Shown here piece after piece: positions 1-64,000 of a DNA stretch of 64,000 bases. Origin of the DNA: Bacteroidota bacterium (GTDB lineage Bacteria > Bacteroidota > Rhodothermia > Balneolales > HLUCCA01); assembly GCA_020832235.1 (NCBI GenBank), contig JAFIEZ010000003.1:333350-397349 (forward strand). The letters run 5' to 3'. The position numbers and the translations under genes were made by a program. How positions within the stretch are numbered: position 1 is the first letter of the stretch; every line of letters begins with the position of its first letter. Below the pieces are notes generated by a model. It worked only from the letters and a program-made list of their open reading frames with translations, was not told the DNA's origin and searched no databases.

Positions 1-1461
1 TCCTACTAGTATTCCGGCAAGCACCGTTACTAATATCAGCAGAATTTGATTGAGTTCAATGTTAAAGGCTGTTATAACTATTCCAGCCATTTCGGCCAGA
101 TAAGCAGATGCATTTGCGACAATAATGTGGCCAAATAACAAACCGGCGAGTGCTCCTATAGCACATATAACCGCCGATTCCATAACTATAATACTAAAAA
201 TAGTACCTCTTTTTGCTCCAAGGGCTCTCATCACAGCCAAATCACGCTTACGCTCTTCCATCGTGTTATAAATAGCGATGAGTACGCTGAAAAGAGCGAC
301 AATAACAACAAACCATGCTACTAATCGCAATACTTGTTCTGCATTTCCTACAATGCTCATCAGGTTTCTGATCTGCATTGCCGGCACAACGGCCATAATG
401 TCTTCTTTGTATGCAAAAAATGGATCGCGCATCATATTTCTTGCAAGTAGTGGATTATCGGGTGTCGGGAAGTTTATCATTCCGGCAATTTGAATAGCCG
501 CTGCAGGATTTACCATTCTAACAAGAACGGCATCAAGCTCCTTTAGTTCTATTTGATTGATTACTTGACTTGCTGCCTGTCCATGTGTGTGATCGTGAGT
601 ATGCCCGTTTTCTTGCCCATGTGAGTGGCTATGGTGTTCGTGGTGACCGTGACTATGTCCGTGATCATGGTGATCGTGACTGTGTTGCTCGTCAGTGTGT
701 CCATGATCGTGGGTGTGTTTCTGGGTATCATGCTCATGGCCATGGCTGTGTTCGTGGGCGTGATGCTCGTGACCGTGCCCATGATCGTGGTGATCATCGT
801 GAAGATGGAGGTGAACGTCATGCAGTGCATGTGTAGTATATAAATCGGTGAATATTGCCCTGTCATTTGCAGTGCCAGATGGTTCCAGTATTCCAACTAT
901 AATTACAGGAACATCATCATGAACATGGGCCTCCGCACCCGGTGCCGGTTCACTGAGACCGTGTGTGATAAATATTTCATCTCCAATTTTGTGTCCTGTT
1001 CTACGTGCAACTTCAGATCCGAATACAGCCTCAAGTGGTCGCTCAAAGTTTCTGCCTTCAGCCATACGGAACGGTTGCCCTCTTCGCGGTTCAGCTTTTT
1101 CAATAAAGTTGGCACTGGTACCTACGACTCTGTACCCTCTGTAGCTGTCACCAACATAAAATGGGAAGGCGATTTCAACACGTGGGTCTCGCTTAGCGGC
1201 TTCATAAACACCAATTGGTATAATTCCAACGGATGTCTCTAGATGGTATAGTGTGTTTAAAGTTGCCTGAAGCTGACTTCCCTTCGCGGCAAATAGCAAG
1301 TCATAGCCCACGCTTGTTTGATTAAAACTTCGCTCTGTTTCCTGTTGGATGACAAGCACTGCAACTACCATTGCTATTCCAAGAGTAATGGAACTTATTG
1401 TAAGCGTTGTGCTTAATAGTCGCTTCTTGAGGTTTTTTAATACAATTGATGTTAGATTCAT
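1..1461 (-). CDS. ABC transporter permease, FtsX/MacB (type VII) family, with histidine-rich extracytoplasmic insert; C-terminus runs off the left window edge
   Basis: Not in the supplied ORF track. Hand translation of the minus strand from ATG 1459-1461 is stop-free to position 1: MNLTSIVLKNLKKRLLSTTLTISSITLGIAMVVAVLVIQQ... The layout is TM1, a large loop domain, then hydrophobic TM2-TM4 (LVAWFVVIVALFSVLIAIY; IVMESAVICAIGALAGLLFGHII; LLILVTVLAGILVG). The FtsX-type motif ERKRDLAVMRALGAKRG is present. The start overlaps the upstream ATPase stop (ATGA). Confidence 0.85.
   Translation of the reverse strand, partial: MNLTSIVLKNLKKRLLSTTLTISSITLGIAMVVAVLVIQQETERSFNQTSVGYDLLFAAKGSQLQATLNTLYHLETSVGIIPIGVYEAAKRDPRVEIAFPFYVGDSYRGYRVVGTSANFIEKAEPRRGQPFRMAEGRNFERPLEAVFGSEVARRTGHKIGDEIFITHGLSEPAPGAEAHVHDDVPVIIVGILEPSGTANDRAIFTDLYTTHALHDVHLHLHDDHHDHGHGHEHHAHEHSHGHEHDTQKHTHDHGHTDEQHSHDHHDHGHSHGHHEHHSHSHGQENGHTHDHTHGQAASQVINQIELKELDAVLVRMVNPAAAIQIAGMINFPTPDNPLLARNMMRDPFFAYKEDIMAVVPAMQIRNLMSIVGNAEQVLRLVAWFVVIVALFSVLIAIYNTMEERKRDLAVMRALGAKRGTIFSIIVMESAVICAIGALAGLLFGHIIVANASAYLAEMAGIVITAFNIELNQILLILVTVLAGILVG
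580..831 (-). repeat. His-rich low-complexity coding tract inside the ABC permease
   Basis: In the permease frame this reads HALHDVHLHLHDDHHDHGHGHEHHAHEHSHGHEHDTQKHTHDHGHTDEQHSHDHHDHGHSHGHHEHHSHSHGQENGHTHDHTHG. By hand count that is about 38 His in about 84 residues. The DNA is an imperfect reiteration of CAY-GAY/GGN codons. Confidence 0.9.
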
Positions 1462-2132
1462 TTAACTGCAAGGTCCGGGCTTGGGGTTAGCGTTAGGATA
1501 TCCAATACACGTTCGAATTGACTAATTACGTCAGATTCATGAGTTACAACGAGAAGTACTTTGCCTTCGGCAGCGTTTTTTAACAGACGAAGCACTTCGG
1601 CTGATGACGAAGGATCCAGGTTTCCTGTAGGTTCATCGGCCAGTATGATTTTTGGGTCATTTACCAACGCTCTTGCAACACATACGCGTTGTTGTTGACC
1701 GACAGACAATTGGGAAGGTTTGTAGTGTAACCTGTCTGTTAAGCCTACTTGAGCCAATACCTCCTCCGCTCTGGATTTTGACGCTGCTTTACCTGAAAAC
1801 ATCATTCCCAACTGTACATTTTCAAGTGCTGTAAATCCGTCTAAAAGGTTGAAGCTCTGAAACACATAACCAATATTGTCGGCTCTGAAACGGTCGCGCT
1901 GTGACTCGGAAAGTTTTGTGATATCTACATCGCCTATTGTAATGGTCCCACTTTCAGGGTTTATTAAACCTGAGAGTAGGTGCAATAAGGTGGTTTTACC
2001 CGTGCCCGAAGGCCCAGCAATTGCTGCATGGGTCCCCTCATTAATTTGTAAATCGTCGATATTGAGTATGGTTTGATAGGAACCATTTTCAGGATTTGTG
2101 TACCCTTTTTTGACATGGTGCATCCGAATCAT
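1458..2132 (-). CDS. ABC transporter ATP-binding protein (MacB/LolD-like)
   Basis: Walker A GPSGTGKTT, ABC signature LSVGQQQR, Walker B ILADEPTGNLD, H-loop VTHE. There are 4-nt overlaps with both neighbours. Confidence 0.93.
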   Translation of the reverse strand: MIRMHHVKKGYTNPENGSYQTILNIDDLQINEGTHAAIAGPSGTGKTTLLHLLSGLINPESGTITIGDVDITKLSESQRDRFRADNIGYVFQSFNLLDGFTALENVQLGMMFSGKAASKSRAEEVLAQVGLTDRLHYKPSQLSVGQQQRVCVARALVNDPKIILADEPTGNLDPSSSAEVLRLLKNAAEGKVLLVVTHESDVISQFERVLDILTLTPSPDLAVK

Positions 2133-2431
2133 TCTGATTCCTCCAGGTCGAAGTGAACTTTATAACCAAGATTTTCAATGGATTCCCGGATGTGAGAACG
2201 ATCGGGTACCCGGTTAGATGGTACAGTAAAAACGACACTACTATCTTCTAAACTTACGCTAATATTGCTCACTCCGTTTATACGTCTCATTTCGTTAGTT
2301 ACTGCTCCGACGCAACTCTCGCAAAACATTCCCTCAACATGGAAAACAACTTCACGTTCTTCTGTTGATTCTTTATTTGAGCATCCCATCAAAACAATTA
2401 TCAGTAGGGTAGTGGTTAGCAGAAATTTCAT
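2129..2431 (-). CDS. Heavy-metal-associated (HMA) domain lipoprotein
   Basis: Signal peptide with lipobox LMGC. GMFCESC matches the GMxCxxC metal-binding loop of the CopZ/HMA fold. 100 aa. Confidence 0.8.
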   Translation of the reverse strand: MKFLLTTTLLIIVLMGCSNKESTEEREVVFHVEGMFCESCVGAVTNEMRRINGVSNISVSLEDSSVVFTVPSNRVPDRSHIRESIENLGYKVHFDLEESE

Positions 2432-2441
2432 AAGTAGTTAA

Positions 2442-2933
2442 TTAGCGTGTATACGTAATAATGTGTCCAACTTGAATATCATGCCGCATTACGTAACCAG
2501 CATTAACCTCCAGTACGTATTTAGCAGGATAAATGGAATCTATCTGGTCACGTGTAAAGGGTTGAGCATTTTGATGAATGTGCACTATGCGCCCTTCACG
2601 GTCAGCAAATAGCAGGTCAAGTGACAAAGGCGTGTTGGCCATCCAAAAGCTTTGACGTTGTTCCGACTCAAATATAAATAACATACCACCGTCAGATTTC
2701 ATTTCTTGCACATCCATTAATCCCAAACTGCGCGATTTGTCATCGTCGGCAATGGCTATATCAATGAGTGCGACTTCCTCGCCGGAAATGCCGCTAATTG
2801 CAAGAGTGGCCGTGTATTCTATGGTTCTTCCTGCAGACCGGCTGCTTTCGCCTTCATCAGGGGTACTTTGGTTGCAAGCCAGCAAAGCAAACGTGAAGAG
2901 TAGAGAATAAAAAAGACGGTGCACGTGATTCAT
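2442..2933 (-). CDS. DUF192 domain-containing lipoprotein
   Basis: Lipobox LLAC. I recognise the core (GLMDVQEM..GMLFIF...FWMANTPLSLDLLFAD..G.IV.I......P) as the DUF192/COG1430 pattern. Confidence 0.7.
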   Translation of the reverse strand: MNHVHRLFYSLLFTFALLACNQSTPDEGESSRSAGRTIEYTATLAISGISGEEVALIDIAIADDDKSRSLGLMDVQEMKSDGGMLFIFESEQRQSFWMANTPLSLDLLFADREGRIVHIHQNAQPFTRDQIDSIYPAKYVLEVNAGYVMRHDIQVGHIITYTR

Positions 2934-3042
2934 TTTCTTGACCAGTAACAGTTGGTAGTGAAAAAGAAATTAAGTATACAAGATATTGCTCAAAAAGCAT
3001 TCGGCTTTACAATATTTGATTATATCAGCAAACCTCCAAACA

Positions 3043-3074
3043 TTTGTAAATCAGTACTATTAAAGCTATATTTG
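3043..3074 (+). promoter_or_regulatory. Candidate Bacteroidota-type sigma-A promoter for the rimP-nusA-infB operon
   Basis: TTTG at 3043-3046, a 20-nt spacer, then TATATTTG at 3067-3074. This is a perfect match to -33 TTTG / -7 TAnnTTTG. Confidence 0.45.
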
Positions 3075-3086
3075 AAAGCTGAAAGG

Positions 3087-3117
3087 AAGTGAGCGCCATA
3101 CGCCCTCACTTTTTTTT
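3087..3117 (+). terminator. Intrinsic-terminator-like hairpin plus U-tract in the rimP leader (possible attenuator)
   Basis: AAGTGAGCGC-CATAC-GCCCTCACTT forms 9 bp with one C.C mismatch, followed by a T run to 3117. It lies 22 nt before the rimP ATG. No upstream plus-strand gene exists for it to terminate. Confidence 0.5.
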
Positions 3118-3139
3118 GTACCTGTAATCTTGAAATGCA

Positions 3140-3601
3140 ATGCAAACACCATTACTCGAAACCCTTACTGAGCTTGTTGAGCCCATTCTTGAAGACACAG
3201 ATTTGTTTCTGGTTGAGATTGAACTAAAGGGTAACGATAGCAACCAGCAAATAGGTATCTACGTAGATAACCATGATGGAGGTGTGAACATTGACCAATG
3301 CGCTGAAGTAAGTAAAAAGCTTGGTTTCATAATTGAATCTCAGGAATTGATTACAGGCAAGTACACATTGAATGTATCTTCCCCTGGGCTTGACCGACCT
3401 CTGAAAGACCGCCGCCAATATCAAAAGAATGTTGGAAGAAAGGCATCTGTAAAGTTTGAGGAGGAAGGGAAGATGAAAAAACTTAAAGGAACTTTCTCTG
3501 AGTTAACCCAAACCGGCGTTGTATTGGTAACCGAGAAGAAGGAACAAAAGGAAATTTCCTGGGAAAGTTTGACTGAAATCAAAATACTTCCCGCATTTTA
3601 A
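3140..3601 (+). CDS. rimP: Ribosome maturation factor RimP
   Basis: 153 aa at the conserved position upstream of nusA. LEVSSPGLDRPL-type motif present (LNVSSPGLDRPLK). Confidence 0.9.
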   Translation: MQTPLLETLTELVEPILEDTDLFLVEIELKGNDSNQQIGIYVDNHDGGVNIDQCAEVSKKLGFIIESQELITGKYTLNVSSPGLDRPLKDRRQYQKNVGRKASVKFEEEGKMKKLKGTFSELTQTGVVLVTEKKEQKEISWESLTEIKILPAF

Positions 3602-3631
3602 TCACTTTATCTGCTGATTTCGGAGAACTGC

Positions 3632-4891
3632 ATGCAAAATGATATTTCAAAACTGATTATTCACTCCTTTTCGGAGATAGCCAAGGAAAAAGGCATTGAC
3701 AGAGATATGCTCTTGTCTATTCTCGAGGATGTTTTTCGATCCATGATTCGTAAAAAATACGATAGTGACGAAGCGTTCGAAGTTATCTTAAATGCAGACC
3801 GTGGTGAAATTCAGATGCTTCATGTAAGAGAGGTCGTGCCTGATAATGAGGTAGGTGATCCCGTTACTGAAATAGGTATTACCGAAGCGCAGAAATTTGA
3901 TCCTGATCTGGAACTCTACGATGAGTTCGCACAAGAAGTCCATATTGAAGATTTTGGAAGACGCTCAGTTATGATGGCCCGACAGACTCTCGCTCAGCGA
4001 ATTCGTGAAATCGAAAAAGATAATGTCTTTGAGGATTACTCCGACAGAGTCGGAGAGATAATCTTAGGTGATGTTTATCAGGTTCGCACCAAGGATATTT
4101 TGGTGAACCATAATGGTATAGAGCTTATACTCCCTAAGTCTCAGCAAATTTATAAAGATCGCTACCGGAAAGGTGATACCATCAGGGCCGTAGTTATCGA
4201 AGTAAAGCGCGAAAACGGCAATCCTGCTGTAATAATTTCAAGAACATCACCACTGTTTTTAGAACGACTTTTTGAGAATGAAATTCCGGAAGTATTTGAC
4301 GGTATTATTGAGCTCATTAAGGTAGTGCGTGAGCCTGGCGATCGTAGTAAGGTTGCGGTGGTATCTCACGATGAACGTGTTGATGCTGTAGGCGCTTGCG
4401 TTGGTATGAAGGGGATTCGTATTCATTCTATTGTACGAGAACTTTGTAATGAGAACATCGATGTAATCAATTACACCAAGGACAAGAAAGAATTTATCAA
4501 GCGTGCACTTCAACCGGCCGATGTACATTCAGTAGAGCTCACCAACGATGAAAAATTTGCTAAGGTGGTGGTGCCCGCTGATCAGGTATCTAAAGCAATT
4601 GGAAGGGGTGGTGTAAATATTCGCCTTGCTTCCATGCTTACAGAGTGTGAAATTGATGTTTATCGTGAGATAGACGAAGAAGACGATATTGACATAAATG
4701 AGTTTACCGAGGATTTCGGTGATGAGGTAATTCGAATACTCTACGAAATTGGATGTGACACGGCACGTGATGTTCTTCGTATGGGTGTAGATGAAGTAGT
4801 AAAACGATCTGAAGAAAAGATCGACAAAGAGTTGGCGGCTCGAATCATCAAAACGATTGAAGTTGAGTTTGAAGATGAAGCGAACGCATAA
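3632..4891 (+). CDS. nusA: Transcription termination/antitermination factor NusA
   Basis: N-terminal domain, S1 domain and two KH domains (GMKGIRIHSIVREL; GRGGVNIRLA). Synteny rimP-nusA-infB. Confidence 0.96.
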   Translation: MQNDISKLIIHSFSEIAKEKGIDRDMLLSILEDVFRSMIRKKYDSDEAFEVILNADRGEIQMLHVREVVPDNEVGDPVTEIGITEAQKFDPDLELYDEFAQEVHIEDFGRRSVMMARQTLAQRIREIEKDNVFEDYSDRVGEIILGDVYQVRTKDILVNHNGIELILPKSQQIYKDRYRKGDTIRAVVIEVKRENGNPAVIISRTSPLFLERLFENEIPEVFDGIIELIKVVREPGDRSKVAVVSHDERVDAVGACVGMKGIRIHSIVRELCNENIDVINYTKDKKEFIKRALQPADVHSVELTNDEKFAKVVVPADQVSKAIGRGGVNIRLASMLTECEIDVYREIDEEDDIDINEFTEDFGDEVIRILYEIGCDTARDVLRMGVDEVVKRSEEKIDKELAARIIKTIEVEFEDEANA

Positions 4892-4925
4892 GTAACACGA
4901 ATAAACGGAAGGTTAGATTCAAAGA

Positions 4926-7742
4926 ATGGCGGTAGACGCAAAACCAAAAAGACTGTTTAAAGTTGCCTCAGAATTTAATGTATCAACACAATCTATTGTT
5001 GATGCACTTGGGAAGAATGGGTTCACTATTGACAATAAACCTAATTCAAAAATCACCCAGGAAATGTATGAGGTACTTGAACGCAACTACGGTGAAGATA
5101 AAGCTCGTAGCAGGGAGCATGAACGCTCAAGAGAAGAATACGAGACTCGTCGTACAGCAATCTTATCTTCCAGAAACGAAAAAGTTACCCTGAATTCACT
5201 TGATTCTATTGATTCACTTGATCCTTTGGAACCACTTGACTCTCTGGAACCTCAGGATACTATTTCTGAACAGCCTGCACCAAAACCTACTGATGTACAG
5301 GAGCAACCTGAAAAGGCTGAACCTCCGAAGGCACCTGAACCACCTAAGGTTGAGAAGCAAGAAGTTGTTGTAGAACCTGTGAAGCCGGAACCGGTTAGAC
5401 CTGAAGTAGAAACTACCCCAGATAAGGATGACAAAAAGCCGGAACCGGTTGAGAAGACAGAGACCGCTGAAGCAGACAAGCCATCTGACCCTGAACCAAT
5501 CGAGGAAGAGGGCAAGACAGTTACTGCTGCTAAACCTCCTGCACCCGAACCGGAACCCACGCCACCTGCTGCTGTGGATGACGAGCCGGAAGAAGTTATT
5601 CGTGGCAGAGCACAGCGCTTGAAAGGTACCAGAGTTATCGGCAGAATCGACGTTGCTCAGACTGTACCTGAGGACGCAGAAGAGCCACTTAAGAAACGCA
5701 AAAAGAAAAAGAAAAAAGTAGTATCTGCAAAAACGGATGACCCGGTAAAAAAAGCAGAAACGACCGAAGACGATGGCGCTTCAAAATCACGCAAGAAGAA
5801 AAAAAGAATTACGGGTAAGCCCGAGAAAAAAGTTTCTTCGGAAGATGTAGATACGAAAATGCGTGAAACCATGGCGTTGCTACAAGGCGGTTCAGGAAAG
5901 AAACGTCAGAAAAGAAGACGAGCGAAGCGTGATGAAGCCGCAGCGGAGCGCGAGCTCATGGAAGAGATGAGCAAAGAACAAGGCTCTATTCTCGAAGTAA
6001 GCGAATTTATCACCGTTAGTGATTTGGCTGACTTGATGAACGTGACCGTCAATCAAGTAATTACTGCTTGTATGAGCAACGGTATGTTCGTGTCAATTAA
6101 CCAACGATTAGACGCAGCAAGCATAGAGTTAATTGCAGTTGAGTTTGACCGGGAAGTTAAATTTATTGATGCCGAGCAAATGTCTGCAGAGCTGGTCGAG
6201 GAGGAAGATGACCCAGACACACTCGAACAGCGAGCACCCGTTGTAACCGTAATGGGCCACGTTGACCATGGTAAGACTTCACTTCTTGACTACATCCGTA
6301 AAACTCGTGTTACGGCAGGCGAAGCAGGTGGTATAACGCAACATATTGGAGCCTATGCGGTTAGTCTATCAGATGGAAGAAAGATTACATTTCTCGATAC
6401 TCCAGGCCACGAAGCTTTTACCGCGATGCGTGCGCGTGGAGCTCAGGCTACAGATATTGTAATTCTAGTTGTTGCGGCAGACGATCGCGTGATGCCCCAG
6501 ACTATTGAGGCTATCAATCACGCACAGGCAGGTGGAGTACCTATTGTCGTTGCAATTAATAAAATGGATAAGCCTGAAGCCAATCCAGATAAAATCAGAC
6601 AACAGTTGTCTGACCACAATGTAATTGTTGAAGATTGGGGTGGTAAAACACAGGTTGCAGAAGTTTCGGCGCACTCTGGGGCAGGTATCGATTCTTTACT
6701 TGAAAAAGTGCTTATTGAAGCTGAACTCATGGAGTTAAAGGCGAATCCAAACCGAAAAGCAAGTGGTATCATTCTTGAGACTAAGGTCGATAAAGGAAAA
6801 GGTGTGGTTGCTAACGTTCTTGTGCAAAAAGGTAGCATGAAAGTCGGAGATCCATTTGTAGCAGGGCAGTATTACGGTAGAGTTCGCCTAATGGAAAATG
6901 AGCACGCCGAGAAACTCACCGATGCAGGACCATCAACTCCCATCCAGTTAACAGGATTCGATGGATTACCTCAGGCTGGAGACAAAATTGTTGTTACGGT
7001 TGACGAGAAAACGGCCAAAGAAATTGCCATAGAACGCCAGCAGATTAAACGTCAACAAGATCTTCGTAAAGTCAAACATCTTACACTAGATGATATTGCT
7101 CGCAGACTCGCACTTGGTGATATAGCAGAACTCAATCTCATTATTAAAGGTGATGTTGATGGTTCAATTGAAGCTTTATCTGGTTCACTTCAGAAAATCA
7201 GCAATGATGAAGTCCAGGTGCATGTGATTCACACTGGTGTAGGGGCGATTTCTGAATCTGATGTACTTCTTGCATCTGCCTCAGACGCCATTATAATTGG
7301 TTTTCAGGTAAGACCCACGTCCAACGCCAGAAAATTAGCAGAGAAAGAACAAATTGATATTCGCTTATTCTCTGTTATTTATGACGCTGTTGACGCTGTT
7401 AAAGATGCACTAGAAGGAATGCTAAGTCCTGAAATTGGCGAGAAGATTACCTCTAATGTCGAAGTTCGTGAAACATTCAAAGTGCCTGGTGCTGGAACTA
7501 TTGCCGGATGTTATGTTACCGAAGGGAAAATTACACGTAATACAAAGATTCGTCTTATACGAGATGGTATTGTAATTTTTGACGGTACCCTATCGTCACT
7601 GAAACGTTTCAAAGACGATGTTCGTGAAGTGAGCAGTGGTTATGAGTGTGGTATGGGCATCAATAACTATAATGACATCAAAGTTGGTGATATCATAGAG
7701 GGCTATGAAATCACAGAAACCAAGCGTAAACTTTCTCAATGA
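4926..7742 (+). CDS. infB: Translation initiation factor IF-2
   Basis: G domain motifs GHVDHGKTSLLD, DTPGHEAF, NKMD. The N-terminal region is P/E/K-rich and low-complexity. Confidence 0.97.
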   Translation: MAVDAKPKRLFKVASEFNVSTQSIVDALGKNGFTIDNKPNSKITQEMYEVLERNYGEDKARSREHERSREEYETRRTAILSSRNEKVTLNSLDSIDSLDPLEPLDSLEPQDTISEQPAPKPTDVQEQPEKAEPPKAPEPPKVEKQEVVVEPVKPEPVRPEVETTPDKDDKKPEPVEKTETAEADKPSDPEPIEEEGKTVTAAKPPAPEPEPTPPAAVDDEPEEVIRGRAQRLKGTRVIGRIDVAQTVPEDAEEPLKKRKKKKKKVVSAKTDDPVKKAETTEDDGASKSRKKKKRITGKPEKKVSSEDVDTKMRETMALLQGGSGKKRQKRRRAKRDEAAAERELMEEMSKEQGSILEVSEFITVSDLADLMNVTVNQVITACMSNGMFVSINQRLDAASIELIAVEFDREVKFIDAEQMSAELVEEEDDPDTLEQRAPVVTVMGHVDHGKTSLLDYIRKTRVTAGEAGGITQHIGAYAVSLSDGRKITFLDTPGHEAFTAMRARGAQATDIVILVVAADDRVMPQTIEAINHAQAGGVPIVVAINKMDKPEANPDKIRQQLSDHNVIVEDWGGKTQVAEVSAHSGAGIDSLLEKVLIEAELMELKANPNRKASGIILETKVDKGKGVVANVLVQKGSMKVGDPFVAGQYYGRVRLMENEHAEKLTDAGPSTPIQLTGFDGLPQAGDKIVVTVDEKTAKEIAIERQQIKRQQDLRKVKHLTLDDIARRLALGDIAELNLIIKGDVDGSIEALSGSLQKISNDEVQVHVIHTGVGAISESDVLLASASDAIIIGFQVRPTSNARKLAEKEQIDIRLFSVIYDAVDAVKDALEGMLSPEIGEKITSNVEVRETFKVPGAGTIAGCYVTEGKITRNTKIRLIRDGIVIFDGTLSSLKRFKDDVREVSSGYECGMGINNYNDIKVGDIIEGYEITETKRKLSQ

Positions 7743-8095
7743 GCATCCGTACCGAACGCATAGCGGCTCAACTCAAACGTGATATGGGACCTCTGCTGCA
7801 GAAATATCAGCGAGGCTCCATGATTACCGTTACCACAGTACGCGTGAGCGATGATCTGATGGTCGCTAAAATATATTTAAGCATATATACACCAGACGGT
7901 GATAATCAATCCGCATTTGAGTATGTACTCGAAAACGCAACGGAAATTCGATCTGAGCTGGCAAGTTTAATCAGGCATCAGGTTCGCCGTATTCCAGAGC
8001 TACACTTCTATCTGGATGATACCGCAGAATATGTTAATCGTATTGAGCATCTGTTTAAAAAGATTAAGGATGATCGTGACACCCGTCAGGGGTAA
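7739..8095 (+). CDS. rbfA: Ribosome-binding factor A
   Basis: 118 aa; 4-nt overlap with the infB stop. I recognise the RbfA family pattern (VTVTTVRVSDDLMVAKIY). Confidence 0.9.
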   Translation: MSIRTERIAAQLKRDMGPLLQKYQRGSMITVTTVRVSDDLMVAKIYLSIYTPDGDNQSAFEYVLENATEIRSELASLIRHQVRRIPELHFYLDDTAEYVNRIEHLFKKIKDDRDTRQG

Positions 8096-8106
8096 ATACC
8101 TTTGAA

Positions 8107-8859
8107 ATGTGTTCATCATTCGACTTCGCTTTTCCGATTTTCAACAAATCACTTCCACCGGTAAATAAAGACGTACCTGAGGCATCTGCTTACCTCGTTG
8201 ACAAACCACTTGGATGGTCAAGTTTCCGTGTAGTTGGATTGATGCGTAAATTACTTGATATCAAAAAAGTAGGTCATGCAGGCACCTTAGACCCTATGGC
8301 TACCGGGCTTCTAATCGTCTGTGCAGGAAAAAAAGCGACAAAAGAGATTCATTTATTTCAGAATGCAGAAAAAGAATACCGTACTGAAATTACGTTCGGG
8401 TATTCAACTGCAAGCTACGATTCTGAAACCCCTCCGGTTGAGTATAAGGATTATGATCATTTAAAAATGGACGACATACAACAGTGTATACATCAACACT
8501 TCCATGGTGAAATCCTTCAAACACCACCGATGTTTGCCGCCATTAAACAAAATGGTGTACCTTTGTATAAACTTGCCCGCAAAGGTCAGATAGTAGAACG
8601 TGAGCCACGAAGAGTTTCGATTCACCATGCTGAAGTACATAGTTTTAAACCACCGGTTCTTGATCTGACGATTCGGTGTAGTAAAGGTACGTATATACGT
8701 TCAATAAGCAACGACTTGGGGGAATTGCTAGGTACTCGATCTCACATGAGTGCACTTCGCAGGACCGCTATTGGCAGTTATGCTGTTTCTGAAGCTTTAA
8801 CCATACAAGAACTTTGTAATTATTTAGATCCTGATGGCAAATTTGATATATCTATCTGA
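8107..8859 (+). CDS. truB: tRNA pseudouridine(55) synthase TruB
   Basis: Catalytic Asp motif GHAGTLDPMATGLL. Synteny after rbfA. Confidence 0.93.
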   Translation: MCSSFDFAFPIFNKSLPPVNKDVPEASAYLVDKPLGWSSFRVVGLMRKLLDIKKVGHAGTLDPMATGLLIVCAGKKATKEIHLFQNAEKEYRTEITFGYSTASYDSETPPVEYKDYDHLKMDDIQQCIHQHFHGEILQTPPMFAAIKQNGVPLYKLARKGQIVEREPRRVSIHHAEVHSFKPPVLDLTIRCSKGTYIRSISNDLGELLGTRSHMSALRRTAIGSYAVSEALTIQELCNYLDPDGKFDISI

Positions 8860-9769
8860 TGTAATTCGAAAATCCAATACGGTTTTAACGGTTGGTTCTT
8901 TTGATGGTGTTCATGCCGGACATCGCAGCATTGTGCAAACGGTAGTGGAAAAAGCAAAAAAAAGGAAAGCCAGAAGTATATTGGTCACTTTTGATCCTCA
9001 TCCCAGGGATATCCTGAACCCAGGTAAAGATGGAGTCAAATTGCTTACCACTTTGGAAGAGAGAGCAGCAATTCTGAACGAAATAGGGATTGATCAGATG
9101 GTCGTAATACCCTTCAACCGAGATTTTTCCCTACTTACCTCTACAGAGTTTATTCGTGATGTGATTTACAAAAAAATTGGCGTATGCGAGTTTGTAATTG
9201 GTTACGATCATCAGTTCGGAAGAAATCGAGAGGGTACTATAGAAAGTTTAAAACAACTTGCCCCGGAATTGGGGTTTGATGTACATGTTGTGCAAGCACA
9301 CGAAGTACAAGAGGTAACCGTGAGCAGCACAATTGTTAGAAAAAAACTGGAACAGGATGGAGATATACGTCTGGCCAAGGAATTTTTAGGCAGATGCTAT
9401 ATGCTGAAAGGAACGGTTATTCACGGAGATAAACGTGGCCGACTGATTGGGTATCCAACTGCTAACCTTAAACCAGTTGAAAAACGTAAAGTTATTCCCA
9501 AAAACGGTGTCTACGCAGTTAACGTAGCAATCGAAGGCAGTCAGAAGCAATGGCGGGGGATGATGAACATTGGTGTTAGACCCACCTTTAAAGAAGATAT
9601 GAAGCAGACTATTGAAGTTCATCTGATTGATTTTAATGAAGATATCTATGGCAAAATACTGGAAATCGATTTTCTGAAAAGGATTCGGGATGAACTACCG
9701 TTTACAGGCATTGATGCCCTCAAAAATCAACTAGATAAGGACAAAATAGCTTGTTTACAGGTTGATTAA
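8834..9769 (+). CDS. ribF: Bifunctional riboflavin kinase / FAD synthetase
   Basis: GSFDGVHAGH nucleotidyltransferase motif. The riboflavin kinase half carries GDKRGRLIGYPTANL. Overlaps the truB end by 26 nt. Confidence 0.93.
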   Translation: MANLIYLSDVIRKSNTVLTVGSFDGVHAGHRSIVQTVVEKAKKRKARSILVTFDPHPRDILNPGKDGVKLLTTLEERAAILNEIGIDQMVVIPFNRDFSLLTSTEFIRDVIYKKIGVCEFVIGYDHQFGRNREGTIESLKQLAPELGFDVHVVQAHEVQEVTVSSTIVRKKLEQDGDIRLAKEFLGRCYMLKGTVIHGDKRGRLIGYPTANLKPVEKRKVIPKNGVYAVNVAIEGSQKQWRGMMNIGVRPTFKEDMKQTIEVHLIDFNEDIYGKILEIDFLKRIRDELPFTGIDALKNQLDKDKIACLQVD

Positions 9770-9858
9770 TACGTAATTTGTAAAGATTGGCAGAAACACT
9801 GTCAATAACACACTAAATCTACTTTAGTATAGTAACATCTAAAGCGGAGTATTTCGTA

Positions 9859-10128
9859 ATGAATATTACCACAGAAGAAAAGAAAGAGATTTTTGCCAAA
9901 TTTGGTAAAAGCGAAGGCGATACTGGCTCACCAGAAGCGCAGGTTGCTCTGTTTACTGAGCGTATTAATCGTCTCACAGATCACCTGAAAACCCACAAGA
10001 AAGACCATTCAACACGTCTTGGTCTGCTTAAGCTGGTAGGTAAGCGTCGTCGCTTGCTCAATTATATCATGAAAAGAGATATAGAAGGCTACCGTAAGCT
10101 CATCGCAGAGCTTGGTATTCGTAAGTAA
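9859..10128 (+). CDS. rpsO: 30S ribosomal protein S15
   Basis: 89 aa; [35 protein letters not shown]. Confidence 0.97.
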
Positions 10129-10138
10129 TTTCTTCACG

Positions 10139-10167
10139 AAGGCACGGGAAAACCCCGTGCCTTTTTT
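10139..10167 (+). terminator. Rho-independent terminator after rpsO
   Basis: AAGGCACGGG-AAAAC-CCCGTGCCTT is a 10-bp perfect stem running into a T6 tract. It starts 11 nt after the stop codon. Confidence 0.85.
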
Positions 10168-10185
10168 ATATGTGCTTCCCGCCTT

Positions 10186-10232
10186 AGAGTTGATTGAAAT
10201 TTTCGGCATCACCGGCAATCTCAATCAACTCT
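10186..10232 (+). promoter_or_regulatory. Long hairpin in the pnp 5' leader (candidate RNase III/autoregulatory stem-loop)
   Basis: AGAGTTGATTGA (10186-10197) is perfectly complementary to TCAATCAACTCT (10221-10232). The helix continues with 3 more pairs, then a mismatch, a G.U wobble and 3 further pairs (about 19 bp, loop CATCA). It lies 48 nt upstream of the pnp ATG. Confidence 0.5.
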
Positions 10233-10279
10233 CTACTGCGGAGCACAGCTGACAAAAAAAAGATAGAAAGATAGAAATA

Positions 10280-12382
10280 ATGAAAGCTGATTTTAGATCC
10301 GTAGAATTTGCACCAGGAAAGGTGCTATCCATTGAAACAGGCCGTTTGGCCAAGCAGGCACATGGTGCTGTAGTTGCCCGAATGGGTGATACCATGGTGC
10401 TGGCAACCGCAGTTGGTGCTTCAGAAGCACGTCCAGGACAAGGTTTTTTCCCTTTGTCTGTAGATTTCCGCGAAAATTACTCTGCCGCGGGTAAATTCCC
10501 GGGTGGTTTTATCAAAAGAGAAGGCCGCCCCAGCGAAAAAGAAATTCTCTCAGCACGTCTCATCGATCGTACTATTCGTCCGATGTTCCCTGAAGGGTAT
10601 CTGAATGAAGTACAGGTTATGGTGCAGGTCATCTCCTCAGACGGACAGAATGACGGCGATGTAATAGGCGGTACGGCCACATCACTGGCACTGCTTGTTT
10701 CTGATATCCCTTTTGAAGAGCCCATTGCTGAAGTACGAGTTGCTCGAGTAGAAGGGGAGTTTATCGTTAACCCAACCGTTGATGAAATTAAAAAAGCCGA
10801 CATCGACATGGTAATCGGTGGTACGGCCGAAAGTGTTGCCATGGTAGAAGGCGAAATGGATGAAGTTTCTGAGAAAGAAATGATCGAAGCCATTCGTGTT
10901 GGTCATGCTGCTATCAAAAAACTGTGTGAATTCCAGGTTGAAATCCAGAAAGAATTCGGCAAAGAGAAGCGTGAAGTTGAAATTGCTAAAGCGGATGAAG
11001 CATTAGTTACGAAAGTTAAAGACATCGTAGGTGACCGTTTTCGTACCACTTCCAAAGCAGGTCTGGGCAAAAAGGAATACTCTAATGCCATAAAAGAGAT
11101 TGTTAACGAAGTTCAAGAGAAGCTCCAGGAAGAATTTCCTGAGCAGGAAGGTGATATTTCTGAGATTTGTCATGACTTGCAGAAAGAGGCCCTACGTTCA
11201 CTCATTCTGGATGATAAATACCGTATAGACGGACGTAAGCCAGATGAAATCCGCGATATCTGGACCGAGGTAGGCTACCTGCCAAGAACGCACGGCTCTG
11301 CAATCTTTACCCGTGGTGAAACCCAGTCTTTGGTTACCGTAACCTTAGGTACAAAGCGCGACGAGCAGTCTGTAGACACGCTTTTCGACACGGAGTCTAA
11401 GCGTTTCATGCTGAACTACAACTTCCCGCCATTCTGTACCGGTGAAGTGAAGATGAAGTTTTCTGTAAGTCGTCGTGAAATCGGTCACGGTAATCTTGCT
11501 GAGCGTGCTCTGAAACGACTCATTCCTTCCGCTGAAGAGTTTGCTTACACGATTCGTATTGTCTCCGATATCCTGGAGTCGAACGGATCATCCTCTATGG
11601 CGTCTGTCTGCGGCGGTTCTATGGCAATGATGGACGCTGGTGTACCCATCAAGAAACCGGTTGCCGGTATAGCCATGGGAATGGTTGTTGGAGAAGACGG
11701 TCGCACCGTAGTTCTCAGCGACATTCAAGGTGAGGAAGATCACTTCGGTGATATGGACTTTAAAGTTACGGGAACTGTTGATGGTATTACCGCTTGCCAG
11801 ATGGACATAAAAGTTCGTGGCGTTTCTTTCGAAGTAATGGAAGAAGCTATGCTCGATGCCCGTAAAGGCCGTTTGCATATCTTGGAAAAAATGGCTGAAA
11901 CCATTTCTATGCCACGTGCAGAACTTTCCCGTTTTGCCCCTTCTTTCCGCCGAATTGAAATCAACAGCGATCAGATTGGTGCAGTAATTGGTCCTGGCGG
12001 CAAAGTAATTCAGGGAATTCAGAAAGAAACTGGTACTGAAATCAACATCGAAGAGCAAGGTAACAAGGGTATTGTTATCGTATCTGCTGTTGATGCCGAT
12101 GCCGCTGAAGCTGCTGTAGCCTGTATTAAAGCAATCACTGGATCGCTCGAAGAAGGCGAAATTTACGAAGGAACAGTACGCTCCATCAAAGAGTATGGTG
12201 CATTTATTGAACTGCTTCCCGGTAAAGAAGGTTTGCTTCATATCTCAGAAATCGATCACAAACGAATTGCCCGAGTAGAAGACGTGCTTCAGGAAGGCGA
12301 TAAAGTAAGTGTGAAACTCCTGAAAATTGAAAACGGTGGCAAACTTCGCTTGTCCAGAAAAGCGTTGATTCCAAACGAATAA
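10280..12382 (+). CDS. pnp: Polyribonucleotide nucleotidyltransferase (PNPase)
   Basis: Two RNase PH domains, a KH domain (GPGGKVIQGIQKETG) and an S1 domain (GTVRSIKEYGAFIELLPGKEGLLHISE). rpsO-pnp synteny. Confidence 0.97.
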   Translation: MKADFRSVEFAPGKVLSIETGRLAKQAHGAVVARMGDTMVLATAVGASEARPGQGFFPLSVDFRENYSAAGKFPGGFIKREGRPSEKEILSARLIDRTIRPMFPEGYLNEVQVMVQVISSDGQNDGDVIGGTATSLALLVSDIPFEEPIAEVRVARVEGEFIVNPTVDEIKKADIDMVIGGTAESVAMVEGEMDEVSEKEMIEAIRVGHAAIKKLCEFQVEIQKEFGKEKREVEIAKADEALVTKVKDIVGDRFRTTSKAGLGKKEYSNAIKEIVNEVQEKLQEEFPEQEGDISEICHDLQKEALRSLILDDKYRIDGRKPDEIRDIWTEVGYLPRTHGSAIFTRGETQSLVTVTLGTKRDEQSVDTLFDTESKRFMLNYNFPPFCTGEVKMKFSVSRREIGHGNLAERALKRLIPSAEEFAYTIRIVSDILESNGSSSMASVCGGSMAMMDAGVPIKKPVAGIAMGMVVGEDGRTVVLSDIQGEEDHFGDMDFKVTGTVDGITACQMDIKVRGVSFEVMEEAMLDARKGRLHILEKMAETISMPRAELSRFAPSFRRIEINSDQIGAVIGPGGKVIQGIQKETGTEINIEEQGNKGIVIVSAVDADAAEAAVACIKAITGSLEEGEIYEGTVRSIKEYGAFIELLPGKEGLLHISEIDHKRIARVEDVLQEGDKVSVKLLKIENGGKLRLSRKALIPNE

Positions 12383-12408
12383 ATCGTACAGTTTTCGTAC
12401 CTTTCAAA

Positions 12409-12442
12409 GCGCCATCGGTTACTCATCGGTGGCGCTTTTTTT
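12409..12442 (+). terminator. Rho-independent terminator after pnp
   Basis: GCGCCATCGG-TTACTCA-TCGGTGGCGC (10 bp including two G.U pairs) followed by T7. Confidence 0.8.
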
Positions 12443-12462
12443 ATTACAGATAATCCGAAATT

Positions 12463-13713
12463 ATGTCATCAGAATTAGCCAATATCAAAAAAACACTACA
12501 TCCTTCAGGAATACGAATTGTAACCGAATTTAATGATAGCGTCAGGAGTGTCTCCGTTGGAATATGGGTAAAAACCGGTAGCCGGAACGAGCGTAGTCAG
12601 GTAGCCGGAATTACGCACTTCCTCGAGCATATGTTATTTAAAGGCACCGAGAACAGGTCAGCATTCGATATTGTTCAAAATGTAGAGTCTGTTGGCGGGT
12701 ATCTCAACGCTTTTACCTCTTCTGAATATACCTGTTACTACGTTCGTTGCCTCGATTCGGAGTTCAGCACAGCTTTGGATGTTTTATCAGACATGGTACA
12801 GCACCCGCTTTTCCCGGCCGAAGAAGTTGAAAAAGAAAAGAAAGTGGTCATAGAAGAAATGAAAATGTACCGTGATAATCCGGATGATTTTGTATTTGAG
12901 AATTTCACCGGACAGATGTTCAGTCAGCATCCGCTTGGAAGACCTATAATCGGCTACGAAGAAACGGTTTCTGCATTCACCCGCGATGATCTTATTAACT
13001 ATGTTCGCGAACGATATGTGCCCTCTAATATCATTATTGCTGCTGCGGGCAATGTAAACCATGAGGAAGTAGTTGAACTTGTAGGCAAACACTTCGATAC
13101 ATTCTACGATGGTAATGGTGTAGCAGAGGAGAAGCAGTTATTAACCCCTTACGACCGATCTGAAAAAACATTATATCGCCCTATAGAACAGACGCATTTT
13201 GTAACCGGCAGACGATCACTTTCCAATGACGATCCAGATCGGTATAAGCTGTTGCTTGTTAACACCATCTTGGGCGGCGGTATGAGCTCCCGTTTACACC
13301 AGAATATTCGAGAGAAATATGGGTATTGTTATGCAATCAGTTCCTTTAACCAGGCCTATACCGATACCGGTATGTTTGGGGTATATGTTGGAACAGACAA
13401 GGAGTATGTTTCTCATGTAAGAGATCTTATACGTAAGGAGTTCAATGCATTACAAAACGAAGTGGTTGGAGAAAAGGAATTAGCTGAAGCCAAAGCTCAG
13501 CTCAAAGGAAAGTTGCTGCTTGCTCAGGAAAGTATGAGTAATCGTATGACTAGACTGGCCAAAAGTGAAATCTATTACGACCGATACATACCGTTGGATG
13601 AACTTGTAAATGAAATTGACGAGGTTGATGCGTCATCCATTATGAGTTTTTCTCAGCAATTCTTTAATGTTGACAAGTTTTCAGAAACCTTATTACTACC
13701 GGAAGAAAAATGA
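12463..13713 (+). CDS. M16 family (insulinase/pitrilysin-like) zinc peptidase
   Basis: Inverted zinc motif [10 protein letters not shown] (HxxEH), with downstream E in the [10 protein letters not shown] region. 416 aa. Confidence 0.88.
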
Positions 13714-15218
13714 GTACAAAAACTACCTATATCAACGAACTGGAAAAATTTGAAAACCAACAGGCTACTTTGAAAGGCTGGGTTTACAACAAACGCGAGG
13801 GCAAATCTCTTGTATTTATCATTCTTAGAGACGGAACAGGTACATGTCAATGTATCGTGAATCAGCAGGATGTAAATGAGTCTGTATGGAACGCCGCAAC
13901 CTCGTTAACCCAGGAAAGCTCGATTATCATAACCGGTAAGGTTGTTGAAGATGAACGCAGTGCCAACGGATATGAAATGCATGTTTCGGATCTTCAGGTT
14001 GTTCAAATTGCTCAGGACTATCCAATTACCCCCAAAGACCATGGAATTGAGTTTTTGATGGAGAATCGTCACTTATGGCTACGATCCCAACGTCAGTGGG
14101 CCATAATGCGTGTAAGAAATGAAATCATTTACGCTATCCACAAGTTTTTTCAGGATCGGGGGTTTATTCAAATGGATGCGCCCATTTTTACAGGAAATGC
14201 TGTTGAAGGTACATCCACCTTGTTTGAAACCAATTATTTTGATGAAAAAGCTTATCTCACGCAGTCGGGTCAATTGTACGGTGAGGCGATGGCTATGGCA
14301 CATGGCAAAATCTACACTTTTGGACCTACATTCAGGGCAGAGAAATCGAAAACCAGACGACATCTCACTGAGTTTTGGATGATTGAGCCCGAAGTCGCTT
14401 TCAACGATCTGGATATGAATATGTCGTTGGCCGAAGAAATGATGGCATTCGTTATCGACAGAGTTCTTACAAGGCGTGTTGCTGAGTTGGCTATGCTCGA
14501 TCGTGATACTACATATCTTGAAAAAGCCCGAAAACATGGCTATCCCAGGATCACCTATACAGAGGCCATTGACATTCTGACTAGTGATAAGATGCGTCTT
14601 TTGCTTGAAGAGATGGAAACAACCCGAAGAGAGGAAGAGCCTGTACTGAAAACTGAAATGGCTGAAATTGAAAAAGAACATGGACAGGCGAAGAAAGGCA
14701 GGAAACTGCAAATTGAAAAACGACTGAAGGAAATTCGCGCCAGACTCGATGAAATTGAAGAAGATCTGCGAAATATTCCAGTTTGGAGGAAATCGGCACT
14801 TGAGAAACAATGGGGCGACGATCTCGGTGGTTCCGATGAAACGCTACTGACCATGCAATTTGACACGCCTATCATGGTATATGGTTATCCCGCTGAAATC
14901 AAGGCATTTTATATGAAACGTGATCCCCAAAACGACAAGGTTGCGTTGGGTGTAGATATGCTGGCTCCTGAGGGCTATGGTGAAATCATAGGTGGAGGTC
15001 AGCGCGAGGAAAGTCTGCAGGTTCTACTCGACCGAATTGAGGAGCATCAGCTTCCGGTTGAAGCTTTCAAATGGTATCTGGATCTGCGTAAATTCGGTAG
15101 TGTTCCACACAGTGGGTTCGGACTTGGATTGGAACGTACCGTTGCCTGGATTTGCGGACTTAAGCATGTAAGAGAAACCATACCTTTTCCAAGAATGCTT
15201 GGAAGGCTTTATCCGTAA
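13710..15218 (+). CDS. asnS: Asparagine--tRNA ligase, with a charged insertion in the catalytic domain
   Basis: Class IIb OB-fold N-terminus. [28 protein letters not shown] is AsnRS-type motif 2; motif 3 is [16 protein letters not shown]. 502 aa. Confidence 0.92.
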
Positions 15219-15302
15219 TTCGAATTATTTCGATATGTAGCTGTTACATGGTATGAAAATATGATATAAAACAGTCAAATCTGTCTGATAAAGTATTAAA
15301 AT

Positions 15303-16412
15303 ATGGCCAAATCATCGACGAACAGTACGGCTCTTTACCACCAATTTGTAAAAGAATTGCGCTCCGGTTCACCTCGGCCGGTGTATTTTTTTTGCGGGGA
15401 GGAGTCTTTTTATAGCGATGCTCTTCAAGAAGAAATCGAAGCACTGTTACCAGTTGATCTGCGTGATTTCAACATGGATATACTTTACGGAACGGAGCAG
15501 TCGCTAGATAAGATTCTGGGTATTGTAAGGAGCTATCCAATGATGGCAGACAGACGTATTGTGATACTGCGAGAATTTTCCGGACTCTTTTCACCAGTTC
15601 GAAGAACGGATAGTAATGAAGAGGGCGAGGGAGATCCGGTTGAAGAGTCTATACCTGCCTCCACTGAAATGCTAATCGGATATCTGCTCAAACCGAATCC
15701 CTCTACTGTTCTGGCTATAATCGATCAAAAACCACCTAATGCGGGAACAAAACTTGGAAAAGCAATTATAAAGAATGAGGCCGTTGGTTATGCTAACTTT
15801 GACCCTATTCCCGAAGAGAGACTGCCTGAGTGGATTGTCGAGTGGGTACAAACAACCCATAATCGTCAAATTAAGCCACAAGCCGCTCAAGTTATGGCTC
15901 GGTTAACCGGAAGTGACTTAACGCTTGTGTCTAAAGAATTAGACAAACTGTGCACATTTAAGGACAATGGCGAAGCCATAAATGAAGCAGATGTAAAAAA
16001 GTTGGTGACACCATCGCGTGAATATTCGGTGTTTGAGTTAAAAGAAGCGCTATTTACTAAAAATGTCACACAAACACTCTGGGTTGCGGAACAGATGTTG
16101 CACACAAGTAAAACAACAGACGTTGGAGAAGTTATCCGAATCGTCTCGTTCTTTTACAGTGTGTTTACCAATATCTGGCAGATACAGCGGCTAACTCAAA
16201 AAGGATTACCCGCTGCACAAATCAGATCAACCATCGGTGTTAAAAGCGAGTGGTATTTCAATAACTTGGTGCGTGACAGCAGGGTTTTCCCCTACGAATC
16301 TATGCCCCTTATTTTTGAAGCTCTCCTTGACGCCGATCGCGCAGTAAAAGGCATGAGCAGAATGGAAGCCGAAGATATAGTATTCCTGATGTTCAGAAGA
16401 ATTCTAGGATAG
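15303..16412 (+). CDS. holA: DNA polymerase III subunit delta
   Basis: PVYFFCGEESFY...DFNMDILYG...PMMADRRIVILREF is the typical HolA N-terminal pattern. 369 aa. Confidence 0.85.
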   Translation: MAKSSTNSTALYHQFVKELRSGSPRPVYFFCGEESFYSDALQEEIEALLPVDLRDFNMDILYGTEQSLDKILGIVRSYPMMADRRIVILREFSGLFSPVRRTDSNEEGEGDPVEESIPASTEMLIGYLLKPNPSTVLAIIDQKPPNAGTKLGKAIIKNEAVGYANFDPIPEERLPEWIVEWVQTTHNRQIKPQAAQVMARLTGSDLTLVSKELDKLCTFKDNGEAINEADVKKLVTPSREYSVFELKEALFTKNVTQTLWVAEQMLHTSKTTDVGEVIRIVSFFYSVFTNIWQIQRLTQKGLPAAQIRSTIGVKSEWYFNNLVRDSRVFPYESMPLIFEALLDADRAVKGMSRMEAEDIVFLMFRRILG

Positions 16413-16458
16413 CGTAACATTTATTCCAGCGTCGGTAACGAATAATAGTTAATCCGAC

Positions 16459-17070
16459 ATGAATACGATGCACTCAGCGCAATTGCGCACTTATTCCGAT
16501 GAAGATGTAATGGAGCTTTTTCAGGGTGGCTACGATGAAGCGTTTACTGAAATAGTGAATCGATACCGTGAACGCATACATAACTTTATCTTTCGATATA
16601 CTCGAAATCACCTTGATTGTGAAGATATCGTACAAGAAACGTTCTTTCGTGTGTATAGAAGTAAACACAAATACGAACGCATTGCACGGTTTTCCACCTG
16701 GTTATACACCATAGCAAACAATCTCATCAGAACACATCATCGAAAGACTTCCCGGTATCAGATGGTATCTATTTTTGAAGGGGAGGACTCTGATAAAGAA
16801 CTTTACATTGACTTGGTAGATGTAGCCAACACTCCAGACGTTTCGCTACACGAAAATGTAATGGTAGAATGCATTCAAAAAGCATTGGATAAGATTCCTT
16901 CAGAATTTCGAGATATTTTGATTATGCGAGACATACAAAGTCTTACGTATGAGGAGATCATGGAAATTACGGGCTTACCTATGGGTACCGTAAAATCAAG
17001 AATTAACAGAGGTCGCGCTCGTGTTCAGGTGCTACTACAAAAATATTCCGATGGTGAAACATATCTCTGA
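16459..17070 (+). CDS. ECF (sigma-70 family, group 4) RNA polymerase sigma factor
   Basis: Region 2: DCEDIVQETFFRVY...FSTWLYTIANNLIR. Region 4 HTH: LTYEEIMEITGLPMGTVKSRINRGR. Confidence 0.9.
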   Translation: MNTMHSAQLRTYSDEDVMELFQGGYDEAFTEIVNRYRERIHNFIFRYTRNHLDCEDIVQETFFRVYRSKHKYERIARFSTWLYTIANNLIRTHHRKTSRYQMVSIFEGEDSDKELYIDLVDVANTPDVSLHENVMVECIQKALDKIPSEFRDILIMRDIQSLTYEEIMEITGLPMGTVKSRINRGRARVQVLLQKYSDGETYL

Positions 17071-17120
17071 TTTTCGTGTTTAATCACCTATACCTAAAAA
17101 TTTCATCTTGATTCACAACA

Positions 17121-17432
17121 TTGAAACACTCAAGAATTCATGAATATGTATGCGACTATGTAGAAGGAAAGCTCAATCCCGAGTTAATTCCTCAGTTTGA
17201 GGCTCTTATGCAAACAAACGAAATTCTTAAATCTTTCGTAGAAAATGCACGCAGAGGCAAAGAACACCTTCATACCTATGCCGGAATACTGATTAAGCAA
17301 CAGGAAGACTCCAGTAAAACCAATGCTCCAACCGAAAAGAAAAACACCGCATTTAAACTTCGATTTCAAGGTTTATACGTGTTCTTGCCCCTTATTGCAT
17401 TACTTGGCCTTTTTGTAAAAATAAGAATATGA
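17121..17432 (+). CDS. Putative anti-sigma factor (single C-terminal TM helix)
   Basis: Lies immediately downstream of the ECF sigma. N-terminal HEYVCDYVEGKL resembles an anti-sigma N-domain but lacks the full HxxxCxxC. C-terminal TM LYVFLPLIALLGLFV. TTG start. Confidence 0.55.
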   Translation: MKHSRIHEYVCDYVEGKLNPELIPQFEALMQTNEILKSFVENARRGKEHLHTYAGILIKQQEDSSKTNAPTEKKNTAFKLRFQGLYVFLPLIALLGLFVKIRI

Positions 17433-19439
17433 TTAATAAGACATCAGTCTGTTAAATACGTTATCGAGACGACTAACGGCAAGATAACCCTGTTCTAATT
17501 GCGTATTAGTAGGGACAGGAGTGTCTAGGGATGAACACCGCATAACAGGTGCGTCAAGCGTACTAAAACAACGTTCCGATATAATAGCTGCAACTTCACT
17601 CATTGGTCCCATGATAGCAGAGGGCTCTTGTAATAAGAGTACCCTGCCTGTTTTTGAAACAGTTTCGACAATCGCATCTATGTCAAGAGGTGCCAGTGAA
17701 CGCAAATCGAGTATTTCAACGGAAACTCCGTCTTCTTCTGCTACTCTAATGGCCAGATCATTTGCCCAATGAACGCCCATTCCGTAGGTAATAATACTCA
17801 CATCTCGACCTGAACGATGGACACGCGCTTTACCAATTTCTTCGTAAGGAATATTGTCTAATTTTTGTCCCCTCAGACTACGATACAGTTTTTTGTGTTC
17901 AAATATGATGGTTGGATTTGGGTCATGTAACGCACTCCAGGTCATAATTTGAGCGTCTTCTACAGTAGCTGGAACAGCAATTTTGATGCCTGGATGTTGC
18001 ATAAACCAGCCCTCCGGACATTGCGAGTGGAAAGGTCCGGCTCCCACTCCGCCGCCGTACGGAGCCCTAATCGTAACGTTAATAGGAGGCGACCAGCGGT
18101 AGTGTGATTTACATAAATTGTTTACAATTTGATTGAACCCACAGGTTATGAAATCAGCAAATTGCATTTCAACAATGGGCTTATAACCGTCCAGTGCTAA
18201 TCCATATGCTGCACCGATGGCACCGGATTCAATAATTGGGGTGTTTCGTACCCTATCTTTGCCGAACATTTCGGTGAATTTTTCTGTGATCTTAAAAACT
18301 CCTCCGTATTCTGCAATATCCTGCCCCATAATCAATGTTGATGGATCGGCCTCCATTGCAACTTGCAATACATGTCTAATTCCATCAACATAGCGAAACC
18401 CTTTGGTAAGCTGATCGCCCGGGGTGTTTTCTTTAGCTGGAGGAGAAGTGGGACCGGTTTTGGCGTCAACATATACTGCATTTAACTCTCTCTGTTCGTC
18501 AAAGTCGGGGAGAGGGCAGTCCAGTGCTTTTTGGATATCGTCTTTGATGGAGTCTTTTAGCTCTTCTTTGATAGTCTTAAATGTATCTCTGGAGAAACCA
18601 TATTCGTCGACGAGCAGACTTTCGAACCGTAAAATGGGATCTTTTGTAGCCCATTCTTGAAATAACTCATCGGGGATATAGGCGGTGCCCGAGGCTTCTT
18701 CGTGTCCGCGCATTCGGAAGGTTTTTGCCTCTATGAGTACAGGTTTACCCTCGAGAGCCATTTCCCGGGCTTTTTTTACAGCTGAAATAACTTCCATGAT
18801 ATTGTTCCCATCAATAACCATAGATTCCATCCCGTATCCGATAGCCCGGTCGGCCAGTGATTCACAAGCATATTGTTCAGAAACAGGAGTTGACAAACCA
18901 TATCCGTTATTTTCAATAATGCAAATCATGGGTAGCTTCCAAACAGCAGCGAGGTTGAGTGCTTCGTGAAAATCACCTTCGGAAGTTGCTCCATCTCCGG
19001 TAAAGGCAATGGCAACACGATTTTCCTTCTTTAACTTGGCACCGAGCGCAAGTCCGTCAGCCACGGGTATCATAGCAGCCAGGTGCGAAATCATACCTAC
19101 AATGCGGTATTCAGTTAAACCAAAATGAAAGGATCGCTCACGCCCTCTGGTAAATCCATCACGCCGGCCAAATAGTTGACAAAATAAATTATATAGGGGA
19201 ACCTTACGCGTTGTAAATACACCAAGGTTGCGATGCATGGTCATGATATGATCTTCGCTGTGTGCGGCTAACGCCGTGCCTACCGCAATAGCTTCCTGAC
19301 CCATCCCGGAAAACCACTTTGAAATTTTATTCTGTCTTAACAGAATGAGCATTCTTTCTTCAATTATTCGTGGTAAAACTAAGCTTTTGTAAACCGATAG
19401 TACTTCTTCAGAGGAAAAATTAATTTTGGGGGCTTTCAT
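17433..19439 (-). CDS. Fused E1 alpha/beta 2-oxoacid (branched-chain type) dehydrogenase, TPP-dependent
   Basis: The alpha half has the TPP motif GDGATSEGDFHEALNLAAVWKLP. The beta half has transketolase-like pyrimidine-binding and C-terminal domains. 668 aa single polypeptide. Confidence 0.88.
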   Translation of the reverse strand: MKAPKINFSSEEVLSVYKSLVLPRIIEERMLILLRQNKISKWFSGMGQEAIAVGTALAAHSEDHIMTMHRNLGVFTTRKVPLYNLFCQLFGRRDGFTRGRERSFHFGLTEYRIVGMISHLAAMIPVADGLALGAKLKKENRVAIAFTGDGATSEGDFHEALNLAAVWKLPMICIIENNGYGLSTPVSEQYACESLADRAIGYGMESMVIDGNNIMEVISAVKKAREMALEGKPVLIEAKTFRMRGHEEASGTAYIPDELFQEWATKDPILRFESLLVDEYGFSRDTFKTIKEELKDSIKDDIQKALDCPLPDFDEQRELNAVYVDAKTGPTSPPAKENTPGDQLTKGFRYVDGIRHVLQVAMEADPSTLIMGQDIAEYGGVFKITEKFTEMFGKDRVRNTPIIESGAIGAAYGLALDGYKPIVEMQFADFITCGFNQIVNNLCKSHYRWSPPINVTIRAPYGGGVGAGPFHSQCPEGWFMQHPGIKIAVPATVEDAQIMTWSALHDPNPTIIFEHKKLYRSLRGQKLDNIPYEEIGKARVHRSGRDVSIITYGMGVHWANDLAIRVAEEDGVSVEILDLRSLAPLDIDAIVETVSKTGRVLLLQEPSAIMGPMSEVAAIISERCFSTLDAPVMRCSSLDTPVPTNTQLEQGYLAVSRLDNVFNRLMSY

Positions 19440-19878
19440 TATGGATTTAAATATGCTTATCTTTTAAGTTCTGTAGAAAATTAAGCTGTAATATGCATGA
19501 TGATTTGCAGTTACAGTGCTAGGATGTTAAGAAGATTTGTTGAATATCACATAGTGATTATATGAAATTCGGAACGCGTAACATCATCGTACTGTTAGAC
19601 TAAACGAATATCCGGTTACTCAAAGGCTATACTAAAGAATTGAACATTTATGTTTTACGTTTACTGACGAGTTTGGAAGTTGACGCCCAGAACGGAAAGC
19701 CCGCAGGCTTGCCTGCAAACATTGGCGGCTTCGTGTCTGGTATGATCATAATGGCAATAATACGCCTGTATGCTTGTACTATCGACATGAGTTGCCTTTT
19801 TTCATTTTATGACCAACCCTCGGTTGTTAGGTTACAGCCGAGCCAACAAATCACTCAATAGTTTACAGGTAGGGGTAA

Positions 19879-20292
19879 ATGAAAGCACTAGGTAGACAAA
19901 TACTGGTTGAATATTACGACTGCGACGCTGATATCATTAATGATGTTGCTCAAATCGAAAATATTTTACTTTCCGCAACGCGGGCTGCCAAAGCAAGTAT
20001 CATTTCGCATAATTTTCACAAATTTAGTCCTCACGGAGTAAGTGGTACTATTGTTATCGCTGAGTCGCATGTGGCTATTCATACATGGCCGGAGTATAAC
20101 TACGCAGCGGTCGACATTTTTACATGCGGCGAAACAATTGATCCGTGGACTATACAGGAGTACATTAAAGACTCTTTTCTTTCTAAAAATGTATCCAGCA
20201 TTGAAATGAAGCGCGGCTTATTTAAAGTTGCTCCAGGGGAAGAATTACTTTTTAAACCTAAAGATGCTGGCAAAGTAAATATTCTGAATTAA
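19879..20292 (+). CDS. speD: S-adenosylmethionine decarboxylase proenzyme (small SpeD/SpeH type, pyruvoyl)
   Basis: VIAESHVAIHTWPEYNYAAVDIFTCG, including the E-S self-cleavage site. 137 aa. Confidence 0.9.
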   Translation: MKALGRQILVEYYDCDADIINDVAQIENILLSATRAAKASIISHNFHKFSPHGVSGTIVIAESHVAIHTWPEYNYAAVDIFTCGETIDPWTIQEYIKDSFLSKNVSSIEMKRGLFKVAPGEELLFKPKDAGKVNILN

Positions 20293-20318
20293 TTTCTCCA
20301 TTCTTAACTCGATTATAA

Positions 20319-20816
20319 ATGTCAAAGACTTTCGGACCAATGGTCAAAACCCCAACAGTGTATAAACTTGTCAAGGGTTTTGGTGAGGGGAATATGCCCT
20401 TAAACGCATTTGATAAAGCACTCCTCGACGCTGGTGTGGGTGATACCAACCTGATGCGAATGAGTTCCATCGTGCCACCTGCTTGCAAAGAGGTGAAAGA
20501 GGTGAGTTTACCTAAGGGCGGTCTTATACCAATAGCCTATGCAACTATATCTTCTGATAAGCCAGGTGATATTATCTCAGCTTGTATAGCGGTTGGAATA
20601 CCAGAAGATCCTACGGAGCCAGGCGTTATCATGGAGCATGAAGACCACCTTCCTTTGGCGCAGGTAGAAGCTACCGTTCGTCAGATGTGTGTAGATGCAT
20701 TTGAGTACCGTGGCAGAAAACTTAAAGAAGTGAAGTCGCTCGGAATAGAACATACCGTTGAAAAGTGTGGATCTGTTTTTGCCGCTGCCGTGCTCTGGTA
20801 CGACGAGGAGAACTAG
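20319..20816 (+). CDS. pdaD: Pyruvoyl-dependent arginine decarboxylase
   Basis: I recall close similarity to archaeal PdaD: PLNAFDKALLDAGVGDTNLMRMSSIVPP (Ser-Ser cleavage site) and EHTVEKCGSVFAAAVLWY. 165 aa. Confidence 0.88.
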   Translation: MSKTFGPMVKTPTVYKLVKGFGEGNMPLNAFDKALLDAGVGDTNLMRMSSIVPPACKEVKEVSLPKGGLIPIAYATISSDKPGDIISACIAVGIPEDPTEPGVIMEHEDHLPLAQVEATVRQMCVDAFEYRGRKLKEVKSLGIEHTVEKCGSVFAAAVLWYDEEN

Positions 20817-20819
20817 CAT

Positions 20820-21674
20820 ATGCCGTTTCAGTATTTAGAGTACTATAACGGTACTACAGGGCTTTCCGTGGGTGTGAATAAAGTTCTGTTTTCAGAGCAA
20901 ACCCCATTTCAAAAGGTGGAGGTATATGAAACAGATACCTGGGGTAACCTTATGACTATCGACGGAATGGTAATGCTCTCAGAAAAAGATGAGTTTGTTT
21001 ACCACGAAATGATTGCACATGTAGCTTGTTTTTCACACCCAAATCCCAAGCGAGTACTCATTATTGGCGGCGGAGACGGCGGAACAGCCCGCGAAGTGCT
21101 CAAGCACACATCTGTAGAGCATGTTGACATGGTCGAAATTGATGAGGCCGTTGTTCGAGCTTCAAAACAATTCATGCCAGGTGTAGGTGATTTCGATAAT
21201 CCGAAATTACATGTGCTCTACGAAAACGGACTCACTTTCGTTGATCATGTACCGCTTAAATACGACGTTATTATTATTGATGGTAGTGACCCCGTAGGAC
21301 CCGCGGTTGACTTGTTCAAGCAGGAGTTCTACGATAAATGCCGCGATGCATTAAACGATAATGGTGTGCTTACGGGCCAAACCGAAAGCCCTTGGGTATC
21401 ATCTTATCACGAAAGTATTCAGTCCGTTTTCCGTGCTGTAGATAATGCTTTTGAATTCTCCAGAATGTATCTGGCTTTTATCCCGCTTTACCCAACGGGT
21501 ATGTGGTCTATGGCTTTTGCCAGCAAAGGTATCGATCCACTCAGTGATGAAGTACTTAATCGGGTAACTTCCGGGCTGAATCAATTTGGCGATACCCTCA
21601 AGTATTACAATGCCGACATGCACCGGGCGGCGTTTGCCTTACCAGGTTTTGTTAAAGAAATAATTGCTAAGTAA
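20820..21674 (+). CDS. speE: Polyamine aminopropyltransferase (spermidine synthase family)
   Basis: VLIIGGGDGGTAREVLKH, MVEIDEAVV, IIIDGSDPVGPA motifs. Confidence 0.92.
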   Translation: MPFQYLEYYNGTTGLSVGVNKVLFSEQTPFQKVEVYETDTWGNLMTIDGMVMLSEKDEFVYHEMIAHVACFSHPNPKRVLIIGGGDGGTAREVLKHTSVEHVDMVEIDEAVVRASKQFMPGVGDFDNPKLHVLYENGLTFVDHVPLKYDVIIIDGSDPVGPAVDLFKQEFYDKCRDALNDNGVLTGQTESPWVSSYHESIQSVFRAVDNAFEFSRMYLAFIPLYPTGMWSMAFASKGIDPLSDEVLNRVTSGLNQFGDTLKYYNADMHRAAFALPGFVKEIIAK

Positions 21675-21719
21675 CTTCCACTTACAAGCAAGTTATTTCT
21701 GGCAAAACCATGTACGCTG

Positions 21720-23363
21720 ATGCGTTTACTTGCATCACTTTATATCTTGCTGCTGATGCTGACATACACTGTTCAGGGTCAGCAGCTTTTTTATTCTGAG
21801 TATAGTCCATTATGGATTAATCAGGAGTTGCAGGTTGATTCTATACATCGGCAATCTCTTTTCAATCAGCTGCAAATTCTCACCGATACCGGGTACTTTG
21901 ATACTAAAATAGATTCCATAACACAGCAGGGTATATTTCTTTCCACCGGAGAGCGTTATCGTTTAGATAATCTTGTGTACGAGTTTGATAGCGAAGAATC
22001 GATATGTTTTCTTGTGGATGCTGCCTTTGAATCGCAGACGGTACAGCGGTTTAGCGATCATGTACTTAACGACTTAAAGAGTGATGGCTATCCGTTTGCA
22101 TCCATCACGCTATTAGAAACTGAACTTGACGCACTCAATAAAGTGGTCTCTATGCGGTTTCGGGTTGAGGCAGGTGTTCGTGTGAATATTGTTTCCTTGC
22201 GATTTGAAGGCAACAAAGGATTATCAGACAGCTACTTAAGTAGGGAAGTCGGTTTCATCGCGGGCTCGGTGTTCAACCCAGACTTGTCAGAGAGGGTAGT
22301 CACAAAGCTCCAACGCTCTCCATTCATCAGTGCAGTTCAATATGAAGGCATTCTGGAGGTTGATAACGAGTGGATGATGGTTTTTACCGTTGAAGAAACA
22401 CGCAGAAACGCCATCGATGTAATTATTGGGTACAATCCATCAGCCGACCAGTCATCTGCAATTATAGGTCGAGGAAATCTGAGATTAGATAATCTTATTA
22501 TGGAGGGAAGCTCCGCACGATTTAGATTTGAACGAATGCCGCTTGACCGGTCAAGGCTAGAATTGGGCTATTCGCAGTTCTGGCTCGGTGGATTGCCCAT
22601 CAATCTATCGGTTGACGGGAGGTTTCTTCAACAAGATTCAACCTATTTCCAGAGTCAATTTTCCGCTGAAACCCACTACAATCTGTCTCAAAGCCTATCT
22701 TTTGGTATTATGTTTAGTGGCGCGAATCTAACAACCACGCAACCTCAGGGGCTTTCAGCTATTCAGTCTGGTAGAATTCGAATGGCCGGTATCACACTGC
22801 AGTATAACACGTTAGATCGAAGGCTTTCGCCAACTTCAGGATTCAAGACGCACATCACAACCCGTCGGGGATACCGAACATTACCGGCTGATGCCAACCC
22901 CATATATGATCGTCGATATGATGTTAACGAACTGATTTCCGATATACAATATTATCACACGATTTCGCCTCGATGGATTCTTGTTCCTCGAGTACATGCA
23001 CATTTTGTTTTAACAGATGTTTACTTCGAAGATCAGTTAGTACCATTAGGTGGGGCACTATCGCTCAGGGGATTTAGGGAAGAACAATTCCGGGTCAATA
23101 GTGTCATATGGTCAGATCTTGAAGCACGTTATCTGCTCGATCGCTTTTCTTATTTGTTCTTTTTTGGCGCCACGGGGTACATCAACACGCCGGAAGCGCC
23201 AGGAATACCGGGATCGTTAACAGACTCAACACAGTTGAATTCGGCAGGAATAGGACTATCGTACCGCATTCCGTTGGGGATGCTACAATTTTCGTACGCG
23301 GTTTCAGCACAAAGCCCTCTGGTTAACGGAATGGTTCATTTCGGAATAATAAACTCATTCTAG
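21720..23363 (+). CDS. Omp85/BamA-family outer-membrane protein (short form)
   Basis: Signal peptide and POTRA-like N-terminal region. The C-terminal surface-antigen barrel carries LRGF and ends in an aromatic residue (...HFGIINSF). Confidence 0.75.
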   Translation: MRLLASLYILLLMLTYTVQGQQLFYSEYSPLWINQELQVDSIHRQSLFNQLQILTDTGYFDTKIDSITQQGIFLSTGERYRLDNLVYEFDSEESICFLVDAAFESQTVQRFSDHVLNDLKSDGYPFASITLLETELDALNKVVSMRFRVEAGVRVNIVSLRFEGNKGLSDSYLSREVGFIAGSVFNPDLSERVVTKLQRSPFISAVQYEGILEVDNEWMMVFTVEETRRNAIDVIIGYNPSADQSSAIIGRGNLRLDNLIMEGSSARFRFERMPLDRSRLELGYSQFWLGGLPINLSVDGRFLQQDSTYFQSQFSAETHYNLSQSLSFGIMFSGANLTTTQPQGLSAIQSGRIRMAGITLQYNTLDRRLSPTSGFKTHITTRRGYRTLPADANPIYDRRYDVNELISDIQYYHTISPRWILVPRVHAHFVLTDVYFEDQLVPLGGALSLRGFREEQFRVNSVIWSDLEARYLLDRFSYLFFFGATGYINTPEAPGIPGSLTDSTQLNSAGIGLSYRIPLGMLQFSYAVSAQSPLVNGMVHFGIINSF

Positions 23364-24359
23364 GTTATATAGCAGACTATCCAAAGTCAGATAGATCGTC
23401 ACTCCCGTACCAATAAGAATCAAAGCAAGAGCAGGATTCCAGATTACGAGTCCTCCCAGCATTCCAAGAACCCCGCCCAGGTACTTGATGTAGTTGAGCT
23501 GGTCCATAGTGCTTGTTTTTATCAGCCATTCGAGTCGTTTTTCATCATACGTATTTAGATTTTCATATACTATGGATTGGATATCAATTTCATCGACCAG
23601 TTTTTGAGCAGCTTCGGTAATGTACGCACGAATAACCTGCCGGTGTTCTCTCAGAGACAGAGGGATACTCTCAATAATGTCATCGAATTGTGACCTGTTG
23701 TTATACAGCAAAGAGGGTATTTGTTGAATGGTCTGATTTAAAATAGATCTGGCTTCTGTACCTCTGAATTTTAGGTAGGTATTGAACGCGAGTTTTTCCA
23801 CGGAACCCGAAGGTATGGCACTGCCCATTTCGGCCAACACCTGCTGTGCATAGGTATTTCGAAGTTCTTCGTCGCTAACCAGCTGATTCAAGGTGGCTTT
23901 AACCGATGTGTATATTGATTCACGGAACTCTTGATTACCAGTTAGTTCTGCTGTCTTATTTTCAATTGCGTTTAGAAGTTTGTCGGTTATGTGCTCATCC
24001 GCCATTCGCTGCTGAATCAACTCCGCATTTATTAGATTTTTCTGAATAGCCTGAGCCAGTTTTTTTGAAATAATATCCTTTTGCGATGGAATAAGTCCTT
24101 GACCTAATAATGGACGTTTTTCTGTGGGCCTGAATAGCATTGTGATGGCAATCCAATTTGTAAAAAAACCAATAAGTCCGCCAACACTTATCATTCGAAC
24201 AATCCCTTCAAACGAGACGGTGTAGCCAAAAACATCTATAGTGTAAATAGGTAGGGTTATGAAAAGCGAAGAAACCAGGCTGACTACCAACAGCCATGGA
24301 ATGATAACCAATAGCCTATATCGAAGAGGAGGAGTATTTGTTGAAAATGAGTTTTTCAT
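23355..24359 (-). CDS. DUF445 domain-containing membrane protein
   Basis: GLIGFFTNWIAITMLFRPTEKRPLLGQGLIPSQKD matches the DUF445 signature. TM segments at the N- and C-termini. Confidence 0.75.
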   Translation of the reverse strand: MKNSFSTNTPPLRYRLLVIIPWLLVVSLVSSLFITLPIYTIDVFGYTVSFEGIVRMISVGGLIGFFTNWIAITMLFRPTEKRPLLGQGLIPSQKDIISKKLAQAIQKNLINAELIQQRMADEHITDKLLNAIENKTAELTGNQEFRESIYTSVKATLNQLVSDEELRNTYAQQVLAEMGSAIPSGSVEKLAFNTYLKFRGTEARSILNQTIQQIPSLLYNNRSQFDDIIESIPLSLREHRQVIRAYITEAAQKLVDEIDIQSIVYENLNTYDEKRLEWLIKTSTMDQLNYIKYLGGVLGMLGGLVIWNPALALILIGTGVTIYLTLDSLLYNLE

Positions 24360-24407
24360 AAAAGCCTGTCAGGTTTGATTATAGGCTTTTACGCAAGATG
24401 TACGAAA

Positions 24408-24851
24408 TTAGTTAACGCTTTCATTTCCGCGGAGCATACTGGTATGGTTTTTAAACAAGGTATCATTGTCAAAGATGTGGTTTTCAACCAGTAGTTTAAC
24501 TTTATCTAAGTCTATTGGCTCACTGCTTTGAAACATTACTTTCTCGATTATGTGTTCCATCGATTTATTATCCAAAAGACCGATATCAACCATCTCTAAT
24601 AAATATCCGTAAGCTTCCGGTGAAATCAACATTCGCTCCGCAAAATGCAGCACACGGTGGCAACTTTTGTCTTTTTGAGTTTTCTTGTCTGAAACCGATG
24701 GATGTTTTTGCATAATCCAGGAATAAGCAGCGCTGATTTGAGCATAGTTATAGCCTTTCAGGCTATCCTGTTTGATATCTGTAATATTTGCTCCGAGCTG
24801 AATTTGCTTGGCTATGTAGATGATTAAATCAAGTAGGTTGTTTTTATGCAT
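24408..24851 (-). CDS. Smg-like protein (DUF494 family)
   Basis: 147 aa. Recalled colinear similarity to E. coli Smg, e.g. ISPEAYGYLLEMVDIGLLDNKSMEHIIEKVMF versus the Smg core. Confidence 0.6.
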   Translation of the reverse strand: MHKNNLLDLIIYIAKQIQLGANITDIKQDSLKGYNYAQISAAYSWIMQKHPSVSDKKTQKDKSCHRVLHFAERMLISPEAYGYLLEMVDIGLLDNKSMEHIIEKVMFQSSEPIDLDKVKLLVENHIFDNDTLFKNHTSMLRGNESVN

Positions 24852-24859
24852 AACGTGGT

Positions 24860-25339
24860 TTATTCGGACAGATATGCGTTTTCTTTGCTCGTCATTACTT
24901 TTTTGAGTTCATAGGTATTGTCGTCGTACCCGCAAAGGTGCAGCAATCCGTGAATGAAGATACGTTTGAACTCTTGTTTTACAGAAACATTGAGCTCTTT
25001 CGATTGCTCAATTATTCGCGGAGCACACATGTAAATGGTGCCATCAATATCGGTTCCATCCAACGCGTTAAACTCGTCGTCTTCGCTGGAATACGTGAAC
25101 GTGATGATATCGGTAATATAATCTCGACCGAGGTGATCTTGATTAACCTTTACAATTTCATCTTCGTTTACATAAACAATTTCAATGAAACCGAATGTAA
25201 CATTTTCACCGTCTTGTATAGAATCCATTATCGCCCGATATTCTTCGTGCTTTAACGGGATATCTGTACTGCTTTCGTTGAATATTTCGATATCTGTCAA
25301 TGATTTACTCTTCGTCGAAAGTGAAGCCTTCCAAGTCAA
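24860..25339 (-). CDS. ybeY: rRNA maturation endoribonuclease YbeY
   Basis: Zinc motif HGLLHLCGYDD. The true start may be TTG at 25300 (MTDIEIFNES...), just after the upstream stop, rather than ATG 25339. Confidence 0.9.
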   Translation of the reverse strand: MTWKASLSTKSKSLTDIEIFNESSTDIPLKHEEYRAIMDSIQDGENVTFGFIEIVYVNEDEIVKVNQDHLGRDYITDIITFTYSSEDDEFNALDGTDIDGTIYMCAPRIIEQSKELNVSVKQEFKRIFIHGLLHLCGYDDNTYELKKVMTSKENAYLSE

Positions 25340-25790
25340 TATTTTCTGTAAGTGATAACGCGATGCTGCTGGTCATTAATTCAGGTGGGAGCTTTGTGAA
25401 ATCACCTTTCAAAATACTGTCCTCTACATTGGCGTAGAAACTGCATCCTGCTTCTCTTTCAATAATTAGTCCAGAAGTTGTGCCTTCTGTTTTTCCGAAA
25501 AATGTGACCTGATGCAACAGTTCACTGGCCACGAAACCTACACAATTCTGAAGTTGCAGAAAGGTATTGTGTGAATACACTGAAATCATACTGTTGATGA
25601 CACCATCTACGACGAGCTCTGGTTGTATTTCAAGTACGAGCTTTGTTTTATCGTTGGTGTTCTCAAGCGAAAATCGATAAATGCCACCGTTTTTGCGTGG
25701 TTCAACACCAAGCACATCCGAGATGGCGTTTAGATTCTCTGAACTGAATTCGTGTACCATGACATAGGTTCCCGAGTGAAAATTTATCAA
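25305..25790 (-). CDS. Hypothetical protein
   Basis: ORF with normal amino-acid composition, co-directional with ybeY and abutting it. I recognise no family. The start may be the internal ATG (MVHEFSSE...). Confidence 0.5.
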   Translation of the reverse strand: MINFHSGTYVMVHEFSSENLNAISDVLGVEPRKNGGIYRFSLENTNDKTKLVLEIQPELVVDGVINSMISVYSHNTFLQLQNCVGFVASELLHQVTFFGKTEGTTSGLIIEREAGCSFYANVEDSILKGDFTKLPPELMTSSIALSLTENIDLEGFTFDEE

Positions 25791-25806
25791 TGTTTAAATA
25801 TACGGA

Positions 25807-25848
25807 GGATACCGATGTTTTGAAATGTTCATACCGGTATCCTTTTTT
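25807..25848. terminator. Hairpin between the DUF2723 gene and the next minus-strand gene (possible weak terminator)
   Basis: GGATACCG...CGGTATCC is an 8-bp stem with a T6 tract on the plus-strand side and A6 on the other. For the minus-strand genes only a weak U-rich tail follows. Confidence 0.35.
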
Positions 25849-25862
25849 ATAATACTCCACTC

Positions 25863-28800
25863 TCAATCCCCATAAATGCGCTGAACCTGTCTTCTATTTT
25901 CATCGCGGGTAGCAGGGAAGGGGACTCTTCCACCAGTGAGTTCGTTTACAAGGACTGTAAGTTGCAGCGCCTCGTCATCTTTATCTGCGAGAAATAAGAC
26001 TCTCTGCAATATCATGAATCGACTTGAATCAAATGAGATTTCTCTAACGAGGCTCTCACGTGTATTGGTCGCAGTGCGCAATTGCGCTTCAAGACGCTGA
26101 CGACGCGACACATTGGCCCTGTTTTCGCGAATACGCTGGTTCAGGTTCTCAATGCGATCATCAACTTCATCAATCCGATTCACATTATGGCGCATACTTC
26201 GTTCAAGGCGCTGTAGACCCTTCTCGGCAATAGCCACACTTCGTACCGTTTCACCGAATTGTGCAAATCTATATGCATAACTGACCAATGAGGTAATGTC
26301 GCCATCAATGGTGGTGAATGGGATATTCTCTTCACCCCAAAGTAACCATTCCCGGGCTCTGGCGGTATCACCTCGCTGTGCAACAGTCAACGCCTGACGT
26401 GAAATCAACGTGCGGTAATTATCTACCATTCTGCGGATGTTTTCATCGAAATACGCGTTCTCGTTATTGATTTCTCGGAAACGGAATCCTTCAAGCCGCT
26501 CGCCGTGAATATCAGGATCGATCCAACCAAAGTCGTCACGCTGACGCTGAGGTACCACCCGGAAGGCCTTTCCTTCCAGTCTGAAGTAGTTTTGCAGATT
26601 CATCTGACCATCCTGAGATACGGTTACCGCGAAATAAACCGGCCGCTCCCAGTTATTGGTTCGTAATATGTCCAATACCATATCATCTTGAACGCGAGTA
26701 AAATACAGATCCTGACCAGAACGGTCTGTTCCCAGGAAGCTGCCTTCAAAAAACCACCGTACTTCCGTATCAAGCTCCTCAACTGGTATTCCAAAGTGCA
26801 TTTCTGGGGCGAGAGGGAGCTCACCATCTATAAACTTGTCTCTACTATCGGTAGCTAAGTTGGCCGAGGTTTCGTTTTCAAAGATAGCTCTTAGACGATC
26901 GTGATCAACCGGAATCCGAATTTCCCCTGGGGTATGGAAATCAGTGGCCCGCTCAAACCTAAACTTATCTTCAATTCTATCTACTTGTTCATCGGTTAGC
27001 GATATGGGTACAGGAGGGGAGTCCCAGTTCCATCGGTTCTTCATCTGTTTGATATACCATGGGGTATTCAATAGACTCAGGTTAATCACTCGAACATCCC
27101 GGCGTACCCCTTCAATGTCTTGAAGATACCAAAGAGGGAAGGTGTCATTGTCACCATTAGTAAATACAATAGCGTATGGAGCAAGTGAGTTCAATAGATT
27201 ATAGGCATAGTCTGGTGCCACATACTGAAGGCTTCTGTCGTTGTCTTCGAAGTTTTGTACAAGCATCCACATTGGAACGGCAAGAAAGATGATTGCCGCA
27301 GTTCCGGAAACGGCTGCGATGTTTTTTCGCAACAGATCTTTTAGCATGAACATGAGTCCAGACGCACCCATCCCTACCCAAATAGAATAGGCAAAGAATG
27401 ACCCGGTATAGGAGTAATCCCGTTCACGAGGTTGAAAAGGAAACTGATTAAGATATATCACAATGGCGACCCCTGTTGCAAGGAACAGGGCCAGTACACT
27501 GAGCGCGCGTTTCCAGTCAGCCTGAAAGTGAAAGAACATTCCGATTAATCCTAGCAGGAAGGGTAGGTAGAAATATCGATTATGCGCAGGATTATCGCGA
27601 TGGATACTGTCTCGACTTGAAAAGCCGGATATCCAGGCTGCATCCTGCAAATCAGAGTCTCGACCGATGAAGTTCCAGGCGAAGTATCGGAAATACATAT
27701 GCCCTAGCTGGTAATTCCAGAAGAAGTCCAGGTCTGAGCTAAACTGGGCGTATTTACGTTGGTGATGCGCCTCCCGAGAGTATCTTCTTGGGAAGAATCG
27801 CTCGGTACTGGTGTCGATACTCCCGGTTGCGTTGTTGAAGGAGTTGCCACGCAATAACGGTGTGGAACCGTACTGCTCTCGTTTCAGGTAACTGATGAAT
27901 CGTTCAACTGTGTCTGGTGAGTTCTGGTCGATTGAAGGATTTGCCAAAGACCGAACGTAAATCATGCTGTAGCTGGAGTAGCCTATTAAAATAGCGGTGT
28001 ACGCTAGAAAGGCTACATTCAATATACGCATGCCTTTCTTATGCGTGTAATAAATTCCAGCTCCAACAAATAGAACCAGAAGTACGAAAAAGGAGGCCGC
28101 TCCGAAAAGTCCGCCCGTAAAACCTGAAAAGGCTTCTGCAATTTTGGGCAGGGTAATAATGGTGAAAGGGAAAATCATCAGAAATACACCAATCGAAGCC
28201 ACTGCCGTAGTGATGAAACCCAGAATGCTGAACTCAAATTTCCGGAAGTAAATGATCAGTGCAACGGTGAAGATCGACAATAAACTCAGCAGGTGAACTC
28301 CAAAGGCGAGTCCGAATATATACGCAATTAGAACAATCCATCGCTCAGAGCCGGGTTTGTCAGCATTTTCGCTCCATTTTAGCGCAAGCCAAACCGACAA
28401 CGAGGTGAACATTAATGACATGGCATAGGTTTCGGCTTCTGTTGCGGTAAACCAGAAACTGTCGGAAACAGCGAAGGCCAACGCACCAATCAATGCACCG
28501 GTGTATAATGCCACTTTATCGAACGTATCGTAGGTATCGGGGTGACCCTTAAGAATGATGATAAATCGTACAATAATCAGATAGAGTAGGGCGATCGCGG
28601 TAGCAGCCGATAATACACTCATCAGGTTAATACTGGCAGCAACGTATTCGGTAGGTACGAACATTGAGAATACTCGACCCAGTAAAAGATAGAGTGGTGC
28701 TCCGGGAGGATGAGGTATCTGAAGCAGATTTGAACATGCAATCCGTTCGGCACAGTCCCAGAAACTGGTGGTCGGCGGCATGGTAATCAAGTAAAGTAGG

Positions 28801-28952
28801 AAAGATGCCGCAAATGCGAACAACGCTGAGAATTTATTCAGACTTTTGTGATCTTTCTGCATAAAGGATATAATGAACTGAAAAGGCAGTTGTATATTGT
28901 GAGGCATAGTTGCTAAGCAAACAATAATAGGCATAGACCATGCAACTATCAA
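25863..28952 (-). CDS. DUF2723 domain-containing multi-pass membrane protein (GT-C-like; I recall this family as glycosyltransferase family 117)
   Basis: N-terminal LYLITMPPTTSFWDCAERIACSNLLQIPHPPGAPLY pattern and more than 10 TM helices. The large C-terminal soluble part has helical-repeat/coiled-coil character. The likely true start is ATG at 28862 (MQKDHKSL...). Confidence 0.8.
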   Translation of the reverse strand: MIVAWSMPIIVCLATMPHNIQLPFQFIISFMQKDHKSLNKFSALFAFAASFLLYLITMPPTTSFWDCAERIACSNLLQIPHPPGAPLYLLLGRVFSMFVPTEYVAASINLMSVLSAATAIALLYLIIVRFIIILKGHPDTYDTFDKVALYTGALIGALAFAVSDSFWFTATEAETYAMSLMFTSLSVWLALKWSENADKPGSERWIVLIAYIFGLAFGVHLLSLLSIFTVALIIYFRKFEFSILGFITTAVASIGVFLMIFPFTIITLPKIAEAFSGFTGGLFGAASFFVLLVLFVGAGIYYTHKKGMRILNVAFLAYTAILIGYSSYSMIYVRSLANPSIDQNSPDTVERFISYLKREQYGSTPLLRGNSFNNATGSIDTSTERFFPRRYSREAHHQRKYAQFSSDLDFFWNYQLGHMYFRYFAWNFIGRDSDLQDAAWISGFSSRDSIHRDNPAHNRYFYLPFLLGLIGMFFHFQADWKRALSVLALFLATGVAIVIYLNQFPFQPRERDYSYTGSFFAYSIWVGMGASGLMFMLKDLLRKNIAAVSGTAAIIFLAVPMWMLVQNFEDNDRSLQYVAPDYAYNLLNSLAPYAIVFTNGDNDTFPLWYLQDIEGVRRDVRVINLSLLNTPWYIKQMKNRWNWDSPPVPISLTDEQVDRIEDKFRFERATDFHTPGEIRIPVDHDRLRAIFENETSANLATDSRDKFIDGELPLAPEMHFGIPVEELDTEVRWFFEGSFLGTDRSGQDLYFTRVQDDMVLDILRTNNWERPVYFAVTVSQDGQMNLQNYFRLEGKAFRVVPQRQRDDFGWIDPDIHGERLEGFRFREINNENAYFDENIRRMVDNYRTLISRQALTVAQRGDTARAREWLLWGEENIPFTTIDGDITSLVSYAYRFAQFGETVRSVAIAEKGLQRLERSMRHNVNRIDEVDDRIENLNQRIRENRANVSRRQRLEAQLRTATNTRESLVREISFDSSRFMILQRVLFLADKDDEALQLTVLVNELTGGRVPFPATRDENRRQVQRIYGD

Positions 28953-28992
28953 AAATATTGCCCACTTTTTACGTAATATCAGGCACTCATTT

Positions 28993-31122
28993 ATGCGTTA
29001 TTTCTTTCTCGTTTCCCTAGTTTTAATAGTTACGCTTGCGATTGGCTGTTCCACGCCTCAGCCCGTAACGCAACAATCTGAAATGGTTGATGCCGCCGAC
29101 ACGGTGGATGTAGTTAAACCGGTGCTTCCAGCTGATCAAGAGGTAACTTGGATTGTGCCCGATAGGCCGGAACAGTTTCTTCGTCCCCGAACATGGAATC
29201 TGGAGCATCAGAAGATATGGGTCAGGTTTGATTATGCTGAACAGGCTGTTATCGGGCAGACAGAACTTTTTCTTACCAGTTTCAGCAGTGTGAATGAGCA
29301 ACTGATATTGGATGCCAAAACGATGAAGATCCATGCTGTAACGGATGTTATATCGGGTAACGCTCTTGAGGTTATTCAGGATTCTGCCACAATTACCATC
29401 CCGCTGCCCGTTACATACGCAACCGGCGATACCCTTATCATTCATGTTGATTACACGGCATATCCACCTTCTCGCGGACTCTACTTCGTGAATGCGGATG
29501 GTAGTGATCCGAATAAACCTACACAAATATGGACGTTGGGTCAGCCTGAAGACAACAGCTTCTGGTTACCCACCATCGATCATCCAGCCGAGAGAGCAAC
29601 ACAGGAGACCTGGATTTCAGTGCCGGACCGATTTCAGACGTTGTCGAATGGGGCTCTGATTGATAGCCGAATTTTACCCGGCGACAGCCTTCGAACGGAT
29701 TACTGGCAAATGCCACTACCTCATGCACCTTATTTATTTGCCCTTGCCGTAGGTGAGTATTCCATTTTAGAGCGATTTCGTGAAGGGGTGGTGCTTAAGT
29801 ATTATGTGGAGCCTTCTTTTGAACCCTATGCTGAAATTATTTATCGCGATACCGATGATATGATTCGATTTTTCAGCGAAAAGCTGAATGTGCCGTATCC
29901 GTGGTCGTTTTATGCTCAGGCTCCTGTCCATGATTTTATTGCCAGTGGGATGGAAAACACAACGGCATCATTTTACTTCAACAACATTCAGATTACTGAA
30001 CGGCAGTCGATGGACGTTGACTTTCAGGACCTGATTGCGCACGAGCTTATACATCAGTGGTTTGGGAACCTCGTAACCTGTAAAGATTGGGCTAATCTAC
30101 CCATTAACGAAGGTTTTGCGAACTACTTTGAAACACTTTACCGAAATCATCGCAATGGGTTTGATGCGTCTCAATGGAAGTCGCTTACGGACAGGAATAG
30201 TTATTTTAACGAAGCGCAACGATTCAGAAGACCGATTATAACCAATCGATACAATGAACCTGAAGATATGTACGACAGGCATACCTATGAAAAAACCGGA
30301 TTAGTACTACGTATGCTTCATCACTATGTAGGCGATAATCACTGGTGGGGGGCTTTGAATGGCTTTTTGGAAGCCAATCGCTTTGGTGCCGTTGACTGGA
30401 CGGATGTGATGGTAGCTTTTGAGAAAGAGACAGGCATGGTTTTAAAGCCTTTTTTTGAGCAGTGGTTTACTTCTATTGGCCACCCGGATATACATGTTAC
30501 AACGTGGTATGACGAGGGGTTGGGTTATGTCAGGCTCCAACAAGTTCAAAACCTTACCCATCAACCTGTTTTTGACCTTAATATTGACATCCACTATTTC
30601 GATGAAATTGGTGAAAATCATGTCCGTACAGTACAATTTAATCGTCTCGATTCTACCTATGTGTTTGAGGATCCCACGGGTAAATTAGGTGAAATGGTCG
30701 TTGATCCGCATCGAATTGTGCTGGCTGAATACCGTGAAACACTCTCTTACGATGACCTTATCAGTCGGTTAGCACATCCTTCGGTACCGCTGCGATATGA
30801 GGCCTTAATGACGATTCGTAACAAGCCTATGGATGCATCTACCGTACAGGTATTGCTGGATGCGTTTGCGTTTGAGCAGAGTCCTCCGTTGCGGAACTTG
30901 ATTTTAACTGTATTGACCCCTCATCTTTCTAAGGACCATGAGGAGTTCATACATGGGTTAACATCAGATAATGAGCCCTATTTTAGAGTGCGAATGCGCG
31001 CTGCAGACATCAGCCTCGCCCTGTTTGGGTTGGAAGAGAATTATTACTTAAATGAAATATTACATGATCCAAGCTACTATGTTGAAAAGCATGTAATTAG
31101 CCTTTTTGAAAACAATAAATAA
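28993..31122 (+). CDS. M1 family metallopeptidase (aminopeptidase N-like) lipoprotein
   Basis: Lipobox AIGC, GMEN motif (SGMENT), zinc motif HELIHQWFGNLVT plus NEGFANYFE. Confidence 0.9.
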   Translation: MRYFFLVSLVLIVTLAIGCSTPQPVTQQSEMVDAADTVDVVKPVLPADQEVTWIVPDRPEQFLRPRTWNLEHQKIWVRFDYAEQAVIGQTELFLTSFSSVNEQLILDAKTMKIHAVTDVISGNALEVIQDSATITIPLPVTYATGDTLIIHVDYTAYPPSRGLYFVNADGSDPNKPTQIWTLGQPEDNSFWLPTIDHPAERATQETWISVPDRFQTLSNGALIDSRILPGDSLRTDYWQMPLPHAPYLFALAVGEYSILERFREGVVLKYYVEPSFEPYAEIIYRDTDDMIRFFSEKLNVPYPWSFYAQAPVHDFIASGMENTTASFYFNNIQITERQSMDVDFQDLIAHELIHQWFGNLVTCKDWANLPINEGFANYFETLYRNHRNGFDASQWKSLTDRNSYFNEAQRFRRPIITNRYNEPEDMYDRHTYEKTGLVLRMLHHYVGDNHWWGALNGFLEANRFGAVDWTDVMVAFEKETGMVLKPFFEQWFTSIGHPDIHVTTWYDEGLGYVRLQQVQNLTHQPVFDLNIDIHYFDEIGENHVRTVQFNRLDSTYVFEDPTGKLGEMVVDPHRIVLAEYRETLSYDDLISRLAHPSVPLRYEALMTIRNKPMDASTVQVLLDAFAFEQSPPLRNLILTVLTPHLSKDHEEFIHGLTSDNEPYFRVRMRAADISLALFGLEENYYLNEILHDPSYYVEKHVISLFENNK

Positions 31123-31175
31123 ATCCCCGCATATACATCAGCTGATAGCGGATAATTAATGGTTTTAGTCGACTT

Positions 31176-32660
31176 ATGAAGACATCAACACACGAGAGTT
31201 TTGTCTCCAGGTGGGGGCTGATTCTAAGCGTATTGGGTATTGCAATTGGAACCGGTAACATTTGGCGATTTCCTCGCATTGTGGCAAATAACGGTGGGGA
31301 GGATGGTGCAGGGGCTTTTTTAATAGCATGGCTGACATTTCTGTTACTCTGGTCAATTCCGTTAATTATAGCCGAATATGCTATAGGTAGAAACGGTAGA
31401 CGAGGAGTCATAGGGTCTTTTATTGCACTGTCGGGCGAAAAGTTTGCATGGATGGGGAGTTTTGTTGGTTTCGTAGCCATGGCCATCATGTTTTACTACA
31501 GCGTTGTGACGGGGTGGTGTTTCTATTATTTTGGATCGTCTTTGCTTTTTCCATTACCTGAGAATACAGATGCGGCATTTGCGGTCTGGAACGGATTTCA
31601 GTCGGGGTGGTTGCCTCTTGTTTTTCATGCACTTGCCATGGCGCTTGCTGCAGCGGTTGTATTGAATGGGGTTAGGGCTATAGAACGAGTCAACAAGGTA
31701 TTAATACCAGTTTTACTGGTGATTTTATTGATATCATTTGTCAGAGCCGTATCGTTACCAGGAAGTATGGATGGTATCCGTTATTTATTTACGCCGGACT
31801 GGGCGACGTTGAAAAAGCCTGAGTTGTGGTTGGAAGCATTGACACAAAATGCTTGGGATACAGGAGCGGGATGGGGACTTATTTTGACTTATGCTGCCTA
31901 TATGAAATCACGCGACAATGTTACCATTTCGGCATTACAGACCGGAATTGGCAATAATTTCATCAGTCTGTTTGCGGCAGTAATCATATTTTCGACTGTT
32001 TTCGGGACCCTTGGTGGAGCTATGAGCGACCAAGAAGTACTTTACATAATGCAAGAATCTGGACCTGCCAGTACCGGATTGACATTCATCTGGATGCCCC
32101 AGTTATTTCTAGAGGTGCCGGCAGGACGTATTTTTGCCGTAATGTTCTTTCTGGCGCTGTCATTTGCGGCATTCAGCTCTTTGATTTCAATGGTTGAACT
32201 ATCCTCAAAAGTGTTCGTTGATATTGGGGTATCAAGAAAGAAAGCGGCAATATCTATTTGCGGAGCGGGGTTTTTACTTGGGATGCCATCGGCTTTAAAC
32301 CTGAATATCTTTGCCAATCAGGATTTTGTCTGGGGTTTGGGACTGATGCTATCTGGAGCATTTATAGCATTTATAGCAGTTCGATACGATGTAAAGAAAT
32401 TTACAAGCAATTTGGTGAATACGAATGCTAATGGACTACAAAGTGGTAGATGGTTGGGAATCCTTATTAAGTATATCATACCTTTGGAGGTTTTTGTTTT
32501 ATTGTCATGGTGGATTTACCGATCAGCAGTGGAATTCTCTCCCGATGGGTGGTACAATCCGTTTGATACATACTCTGTAGCGACGGTACTTATTCAATGG
32601 GGTGTTGTACTGGGTTTGTTTTATCTCTTTAACAAAACGATTGCCCGATTGCATCGTTAG
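31176..32660 (+). CDS. Sodium-dependent transporter, SNF (neurotransmitter:sodium symporter) family
   Basis: GTGNIWRFP motif near the N-terminus and about 11-12 TM segments. 494 aa. Confidence 0.9.
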   Translation: MKTSTHESFVSRWGLILSVLGIAIGTGNIWRFPRIVANNGGEDGAGAFLIAWLTFLLLWSIPLIIAEYAIGRNGRRGVIGSFIALSGEKFAWMGSFVGFVAMAIMFYYSVVTGWCFYYFGSSLLFPLPENTDAAFAVWNGFQSGWLPLVFHALAMALAAAVVLNGVRAIERVNKVLIPVLLVILLISFVRAVSLPGSMDGIRYLFTPDWATLKKPELWLEALTQNAWDTGAGWGLILTYAAYMKSRDNVTISALQTGIGNNFISLFAAVIIFSTVFGTLGGAMSDQEVLYIMQESGPASTGLTFIWMPQLFLEVPAGRIFAVMFFLALSFAAFSSLISMVELSSKVFVDIGVSRKKAAISICGAGFLLGMPSALNLNIFANQDFVWGLGLMLSGAFIAFIAVRYDVKKFTSNLVNTNANGLQSGRWLGILIKYIIPLEVFVLLSWWIYRSAVEFSPDGWYNPFDTYSVATVLIQWGVVLGLFYLFNKTIARLHR

Positions 32661-32766
32661 ACCTTTAAGATCGGGCGTTGGAAGCAGTACGAATTTACAT
32701 ACCTGTCAATACCTGCGATTATATATCAAATGTCATATAATATATATTATGTAAAGTAATTAACGT

Positions 32767-32801
32767 AAAAAAGTGGGGAACCAAATAACATGGTCCCCCA
32801 T
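32767..32801 (-). terminator. Rho-independent terminator after the peroxiredoxin gene
   Basis: Minus strand reads TGGGGGACC-ATGTTATTT-GGTTCCCCA followed by TTTTTT. It lies about 20 nt after the stop. Confidence 0.75.
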
Positions 32802-32821
32802 CATAAAATCAGTATGAAGCG

Positions 32822-33286
32822 TTACATACTTTTAATGGTACTTTTGATAGCCTCAAAGTCTGGTAAATCACTGGCTTTCTCGAGTACTTCCGCGTAAGCT
32901 ATTTCTCCGGTTGCAGAAACAACAAAAGCAGAACGTTTTGCAACACCTTTCATTCCGAAGAATTCATCATAGATGGCATCGTATGCTTCTGCCACTTCCT
33001 TGTTGAAATCGCTAAGTAATGGAAAATTTAAATTTTGCTCTTGCTTAAATTTTTGCAATGTAAAGAAGCTGTCAACACTTATTGCCAGAATTTGCGCATC
33101 TAACTGCTCGTACATTTCAAATTCATCTCGTACAAGGCACAGCTCTTTAGTGCAAACACCGGTAAATGCCAATGGGAAAAATAATAACACAACGGGTTTA
33201 CCTGCATACTGCGTTAGTGCCACGTCATTTCCATCAGTGTCTTTTAATGTAAAAGCTGGTGCCTTATCTCCTTTTTTCAAACCCAT
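32822..33286 (-). CDS. Peroxiredoxin (AhpC/TSA-Redoxin family)
   Basis: KAPAFTL...GKPVVLLFFPLAFTGVCTKELC contains the peroxidatic Cys context. 154 aa. Confidence 0.88.
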   Translation of the reverse strand: MGLKKGDKAPAFTLKDTDGNDVALTQYAGKPVVLLFFPLAFTGVCTKELCLVRDEFEMYEQLDAQILAISVDSFFTLQKFKQEQNLNFPLLSDFNKEVAEAYDAIYDEFFGMKGVAKRSAFVVSATGEIAYAEVLEKASDLPDFEAIKSTIKSM

Positions 33287-33288
33287 AT

Positions 33289-33909
33289 TTATGCCCTTAA
33301 TTTATTTGTTTGTTTTTTGTAGTGAGTTGCTATGGATAATATACCCATAACAAAAAACATCATCCCTGTTATTTGACCATATTTAAATAGTGATGATGGC
33401 ACATATGTCAATGCGAACCCAATTAAAAGTATAATCGTGCCTAAAAGTAAGTTTCCATACTTTCTCTCTCGAACATAAGCTAATGTAAATAGCAGCAAAG
33501 CAATAATTAGTGCAGATACGCTATACAGACCGAATAACAGCTCCTTGATTACGATAGTATCCTGAATTAAGGGATGTACCAGTAATAATAGAAACGGTAA
33601 AAATGATAAAATGGCAGGAGCTCTATTGATTCTGGGCTTAGACTCACGAATAGCGAGTCCTAAACCTGTTAAAATAAAAGACAAGGCCCCAATCCGTATC
33701 CAATCCGCAGCAAATGTTATCCAAGGATAAATGATATATGCCTGTTCATTGATATTTAGGTAGACTTTAAATACAGTGAATATGCTATATAAAACTGCTG
33801 TTAGAAGAATGAGAATGTCAGATAAGTTACCGTTACTTCTAATCCATAAAGTCAGGTATACAATGGTATAGAGTAAAACTGCTACGAGAACAATTTGTAA
33901 ATATACCAT
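33289..33909 (-). CDS. Hypothetical integral membrane protein (about 6 TM)
   Basis: Six hydrophobic segments. Packed 2 nt upstream of the peroxiredoxin gene. I recognise no family. Confidence 0.6.
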   Translation of the reverse strand: MVYLQIVLVAVLLYTIVYLTLWIRSNGNLSDILILLTAVLYSIFTVFKVYLNINEQAYIIYPWITFAADWIRIGALSFILTGLGLAIRESKPRINRAPAILSFLPFLLLLVHPLIQDTIVIKELLFGLYSVSALIIALLLFTLAYVRERKYGNLLLGTIILLIGFALTYVPSSLFKYGQITGMMFFVMGILSIATHYKKQTNKLRA

Positions 33910-33924
33910 GTGATTCTCTTTATT

Positions 33925-34338
33925 TTAGTCTTCTGATGTTATGGTAAGAATGTGTTCAGCAATTATTCTGAGTTGCTTTCTTTCAAAAATGATAAGTTCG
34001 GATAATCTCGTTAGGGCGTTAGTGAACGAATCAGCCTTTTCTATCAATGAGTTTCTATTCGCAAGTAGATTCGACAGCGTTTTGTCAATATCGGCTTCTC
34101 CCCTTGCCTCGCGTGATTTCTTAATACGTTCAACAATGGAATTAAAAGGTATACTTTCTGAATTCAGTATGGAGCACTGGGCTTCATCTATAGAGTACAA
34201 AAGCTCTTCTATAGATAATTCATTTCCGGGATTTTCATACACGGGTACCTCTTTAATCAGAGGCTTCAATGCACGGAGCTCATCTGTAAAATAAGAAAGA
34301 TCATCCAGGAGCTGATCCCATGTGTAATTTTCAGGCAT
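33925..34338 (-). CDS. Hypothetical protein (helical, acidic)
   Basis: 137 aa. Its start overlaps the nuoI stop by 8 nt. The opposite-strand ORF 33941..34294 is Ser-rich, as expected for antisense shadow. Confidence 0.55.
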
Positions 34339-35008
34339 TTAAAGATTTCTCTTGTCGTTGTTTCTCCTCAAGCATTTCAACAAGTGAGAGACTGGTTTCC
34401 CAGCGTTTGTCACGGTTTCGGACCGAGTGAATATTGTTTTCCTCCTGAAAATCCCAGAATTGACCAAACTGCCTGTTTTTATACTCTCGAAGATACTCAA
34501 GCCGGTCTACCAAATCTTCTTTTGGAATCAGTAACTTCTCTTTGTCGTAAACAGCTTCTTCTCGACTTGTGAAGGTGATATCGTAATCCTTACTCATTAC
34601 AATTGCTTCTTCGGGACAAACTTCTTCGCACAGTCCACAGTATATGCACCGGAGCATATTAATTTCGAAGAAATCAGGATACCTTTCTTTCGGATCCTCT
34701 GCATCTTCATTGGCCTGCATGCTAATAGCCAGTGGCGGGCATGCCCTGGCACATAATCCGCAAGCTACACAACGCTCTTTTCCATTGTCTTTGACTAACA
34801 CAGGTCGGCCTCGAAAAATGGCCGGAGGGTCCCAACGCTCTTCTGGATACATCATCGTGAACTTTGGTTTAAACATTTGTTTAAACGTGTACCACATTCC
34901 TTTAAAAATTTCCGGAAGATAGATATTCTCCATAACGCTGAGTTTACGCTCTTTAGCTTGATCTTTACTCAGGGTATTTAGAACGGGTTTCTCAAGATTC
35001 TGAGGCAT
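34331..35008 (-). CDS. nuoI: NADH-quinone oxidoreductase subunit I (2x[4Fe-4S])
   Basis: Colinear with recalled E. coli NuoI: MYPEE..., [36 protein letters not shown]. Has an extra charged C-terminal tail of about 45 aa. Confidence 0.88.
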
Positions 35009-35048
35009 GATTTAAAAAGATGATGTATGACGTGTTGTTTTTGTCGCT

Positions 35049-35080
35049 AAAAGATACTCTGAAGTAGGTTCGAATTCAAA
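35049..35080 (-). promoter_or_regulatory. Candidate Bacteroidota-type promoter for the nuoI operon
   Basis: Minus strand reads TTTG (35080-35077), a 20-nt spacer, then TATCTTTT (35056-35049). This is one mismatch from TAnnTTTG. It lies about 40 nt upstream of the nuoI ATG. Confidence 0.4.
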
Positions 35081-35099
35081 GTAATTTGGCAATTAATAC

Positions 35100-36404
35100 C
35101 TATTTTTCTTTAAATACCATGGTGATAGGAACACCAGAAAAACCAAAGGTATCGCGTATACGGTTCTCCAGAAAACGGCGATAATTTGCGGGTAAGTCAG
35201 ATGGCTTATTCATAAAAAACGCAAATACTGGTGGATTCGTTTTCACCTGAGTAGCATATTTTATTTTCAACTGCACACCTCTCGCTACGGGAACTGGTCG
35301 CTCTTTCGTCACATCCTCAATAAATTTGTTCAAGTGGCTGGTGGAGATTTTTTTTCCACGCTCTTCAAGAACCTCGTCTGTTAGCTCCAGTATTTTAAAT
35401 ATTCGTTGCTTCGTTAGGGCCGAAGTAGTTAATACTGGGATATATTTCATTGTAGGGATTTTCTCATAAACCGCCTCTACATAGTCTTTGAATGTGTTGG
35501 TGTCCTTTTCAACCAGATCCCATTTATTCAATACCAGTATAATTCCTTTGTTGAAACGCTCCGCTTCGGCAAGTATGCGAATATCTTGCGCTTCAAATCC
35601 TTGTACTGCATCAATTATGAGTACAACGATGTCGGCCTCACGAACGGCTTTATGTGTTCGGAGCGTGCTATAGAATTCAACACTTTCATTGACTTTAGTT
35701 TTTCTGCGTAATCCGGCAGTATCTACAAGAATATATTGTTTGTCATTATAGATTATATCTGAATTGATGGAGTCGCGTGTAGTACCGGCAATATCTGTAA
35801 CAATGCTACGCTGATATCCTAGGAGTGCATTCACCATAGAGCTTTTACCGACATTAGGTCTTCCGACGATAGCCAGCTTCGGTGTATCATTTTCCAGGTG
35901 TTCCTGTGGTTCTGGAAATAATTCTACTACTCGATCGAGCAAGTCTCCGGTTCCTGTACCGTTTACCGAGGAAACACTGAAAATTTCATCGTAGCCGAGG
36001 GCGTAAAACTCGCTTGCCTGCCAGGAGCGCTGTTCATTATCTGCCTTGTTAGCAATAACAAGAACAGGCCTTTTTTGTCTTCTCAGCAAGTCGGCAATGT
36101 TTTTGTCGAGGTCGGTGATTCCAGTTTCAACATCGACAATAAATAATATGACATCCGACTCATCTACAGCCAGGTGTACTTGCTCTCGTATACCCTGCAT
36201 CATTACATCCTGATCATCAGGTACGTAACCACCGGTATCAATCAAAGAGAATTCCCTTCCTCCCCAAAAAGATTCACCGTAATGTCTGTCGCGGGTAACG
36301 CCGGCCAGATCGTGTACAATTGCTTTTCTTTCACCAATCAGGCGATTAAATAGCGTAGACTTCCCGACGTTCGGTCGGCCAACAATAGAAACAACAGGGA
36401 GCAT
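35100..36404 (-). CDS. der: Ribosome biogenesis GTPase Der (EngA)
   Basis: Tandem G domains (GRPNVGKSTLFN and GRPNVGKSSMVN; NKAD/NKWD) plus a KH-like C-terminus. Confidence 0.96.
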   Translation of the reverse strand: MLPVVSIVGRPNVGKSTLFNRLIGERKAIVHDLAGVTRDRHYGESFWGGREFSLIDTGGYVPDDQDVMMQGIREQVHLAVDESDVILFIVDVETGITDLDKNIADLLRRQKRPVLVIANKADNEQRSWQASEFYALGYDEIFSVSSVNGTGTGDLLDRVVELFPEPQEHLENDTPKLAIVGRPNVGKSSMVNALLGYQRSIVTDIAGTTRDSINSDIIYNDKQYILVDTAGLRRKTKVNESVEFYSTLRTHKAVREADIVVLIIDAVQGFEAQDIRILAEAERFNKGIILVLNKWDLVEKDTNTFKDYVEAVYEKIPTMKYIPVLTTSALTKQRIFKILELTDEVLEERGKKISTSHLNKFIEDVTKERPVPVARGVQLKIKYATQVKTNPPVFAFFMNKPSDLPANYRRFLENRIRDTFGFSGVPITMVFKEK

Positions 36405-36486
36405 TTGTTTTAAATTCTTTGAATTAACTGAGTATATTCCGATTCAAAGTTACGCAATCTGAGGGTTTAATAACGGACCAGATTCC

Positions 36487-36732
36487 ATGCTACAGTTCTT
36501 TTATAATGAATTCGGTTTTTTTGGATCCATTTTACTGGCTCTGATACTGTTTATCGCGTTTATTTTCTGGTTTTCTGGACTTGCCGGCCTTGCTGGGCAG
36601 CAAGGCAGCAATACCATGAGGAATCTGAAAATTCTGGCAGCTGTATTATTCCCACCTTTCGCCATTGGATGGCTTATTTACGATATGCGTCGTCAACATA
36701 AAATCATTAAAGGCAATAACAAGCAGATATGA
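36487..36732 (+). CDS. Small hypothetical membrane protein (2 TM)
   Basis: 81 aa with two hydrophobic helices. Its stop overlaps the tdk ATG (ATGA), which argues for real translation. Confidence 0.5.
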   Translation: MLQFFYNEFGFFGSILLALILFIAFIFWFSGLAGLAGQQGSNTMRNLKILAAVLFPPFAIGWLIYDMRRQHKIIKGNNKQI

Positions 36733-37361
36733 TGAACGAACCCTCGTTCCTGCCAGCTAATTGTGGCTGGATAGAAGTCATTTGTGGTGGGATGTTTAGC
36801 GGGAAGACCGAAGAACTGATCCGAAGAGCCAGAAGAGCGCAAATTGCAGGCCAACGTGTGGTGATTGTCAAGCCTCCAATCGATAAACGCTACGATGACG
36901 AAATGGTTGTATCTCATAATCTAACTAAACTTCCATCTCTATCGGCCGAAACGGCAGATCAGATTGTACTGCTTACTGGGAATGCGGAGGTAGTTTGTAT
37001 AGATGAAGCGCAATTTTTTGATAATCGCCTGGTTGATGTTGCAAATACTCTGGCCAATGATGGTAAGCGTGTACTGGTAGCCGGTCTGGATATGGATTAT
37101 CTTGGACGACCTTTCGAACCCATGCCGCAGCTTCTTGCTATTGCTGAGTATGTGACTAAATTGCATGCGATTTGTGCTGAAAGTGGTGCTGTAGCACACT
37201 ACTCTCAACGAATTGTGAGTAGTGAAGATCGTATTTTGGTAGGAGAAACAGATGCATACGAACCCCGAGCGCGACATTGTTTTCGCCCTCCTATAGATAG
37301 CCGTAAGGGACGGCCCGTTATTCGGTACAATGACGAAACCTCAAACAAAAGCCCTCAATAA
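36729..37361 (+). CDS. tdk: Thymidine kinase
   Basis: P-loop GGMFSGKTEELIRR, VVCIDEAQFF, and C-terminal lasso/zinc region with a Cys pair. Confidence 0.93.
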   Translation: MMNEPSFLPANCGWIEVICGGMFSGKTEELIRRARRAQIAGQRVVIVKPPIDKRYDDEMVVSHNLTKLPSLSAETADQIVLLTGNAEVVCIDEAQFFDNRLVDVANTLANDGKRVLVAGLDMDYLGRPFEPMPQLLAIAEYVTKLHAICAESGAVAHYSQRIVSSEDRILVGETDAYEPRARHCFRPPIDSRKGRPVIRYNDETSNKSPQ

Positions 37362-37364
37362 TTC

Positions 37365-38717
37365 ATGGATATTCTACGTGGTCTGATCGGCATGGCATTT
37401 ATCATCGGTCTTGCTCTGGCTTTCAGCAGCAATCGAAAAGCCGTCAGTTGGAAACTGGTCGTAACCGGTCTTAGTTTACAGTTTGTTTTAGCTCTTTTTA
37501 TACTAAGAGGATCGCTAATGGCCGAGTACTTCTCCCCTCTGGGCTGGCCAAAACAGTTTTTTAGTTTTATCTCCTCTTTTTTTGTAGTTGTTCTCGATTT
37601 TACAACGGAGGGCGCCATGTTTATATTCGGCGATCTTGCCAAGGGTCCGGGTATGGAGGGAAGTCTGGGTTTCTTTTTTGCCTTTCAGGTACTGCCGACC
37701 ATTGTTTTCTTTGCATCCATAACGACACTACTATATCACTACGGTATTCTTCAGGCGGTTGTTCGGTTTATGGCTTCAGGGATGCAAAAAATTATGGGCA
37801 CTTCTGGTGCTGAGTCGCTATCCGTTGTCGCTAACATATTTGTTGGTCAAACAGAGGCGCCGCTTGTCGTTAAGCCCTACGTTGAGCGCATGACACCCTC
37901 CGAATTAATGGCAGTAATGACGGGTGGTATGGCAACTATTGCAGGAGGTGTTATGGCCGCCTATATTCAGATTCTTGGAGACTCATACGCGTTGGCAAAT
38001 GAGCTCTCTTTAGAAGTTGGTCGACAGCTTTTCGCAGAACAGTTGCTGGGAGCTAGTTTGATGGCTGCGCCTGCAGCACTCGTTATTGCAAAAATTTTGT
38101 ATCCGGAAACAAAAACACCGGAAACCATGGGTGAAGTTCGAGTAGAAGTTGAAAAAAGAGACGCAAATGGTATTGATGCCGCTTCGTCAGGTGCAGCAGA
38201 GGGTCTGAAGTTAGCGCTTAATGTTGGTGGTATGCTATTAGCATTCATAGCCTTGCTCGCTATGATCAATAGTTTACTTGGTTTCATTGGATCGATACCG
38301 AACTCGTTGGGGGAAGTTATTGGAGTTGATATACCGATACTGGAAGTGACAATACAAGTTATACTGGGTTACATTTTTATGCCATTGGCGTTTATAATTG
38401 GTGTACCTTGGGAAGACGCTCTGGCAGTGGGCTCTTTGATTGGTACAAAAATCGTTTTAACGGAGTTTATTGCCTTTATTGACCTTTCCAGTCTTGTAAT
38501 GGATGGTGCGCTACAGCAGAAAACAATTTTCATGGCTACTTTTGCACTTTGCGGATTTGCAAACTTTGCTTCCATAGCTATCCAGATTGGCGGAATTGGT
38601 GGCATCGCGCCATCCAGGAAAGCCGAGCTTGCAAGGTTTGGACTCAAGGCTGTTATGGCTGGTACACTTGCGAATATGATGACGGCAACGTGGGCTGGTA
38701 TATTATTTTTTGGCTGA
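37365..38717 (+). CDS. NupC/NupG-family concentrative nucleoside (CNT) transporter
   Basis: 450 aa multi-pass protein. The N-terminus MDILRGLIGMAFIIGLALAFSSNRK and the segments IFVGQTEAPLVVKPY and GFANFASIAIQIGG are typical of CNT. Confidence 0.88.
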   Translation: MDILRGLIGMAFIIGLALAFSSNRKAVSWKLVVTGLSLQFVLALFILRGSLMAEYFSPLGWPKQFFSFISSFFVVVLDFTTEGAMFIFGDLAKGPGMEGSLGFFFAFQVLPTIVFFASITTLLYHYGILQAVVRFMASGMQKIMGTSGAESLSVVANIFVGQTEAPLVVKPYVERMTPSELMAVMTGGMATIAGGVMAAYIQILGDSYALANELSLEVGRQLFAEQLLGASLMAAPAALVIAKILYPETKTPETMGEVRVEVEKRDANGIDAASSGAAEGLKLALNVGGMLLAFIALLAMINSLLGFIGSIPNSLGEVIGVDIPILEVTIQVILGYIFMPLAFIIGVPWEDALAVGSLIGTKIVLTEFIAFIDLSSLVMDGALQQKTIFMATFALCGFANFASIAIQIGGIGGIAPSRKAELARFGLKAVMAGTLANMMTATWAGILFFG

Positions 38718-38853
38718 AAAGTATATACTATGCTGGCCGAAACAACGTTTATTCAAGCTAGCATCTTACGGACTTGCTTGTTTGCAAAAGCCTAATATCA
38801 GCATTGCCATTGCATTAATGTAGAAAACTTGTTTAACTAAAATAAATAACTAA

Positions 38854-40794
38854 ATGTATATCAGTAGATTAGTCCTTTTTTTGTTCCCGGTTTTAGTGTT
38901 TATGTCGTGCTCTGGTACAGATAGCGCCTCAGTTTCTGACCCGGTTGTTGCAAATGTTGCCGGAGAACCAATTTTTTACTCACAGGTTCGCGCTCAATTT
39001 TTTAGCTCTGGTGCAAGACCAGAACAGGAAATGACGCGAGAGCAGGAAATTGAAGAACTCAGAGAGTTTTTACCCCTTTATGTTAACTACCGTGCTAAAT
39101 TGGCAGAAGCACGGCTAGGTGGTTATTTTGTAAAGAATGAAATACTCAGCGAACTCGCAGTTTATGAGCAACAGACGGCTCAACCCTTCTGGTTAGAAAA
39201 TCGTATACGTGAGCAAATGCTGGATGAATATATTGAACGTGCATCCGTTGAGATACATGCCTCACACATGCTTATCATGTTGCCCCAAAACCCTGTGCGA
39301 GCGGATACCCTAAGAGCTTACAACCGGCTTCTGGAAGCCCGGGATAAAGCCCTGCAGGGGGCCGACTTTGACAGTTTGAGCGTTGTATACTCAAGCATGC
39401 AGCAAGGTCGTAGTGTTGGAGGAGATCTTGGATACTTTTCAGTCGGATGGGCCGTCAAAGACTTCGAGGATGTTGTATTTACAACACCTGTAGGTGGTAT
39501 TTCTATGCCTTTTAGAACACAGTTTGGTTATCACATCGTTAAGGTACATGATGTCAGAGAGACTGTTCAGGACAGAAGGTTATCACATATCTTCTTTCAA
39601 ACAAGAAATGATTTAGACGTTGAAGAAGCGCTTCAATCTGCAGGTGATATATTTTCGGACTTAAGTCAGAACACCATTACTTGGGATCAAGCAGTTGAAC
39701 AGTTTAGTCAAGACAGACAGTCTGCTGTTAATAATGGAAATATTGGGTGGGTTAACCATGGCCGATACGACCCTCAATTTACCAATGTCGTTATGTCCAT
39801 ACCGTCAGTAGGCGATATTACTGAGCCCTTCTACTCTGGATATGGGGTACATATTGTCAGGCTGGACTCAATTCGTACTTTCAAAAGTGATGAAGACTTT
39901 AGATCAGAAATGTTAAGCCGCCTTCAGGCGCTGCCAAGATATAGGGAAACACAGGAGTTTACAAACAAACATGTGCGGGAAGCTGGCAGTGAGTTTATCT
40001 ACCGAGATGCTTTTGATGCTTTTGAGTCTCCAATTTATAATCACACAGGTGGTTTCTCCAGTGTCGTATGGGACGAAGACGTATTATCCGCCCCTGTTTA
40101 TAGGTTGAATAACACTACGTATACCGCGGGTGATTTCAGGGATTGGGTTTTCGCTAATTTGGATACTTCAGCCACTACAAACTATCATTTCTCAGTGCGT
40201 GAACGTTTCATCAACGACGTAACTCAGAATCATATTGTTGATATTACCAAAGATGTGTTCCCTGAATTTGCCGCGTTAAGCAGAGAGTATCTGAACGGGT
40301 TGGTTATTTTCAGTATATCAGAAGATTCTGTTTGGAACTACGCCCGATACGATACCTTATCTTTACGCGGAATCTACGAACAGGATCCCGAACGATTCCA
40401 ATTTGACGATCGGTACTTCTACTTCAGAGTTGCTGCTAATACAGATTCAACGCTGAATCTTGCAATCAGTAGATTACAAGATGGTATTTCACCAGATAGT
40501 CTTAGAAGAGAAATGCCTGGATTATTAATTCGCTCGGATGTCATTAATGACCTGTCTCAATCACCCTTCTCGTACTTGCAAGGCTTGCAAGAAGGTGAAA
40601 TTTCACAGAGATTTGACTATAGAAACAGGCGTACGGTACTCTTACTGGACCGTATTGAACCGTCAAGAACAATGACTTTTGACGAAGCATTCTTCAGGAT
40701 TGTCTCTGAATACCAGCCCATTAGGGAGCGGAATTGGGTAAATAGGCTTCAACAGACTCATAACGTAAGTATGTACCCTGAGAGGATAAACTAG
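38854..40794 (+). CDS. Peptidylprolyl isomerase lipoprotein with two parvulin (PpiC) domains
   Basis: Lipobox FMSC. Parvulin cores: ASHMLI...GGDLGYF...FGYHIVKV and LSHIFF...NGNIGWV...YGVHIVRL. Confidence 0.85.
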   Translation: MYISRLVLFLFPVLVFMSCSGTDSASVSDPVVANVAGEPIFYSQVRAQFFSSGARPEQEMTREQEIEELREFLPLYVNYRAKLAEARLGGYFVKNEILSELAVYEQQTAQPFWLENRIREQMLDEYIERASVEIHASHMLIMLPQNPVRADTLRAYNRLLEARDKALQGADFDSLSVVYSSMQQGRSVGGDLGYFSVGWAVKDFEDVVFTTPVGGISMPFRTQFGYHIVKVHDVRETVQDRRLSHIFFQTRNDLDVEEALQSAGDIFSDLSQNTITWDQAVEQFSQDRQSAVNNGNIGWVNHGRYDPQFTNVVMSIPSVGDITEPFYSGYGVHIVRLDSIRTFKSDEDFRSEMLSRLQALPRYRETQEFTNKHVREAGSEFIYRDAFDAFESPIYNHTGGFSSVVWDEDVLSAPVYRLNNTTYTAGDFRDWVFANLDTSATTNYHFSVRERFINDVTQNHIVDITKDVFPEFAALSREYLNGLVIFSISEDSVWNYARYDTLSLRGIYEQDPERFQFDDRYFYFRVAANTDSTLNLAISRLQDGISPDSLRREMPGLLIRSDVINDLSQSPFSYLQGLQEGEISQRFDYRNRRTVLLLDRIEPSRTMTFDEAFFRIVSEYQPIRERNWVNRLQQTHNVSMYPERIN

Positions 40795-40798
40795 AGCA

Positions 40799-41668
40799 TT
40801 GTTTAGTCTGCATAAATACTCCAATCCAGTAGCGCTTATTTTTGTTACACTCTTTACAGTGCTAGCGGGGTGTGCAGTTGACAGGCCTCCGTCAGATGAG
40901 ACCGTTATAGCACGTGTTGGGAAGAGTTACCTCACACTTGAACACGCACTTCGAGATATTCCGGCTTTTGTATTAGAGCAGGATAGTGCCTCTGCAGTAC
41001 TTTCTTATCGAAATGACTGGATTCTATCTAACGTTATTCATCAAGAAGCGTTACGAACCGGATTGAACAATAATGAAGGCATCCATAACAGACTTTTAGC
41101 AGCTGAACGAGAAGTGTTGAGGCAAGCAATGCGTGAGGCTGCTATTGCTTCCTCACCTATTGCTATAACAGATTCGGAAGTGCGCGATTATTATAATCAG
41201 CATAGAGAAAACTTCGTTCTTCAAGAGCGCTATTTGCGTGTTCGCCATGTTGTTACCGAAACCTTGGACCAATCCAGAGATGCAAAAAATGACCTTTTAA
41301 GAGGAATTGGCTGGGAAACAGTCGTTGAAAGATACGCCTTAAATAAAGAAGAAACATTGGAGAAGGCCAATCAGTTTTTTCCAGAATCCACACTGTTCTT
41401 GGATAATCGGTTAATGAGAGATTATCTAAGAGTTATGGGAATTACGGAAATATCACCAATAAGGGGCTTTCAAGGTCAATATCATTTTATCCAAATTATG
41501 GAAGATAGAGCCGCTGGTGAACATCCTGATATTGAATGGGTATTTGAACAAATTAGAACATGGCTTGAAATGGAGAAACGCCGAAGAACAATCCGTATAT
41601 TTGAACAAAATTTAGTGTTACAGGCCGAAGCAAACAATGAAATACAGGTCTTTGACGTAGTACAATAA
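40799..41668 (+). CDS. SurA-N/parvulin-like chaperone lipoprotein (degenerate PPIase domain)
   Basis: TTG start, lipobox LAGC. Contains RVRHVV...GQYHFIQIMED, a divergent parvulin-like core. Confidence 0.65.
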   Translation: MFSLHKYSNPVALIFVTLFTVLAGCAVDRPPSDETVIARVGKSYLTLEHALRDIPAFVLEQDSASAVLSYRNDWILSNVIHQEALRTGLNNNEGIHNRLLAAEREVLRQAMREAAIASSPIAITDSEVRDYYNQHRENFVLQERYLRVRHVVTETLDQSRDAKNDLLRGIGWETVVERYALNKEETLEKANQFFPESTLFLDNRLMRDYLRVMGITEISPIRGFQGQYHFIQIMEDRAAGEHPDIEWVFEQIRTWLEMEKRRRTIRIFEQNLVLQAEANNEIQVFDVVQ

Positions 41669-41696
41669 GTAAATCAATTTTCAATACCCTATAATT

Positions 41697-43043
41697 ATGC
41701 CAAAATTACTAATGATTGCAGTTTTGATGCTTTCATCTGCATCATTTATTCAGGCTCAACAGCGAGCCGAAATTTCAGACAAAATTGTCGCCGTAGTTAA
41801 TGATCACATTATTTTAAAGTCGGAAGTAGACAACAGAACAGCTGAGTTCATGCAATCTCAACAAGGTCTACGTTTTTCCGAAGAATTGTGGTTTGATGTC
41901 CTTGAGTCTATGATAGACAACTTCGTCATGGTTGAGAAGGCGCGAATCGATTCAATTATTGTTTCTGACGATGAAGTGAACAGGCAATTAGACCAGCGTA
42001 TCCGGGCTTTAACGCAGCGGGCTGGTGGTGAACAACAGCTTGAAAGAGCACTTGGCAGATCTATTGTTCAACTTAGAGCCGAATTCAGAGAGCAGTTTCG
42101 TCAAGACCTGCTAGCAGAACGTGTACGCGATCAAAAACGAAGACGAATTACAATTACCAGACCGGAAGTAGAAGCATTTTTTAATGAAATACCAACAGAC
42201 TCTCTTCCGACAATTCCAGAAACGGTAGAATTAGCGCAAATAGTCATTATCCCCCCCCCTAAAGAAGAGGCTCAAAATAGAGCATTTCAGCTTGCAAGTG
42301 CTGTTCGTGACTCCATTTTGAATCATGGAGCCGAATTTGAAGCCATGGCACGCCGTTTCGGAGAAGACGGCACTGCAGCAAATGGGGGATTATTACCACT
42401 TATGCCAATGAGTGATTTGGTTTCCGAGTACTCAGCGGCCGCATCTGCACTATCACCAGGCGAAGTTTCACAGGTTGTGAGAACTCCTTTTGGGTATCAT
42501 ATAATACGTCTCAACAGGCGCGTCGCAGACCAGATAGAATCCAATCACATATTATTTCGAGTTGGTGATGATGAACTGGATGAAGAGTTTGCAATCAAAA
42601 AACTGGCAGCAATTAGAGATAGTGTTAAAACACAAAATATTCGCTTCGCAGATCTGGCACGTAGACATTCAGACGATAGAAATACAGCTCCATCTGGTGG
42701 CCGATTGTTAAATCCGCAGACCGGAGAACGTTTGTTGCCCGTTGATCAGCTAGATCCGAATTTATTTCGTACGGTTTTGCTGCTTGAGAATATTGGGGAC
42801 ATATCTGAACCTAGACCATTTAACACAGGCCAAGGTGGTGCCCAACAACGCGCATTCAGAATTGTTATGCTCAACAACAGGGTGCCAGAGCACATAGCTA
42901 ATCTCAATGATGATTTCGAGCTAATTCGCATCTTCGCTTTGCAAGAGAAGCAACAACGTATACTTTCAGAATGGATGGCAGATCTTAGAAAGGAAGTATA
43001 TGTTGAATATTTTATATACAATCCATTCTTATCATCGAACTGA
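41697..43043 (+). CDS. surA: SurA-like periplasmic chaperone / peptidylprolyl isomerase
   Basis: Signal peptide and SurA N-domain (IVAVVNDHIILKSEVD). Two parvulin domains (LAQIVI...GGLLPLM...FGYHIIRL; SNHILF...). Confidence 0.85.
   Translation: MPKLLMIAVLMLSSASFIQAQQRAEISDKIVAVVNDHIILKSEVDNRTAEFMQSQQGLRFSEELWFDVLESMIDNFVMVEKARIDSIIVSDDEVNRQLDQRIRALTQRAGGEQQLERALGRSIVQLRAEFREQFRQDLLAERVRDQKRRRITITRPEVEAFFNEIPTDSLPTIPETVELAQIVIIPPPKEEAQNRAFQLASAVRDSILNHGAEFEAMARRFGEDGTAANGGLLPLMPMSDLVSEYSAAASALSPGEVSQVVRTPFGYHIIRLNRRVADQIESNHILFRVGDDELDEEFAIKKLAAIRDSVKTQNIRFADLARRHSDDRNTAPSGGRLLNPQTGERLLPVDQLDPNLFRTVLLLENIGDISEPRPFNTGQGGAQQRAFRIVMLNNRVPEHIANLNDDFELIRIFALQEKQQRILSEWMADLRKEVYVEYFIYNPFLSSN
42251..42259 (+). 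repeat. C9 homopolymer inside the surA-like CDS
   Basis: ATC CCC CCC CCT encodes I-P-P-P. Nine consecutive C read directly from the sequence. Confidence 0.95.
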
Positions 43044-43057
43044 GTTAAAACAGAAAT

Positions 43058-44056
43058 ATGTCTGACACCAAGCCGGATTTAAAATCAGAAGCAAAATCTT
43101 TTCAGAACTCCTTCGAATTACTTCAAAATGAAATCGGTAAAGTTGTAGTTGGTCAAAGAGAAGTTGTTGATCAGTTATTGATTAGCCTGTTTTCTAACGG
43201 GCATTGCGTGCTTGTTGGAGTACCGGGATTAGCTAAAACATTGCTGATTAAAACACTAGCACAGGCCCTTAATCTGGATTTCAACCGAATTCAGTTTACC
43301 CCCGATTTAATGCCCGGAGATATTACGGGTACTGAAATTATTGAGGAAAATTTCGAAACAGGTGCTAAGCAGTTCAAGTTCGTTAAAGGACCCATATTTT
43401 CGAGTATCATTCTGGCTGATGAAATCAATCGAACTCCACCAAAAACACAAGCCGCATTATTGGAAGCAATGCAGGAGTTTAAAGTAACAGCAGCAGGGAA
43501 AACATACTCACTCAATAAGCCGTTTTTTGTTCTGGCCACTCAAAACCCTATTGAACAAGAAGGTACCTATCCCCTTCCAGAAGCTCAGTTAGATCGATTT
43601 ATGTTCAACTTGCGCCTGAACTACCCCTCGTTCGAGGAGGAAATAGATATCGTTCAACAAACAACCAGCAATCAGAAAGTTCAGGTAAATCAAGTGCTCG
43701 ATGCGCAACAGATATTGCGGATGCAAGAGTTGACAAGAGAAGTGGCTGTGCCTGAGTCTGTACTTCATTTTGCAGTGAGACTGGTAAACATGACTCGACC
43801 TGCCTCAGACATTGCTCCTGATTTTGTTAAGAAATATATGAGCTGGGGTGCCGGTCCAAGAGCATCTCAAAATATTATCCTCGCATCAAAAACTCGTGCA
43901 TTGGCACTTGGACGTTTTTCTGTGATTGAAGAAGACATTAAAGCATTGGCTGCTCCGGTTTTACGACATCGTATTGTTAATAACTATGCCGCCGAAGCTG
44001 AACAAATAACAACGGATATTTTGGTTGAGCGGCTACTAAACTCAGCCAAATCCTGA
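43058..44056 (+). CDS. MoxR-family AAA+ ATPase
   Basis: Walker A GVPGLAKT, Walker B ILADEINR, and AAA_3 pattern [13 protein letters not shown]...[22 protein letters not shown]. Confidence 0.93.
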
Positions 44057-44076
44057 ATGATTTAAGTTGATACATT

Positions 44077-46200
44077 TTGTCGATTGATTTCATCGGTTTT
44101 CAGTCAATGTTCCCGGTCTGGTTGCTGACTATTGCTATTGTTTTGGCGGTATCAATTAGTATATGGTCTTACTTAAATTATACGTCATTACCCCTTTTTT
44201 CCAGAATCACGTTGGCGACGCTTCGTGTAGGAGCGTTGATAATTTTATTTCTTCTGCTGATTAATCCTAGGTTTGAACGTGTTCAAACTATTGAGTCTAC
44301 CCCAACAGTCTCTTTACTCATAGACGATACCCAAAGTATTGGAATTGAAAAGAATAACTGGAATGGTCTAAACGATATGCAGTCTGTTCTTAGCTCTGTT
44401 GAGCAGTCACTATCTGAACTGAATATTGCGATGAGGTGGCGATCTTTTTACCGAAATAGTGAGGCAGTTGATTCGTTTGAAAGTTTGCAATTTGATAAAT
44501 CAGGCACCGACATCAATCGAGTATTAACAGAATATGACCAGATAAGCGATTCCGATATCTTTATTCTGGTAACAGATGGCATAAGTACAACCGGCAGAGA
44601 CCCTGCTTTTGCAGGAAGAATGATGAATCGACCTGTATTCACTGTTGCAGTTGGTGACACGGCTTTACAAAGAGATATTGTACTCCAACGCGTTGATTAC
44701 CCGAGGAATGCTTTTATTAATGCTTCCACTTCTATTTCGGCTGTAATCCGTAACGATGGGTATAAGGATGAGGCCATTTCTGTGATATTACGGTCTGGAA
44801 GTGATGTAATTGATCAAAAAGAGATTCAGACCTCTAGTGAAAGATCAACTCATCAAGTTGAATTTACGGTGGAATCGGATGTGGATGGCCTGAAATCTTT
44901 TACTATTGAAACACTCCCACTTGATGGAGAATGGTCACTCGTAAATAATACTAGAAATTTCTCAATCAACTTTATGGACGATGTAACCAGAATTCTATAT
45001 CTGGCATACGAAATTCATCCTGACGTGGGAGCTTTTAGAAATATTTTGCAGACAAATCCTTCTGTTCTCGTAACACCAAGAACATGGATAACAGATGATC
45101 GATTTGTCGAGGGCATTTTGCCAAGTCGTACCGATACCTTTGATGTTGTTATTGTTCATGGTTTACCTGACTCCCAGAATGCTCAAAACAGATTGAAAAA
45201 TATGGTTGAGCAAAACTCTGTCTTTTTTCTATTATCACCCATGGTCAGTTCTGCTGAATGGACAGAAGTAACAAATAGAATTTTGGGACGACCATCCTTG
45301 AGAGTTGACAGAGGGGTGCAAAACGTACAGATTAGACCATCTAATGACCAAAGTGGTCATTCTATTTTATCGCTTCCCCCTCTCGAGTTTAGCAGGACTC
45401 CAGCATTGCAATCACCTGTAGCCGGCATTAATGAATCTCCATCTGGAACCAATATTCTGTATGCTACTTTTAGAGGCGAGCCAACCACAACACCTTTATT
45501 GACTATTACGCAAACCGGGAATAATCGCAATGCATTTTTACTCGCGTATGGTCTCCAGCAGTGGTTCTTGCAGGGGGATGATGATCAACGTTCGTGGCTC
45601 GATGCACTGTTGACCAATATAACCAATTGGGTCGCGGCTGATATTCAAGATGAACTATTTGAAATCTCTACGATCTTGCCGGAATTTGATTCGGGAGAAC
45701 CAGTGTTATTTGTAGCGGATGTACGCGATGAATCGGGAAACCCGGAGAGTAATGCTCAAATTGATCTCACTGTCATTTCGGAGGAAGCCGGTGTGAACAG
45801 ATCTTTTACGATGCAATCTTCTGGTCGAGGTCGGTATAACCTCGATATTGGTGCTGTTCCAGAAGGTGTATACTTATTTGAAGCTGAAGCTAGGGTTGGG
45901 GCACAATTTTTGGGTGCACAAAGCGGAAGTTTTCAGGTTGGAAATTCTGCAATTGAATTCATAAATACGCAGCGAAACGATGATGCTTTACGTCAAATTG
46001 CTCAGGGCTCTGGTGGTTCTTTTTTTATATACGATGATCTGCAGAACTTTGCGGATAGTGTAAATGAAATACTGGAGCTTCGTTCTAGTACAGAACAGCG
46101 CATTCCAGGTTATGTTAACCGTTCTCCATTATGGTTTATAGTGCTTATTCTATTCTTAGCCGCCGAATGGTTATATCGCAAGAAGCTTTCCTTGCCTTAA
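44077..46200 (+). CDS. Membrane protein with BatA-like N-terminal double-TM anchor, vWA-like domain and C-terminal TM
   Basis: N-terminal two TM helices. vWA-like LLIDDTQSIG...GTDINRVL...IFILVTDGISTTG...PVFTVAVGD. C-terminal TM LWFIVLILFLAAEWLY. Lies downstream of moxR. Confidence 0.65.
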   Translation: MSIDFIGFQSMFPVWLLTIAIVLAVSISIWSYLNYTSLPLFSRITLATLRVGALIILFLLLINPRFERVQTIESTPTVSLLIDDTQSIGIEKNNWNGLNDMQSVLSSVEQSLSELNIAMRWRSFYRNSEAVDSFESLQFDKSGTDINRVLTEYDQISDSDIFILVTDGISTTGRDPAFAGRMMNRPVFTVAVGDTALQRDIVLQRVDYPRNAFINASTSISAVIRNDGYKDEAISVILRSGSDVIDQKEIQTSSERSTHQVEFTVESDVDGLKSFTIETLPLDGEWSLVNNTRNFSINFMDDVTRILYLAYEIHPDVGAFRNILQTNPSVLVTPRTWITDDRFVEGILPSRTDTFDVVIVHGLPDSQNAQNRLKNMVEQNSVFFLLSPMVSSAEWTEVTNRILGRPSLRVDRGVQNVQIRPSNDQSGHSILSLPPLEFSRTPALQSPVAGINESPSGTNILYATFRGEPTTTPLLTITQTGNNRNAFLLAYGLQQWFLQGDDDQRSWLDALLTNITNWVAADIQDELFEISTILPEFDSGEPVLFVADVRDESGNPESNAQIDLTVISEEAGVNRSFTMQSSGRGRYNLDIGAVPEGVYLFEAEARVGAQFLGAQSGSFQVGNSAIEFINTQRNDDALRQIAQGSGGSFFIYDDLQNFADSVNEILELRSSTEQRIPGYVNRSPLWFIVLILFLAAEWLYRKKLSLP

Positions 46201-46269
46201 ATAGAAAGCTGTAACAGCGTCGTCTTAGCCATTTTGACACTACTTGACCTAGTCAGACGTCTATTCTCT

Positions 46270-46812
46270 TTAGATTTTGATCAGTGAGTGTGATGGGGCA
46301 ATATTGTTCAGCTTTTCAACTCCATGTAAAAAGCAAAGTTCAATAATAAATGAAAACCCAATCACATTGCCACCCAGTTGCTTTACAAGGTCAGCCGCAG
46401 CACCAGCTGTACCGCCTGTTGCTATGAGATCGTCGTGAATAATCACATTCGCTCCCGACTTAAACGCATCTGCGTGCATTTCAACAGCATCTGTACCGTA
46501 TTCTAGCTCGTATTCTGAACGAACAGTTTTATAGGGTAGCCTATTGGGTTTTCGAACAGGAATGAAACCTGCATGCAGGTCCATAGCAAGCCGAGGACCA
46601 AAAAGAAAACCTCTTGACTCAAGTCCAATTACATAATCGACAGATTGCTGAATAAAGGGCTTAACTAATAATCGTGTTGTATGGTATACAGCTTCTGGAT
46701 TCCCCAGCAATGGGGTGATATCCTTAAACTGAATGCCTTTTTTAGGAAAATCAGGAATGGTGCGTATGTTAGCTTCAAGAAAGTTAAGAATCTCTTTGTC
46801 GATGGTACTCAT
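46270..46812 (-). CDS. apt: Adenine phosphoribosyltransferase
   Basis: FPKKGIQFKDITPLL and PRPP-binding loop VIIHDDLIATGGTA. Confidence 0.94.
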   Translation of the reverse strand: MSTIDKEILNFLEANIRTIPDFPKKGIQFKDITPLLGNPEAVYHTTRLLVKPFIQQSVDYVIGLESRGFLFGPRLAMDLHAGFIPVRKPNRLPYKTVRSEYELEYGTDAVEMHADAFKSGANVIIHDDLIATGGTAGAAADLVKQLGGNVIGFSFIIELCFLHGVEKLNNIAPSHSLIKI

Positions 46813-46878
46813 AGTTGCTTATGTTTTGTGCTTGCAAAATTAACGTTCAATAATACACATAAAAAACTGCATTAGTAT

Positions 46879-47355
46879 ATGATGATGTCTCTTATTAATA
46901 CCGCTCATGAACATTATCGATATATGTTACAAGCCTTTTATGAGGCCGAATCTGCTCTAAAGCAAAACGAAGTTCCTGTAGGTGCAGTGATTGTTCGAAA
47001 TGGTATAGTTGTGGGTAGAGGTCATAATCTAGTAGAAACTTTGCAAGACCCGACTGCACATGCTGAAGTAGTAGCTATAACGGCTGCTTGTGAGACATTA
47101 CAGTCAAAATACCTTCTCGACTGCACCATGTATGTAACACTAGAACCATGCCCTATGTGTTCAGGAGCTCTGGTATGGTCGAAGATTCCAAGAGTGGTAT
47201 TTGGTGCAATTGATGAAAAGTCTGGTGGTTGTGGAAGCCTATTCAATATTTGCCAGCATAAAAATCTAAATCATCAAATCGAAGTATTGGGTGGCGTTAT
47301 GGAGCAGGATTGTTCTGAAATATTGAAAAAGTGGTTTGCAAGCAGACGTATCTAG
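46879..47355 (+). CDS. tadA: tRNA adenosine(34) deaminase
   Basis: CDA zinc motifs HAEVVAI and PCPMCSGAL. Confidence 0.92.
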   Translation: MMMSLINTAHEHYRYMLQAFYEAESALKQNEVPVGAVIVRNGIVVGRGHNLVETLQDPTAHAEVVAITAACETLQSKYLLDCTMYVTLEPCPMCSGALVWSKIPRVVFGAIDEKSGGCGSLFNICQHKNLNHQIEVLGGVMEQDCSEILKKWFASRRI

Positions 47356-47940
47356 CTAATTGGAGTACAAATGGTTAGACTTGATGTATTTCATAACACT
47401 TGAAGGTATATTTTCAGACTCCCCGCTGGTCATAATTTCATTTCGTATAGATGTTGAGGATATCCCTACAGGAGTGTGCGTGACCAGTGTACAACGGTTT
47501 TGGATGTCTGATGGTACAGAATCTATATTATAATCAGGTCTGCTTGCCACAAGGAGCATCCATCCAGATAAGATTTGTTCGTACTGAAACCAGGTATTAA
47601 AACTATTCAAGTTGTCGGACCCTATACACCACATAAATAGTGTCTGAGGATATTTCGACTGCAAATGTCTTAGTGTCTGAAGAGTATATCCGGGTGAGGG
47701 CAAATGTTGTTCTATGTCGACTACTTTGACCCTGTCCATTTTAAAAAAGGCAAGCTCCAACATTTCTAAGCGATGCATGAAACTCGTTAAACCTTCAACA
47801 CTTTTATGAGGTGGTTTGTAAGAAGGTACAACCCAAAGATCATCAATAAGCCCGCTGTTTAAAAAGGAGTTAACAATAGCCATATGCCCTGTGTGTACAG
47901 GATCAAACATACCCCCAAGTAAGCCTACTCGTTGCGTCAT
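47356..47940 (-). CDS. nadD: Nicotinate-nucleotide adenylyltransferase
   Basis: GGMFDPVHTGH nucleotidyltransferase motif and C-terminal ISSTSIR. Abuts the tadA stop with zero spacing. Confidence 0.9.
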   Translation of the reverse strand: MTQRVGLLGGMFDPVHTGHMAIVNSFLNSGLIDDLWVVPSYKPPHKSVEGLTSFMHRLEMLELAFFKMDRVKVVDIEQHLPSPGYTLQTLRHLQSKYPQTLFMWCIGSDNLNSFNTWFQYEQILSGWMLLVASRPDYNIDSVPSDIQNRCTLVTHTPVGISSTSIRNEIMTSGESENIPSSVMKYIKSNHLYSN

Positions 47941-47966
47941 CTAGCTACCAATTCGATAAATGTTCG

Positions 47967-48797
47967 CTATTCGTTTACAGGCGTTCTTCGTGCTTGGGCT
48001 AAACCTTGGCGGGCGCGGTCTACACGCTCTTCAACAACACTCCTGTTTTCGCCACGTGGAAACAACTGAATGTACGTTTCATAACTATTAATTGCCATTT
48101 GGAATCGCTCAGCTTGACGTTCTGGCACACTATTTTCTGCAAACTGAATATAAGCATCAATTTGACTTGCCAAAGCTCTCTCTGCCCATTTTGTTTCAGG
48201 AAACATGTCGAGAACAAGCCCGAAGTAAATAGCTGCAGCCTGATATTGCCTTATCCTTAGATACATCTGGCCGGCAGAATATTCTTTTTGAGCCAGCTTA
48301 TTACGCATTTCGTCGATCAGATTTGCAGCCTCTTGAGCTTGTTCCGTGTTAGGGTATCTGCCAATAAATAATTGCATCAACTCTATAGCTCTGTAGGTGT
48401 CGCTTTGATCGAGTTTATAGCGAGGGCTCAAGCGATAGTAACTCATAGCTTGTTTGAATTCAGCGTCTATTCGACGGTCTGAGCGCGGGAAGTTAGTAGC
48501 GTAACGCTGAAACTCGGAAGCAGCGATTAGATATTCTCTGTTATTAAAATAACTCATGGCTAGCAGGTACTGACTTTCCTGGGCTATTTCAGTACCACGA
48601 CCGATGGAAAGAACCGTTTCAAATGATCTGGCAGCATCAGTAAAACGCCCCCTTTCGTAAAAGTTATTCGCTTTTTCAAAGGCCACTTCTAGTGAATCGC
48701 CCTGACGAATATGTCTGCTGCTGCTGCATCCTAGAATAATTACTAAAAGCAGAATGAAACTGGTTAATTTGGTTATCATGTTGGTCTTTGAAAACAT
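47967..48797 (-). CDS. bamD: Outer membrane protein assembly factor BamD (YfiO family TPR lipoprotein)
   Basis: Lipobox ILGCSS and TPR-like repeats throughout. Size and pattern are typical of BamD. Confidence 0.8.
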   Translation of the reverse strand: MFSKTNMITKLTSFILLLVIILGCSSSRHIRQGDSLEVAFEKANNFYERGRFTDAARSFETVLSIGRGTEIAQESQYLLAMSYFNNREYLIAASEFQRYATNFPRSDRRIDAEFKQAMSYYRLSPRYKLDQSDTYRAIELMQLFIGRYPNTEQAQEAANLIDEMRNKLAQKEYSAGQMYLRIRQYQAAAIYFGLVLDMFPETKWAERALASQIDAYIQFAENSVPERQAERFQMAINSYETYIQLFPRGENRSVVEERVDRARQGLAQARRTPVNE

Positions 48798-48816
48798 AAA
48801 AGAATAAAACTAAAAA

Positions 48817-49797
48817 TTAGTGGTCTCTGCTCATTAACTGATTCAGCATTGCATTTATTTCATCTGAATATCTACTTTTTTGAAATGTATTCAGGCTCTG
48901 CCTTGCTTCGTTGTATAATTGCTCTATCTTTTTTTGAGCAAATTGTAAAATATCGTACTTCTTATAGATGCCAATTACGGTATCGATATCGTCATCAAAA
49001 ACCTGAGTTGAATTTAGAATCTGATTTAACTTGATCTTATCCTGTTCATTGGCGAGTTGCATGGCAGAAATCGACAGATATGTTTTTTTCCCTTCGGCGA
49101 TATCCCCACCTGGCCTCTTACCAAATTTCTCTGGATCACCAATTGCATCGAGCAGATCATCTTGAATCTGAAATGCTATACCTGCTTTTAAACCAATGTC
49201 ACCACACATTTGAATTTGTGAGTCAGTTCCACCACCTATTATGGCTCCTAACTGTAAACTGGCTTGCAATAAGGCTGCAGTTTTTTGCTCTATCATGAGC
49301 ATATACTCGCTTAATGTTACGTCTGCCCTGCTCTCAAATTCCATATCTCTTGCCTGTCCCTCACATACAGTACGGCTCGCCTTCAAGAAAATTTGGTTGA
49401 GTTTTACATATTGTTCTTTGGTTATTGTATCGCGCGTACCATAGTAACTAAGCAACTCAAAAGAATAGGCAAATAAAGCATCACCGGATAGAATAGCAGT
49501 CGAATTGTCCCACTTTGCATGGACTGTCGGTAAGCCTCTGCGTTTGGAAGCATTATCCATGATGTCGTCATGAATGAGTGTGAAGTTGTGAAGTGTTTCT
49601 ACAGCTGCGGCTGCATTCATAGCTTCATTAATATCCCCATCGCATAACCCGCATCCGGCCAGAACCATTCGAGGTCTGATACGTTTCCCCCCGATTCCCA
49701 TAATATATCTAATGGGCTCGTAAAGCGTAGATGGATTGTCAGGGAGTGGAAGCTCCTTTAAGTATGATTCTAATTGATCCGGCTTTTCCGACTGCAT
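48817..49797 (-). CDS. Polyprenyl diphosphate synthase (trans-IPPS family)
   Basis: First and second Asp-rich motifs LIHDDIMD and QIQDDLLD. Chain-length specificity cannot be called from sequence alone. Confidence 0.9.
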   Translation of the reverse strand: MQSEKPDQLESYLKELPLPDNPSTLYEPIRYIMGIGGKRIRPRMVLAGCGLCDGDINEAMNAAAAVETLHNFTLIHDDIMDNASKRRGLPTVHAKWDNSTAILSGDALFAYSFELLSYYGTRDTITKEQYVKLNQIFLKASRTVCEGQARDMEFESRADVTLSEYMLMIEQKTAALLQASLQLGAIIGGGTDSQIQMCGDIGLKAGIAFQIQDDLLDAIGDPEKFGKRPGGDIAEGKKTYLSISAMQLANEQDKIKLNQILNSTQVFDDDIDTVIGIYKKYDILQFAQKKIEQLYNEARQSLNTFQKSRYSDEINAMLNQLMSRDH

Positions 49798-49868
49798 TTT
49801 GAATTGTGATGTATCAATTTATATAAGCCTCTAAGATACAAAATACTGTAGCTTAAACCTTAGTGGTT

Positions 49869-50879
49869 TTACTTATACAGGATTTCCTCATTCAGGTCTT
49901 TAATATCAGAACACCCGGTCAATAATAAGGTGTAACGCATAATCGTTCTCCACTGCTCAACTAATTCAGTTAGAGCATTACTGCCGCCATGCATAACCGC
50001 TTGAATTACAGGCTGCGCAGTTGCAGCAAATCCTGCACCCAGGCAAATACTTTTAATTACATCATGTGCACTTCTTATTCCACCCGATGCGATAATATTT
50101 TCGTGGTTTATTCCTGCATTTCTCAAATCTGTAAGACAATCTACCGTTGTTATTCCCCAATCATTAAATACACGGAGATATTTTTCATCGGTCCGAAGGT
50201 TTTCTACTTTTGCCCAGCTTGTTCCACCCGATCCCGCAATATCAATAACCTTCGCACCAGCTTGCAATAGTAATAATGCGACTTTGGCAGATATGCCTGC
50301 TCCAGTTTCTTTTACTATTACTGGAACCTGAGTACATGAAGCAAGATTTGCTATTCCATCCAGAATACCTTTGAAATTTCTATCACCTTCCGGCTGCATA
50401 AGTTCTTGAAGGGGATTCAGATGCACAATAATGGCGTCAGCTCTAATTGAATCGATCAGGATATTGATACTTTCTACAGGTAAGTTGCCTGCAAGTTGCG
50501 CACCACCAATATTACCTGCAATAAAGGCATTGGGAGCTTTTTTTCTTACGATGGAAAAGCTTTCAATGGTTTCTGGTTTTTCTAAAATCGCCCTTTGACT
50601 ACCCACTCCAAAAGGTATATTCTGTGACTCACATACAGAAGCGATGATCTCGTTAACTTGTGAAGCACCGGCAAATCCACCTGTCATCGATGAAATAAAC
50701 AGAGGCATCGAGAACGTCGTCCCTAACAGTTTTGCCTCTGTACTGATATCGCTTAGGTTAAGTTCAGGCAATGCATTGTGCCGGAATCGATAACGTTCAA
50801 AACCGGCATTGAATGTGTAAGCTGACTGATTATCAACTGTTAGTCGGATGTGGTCAGCTTTCCTGTTTTGAATGGACAT
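49869..50879 (-). CDS. fni: Type 2 isopentenyl-diphosphate delta-isomerase (FMN-dependent)
   Basis: FISSMTGG, VKETGAGIS, IASGGIRS motifs of IDI-2. 336 aa. Confidence 0.9.
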   Translation of the reverse strand: MSIQNRKADHIRLTVDNQSAYTFNAGFERYRFRHNALPELNLSDISTEAKLLGTTFSMPLFISSMTGGFAGASQVNEIIASVCESQNIPFGVGSQRAILEKPETIESFSIVRKKAPNAFIAGNIGGAQLAGNLPVESINILIDSIRADAIIVHLNPLQELMQPEGDRNFKGILDGIANLASCTQVPVIVKETGAGISAKVALLLLQAGAKVIDIAGSGGTSWAKVENLRTDEKYLRVFNDWGITTVDCLTDLRNAGINHENIIASGGIRSAHDVIKSICLGAGFAATAQPVIQAVMHGGSNALTELVEQWRTIMRYTLLLTGCSDIKDLNEEILYK

Positions 50880-50920
50880 GAGCTTAGCTCAGCGTGTTGA
50901 ATAAATGCCTGTAGTTCAGA

Positions 50921-51439
50921 CTAGTTTTTGGGTCGTCTCCACACGGGCACAAAAGAACAAGCCTCACCATACATTATGCGTTCTGCATAATGTTGAAGCT
51001 TATTGGTAGCCAAAGCATATGCACTCGGGGGTATAGTTCTATCGCTGCACCCTTTTAACAAGATGCGTTTGTCTTTGTACTGTGACCAGTCATGTTTGCT
51101 AAGTCGGTCATTAAAGACCTTGTCTATAGTATAGTCTGGCTTGCCAACTACTATATCATCAGCAAAATGGCTTGCATGAGTTACGACTAGCATATAAGCC
51201 CATGGTGCAATAATTGCGTCACTGGAACAGTATACGGCTAAGATTGACCCTTTGTATTGACTCCAGTCATGATCATCCAAATACTTGCGAAAGTCTTTTT
51301 CCTTAAGCAATAAATCCATAAACAAGAAGCTTTTCAGGTCTAATGACATCATGTTGAAGTCACCGGCTAATTTCTCAAGGTCTATAGTGATTAGACCCGA
51401 TTTAGCAACCTTGTTTTCAATCACAAATGGTTCATTCAT
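50921..51439 (-). CDS. DUF2480 family protein
   Basis: Start is taken at the internal ATG (MNEPFVIENKVAKSGLITIDLEKL...), which removes the overlap with the upstream IscA-like gene. I recall DUF2480 as a suf-associated family in Bacteroidota. Confidence 0.65.
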   Translation of the reverse strand: MNEPFVIENKVAKSGLITIDLEKLAGDFNMMSLDLKSFLFMDLLLKEKDFRKYLDDHDWSQYKGSILAVYCSSDAIIAPWAYMLVVTHASHFADDIVVGKPDYTIDKVFNDRLSKHDWSQYKDKRILLKGCSDRTIPPSAYALATNKLQHYAERIMYGEACSFVPVWRRPKN

Positions 51440-51452
51440 AGTAGCATAGTAT

Positions 51453-51794
51453 TTAGACTGAAAAAGATTCTCCGCACGAACAGGTTCGAGATGCATTTGG
51501 ATTCTTGAAATGAAACCCCTCTCCCTGCAATCCGTCTGTGTAGTCAAGTTCGGTACCAGCCAGATAGAGGAAACTGCGCATATCTATAACCAACAAGGTA
51601 TCATCAACTTCAAAGAGTTTTTGATCTTCGCCAGCCGTTGAAGGATCAAAGTCCCTATCAAAATCCAGCTCATAGGATAGGCCAGAACATCCACCGCTCA
51701 CTACACCGACCCTGAGGTAAGTATTGTGAGTGATACCCTGTTCAGAACGGATTTGCTTAATTCGGTTTTGTGCTCTCGCACTTATTGAAATCAT
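51453..51794 (-). CDS. Iron-sulfur cluster insertion protein (HesB/IscA/SufA family)
   Basis: GGCSGLSY and C-terminal CSCGESF cysteine ligands. 113 aa. Confidence 0.9.
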   Translation of the reverse strand: MISISARAQNRIKQIRSEQGITHNTYLRVGVVSGGCSGLSYELDFDRDFDPSTAGEDQKLFEVDDTLLVIDMRSFLYLAGTELDYTDGLQGEGFHFKNPNASRTCSCGESFSV

Positions 51795-51795
51795 G

Positions 51796-52350
51796 TTAAA
51801 CTGATTGAACTACAATTTCCGGATCAATTCGTCTTACCATACTCTCAATGGCATATAAAGTACCGCTAGTAGCTGTCGGACAGGTACCACAAGCTCCTTG
51901 ATAGTGAACTTTGAGTGTATTGTCTACCAAACCTATTACTTTCAACCCACCACCATCTGCAAGTAGATATGGACGTACCTGTTCATCAAGCATTTGATTG
52001 ATTTGCTTTAGTCGCGGATCATCACTTTCCATAGCTTCTTTAGAAGCATTTACTTCGTCGCTGTCACTTTCGAGCATTCCAACAGGCTCAGCTTCACGAA
52101 TTGGTGGTGCAAGTTTGCGTAAAAGTTCGTTCCAATCTGAGCTTCCGTCTTGTGTAACTGTGACATAATTGTCTACATAGTACACTGAAATAACGCTTTC
52201 TATTTCGAATAGCAAAGAGGCAAACGGGTCTTTTGCTGCTTGCTCTGCATTTTCATAAGAACGTGTAATTCCCTGGGAAATGGGATCTTTTAAAACAAAA
52301 CGCATCGCGTTTGGATTTGGTGTTCGCTCTATTTCTGCAATCTTTGGCAT
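51796..52350 (-). CDS. NifU/Nfu-family Fe-S scaffold or carrier protein
   Basis: Nfu_N-like N-terminus (ERTPNPNAMRFVL). The C-terminal NifU domain has the GACGTCP CxxC motif. Confidence 0.85.
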   Translation of the reverse strand: MPKIAEIERTPNPNAMRFVLKDPISQGITRSYENAEQAAKDPFASLLFEIESVISVYYVDNYVTVTQDGSSDWNELLRKLAPPIREAEPVGMLESDSDEVNASKEAMESDDPRLKQINQMLDEQVRPYLLADGGGLKVIGLVDNTLKVHYQGACGTCPTATSGTLYAIESMVRRIDPEIVVQSV

Positions 52351-52407
52351 AATTCTTACTCCTGTTTGTCCAGTCTGATGTTAACTTAAATTCTTTCTTT
52401 ACGGAGT

Positions 52408-52863
52408 TTATTCCGTAGTTATAATTTCTTTGCCTTTCAATGCTGCATCCAACGTATGCCAGGCAAGTGTGGCACATTTAACTCTTGCAGGAAGGTCTCT
52501 AACCCCTGCAAAGATGGCTAGTTTCCCTAGTTGATGTGGATGTTCAGCAATATCAAGCTTGCCAGTGCTCATGTCATGAAATTGATGAAATAACGTTCTA
52601 GCTTCTGCGATAGTTTTTCCTTTTACTGCCGTTGTCATCATAGATGCCGATGCTTTAGAAATAGCACATCCATCACCAGTAAAGGATACATCCGTTATAA
52701 TATTTTCACTATCTATTTTTACATAGAGCTGCAATTTATCGCCACACAACGGATTGTGTCCTTTCGACTCATAGTCGGAATCATCCATTTCTCTGAAGTT
52801 GCGTGGACTCTTATTGTGGTCAATAATAAGTTCCTGGTATAGTTGTTTCATTCTGGGATCCAT
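52408..52863 (-). CDS. sufU: SufU-type (IscU-like, zinc-dependent) sulfur transfer protein
   Basis: LYQELIIDHNKSPRNF, NPLCGD, GCAISKASASMM, VKCATLAW. All three conserved Cys are present. Confidence 0.88.
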   Translation of the reverse strand: MDPRMKQLYQELIIDHNKSPRNFREMDDSDYESKGHNPLCGDKLQLYVKIDSENIITDVSFTGDGCAISKASASMMTTAVKGKTIAEARTLFHQFHDMSTGKLDIAEHPHQLGKLAIFAGVRDLPARVKCATLAWHTLDAALKGKEIITTE

Positions 52864-54107
52864 CAGCCAAGAACCTCCTTAACCTCGTGTAAAGCATTGA
52901 TTAACGTGTCTATTTCTGACTTGGTATTGTAGAAGGCAAACGATGCACGTGTGGTAGCCGGAACATTGAAACGTTCCATTACAGGCTGTGCACAGTGGTG
53001 GCCAGATCTGACCGCAACACCATGAAAGTCAAGTATTGTTCCAATATCATGAGGATGTATGCCCTCAAGTATGAAGCTTAATACGGATGCTTTATTTGAA
53101 GCAGTTCCAATGATTTTTAGCCCTTCAATTTCTGCAACTCGCTGAGTCGCATAAGATAGAAGTTCATTTTCATAAGCTAGTATATTATCACGGCCTACAG
53201 CATCAAGGTACTCTATTGCTTTACCAAGCATTATTACCTGAGCTATTCCAGGTGTGCCGGCTTCAAATTTATATGGCAGATCATTGTACGTGATACCAGT
53301 TTCAAAAGAAACACTTAAAATCATATCACCACCACCACGATAAGGCGGCATTTCCTCCAAGTGTTCTGCTTTACCAAACAATATACCCGTACCGGTTGGT
53401 CCAAGCATTTTGTGGGCGGAAAACACATAGAAATCACAGTCTATATCGCTCACATTTACATTCATATGTGGAACCGACTGAGCACCATCTATAACAGTCA
53501 CAGCACCTGCTTCGTGGGCTAGTTGTGTAATTTCCTTTACAGGATTTATTGTGCCGAGCGCATTTGATACGTGATTAACTGCAACAATCTTTGTGCGTTC
53601 ACTTAGTAAATTTTTATAGGCATTTAAGTCTAATTCGCCTTCGTCAGTAATAGGAATAACTAGAATGTTGAGATTAAGCTGTTTTGATAATATATCCCAT
53701 GGAACGATATTCGCATGATGTTCCATATTGGATATTAAAATCTCATCTCCTTCCTTCAGAAACGTTTTTCCATAGGACTGTGCAATCAAGTTTATACTAT
53801 CTGTGGCACCGCTAGTGTAGATGATTTCGCGTTCTTCTTTTGCTCCGATGAATTTCTGTACCTTCTGCCTCACTTTTTCGAAAGCATCAGTGGCTTCCTG
53901 GCTCAGAGTATGAACGCCTCTGTGTACATTTGAATGATAGTTTCTATGATATTCGCCAAAGGCATCCATAACAACGGTAGGCATTTGAGAAGATGCTGCG
54001 TTGTCTAGGTAGACTAAGGGGTTGTCGCCTATACGACGCGACAGAATAGGGAAATCTTTCCTTATTCTGTCCACGTCAAAATGTACTTTTTGTTCAGAAG
54101 CGAACAT
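52863..54107 (-). CDS. sufS: Cysteine desulfurase SufS (class II)
   Basis: PLP lysine SAHKMLGPTG and catalytic Cys RSGHHCAQP. Start is taken at ATG 54107 (MFASEQKVHFD...), which avoids overlap with sufD. The ORF track extends to 54185. Confidence 0.93.
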   Translation of the reverse strand: MFASEQKVHFDVDRIRKDFPILSRRIGDNPLVYLDNAASSQMPTVVMDAFGEYHRNYHSNVHRGVHTLSQEATDAFEKVRQKVQKFIGAKEEREIIYTSGATDSINLIAQSYGKTFLKEGDEILISNMEHHANIVPWDILSKQLNLNILVIPITDEGELDLNAYKNLLSERTKIVAVNHVSNALGTINPVKEITQLAHEAGAVTVIDGAQSVPHMNVNVSDIDCDFYVFSAHKMLGPTGTGILFGKAEHLEEMPPYRGGGDMILSVSFETGITYNDLPYKFEAGTPGIAQVIMLGKAIEYLDAVGRDNILAYENELLSYATQRVAEIEGLKIIGTASNKASVLSFILEGIHPHDIGTILDFHGVAVRSGHHCAQPVMERFNVPATTRASFAFYNTKSEIDTLINALHEVKEVLG

Positions 54108-54120
54108 GTGATAATTGTCC

Positions 54121-55437
54121 TTATTCGAGACCGCGTTTAGTGTAAGTTTCAACAGCCTTTCGCAAGTCAGCTTTAATGGAGTCAACAGGGAGTGACTCTA
54201 TAACCTCAGTGGCAAAACCGAAAGTCAGAATTTCTTTCGTCTCAGAATCGTTTAGGCCTCTGCTTCTGAGGTAAAACTCCTGTTCACTATCGGTTTGTCC
54301 TACGGTAGCACCGTGGGAACACTTTACATCATCTGCGAATATTTCCAGCTGCGGTTTGGTGTAAACCATACCATCGAGGGAAAGTTGAAGATTATGGTTT
54401 TCTTGAAAAGCATCTGTTTTCTGGGCGTCTTTTCGTACAAATATCTTCCCGTTGAAAACACTGGTAGCTTTGCCATCAACAATAGTTTTGTGTAACTGGT
54501 GAGAAGTGCAATTAGCTACTCTGTGATCCATGATACTGTGAGTATCGGAAAGTTGGTTACTGGCAACCAGAACAAGTCCGTCCAGGGTCGCATGCGAACC
54601 TTCTCCGGCCATAATTGCCCTCACATCATTTCGGAATATCTCCGCGCCAAGAGATACGGTGTACGACTGAAGGTCGGCGCCGCGCTGCAGCTGACTTACA
54701 ATTCTGTTCACATGATATGCCTTGAGGCCATCTTTTTGTAAGCGTACGTGAGACATATGGGCTTCTTCGCCAAGCATAATTTCTGTGAAGGACGTCGTTA
54801 GGTACGATTGGTCATCATCGCCCAGATACTCTTCAACAACAGTAAACTCTGCATGACGTTCTGCAATAATAAGATTACGCGGGAACGAAGCCGCATTTTC
54901 GTGCCCATGTGTTAAATAAACAAGATGAATTGGTCTTTCGAATTTGGTTTCCTTTGGAATGTATATAAAAGCACCATCCTCAAACATTGCAGTATTTAGC
55001 AATGAAAAGAAATCTTTTTCGAAATTGTTTGCCTTATTGAAACTGACCTCGATCAGTGCGGCATGTTTTTCAACAGCTTCACACAGATTGGTTACAATGA
55101 TTCCATCCGGAATGTTAGTTACTTTTGACAGAGACTCACTGTAGATTCCATTGACAAAAACCAGTGTTGAATCTTTTGCCTCTGGTACGGTTGCCGTATC
55201 ATAGGTAACCGCTTTAATATCTGCAGGAGCTGCTTGCACAAAAGCGGATCTGGATATGGCTTTGATGTTGGTGAATCTCCATTCTTCGTCGCGAGTAGTT
55301 GGAAAGGGTGTCGAAGCAAGTTCAACAGACGCTTCTTTTTTAATAGCATCCATTGATCTCAGGTTCATTACCGGCACCTTTCCACTATTCAGCGTATCTA
55401 AATTGAAAGTGGCATCCTGTGCGGTTGTTAAACTCAT
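54121..55437 (-). CDS. sufD: Fe-S cluster assembly protein SufD
   Basis: 438 aa beta-helix family, positioned between sufC and sufS. C-terminal pattern ...CSHGATVGQ...FYLRSRG. Confidence 0.9.
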   Translation of the reverse strand: MSLTTAQDATFNLDTLNSGKVPVMNLRSMDAIKKEASVELASTPFPTTRDEEWRFTNIKAISRSAFVQAAPADIKAVTYDTATVPEAKDSTLVFVNGIYSESLSKVTNIPDGIIVTNLCEAVEKHAALIEVSFNKANNFEKDFFSLLNTAMFEDGAFIYIPKETKFERPIHLVYLTHGHENAASFPRNLIIAERHAEFTVVEEYLGDDDQSYLTTSFTEIMLGEEAHMSHVRLQKDGLKAYHVNRIVSQLQRGADLQSYTVSLGAEIFRNDVRAIMAGEGSHATLDGLVLVASNQLSDTHSIMDHRVANCTSHQLHKTIVDGKATSVFNGKIFVRKDAQKTDAFQENHNLQLSLDGMVYTKPQLEIFADDVKCSHGATVGQTDSEQEFYLRSRGLNDSETKEILTFGFATEVIESLPVDSIKADLRKAVETYTKRGLE

Positions 55438-56183
55438 TACTTAGCCTCCACTACTTCTTCATATCCCTGGTCTTCAAGCTGATGTGCAAGTTCTTTACCT
55501 CCAGATTTTACAATTCGGCCACCCTTTAGAACATGTACAAAATCAGGCGTTATATAATTAAGGATACGCTGGTAGTGTGTAACTAGCAGCACACCTTTAT
55601 CTTTAGATTTTATTTTATTGATGCCATCAGAAACAATACGAAGGGCGTCAATATCTAAGCCTGAATCAGTTTCATCGAGTAATGCCATTTTTGGATTAAG
55701 CACGGCCATTTGAAGAATTTCGTTACGTTTCTTTTCACCGCCAGAAAATCCATCATTCACGCTTCTATCCAGAAATTTGGGATCCATTTCTACCAAATCA
55801 AGCTTTCCGCGTACGTAATCATCGAACTCTAATGGGTCTAGTTCTTCTTCTCCATGTTCGCGTCGCATTGCATTGTAAGATTGTCGCATTAGCATTGAGT
55901 TGCTAACGCCTGGAATTTCAACTGGATATTGAAAAGCAAGAAAGATACCCATACGGGCACGCTCATCGGCATCCAGGTCTTCAATATTTGTACCCTCGAA
56001 CAGTATTTCACCTTCGGTTACTTCGTAGGCTGGGTGGCCAGCGATTACTTTAGAAAGGGTACTCTTTCCACTGCCGTTGGGTCCCATTATCGCGTGAACT
56101 TCACCGGCTTTGATTTCAAGGTTTATACCCTTCAGAATCTCGATGCCATCAACATTGGCATGTAAATTTTTAATTTGTAACAC
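55437..56183 (-). CDS. sufC: Fe-S cluster assembly ATPase SufC
   Basis: Walker [10 protein letters not shown], signature [13 protein letters not shown], Walker [12 protein letters not shown]. Confidence 0.96.
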
Positions 56184-56220
56184 GTTTATCTTATCTAAGA
56201 GTTAATATTAATAATATTTA

Positions 56221-57663
56221 TTAGCCTACGCTTCCTTCAAGCTTGATAGACAACAATTTAGTCGCCTCAACTGCAAATTCCATTGGAAGTTCTTTGAATA
56301 CTTCTTTTACAAAGCCATTAATAATTAATGAGACCGCGTTTTCCTCATCTAATCCACGTTGCTGTAGGTAGAATATTTGATCTTCACCAATTTTAGATGT
56401 CGTGGCTTCGTGCTCAATACTTGCAGTGCTGTTGGCCGATTCAATATAGGGGAATGTATGTGCCCCGCACTGATCACCGATCAGCATAGAATCGCAAACA
56501 CTATAATTTCTGGCGCCATCAGCTTTTTTACCAATCTTGACGAGTCCGCGATAGCTGTTGTTAGATTCACCAGCTGATATACCCTTAGATATTATAGTTG
56601 AGCGTGTATTCTTGCCTAAGTGAATCATTTTAGTTCCGGTATCTGCCTGCATTTTGTCATTTGTCACGGCAACAGAGTAAAACTCTCCTATTGAGTTGTC
56701 ACCTTGCAGAATTACACTAGGGTATTTCCATGTAATTGCTGAGCCGGTTTCAACCTGCGTCCATGAAATCTTGGAATTCACACCCTTGCAGATGCCGCGT
56801 TTTGTAACAAAATTATAGATTCCACCAACACCGTTTTTATCTCCAGAATACCAGTTCTGCACTGTGGAGTACCGGATTTCAGCATTGTCAAGTGCAACAA
56901 GCTCAACTACGGCAGCATGAAGCTGGTTTTTGCTGAACATCGGTGCAGTACATCCTTCGAGGTATGATACGGATGAGCCTTCCTCAGCAACGATTAGTGT
57001 TCGCTCGAACTGCCCTGATTCTTCGTTGTTAATACGGAAGTATGTAGACAGCTCCATGGGGCAGGCTACACCTTTGGGTATATAGCAGAACGATCCGTCT
57101 GTAAAAACAGCTGAGTTTAATGCTGCAAAAAAGTTGTCATTTGCAGGTACAACCGAACCAATGTATTTTTTGATTAAGTCGGGGTAATCTTTTACAGCTT
57201 CTGAAATGGAACAGAAAATAACACCTGCTTCAGCGAGTTTTTCACGAAATGTGGTAGCTACAGATACACTGTCAAATACAGCGTCTACAGCAACATTTTG
57301 CAGCAATTTTTGTTCATTCAGTGGTATTCCAAGCTTCTCATACGTTTCTAGAATGGCCGGGTCAACCTCGTCTAAACTATCAAGGGTCGGTTTTTTCTTC
57401 GGAGCAGAATAATATATAATGTTATTATAGTCTACCGGAGGGTAGTCTACATTAGGCCATGTAGGTTCTTCCATTTTAAGCCAGTTGCGATAAGCTTTCA
57501 AACGGAACTCAAGCATAAATTCGGGCTCCCCTTTTTTCTCCGATATCATTCTTATGATATCTTCGTTGAGGCCGCGCGGAAATTCCTCGTATTCAACCTC
57601 TGTTTTGAATCCATATTTATATGGTTGGGAGACGACGGAGTCTAAAGCATCTGTTTCGCTCAT
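56221..57663 (-). CDS. sufB: Fe-S cluster assembly scaffold SufB
   Basis: 480 aa with highly conserved SufB blocks (YSTVQNWY, ...[22 protein letters not shown]). Confidence 0.96.
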
Positions 57664-57959
57664 TAATCTTGCCTTTTGGGTTGTGTATTTATAATTCCTG
57701 TCACATTAAACAATTGGCCTTTGCATGTCGTTCGACATCCTTTTTCTTATTTCCCCTGTATTCCCGGAAAGTGACCAAATAGCTTATTTAGATTTAATAA
57801 GCATAATATAAGGCATTTCGTTCTTTATATGTGCCATAAATTGCGGTGAATTTCTAAATTAAACATATTTTACACCTATGCTGACAACACTTAAGCATCG
57901 AACAATATTTAACTGCAATGCATGCTTAATAAATAAAATTTAATTAAACACGCCATATC

Positions 57960-59306
57960 ATGAGATTATTAATCTTTTTCTCCTTTTTACTGATTTATGC
58001 TTGTGGAAGCCCGGAAACTCCACAGGCACCTATATCAACTTCTCCGCCCGAGTGGAGCTATAATCAGACTATTTATGAAGTAAATATTCGTCAGTTCAGT
58101 GAGGACGGTACATTTGATGCTGTACGAGAAGATCTACCTCGCCTTAAAGAATTAGGTGTTGGAATTATATGGCTGATGCCTATTCATCCTATCGGAGAAG
58201 TTAACCGAAAAGGTACTCTTGGAAGCTATTATTCGGTTAAAGACTATTTTGACGTAAACCCTGAATTTGGCACGAAAGACGATTTTCGCCGTCTGGTTGA
58301 AGCTACACATGACCAAGGTATGTATCTCATTCTCGACTGGGTAGCAAATCATACTGCTTGGGATAATCCTCTTACTGTATCTAACCCGGCATTTTTTGAA
58401 ACGGATGAAAATGGGGACTTCATCCCTCCTCGTGGAACAGACTGGGATGATGTTATACAATTAGACTATGAGAATCCTGAAGTTTGGGATTATATGATTT
58501 CTGCTCTCAAATACTGGGTGGAAGAATTCAATATTGATGGTTATCGAGCCGATGTTGCAGATTTGGTGCCAACTGCTTTCTGGAATAGAGCACGCAAAGA
58601 ACTAGATCAAATTAAGCCAGTATTCATGCTTGCAGAGGCTGAAACTCCTGAACATCATTATGCTGCATTTGATATGTCGTACAGTTGGCGAATGCATCAT
58701 CTCTTTAACGCTATAGCTCAAGGCGCTGAACCCCTTTCTAAAATTGATGAATATATAGCGGAAGACAGAAGTCTATTTCCACCAAATGCTTTTCGAATGC
58801 AGTTTACCTCAAATCATGATGAAAACTCATGGAATGGAACCGTATTTGAGCGTTTAGGCGATGCAGTGAAAACTTTTGCTGTTCTAGCAAGTACGATGGA
58901 TGGCATGCCTTTGCTATACAATGGCCAAGAGGCAGGACTTAATAAACGATTAGAGTTCTTTGAGAGGGATCCGATTGAGTGGGAACACAATGAGTTCTTC
59001 GATTTCTACTCCAGGCTATTCAATCTCAACCTGCATAATGAAGCTTTATTCAATGGCGTGCGCGGTGGTAGAATGGTCCGCATTCCTACAAGTCAGGATG
59101 ATTTGATTTATGCTTTCTATCGCGAAAAAAACAACGACAGAGTTATCGTACTACTGAACCTGAGCAATCAAACCACAGAGGTATCCTGGAATTACGAAGG
59201 CTTATCTGGACTCTATACGGATCTATTCATGGAGGAGAGCCTTACATTGGATGCTACAAGCAGCTTTAACTTGGAGCCATGGCAGTATCACGTATTTGTC
59301 AAATAG
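57960..59306 (+). CDS. GH13 alpha-amylase-family glycoside hydrolase lipoprotein
   Basis: Lipobox IYAC. GH13 regions I-IV: LDWVANH, DGYRADVA, FMLAEAE, FTSNHDE. Confidence 0.9.
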   Translation: MRLLIFFSFLLIYACGSPETPQAPISTSPPEWSYNQTIYEVNIRQFSEDGTFDAVREDLPRLKELGVGIIWLMPIHPIGEVNRKGTLGSYYSVKDYFDVNPEFGTKDDFRRLVEATHDQGMYLILDWVANHTAWDNPLTVSNPAFFETDENGDFIPPRGTDWDDVIQLDYENPEVWDYMISALKYWVEEFNIDGYRADVADLVPTAFWNRARKELDQIKPVFMLAEAETPEHHYAAFDMSYSWRMHHLFNAIAQGAEPLSKIDEYIAEDRSLFPPNAFRMQFTSNHDENSWNGTVFERLGDAVKTFAVLASTMDGMPLLYNGQEAGLNKRLEFFERDPIEWEHNEFFDFYSRLFNLNLHNEALFNGVRGGRMVRIPTSQDDLIYAFYREKNNDRVIVLLNLSNQTTEVSWNYEGLSGLYTDLFMEESLTLDATSSFNLEPWQYHVFVK

Positions 59307-59313
59307 AATTGTT

Positions 59314-59348
59314 CAGCAGGCTTTATTTTCTATCGATAAAGCCTGCTG
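59314..59348. terminator. Shared hairpin terminator between the convergent amylase and pta genes
   Basis: CAGCAGGCTTTAT-(9 nt)-ATAAAGCCTGCTG is a 13-bp perfect stem. Flanks are only moderately T-rich on either strand. Confidence 0.6.
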
Positions 59349-59369
59349 ATTGTATCTCGGTTTCAACTA

Positions 59370-60350
59370 TTATTCAGCCTGAAGAGCACTTACGGCGGCT
59401 GTATTGACAATATCTTGCCATGAACAACCTCTAGATAAATCGTTCATTGGTTTTGCCAGGCCTTGAATAATTGGCCCAGTTGCCACGGCTCCGGCCAAGC
59501 GCTCCGTAATCTTGTAGCCAATATTGCCGGCGTCTAGATTCGGGAATATGAAGACGTTGGCATTTCCTGCCACAGATGATTCTGGGGCTTTTTTCTGACC
59601 AATAGCGGGCAGTAAAGCTGCATCAAATTGTAGTTCTCCGTCAATTTCAAGATCGCTTGCAGTTTCTCGGGCTATTGCGGTAGCTGCAGTTACCAGCTGT
59701 GTTTTTTCATGTACAGCACTGCCTTTAGTCGAAAATGATAGCATGGCCGTTCTAGCTTTTTCACCAGTCAACTTCTGGTGTGTTCTTGAAGAGTCTATAG
59801 CTATAGAGGCCAGCTGGTTACTGTCTGGATACGGTACAACGGCACAGTCGCCATAAGTAAAAACGTTCCCGTCTGGCATTGTCATTAAAAATGTACTCGA
59901 TACAACAGTTGACCCTGCTTTGAGACCAATCACCTGAATACCTGCCCTTAAAACATCGCCTGTTGTATTTACAGCACCTGCAACGCAACCATCTGCGTCA
60001 TTGTGCACCAGCATCTCAGCAGCAAAAAACAATTCATTTAGAACCAATTCCCGGGCGGCATCGATGGTAAGGCCTTTATTTCTACGCCGTTCATAAAGAT
60101 GCTGGGCATATAGCTCATTTTTTTTCCAAACCTTGGGTTCAATGATGGTGATATCATCGCGTAAAATCAGGTTTTGTTCCTCAGCTGCCCGTGTAATATC
60201 AACAGCGTTTCCAATTAGAATTGGTTTACAGATTTTGTGTTCGGCCAAATAATTGGCAGCCATTAACATCCTTCCGTCCTTAGATTCAGGTAAGACTATA
60301 CGCTTTCCAGCCTTTCGTGCTTTATCTCTTATTTGTTCAATTAATGTCAT
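59370..60350 (-). CDS. pta: Phosphate acetyltransferase (short form)
   Basis: 326 aa PTA_PTB family: RIVLPESKDGRMLMAA... and C-terminal GLAKPMNDLSRGCS. Confidence 0.93.
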   Translation of the reverse strand: MTLIEQIRDKARKAGKRIVLPESKDGRMLMAANYLAEHKICKPILIGNAVDITRAAEEQNLILRDDITIIEPKVWKKNELYAQHLYERRRNKGLTIDAARELVLNELFFAAEMLVHNDADGCVAGAVNTTGDVLRAGIQVIGLKAGSTVVSSTFLMTMPDGNVFTYGDCAVVPYPDSNQLASIAIDSSRTHQKLTGEKARTAMLSFSTKGSAVHEKTQLVTAATAIARETASDLEIDGELQFDAALLPAIGQKKAPESSVAGNANVFIFPNLDAGNIGYKITERLAGAVATGPIIQGLAKPMNDLSRGCSWQDIVNTAAVSALQAE

Positions 60351-60378
60351 AGTGGAAAATATTATCTGAGTGAAATGC

Positions 60379-62154
60379 TCAATTAGATTGATGCATAAGA
60401 TTTACATTTCGGTTTCCAAAGAATGATGGATCCTGTGCCCTGTTGTGTAGCCGTCGTGAGGTAAAGGTCATATTACGCTGCATATACCGTATAATGTCAT
60501 CAGTGTTCGTATTCCCATCTTGCAGTGCTCGCGCGAAGTAGTACGTCATAATACCATGAACCCGATCAGTTCTACGGTCGTTAGAAACATAAAGTCCTGC
60601 AAGTTGAGCTGGTCCAGATGCAAACAGAACCCAAGAGTTTTGATGTCTGCTGGTAATCAATGATGCCAGTTGATTGTAATCTGCGCGGAAATTGGTTGAA
60701 AAGCCTGTAGTTGTTAATTCTCTAAAATCAGCATCAAGCATAACGGTCACTTGCCGCAAACCGTTTATTGAGCCAATTATGTTAAATAATGATTCTAGAG
60801 ATACACCTTCTCCCGGTAGTCCATCGACAGGAATTAACCCGGCAATATTTCGCCCATTATCATTAACAACACCACCACTGCCAGCATAAAAAACAAATAA
60901 ATCTGAGTCAGGCTCTATCAGATGTCCGTGCAACGTACGTTCCCCACGGTTATACTTTATCAGATTTTGAGCAGATTCATCGGTTCTAAAGTTTTCAATG
61001 ATTACGATACGATCGTCGCTGAATCCCAACGTTTCTCTTAGATATGTGCGCATCAGTCTCACCGATCGCTGAGCATGTTCATTATGTTGAGATGTATTTC
61101 TATACTGTTGATTGCCTATTAGGATCGCAATTGCATTTGGGTTTGTCTGGTTGGTCACGGGTATATCTCTTTCGACGTCGATACTGCCAAAAGCCATGTT
61201 TGATGTCGTAATAACCATATCACTATCATTAGACATAGCGGGCCGCCACACCACTGCGCCGTCGGATGCAGCTATATACGTTGGCGTGATTCCAAGCAGT
61301 ACTCTGTGCCAGCCATTTTCATTCGTTTCAACCCAAGGCAACAGGCTGGCTTCTGCCACAGTGGTTATGATGTTATTTCCAGATACTACAGGTGCACTTC
61401 GCAATGGTGAATTACGTCTCGCCACTCTAACATACCGTTTAAGTACATCCTGTACAGGGAATGAAACCTCACTACGCTCAAATTCAGTTATAAGCTCCAG
61501 AGTTATCTCCCCGGGGCTATCTGGGGAGAATGTACGTAAGCCCAGCTCACTTATGAGGTTTAATGTATAACTCCCGTCTACTATTACCTGTAAGCCTCTG
61601 ATAAGATCCTCACCTTCATGCTTTGCGTTTATAATGACATCAAATGCGGGGGTAGGCTTCTGAGTAGTATCGGCTCGGGTTTGGGTCCCTACTACATTCA
61701 GCAGGCGTTTTTCTCCAGTATATCGAGGTTCCCCATATGGTCGCATATTTAACATCGCTGCACCAAACACCACACCACCGGCGCCCATCAATACATTTTT
61801 TTGAGACCTGCTTAAATCTTCCTGAAAAAAACCTTCGGCATTAGCAAGATAAAATAGCGTCCCTGCACCAATCGTCCCAGCAATTGCCCAGCTATACCGT
61901 GGTCTGTATCGTTGTATCACCCTGTTGGCCTCAAGTCTGAGTGGTGATTCTAAAATCTCAACGGTATTCCCTTGCAAGGTCAAAAAAGGCTGTTCAGGAT
62001 TAGGCAATGCTCCAATGACTAATGCAGACTTTGTCTCAATCTGCACTGTTTGGGATGCATCTGAAACTGGATCTTCCTCAATTATCCACCTGCTGCTTGT
62101 ACATGCAGTACCAATAAATAATAGAATAAATAATGTTGATAATTTTATTTTCAT
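60379..62154 (-). CDS. Lipoprotein with SH3b-like domain and caspase-like (C14-fold) domain lacking the canonical His/Cys dyad
   Basis: Signal and lipobox IGTAC. Two Gly-rich hydrophobic segments (WAIAGTIGAGTLFYLA; VLMGAGGVVFGAAML). SH3b-like YVRVARRNSPLRSAP...NGWHRVLLG..TYIAASD. Caspase-like AILIGNQQY...DLFVFYAGSGG...VTVMLDADF...GIMTYYFARAL. ATG 62152-62154 overlaps the ackA stop (ATGA); the track start is 62160. Confidence 0.7.
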   Translation of the reverse strand: MKIKLSTLFILLFIGTACTSSRWIIEEDPVSDASQTVQIETKSALVIGALPNPEQPFLTLQGNTVEILESPLRLEANRVIQRYRPRYSWAIAGTIGAGTLFYLANAEGFFQEDLSRSQKNVLMGAGGVVFGAAMLNMRPYGEPRYTGEKRLLNVVGTQTRADTTQKPTPAFDVIINAKHEGEDLIRGLQVIVDGSYTLNLISELGLRTFSPDSPGEITLELITEFERSEVSFPVQDVLKRYVRVARRNSPLRSAPVVSGNNIITTVAEASLLPWVETNENGWHRVLLGITPTYIAASDGAVVWRPAMSNDSDMVITTSNMAFGSIDVERDIPVTNQTNPNAIAILIGNQQYRNTSQHNEHAQRSVRLMRTYLRETLGFSDDRIVIIENFRTDESAQNLIKYNRGERTLHGHLIEPDSDLFVFYAGSGGVVNDNGRNIAGLIPVDGLPGEGVSLESLFNIIGSINGLRQVTVMLDADFRELTTTGFSTNFRADYNQLASLITSRHQNSWVLFASGPAQLAGLYVSNDRRTDRVHGIMTYYFARALQDGNTNTDDIIRYMQRNMTFTSRRLHNRAQDPSFFGNRNVNLMHQSN

Positions 62155-63377
62155 ACCCATGGCGACTGCATAGCAGCTGTAGCTATTTTTGCGGCATCAA
62201 TAGCAATTACCATTTCCTCATCTGTAGATATGACATACACATCAACGCGTGAATTCTCCATACTGATAAGGTGCTGTTTTGTACCCGATGGAAGGTTGTT
62301 GTTTTTTTCTTCGTCAATTTCAACTCCGGCAAATTCTAATCCAGAACATATCTTCGACCGTATTAAAGCCGCATTCTCTCCAACCCCTGCAGTAAATATG
62401 ATGGCATCACAACCATTAAGTGAAGCCAGATAAGAACCAACGTATTGTTTCGCTTTATAGCTATAAACATCAATAGCTTGTTCACATCGTCGATCGCCGT
62501 TTTCAGCTTCTGTTATCAAGTCTCTCATGTCGGCCGCATATCCACTCAGTCCTAGTAAGCCACTATTTCTGTTTAGCATCGCATGAAGATGATTTAAAGA
62601 CATCTCTTCTTTCTCAATAAGATAAAACATTATTGAAGGATCAATGTCTCCGCTTCGTGTGCCCATCACCAAACCGGCTAGTGGAGTAAAGCCCATACTG
62701 GTATCAATACTCTTTCCATCTTTAATAGCTGCAATAGAGCATCCATTTCCCAAATGGCATGTGATTACTTTGGTTCCGATAGCTTTTTTGCCTGTCAACT
62801 CATAATACTTACGAGATACATAATAATGAGAGGTTCCATGAAAACCATACTTCCTAATTTTATATCTCCTGTACATCCTGTTTGGAATGGCATAAAGGTA
62901 TGCCTCCGGTGGTAAAGAGTGATGAAAGGCGGTGTCGAATACGGCAACGTGTGATGCTTCTGGCAGATATTCGCGTGCAGCCTCTATGCCCTTCATGTTT
63001 GGTGGATTATGTAGGGGTGCCAGATCGTATGCCTGTTCAATTGCCTCAATAACACTATCATCAATAAGTACGGAGTCTTTGAAGGTTTCACCACCATGAA
63101 CAACGCGATGGCCTACAGCTTTAATATCATCTATTGAATCAACTACCTTATTCTCAGGTGACAACAAATGCTCCATTATCTCCTTGAGTGCAATAGTATG
63201 ATTATCAATTTGCATTGTTTTTTTTGTCGGTTTGGCGTCGGGTAATTCGTGTTTCACGATAGCTGTGACGGCGCCAATTCGTTCTACAACACCTGAGGCT
63301 AATTTTGTTCGGTTAGTGGTGTCGATTAGTTGATACTTAACGGAAGAACTTCCGCAATTGATTACGAGTGTTAACAT
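62151..63377 (-). CDS. ackA: Acetate kinase
   Basis: VINCGSSSVKYQL, HRVVHGG, GFHGTSH, HLGNGCS, FTAGVGEN motifs. Confidence 0.96.
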   Translation of the reverse strand: MLTLVINCGSSSVKYQLIDTTNRTKLASGVVERIGAVTAIVKHELPDAKPTKKTMQIDNHTIALKEIMEHLLSPENKVVDSIDDIKAVGHRVVHGGETFKDSVLIDDSVIEAIEQAYDLAPLHNPPNMKGIEAAREYLPEASHVAVFDTAFHHSLPPEAYLYAIPNRMYRRYKIRKYGFHGTSHYYVSRKYYELTGKKAIGTKVITCHLGNGCSIAAIKDGKSIDTSMGFTPLAGLVMGTRSGDIDPSIMFYLIEKEEMSLNHLHAMLNRNSGLLGLSGYAADMRDLITEAENGDRRCEQAIDVYSYKAKQYVGSYLASLNGCDAIIFTAGVGENAALIRSKICSGLEFAGVEIDEEKNNNLPSGTKQHLISMENSRVDVYVISTDEEMVIAIDAAKIATAAMQSPWV

Positions 63378-63379
63378 AG

Positions 63380-64000
63380 TCAGAATGGAATAATAATATC
63401 GAATGATAGTTGTTGACGAAATTTAATAGGGTTTTCAGAGTCGAGGGGGTCCGACAACCAAAAAGGAATATCCCAACGCAGAGCAAAACCTCTCTCCCTG
63501 GCAAGTACATCAGGAACATTTACATATAATAGAATACCAGCACCTGCATTGGCAATAAAGTTATTGGTAATAATCTGTGCATTTTCCTGATATTTGACGA
63601 TAGCCGCATCAGTAAATAACCTTGTTTTAAAGTGGACAAAATAACCGGCTACAGGAATATTTCGCAGATATAGATCTAATGGATTCGCTATCTCAACATC
63701 AGCCGATACCCCATGTAACGCAGCTATTGCATGTATGTCAGACGCAGTAAAACGTTTAGCATCGTGACGGCTATACCCTCTTATTGAAGACATACTTCCA
63801 GTAGTTACCAATGCTCCCGAACGTAAAGCCGCAACAGGAAGCGTTCCATGTGATCGAAACCAACTATTATCATGCCAGTGAATAGCTGGCTGGTAGGCAA
63901 GGTTTGTAGCTAATGCCGAGTAACCATCACTCCCTGTATGCACTCGTGAACCAATTTTGAATCCTATGGCGAGTAATCTGTTTATTTGATGATGCAGAGT
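63380..64000 (-). CDS. Probable outer-membrane beta-barrel protein; N-terminus runs off the right window edge
   Basis: The frame stays open to position 64000 upstream of the GTG listed by the track. Alternating-hydrophobicity segments and C-terminal ...SFDIIIPF (terminal Phe). The stop lies 2 nt before the ackA ATG. I recognise no family. Confidence 0.5.
   Translation of the reverse strand, partial: TLHHQINRLLAIGFKIGSRVHTGSDGYSALATNLAYQPAIHWHDNSWFRSHGTLPVAALRSGALVTTGSMSSIRGYSRHDAKRFTASDIHAIAALHGVSADVEIANPLDLYLRNIPVAGYFVHFKTRLFTDAAIVKYQENAQIITNNFIANAGAGILLYVNVPDVLARERGFALRWDIPFWLSDPLDSENPIKFRQQLSFDIIIPF

Follow-up and report, generated by a model that had tools for sequence, protein, structure and literature searches.

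A Zrg/PA4064-PA4066-like type VII ABC operon with a histidine-rich permease loop in a Balneolales-type genome and its putative role in periplasmic metal handling

The closest described systems

The PA4063-PA4066 and ZrgABCDE systems are Zur-regulated and expressed under zinc starvation, and they are among the least understood zinc-starvation systems of Pseudomonas and Vibrio. In V. parahaemolyticus, zinc deficiency raised the expression of zrgE, zrgB, zrgC and zrgA 76- to 206-fold (PMC9817125). Mutants in zrg genes grow poorly under zinc limitation, the His-rich loop of ZrgA binds several Zn ions (PMC9820375) and PA4063 binds Zn via His-rich loops (PMC8561739). The latest work on P. aeruginosa, however, argued for PA4064/65 as an exporter, with pyochelin-cobalt as a possible substrate, and against a zinc importer (PMC11481552). 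The literature is therefore split between zinc import and export of a cobalt-metallophore complex.

The type VII ABC systems that have been studied structurally figure in the literature as mechanotransmitters or extractors. LolCDE and YbbAP-TesA are examples of extraction, FtsEX-EnvC is an example of control of a periplasmic enzyme and MacB-type pumps expel periplasmic substrates. We know of no transmembrane import path described for the structurally studied systems, of no His-rich insert in MacB and of nothing like a His-rich loop or an HMA protein in LolCDE-LolA, FtsEX-EnvC, YbbAP-TesA or HrtBA. As a group, type VII systems have diverse functions, and every one of them has a periplasmic partner of its own (PMC12646458).

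The locus described here lies at the edge of a window of 64,000 nt, which is the whole stretch of DNA that was analysed, from a Balneolales-type MAG. It is a chromosomal five-gene operon that encodes, in order, a DUF192 lipoprotein, an HMA lipoprotein, an ABC ATPase, an FtsX/MacB-fold permease and a DUF3299 protein. We propose, with a probability of roughly 0.55, that it encodes a member of the Zrg/PA4064-PA4066 family of type VII ABC machines that handles periplasmic divalent metal, probably zinc, and has the His loop built into the permease. From the comparison below we infer which metal it handles, that it serves acquisition or trafficking and not efflux, and how it is regulated.

Operon structure and the Zrg-like core

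As described in an earlier sequence-only reading, four co-directional minus-strand genes run from position 2933 to past position 1, with ATGA start/stop overlaps at 2129-2132 and 1458-1461 and a gap of exactly 10 nt (TTAACTACTT) between the stop of the DUF192 gene and the start of the HMA gene. Judged by the two ATGA overlaps, translation of the ATPase gene is coupled to that of genes 2 and 4. Pfam searches matched ABC_tran and the four domains for which HMM searches had been suggested, DUF192, HMA, MacB_PCD and FtsX. The permease gene (1..1461, minus strand) runs off the window edge, so that 487 of its 507 codons are in the window. The left extension was read from a contig 100% identical to window positions 1-8000. 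There, 20 further permease codons are followed by the DUF3299 gene, which lies just outside the window and starts 8 nt past the permease stop, and then by a convergent FBPase gene. The operon is placed among housekeeping genes, with rimP-nusA-infB on one side and fbp on the other, and the membrane-fusion or TolC-like partner that had been thought possible left of position 1 is not there.

Judged by the operon and by the flanks of related loci, this system is not a MacAB-TolC-type tripartite pump, although a partner may be encoded elsewhere in the genome. A membrane-fusion or outer-membrane channel gene was absent from the complete operon on the identical contigs, no MacA/HlyD adaptor or TolC-type channel occurred recurrently near relatives, and HlyD, TolC and OEP were absent from the recurrent Pfam families listed for 98 flanking genes of related loci. 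The system resembles MacAB-TolC in its LolD/MacB-type nucleotide-binding domain, but here the ATPase is a separate polypeptide and similarity to MacB is confined to the FtsX region.

The ATPase (1458..2132, minus strand, 224 aa; ABC_tran, E 2.6e-36) has its best NCBIfam matches to LolD, FtsE, DevA and MacB (172-200 bits), and its scores fall short of the curated thresholds for LolD, FtsE and MacB. It is a LolD/FtsE/MacB-type nucleotide-binding subunit that adjoins its cognate permease. In the permease, Pfam found MacB_PCD (E 4.3e-15) and FtsX (E 4.6e-13), and AlphaFold modelled the 100% identical full-length protein (P0001) with a pLDDT of 86.8 and a pTM of 0.80. The model has four TM helices at residues 15-50 (TM1), 360-403 (TM2), 418-459 and 470-495, and a large extracytoplasmic domain of mixed alpha/beta structure between TM1 and TM2. 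The top Foldseek matches were LolCDE, MacB, Spr0694-0695, HrtBA and YbbAP, with probability 1.00 for LolCDE, MacB, HrtBA and YbbAP, so Pfam, AlphaFold and Foldseek bear out the earlier assignment of the permease to the FtsX/MacB type, and its fold is that of type VII (MacB/LolCDE) systems. At sequence level, LolE and MacB match only its C-terminal FtsX part (E about 1e-6 to 1e-5). Identity as the LolCDE lipoprotein-release system was rejected (TIGR02212 lolCE, 35 bits where the cut-off demands 362), as was identity as LolE (24 bits against cut-offs of 439-540). With LolCDE-LolA, FtsEX-EnvC, YbbAP-TesA and HrtBA the system shares the fold (Foldseek E 1e-15 to 1e-7) and the pairing of an ABC motor with a conserved periplasmic partner, here DUF3299, but the partner family differs and the permease scores far under the curated LolCE cut-off. 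The family to which the locus belongs is large, with about 1,900 clusters at 50% identity in many phyla.

The closest relatives are the Zrg and PA4064-PA4066 proteins, and three of the five genes have counterparts there. The ATPase corresponds to PA4064/ZrgC, with 39% identity to the PA4064-type ATPase of P. aeruginosa (E 6e-43). The permease corresponds to PA4065/ZrgB, as hhalign aligned it to the PA4065-type permease of P. aeruginosa over 415 columns with a probability of 100%, an E-value of 1.2e-62 and 30% identity, and BLASTP found its two halves 35% and 32% identical to PA4065 (E 2e-36 and 3e-16). The DUF3299 protein (PF11736, E 1.2e-13) corresponds to PA4066/ZrgE; it matches its Pseudomonas orthologue by BLASTP (E 1e-10) and PDB entry 4hsp (E 8.9e-07), which is PA4066 (PMC8561739). 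In the survey of relatives that had been suggested, the order ATPase-permease-DUF3299 was kept across phyla and DUF3299 was present in 57 of 84 loci, which makes it a recurrent partner of the ATPase and permease in the sampled loci. The sequence-only reading had stated that no characterised system was known with this combination. Since ATPase, permease and DUF3299 form a core that is homologous end to end to PA4064-PA4066/ZrgCBE, that statement is only partly right. What stands of that reading is the type VII fold and the periplasm-facing metal role, which is the best reading of the locus because its closest characterised relatives, ZrgABCDE and PA4063-PA4066, are zinc-starvation systems.

The P. 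aeruginosa locus has the order ZrgA, ABC_tran, permease, DUF3299, so the homologous ATPase, four-TM MacB-fold permease and DUF3299 protein follow each other in the same order in both operons, and neither operon has a membrane-fusion or TolC partner. The two differ in several respects. Firstly, ZrgA/PA4063 (PF10986, formerly DUF2796) is not among the five operon genes. In 85 loci with about 6 kb on each side, a ZrgA HMM, which had a single-sequence seed and thus limited sensitivity, gave no hit outside the Pseudomonas locus, and ZrgA was not among the 25 recurrent flanking Pfam families listed. Secondly, a small ZrgD-like gene was not recognised here, by gene calls rather than by profile, and the DUF192 and HMA-CxxC lipoprotein genes precede the ATPase gene instead. 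Lastly, the present operon belongs to another phylum, and Zur control, a feature of Zrg/PA4063-PA4066, is putative for it.

The histidine-rich insert of the permease

The permease carries a His-rich tract (583..834, minus strand; aa 210-293) in which our count agrees with the earlier estimate, 38 His in 84 residues, arranged in H-x-H, H-D-H and H-G-H patterns; the whole 487-aa fragment has 44. The confident AlphaFold model places the tract as proposed, between TM1 and TM2 in the periplasmic domain. Its core (aa 228-288) has a pLDDT below 50 and is predicted to be disordered. An insert at the same site, 5-144 aa long, was found in 75 homologues from Balneolales, Planctomycetota, Hydrogenedentota and others, and its sequence and length vary but its composition is conserved (26% His, 17.5% Asp, 11% Glu). 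The His enrichment is beyond chance because 26% of the residues in the aligned insert are His, against 2.0% in the rest of the same proteins, and because of the position between TM1 and TM2. At least 10 His per 40 aa at mid-protein occurred in 34 of 149 family representatives.

Could the tract be a tolerated low-complexity expansion in a machine for a non-metal envelope substrate, which extracts lipids or lipoproteins or controls a periplasmic enzyme? Type VII systems are diverse enough for this, with their dedicated periplasmic partners (PMC12646458), two products of the operon are lipoproteins, a short 27-nt repeat within the tract is consistent with slippage, and some family members have just 1-3 His at the insert site. 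Nevertheless, we consider it highly improbable, as one and the same site keeps a His/Asp/Glu-rich make-up in very distant phyla, in proteins whose flanks are only 30-40% identical, the LolCE score is far too low (35 against 362 bits), the sole characterised relatives are zinc-starvation genes and the operon includes an HMA protein.

The tract resembles instead the loops of periplasmic zinc-binding proteins. Like those of ZnuA and ZrgA/PA4063 it is a disordered, periplasm-exposed H-D/E-H repeat, and in composition it resembles AHDDHDHDHAHG and EEHDHDDGDHDEHEGHHH of ZrgA. In ZnuA and ZrgA/PA4063, however, the loop is on a soluble binding protein, whereas here it is on a MacB-fold membrane permease. 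The Zrg-type and the present operons thus both encode a His/Asp/Glu-rich disordered segment that faces the periplasm, with metal binding putative here, but in one it is the separate ZrgA/PA4063 and in the other an insert of the permease. PA4065-type permeases have no equivalent of the insert (all are 420-421 aa long, and no stretch of 40 aa has more than 5 His), and this includes the ZrgA-associated Pseudomonas permeases. In this limited sample, the His-rich element was either a separate ZrgA, in the Pseudomonas loci, or a permease insert, in the other phyla sampled. If this either/or pattern holds, it would argue that metal ions meet the permease's own periplasmic domain, which would extend the functions of mechanotransmission-type ABC systems to metal handling. 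Deletion or swapping of the loop would then offer a simple testable handle.

The folded part of the periplasmic domain may also contact metal. Residues D105, H181 and D200 are invariant and H167 is nearly so, and all four are common to this permease and PA4065, which suggests that they are candidate ligands for direct metal contact. In the proposed scheme of periplasmic zinc handling, the His loop is a low-affinity, high-capacity tether that would gather divalent metal, most likely Zn2+ and possibly Co2+, Ni2+ or Cu2+. The ions would then be passed from the loop to a putative His/Asp site made of these residues and/or to DUF3299, and binding and hydrolysis of ATP by the cytoplasmic ATPase would drive a periplasmic conformational cycle (mechanotransmission) by which the metal is released or passed on.

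A regulatory role has been proposed for the His-rich loop of ZnuA, and a disordered and variable loop is what is expected of a regulatory or sensing appendage. The loop could therefore be only the metal sensor or regulator of a pump for a metallophore or another organic molecule, comparable to PA4064/65 and pyochelin-cobalt, for which an export role of the Pseudomonas homologue is supported (PMC11481552). This seems improbable to us: neither the window gene map nor the flanks of related loci contained recognisable genes for metallophore biosynthesis, the family spans phyla of very different secondary metabolism, the conserved His/Asp suggest direct metal contact, and one of the accessory proteins carries HMA, a bona fide metal-binding domain. 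Direct handling of the metal is the reading that we prefer for this locus. Tentatively, it may extend to a widespread, so far uncharacterised type VII branch that handles metal ions directly, through a poly-His/Asp tether on the permease together with DUF3299 and without a solute-binding protein or tripartite pump. Such a branch would be a new route for ATP-driven capture or transfer of periplasmic zinc, possibly even for uptake, and would bear on the import-versus-export dispute over Zrg/PA4063-66, with the metal and not a metallophore as the substrate.

Accessory lipoproteins and the upstream region

All accessory proteins of the operon have export signals. The DUF192 protein (2442..2933, minus strand, 163 aa; PF02643, E 2.5e-30) has, like the HMA protein, a lipoprotein-type signal (...FALLAC; MNHVHRLFYSLLFTFALLAC), and the uncharacterised PDB entries 3pjy and 3m7a are homologues. 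Its gene is the first of the operon in the Balneolales-clade loci L007, L008, L010, L011, L086, L087, L088 and the P0026 contig, and was not detected in the sampled relatives from other phyla. The HMA protein (2129..2431, minus strand, 100 aa) matches the full PF00403 domain (positions 1-62 of 62, E 2.6e-13) and is a lipoprotein with an HMA site as first described, with the lipobox ...VLMGC (Cys17) and the metal motif GMFCESC. The lipobox Cys and G-M-x-C-x-x-C are invariant across five orthologues. Its gene is present only in Balneolales-clade loci (L010, L011, L086, L087 and the P0026 contig), is missing in L007, L008 and L088, and was not found in the loci of other phyla. The protein shares a single HMA domain with GMxCxxC with MerP and CopZ, and is exported like MerP, by a lipoprotein signal where MerP has a Sec signal. 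It differs from both in that it is lipid-anchored and its gene is part of a Zrg-like ABC operon instead of a mer or cop operon, and it scores under the curated MerP and CopZ cut-offs. Both lipoproteins, DUF192 and the CxxC HMA protein, would be periplasmic accessories that were added in Balneolales, the HMA protein plausibly as a chaperone.

The best PDB matches of the HMA lipoprotein were metal-binding domains of Cu(I) P-type ATPases and CopZ, not zinc proteins. Together with the invariant motif, the MacB fold of the permease and the P. aeruginosa homologue that was argued to be an exporter limiting Co accumulation (PMC11481552), this would fit periplasmic detoxification or efflux, in which the HMA protein captures Cu(I) or Cd/Hg/Zn, the His loop buffers and the ABC machine expels or sequesters the metal. 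We regard this as rather unlikely. The HMA protein is dispensable within the clade, as the His loop and DUF3299 persist in the loci that lack it. A membrane-fusion or outer-membrane channel gene is absent from the operon and does not recur in related loci, the genes beside the operon include no recognisable metal-resistance gene or MerR/ArsR-type regulator, and the characterised relatives are induced by zinc starvation and not by excess. Acquisition or trafficking of a divalent metal therefore remains our preferred reading.

Some observations were counted against this preferred reading: the Cu(I) proteins as nearest solved relatives of the HMA lipoprotein, the position of the operon among housekeeping genes, and the lack of a described import path for structurally studied type VII systems. 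PA4066 has no evident zinc binding, which was counted in the same way. So was the exporter argument for PA4064/65 (PMC11481552). The operon promoter presumably lies in the intergenic region (2934..3139) from which the operon and rimP diverge. No Zur box or other metal operator, which was also counted against the preferred reading, and no convincing palindrome were recognised in this region; the boxes sought were known ones, which may not be those of this phylum. A block within the region (ATCAAATATTGTAAAG) is conserved in the closest relatives, and part of the conservation in 2934-3139 is due to the promoter and leader of rimP on the opposite strand.

Operon composition and its left edge

We propose that the operon encodes a Zrg-like system for periplasmic handling of divalent metal, probably zinc. 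It begins on the minus strand with a 163-aa DUF192 protein (2442-2933; Pfam E 2.5e-30), followed by a 100-aa HMA protein (2129-2431; E 2.6e-13), a 224-aa ABC ATPase (1458-2132; ABC_tran, E 2.6e-36) and a permease that is open at the window edge (1-1461, 487 codons; MacB_PCD E 4.3e-15, FtsX E 4.6e-13). These coordinates and Pfam matches bear out the four-gene layout proposed in the sequence-only reading, and the ATGA overlaps (2129-2132 and 1458-1461) and the 10-nt spacer between genes 1 and 2 proved exact. The second product has both the lipoprotein signal (MKFLLTTTLLIIVLMGC) and the GMFCESC motif of the HMA site ascribed to it, and the DUF192 protein also opens with a lipoprotein-like signal (…FALLAC).

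A 507-aa protein in the database (P0001), encoded on three contigs, contains the permease fragment with 100% identity. One of these, L002, is 100% identical to positions 1-8000 of the window, with window position 1 at its position 11461. On the three contigs the permease stop lies 63 nt beyond the window edge, and 8 nt past the permease end starts a fifth co-directional gene (11532-12083 of contig L001, same direction as the operon), which encodes a 183-aa DUF3299 protein with a Sec-type signal peptide (PF11736, E 1.2e-13). As a convergent FBPase gene lies directly beyond it, the operon consists of five genes. The membrane-fusion or TolC-like partner that had been thought possible left of position 1 is not there, since the leftward extension shows only the DUF3299 gene and then FBPase. 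Pfam families counted over 98 co-directional genes that flank related loci likewise included no HlyD or TolC, and a tripartite efflux pump was therefore rejected.

Membership of LolCDE or MacB was rejected because the scores were far under the curated cut-offs; against solved MacB, LolE and LolF, the permease matched in the C-terminal FtsX region only (E about 1e-6). The ZepA zinc system is unrelated, and neither an ABC nor an FtsX component is mentioned in its paper. Other type VII systems each have a dedicated periplasmic partner, namely LolA, EnvC, MacA or TesA (PMC12646458). By analogy, DUF3299 is likely to be the periplasmic partner of this ABC machine.

The permease and its His-rich insert

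An AlphaFold2 model of the permease, with 75 homologues as input, was confident (mean pLDDT 86.8, pTM 0.80). It contains four long helices (15-50, 360-403, 418-459 and 470-495), the first two of which are separated by a domain of mixed alpha/beta structure, and its sole low-confidence stretch is the core of the His tract (228-288). Foldseek against the PDB returned, with probability 1.00, LolCDE, MacB, the S. pneumoniae Spr0694-0695 transporter, HrtBA and YbbAP. Strong positive charge at the N-terminus (K9, K12, K13, R14) and in the TM2-TM3 loop (RKRDLAVMRALGAKRG) is consistent with the N-in topology of this permease family. Given the model confidence, the order of the helices and the charge-based topology, the His tract is predicted to be a disordered loop inside the periplasmic domain, in agreement with its earlier placement between TM1 and TM2; judged by the order of secondary-structure elements, the tract follows the end of the first subdomain block and precedes the last beta-alpha-beta unit ahead of TM2.

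The count of about 38 His in about 84 residues was confirmed, as residues 210-293 (nt 583-834) contain 38 His in 84 residues. At the equivalent site, 75 sequences of the same branch carry inserts of 5-144 residues (median 50) that consist of 26% His, 17.5% Asp and 11% Glu, compared with 2.0% His in the remainder of the same proteins. Inserts with at least 5 His occur in 53 of the 75 sequences and with at least 20 His in 25. What is conserved in the insert is its composition, not its sequence or length. Searching 1.84 billion cluster representatives with a profile yielded 1,893 family members at E <= 1e-30; of the 149 top-ranked ones, 34 contain 10 or more His within 40 residues, always near mid-protein. 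The only tandem repeat, and only trace of repeat expansion, within the tract is a 27-nt unit in 1.9 copies with 84% match (634-685), and a simple recent repeat expansion was therefore ruled out. The third-ranked alternative to a Zrg-like system is a non-metal envelope function, for which the insert would be a neutral low-complexity sequence.

Outside the insert, the periplasmic residues D105, H181 and D200 are invariant in the permease family alignment and H167 is nearly so, which makes these four residues candidate metal ligands. DUF3299 proteins possess a nearly invariant Cys (alignment A5), which Balneolales and Pseudomonas (PA4066) proteins have within G-C-x-H-V-P-P-P; more distant proteins from Planctomycetes, Cytophagales and Hydrogenedentota have C-x-x-C instead. 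The pattern points to a metal-binding or redox site; PA4066 itself was reported to lack evident zinc binding. In the HMA lipoprotein, the lipobox Cys and G-M-x-C-x-x-C are kept in all five orthologues, and its nearest solved relatives are the metal-binding domains of Cu(I)-ATPases and CopZ. The first-ranked alternative is detoxification or efflux centred on the HMA protein. Neither the permease ligands nor the DUF3299 Cys nor the HMA site fixes the metal.

Relationship to the Zrg and PA4063-PA4066 systems

Among solved structures, the DUF3299 protein has a single match, 4hsp (E 8.9e-07), which is PA4066 (PMC8561739); over the matched segment, 4hsp and P. aeruginosa DUF3299 proteins are 100% identical. 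A P. aeruginosa locus (L089) encodes, in order, ZrgA (PF10986), an ABC_tran ATPase, a 421-aa MacB_PCD/FtsX permease and DUF3299, and is PA4063-PA4066. Its PA4065-type permease aligns end to end with the window permease (hhalign probability 100%, E 1.2e-62, 415 columns, 30% identity). BLASTP with a PA4065 orthologue, 96% identical to the L089 type, gave 35% and 32% identity, one value for each half, and the PA4064-type ATPase is 39% identical to that of the window. PA4065 also keeps D105, H167, H181 and D200, as GDS, AHG, KHDD and DR. The Vibrio counterparts are zrgC (ATPase), zrgB (permease) and zrgE (DUF3299), which are accompanied by zrgA (DUF2796/ZrgA) and zrgD. Membership of the Zrg-like family is well supported; we infer the metal, the direction of transport and the regulation of the system.

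Zinc deficiency induced the zrg genes of V. parahaemolyticus 76- to 206-fold (PMC9817125), and V. cholerae required its zrg genes for growth under zinc limitation (PMC9820375). V. cholerae ZrgA binds up to 10 zinc ions, partly via an unstructured His-rich loop (PMC9820375), and PA4063, which has a non-canonical ferredoxin-like fold, also binds zinc via a His-rich loop (PMC8561739). The direction of transport is disputed, because a 2024 study made the case for PA4064/65 being an exporter of the MacB type, with pyochelin-cobalt as a possible substrate (PMC11481552). Metallophore export, with the loop acting as a sensor, is our second-ranked alternative to Zrg-like metal handling.

In the hhalign alignment, the His-rich insert is the main difference between the window permease and PA4065, of which the closest 120 homologues are all 420-421 aa long with at most 5 His per 40-residue window. 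The His-rich segments of ZrgA (AHDDHDHDHAHG and EEHDHDDGDHDEHEGHHH) share the H-D/E-H character of the permease inserts. Of 85 loci examined over about 6 kb on each side, the Pseudomonas locus alone gave a hit to a ZrgA HMM built from a single-sequence seed, and ZrgA was absent from the recurrent Pfam families of the 98 flanking genes. We propose that the His/Asp loop of the permease does the job of the gammaproteobacterial ZrgA loops: it would gather ions with low affinity and high capacity and pass them to the conserved His/Asp site and/or DUF3299, and the ATPase would power a periplasmic conformational cycle. The locus is no categorically new system; through it, a zinc-starvation system that is poorly understood becomes part of a large family spanning several phyla. 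The loop in cis versus ZrgA in trans forms a natural experiment that bears on substrate identity. Literature searches of limited depth returned the Zrg and PA4063-66 papers and no description of the His-rich insert, the wider family or the DUF192/HMA association.

Distribution, accessory genes and upstream region

A check put forward with the sequence-only reading, a survey of synteny in related genomes, was carried out with one genome per species. It returned 80 loci from Balneolales, Kapaibacteria, Ignavibacteria, Hydrogenedentota, Planctomycetota, Cytophagales and one gammaproteobacterial MAG, revealing a core module across phyla. Locally built HMMs detected the ATPase in 77 of 84 permease-bearing loci and DUF3299, often duplicated in Planctomycetes, in 57, which points to ATPase-permease-DUF3299 as the ancient module. 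Among these loci DUF192 was confined to the Balneolales clade and HMA to part of it; the former is a clade-specific constant, the latter a clade-specific option. The complete DUF192-HMA-ATPase-permease-DUF3299 order recurs at L086, L087 and on the contig of a relative (P0026), and L088 has DUF192 without HMA; at all four, as in the window, rimP-nusA-infB adjoins the operon. A literature search on DUF192 returned nothing functional.

The only recurrent family among the 98 flanking genes was a HEAT-repeat gene in Planctomycetes, another lineage-specific accessory of the same ABC module. This conserved gene (L017:7642-9420, L018:7580-9568 and 16 other loci) sits between the permease and two tandem DUF3299 genes and encodes a product of about 440-660 aa; several of these proteins match HEAT repeats, and the L018 representative has a CPFC motif near its N-terminus. 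In a Balneolales-like MAG (L009:824-7858), which lacks DUF192 and HMA, the module is preceded by four co-directional genes for a MarR/TrmB-like regulator, a small His-containing membrane protein, a TonB-dependent receptor and a 199-aa lipoprotein. A TonB-dependent receptor is also encoded divergently from the module at L028. These receptors hint weakly at an uptake context.

Judged from the first residues of ORFs and crude composition, the window gene map contains housekeeping genes only, and no metal regulator was recognised in it. An inverted-repeat search of 2900-3160 gave no convincing operator palindrome. Ahead of the first operon gene, three related loci share the palindrome GCAAC-N3-GTTGC (L007, ~1490-1510; L008, ~4720-4735; L011, ~25-40), which is followed by an A/T-rich stretch (the L008 copy is TGCAACTCTATTGCA) and could be an operator overlapping the promoter. 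Upstream of the window operon this palindrome is missing, and its 4 matches in the whole window, against 8.3 expected, show no enrichment. ORF first residues also suggest a suf-type Fe-S cluster assembly operon on the minus strand (51796-57663), in which one ORF resembles an ABC ATPase (55437-56183) and a large one lies upstream (56221-57663).

When five upstream regions were aligned, the conserved blocks that emerged mapped mainly to the promoter and leader of the divergent rimP. On the plus strand, a promoter-like site (3044-3072, including TATATTTG) lies upstream of rimP (ATG at 3140); after it come a GC-rich hairpin (3089-3109, GTGAGCGC/GCCCTCAC) and then eight consecutive T (3110-3117), the last of them 22 nt before the rimP start. 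Rfam detected no known RNA elements in the window. The region 3044-3124 (plus strand) resembles an attenuator in the leader of the rimP-nusA-infB operon; its hairpin and T-run, which have no Rfam match, are kept in L087, L086 and L008.
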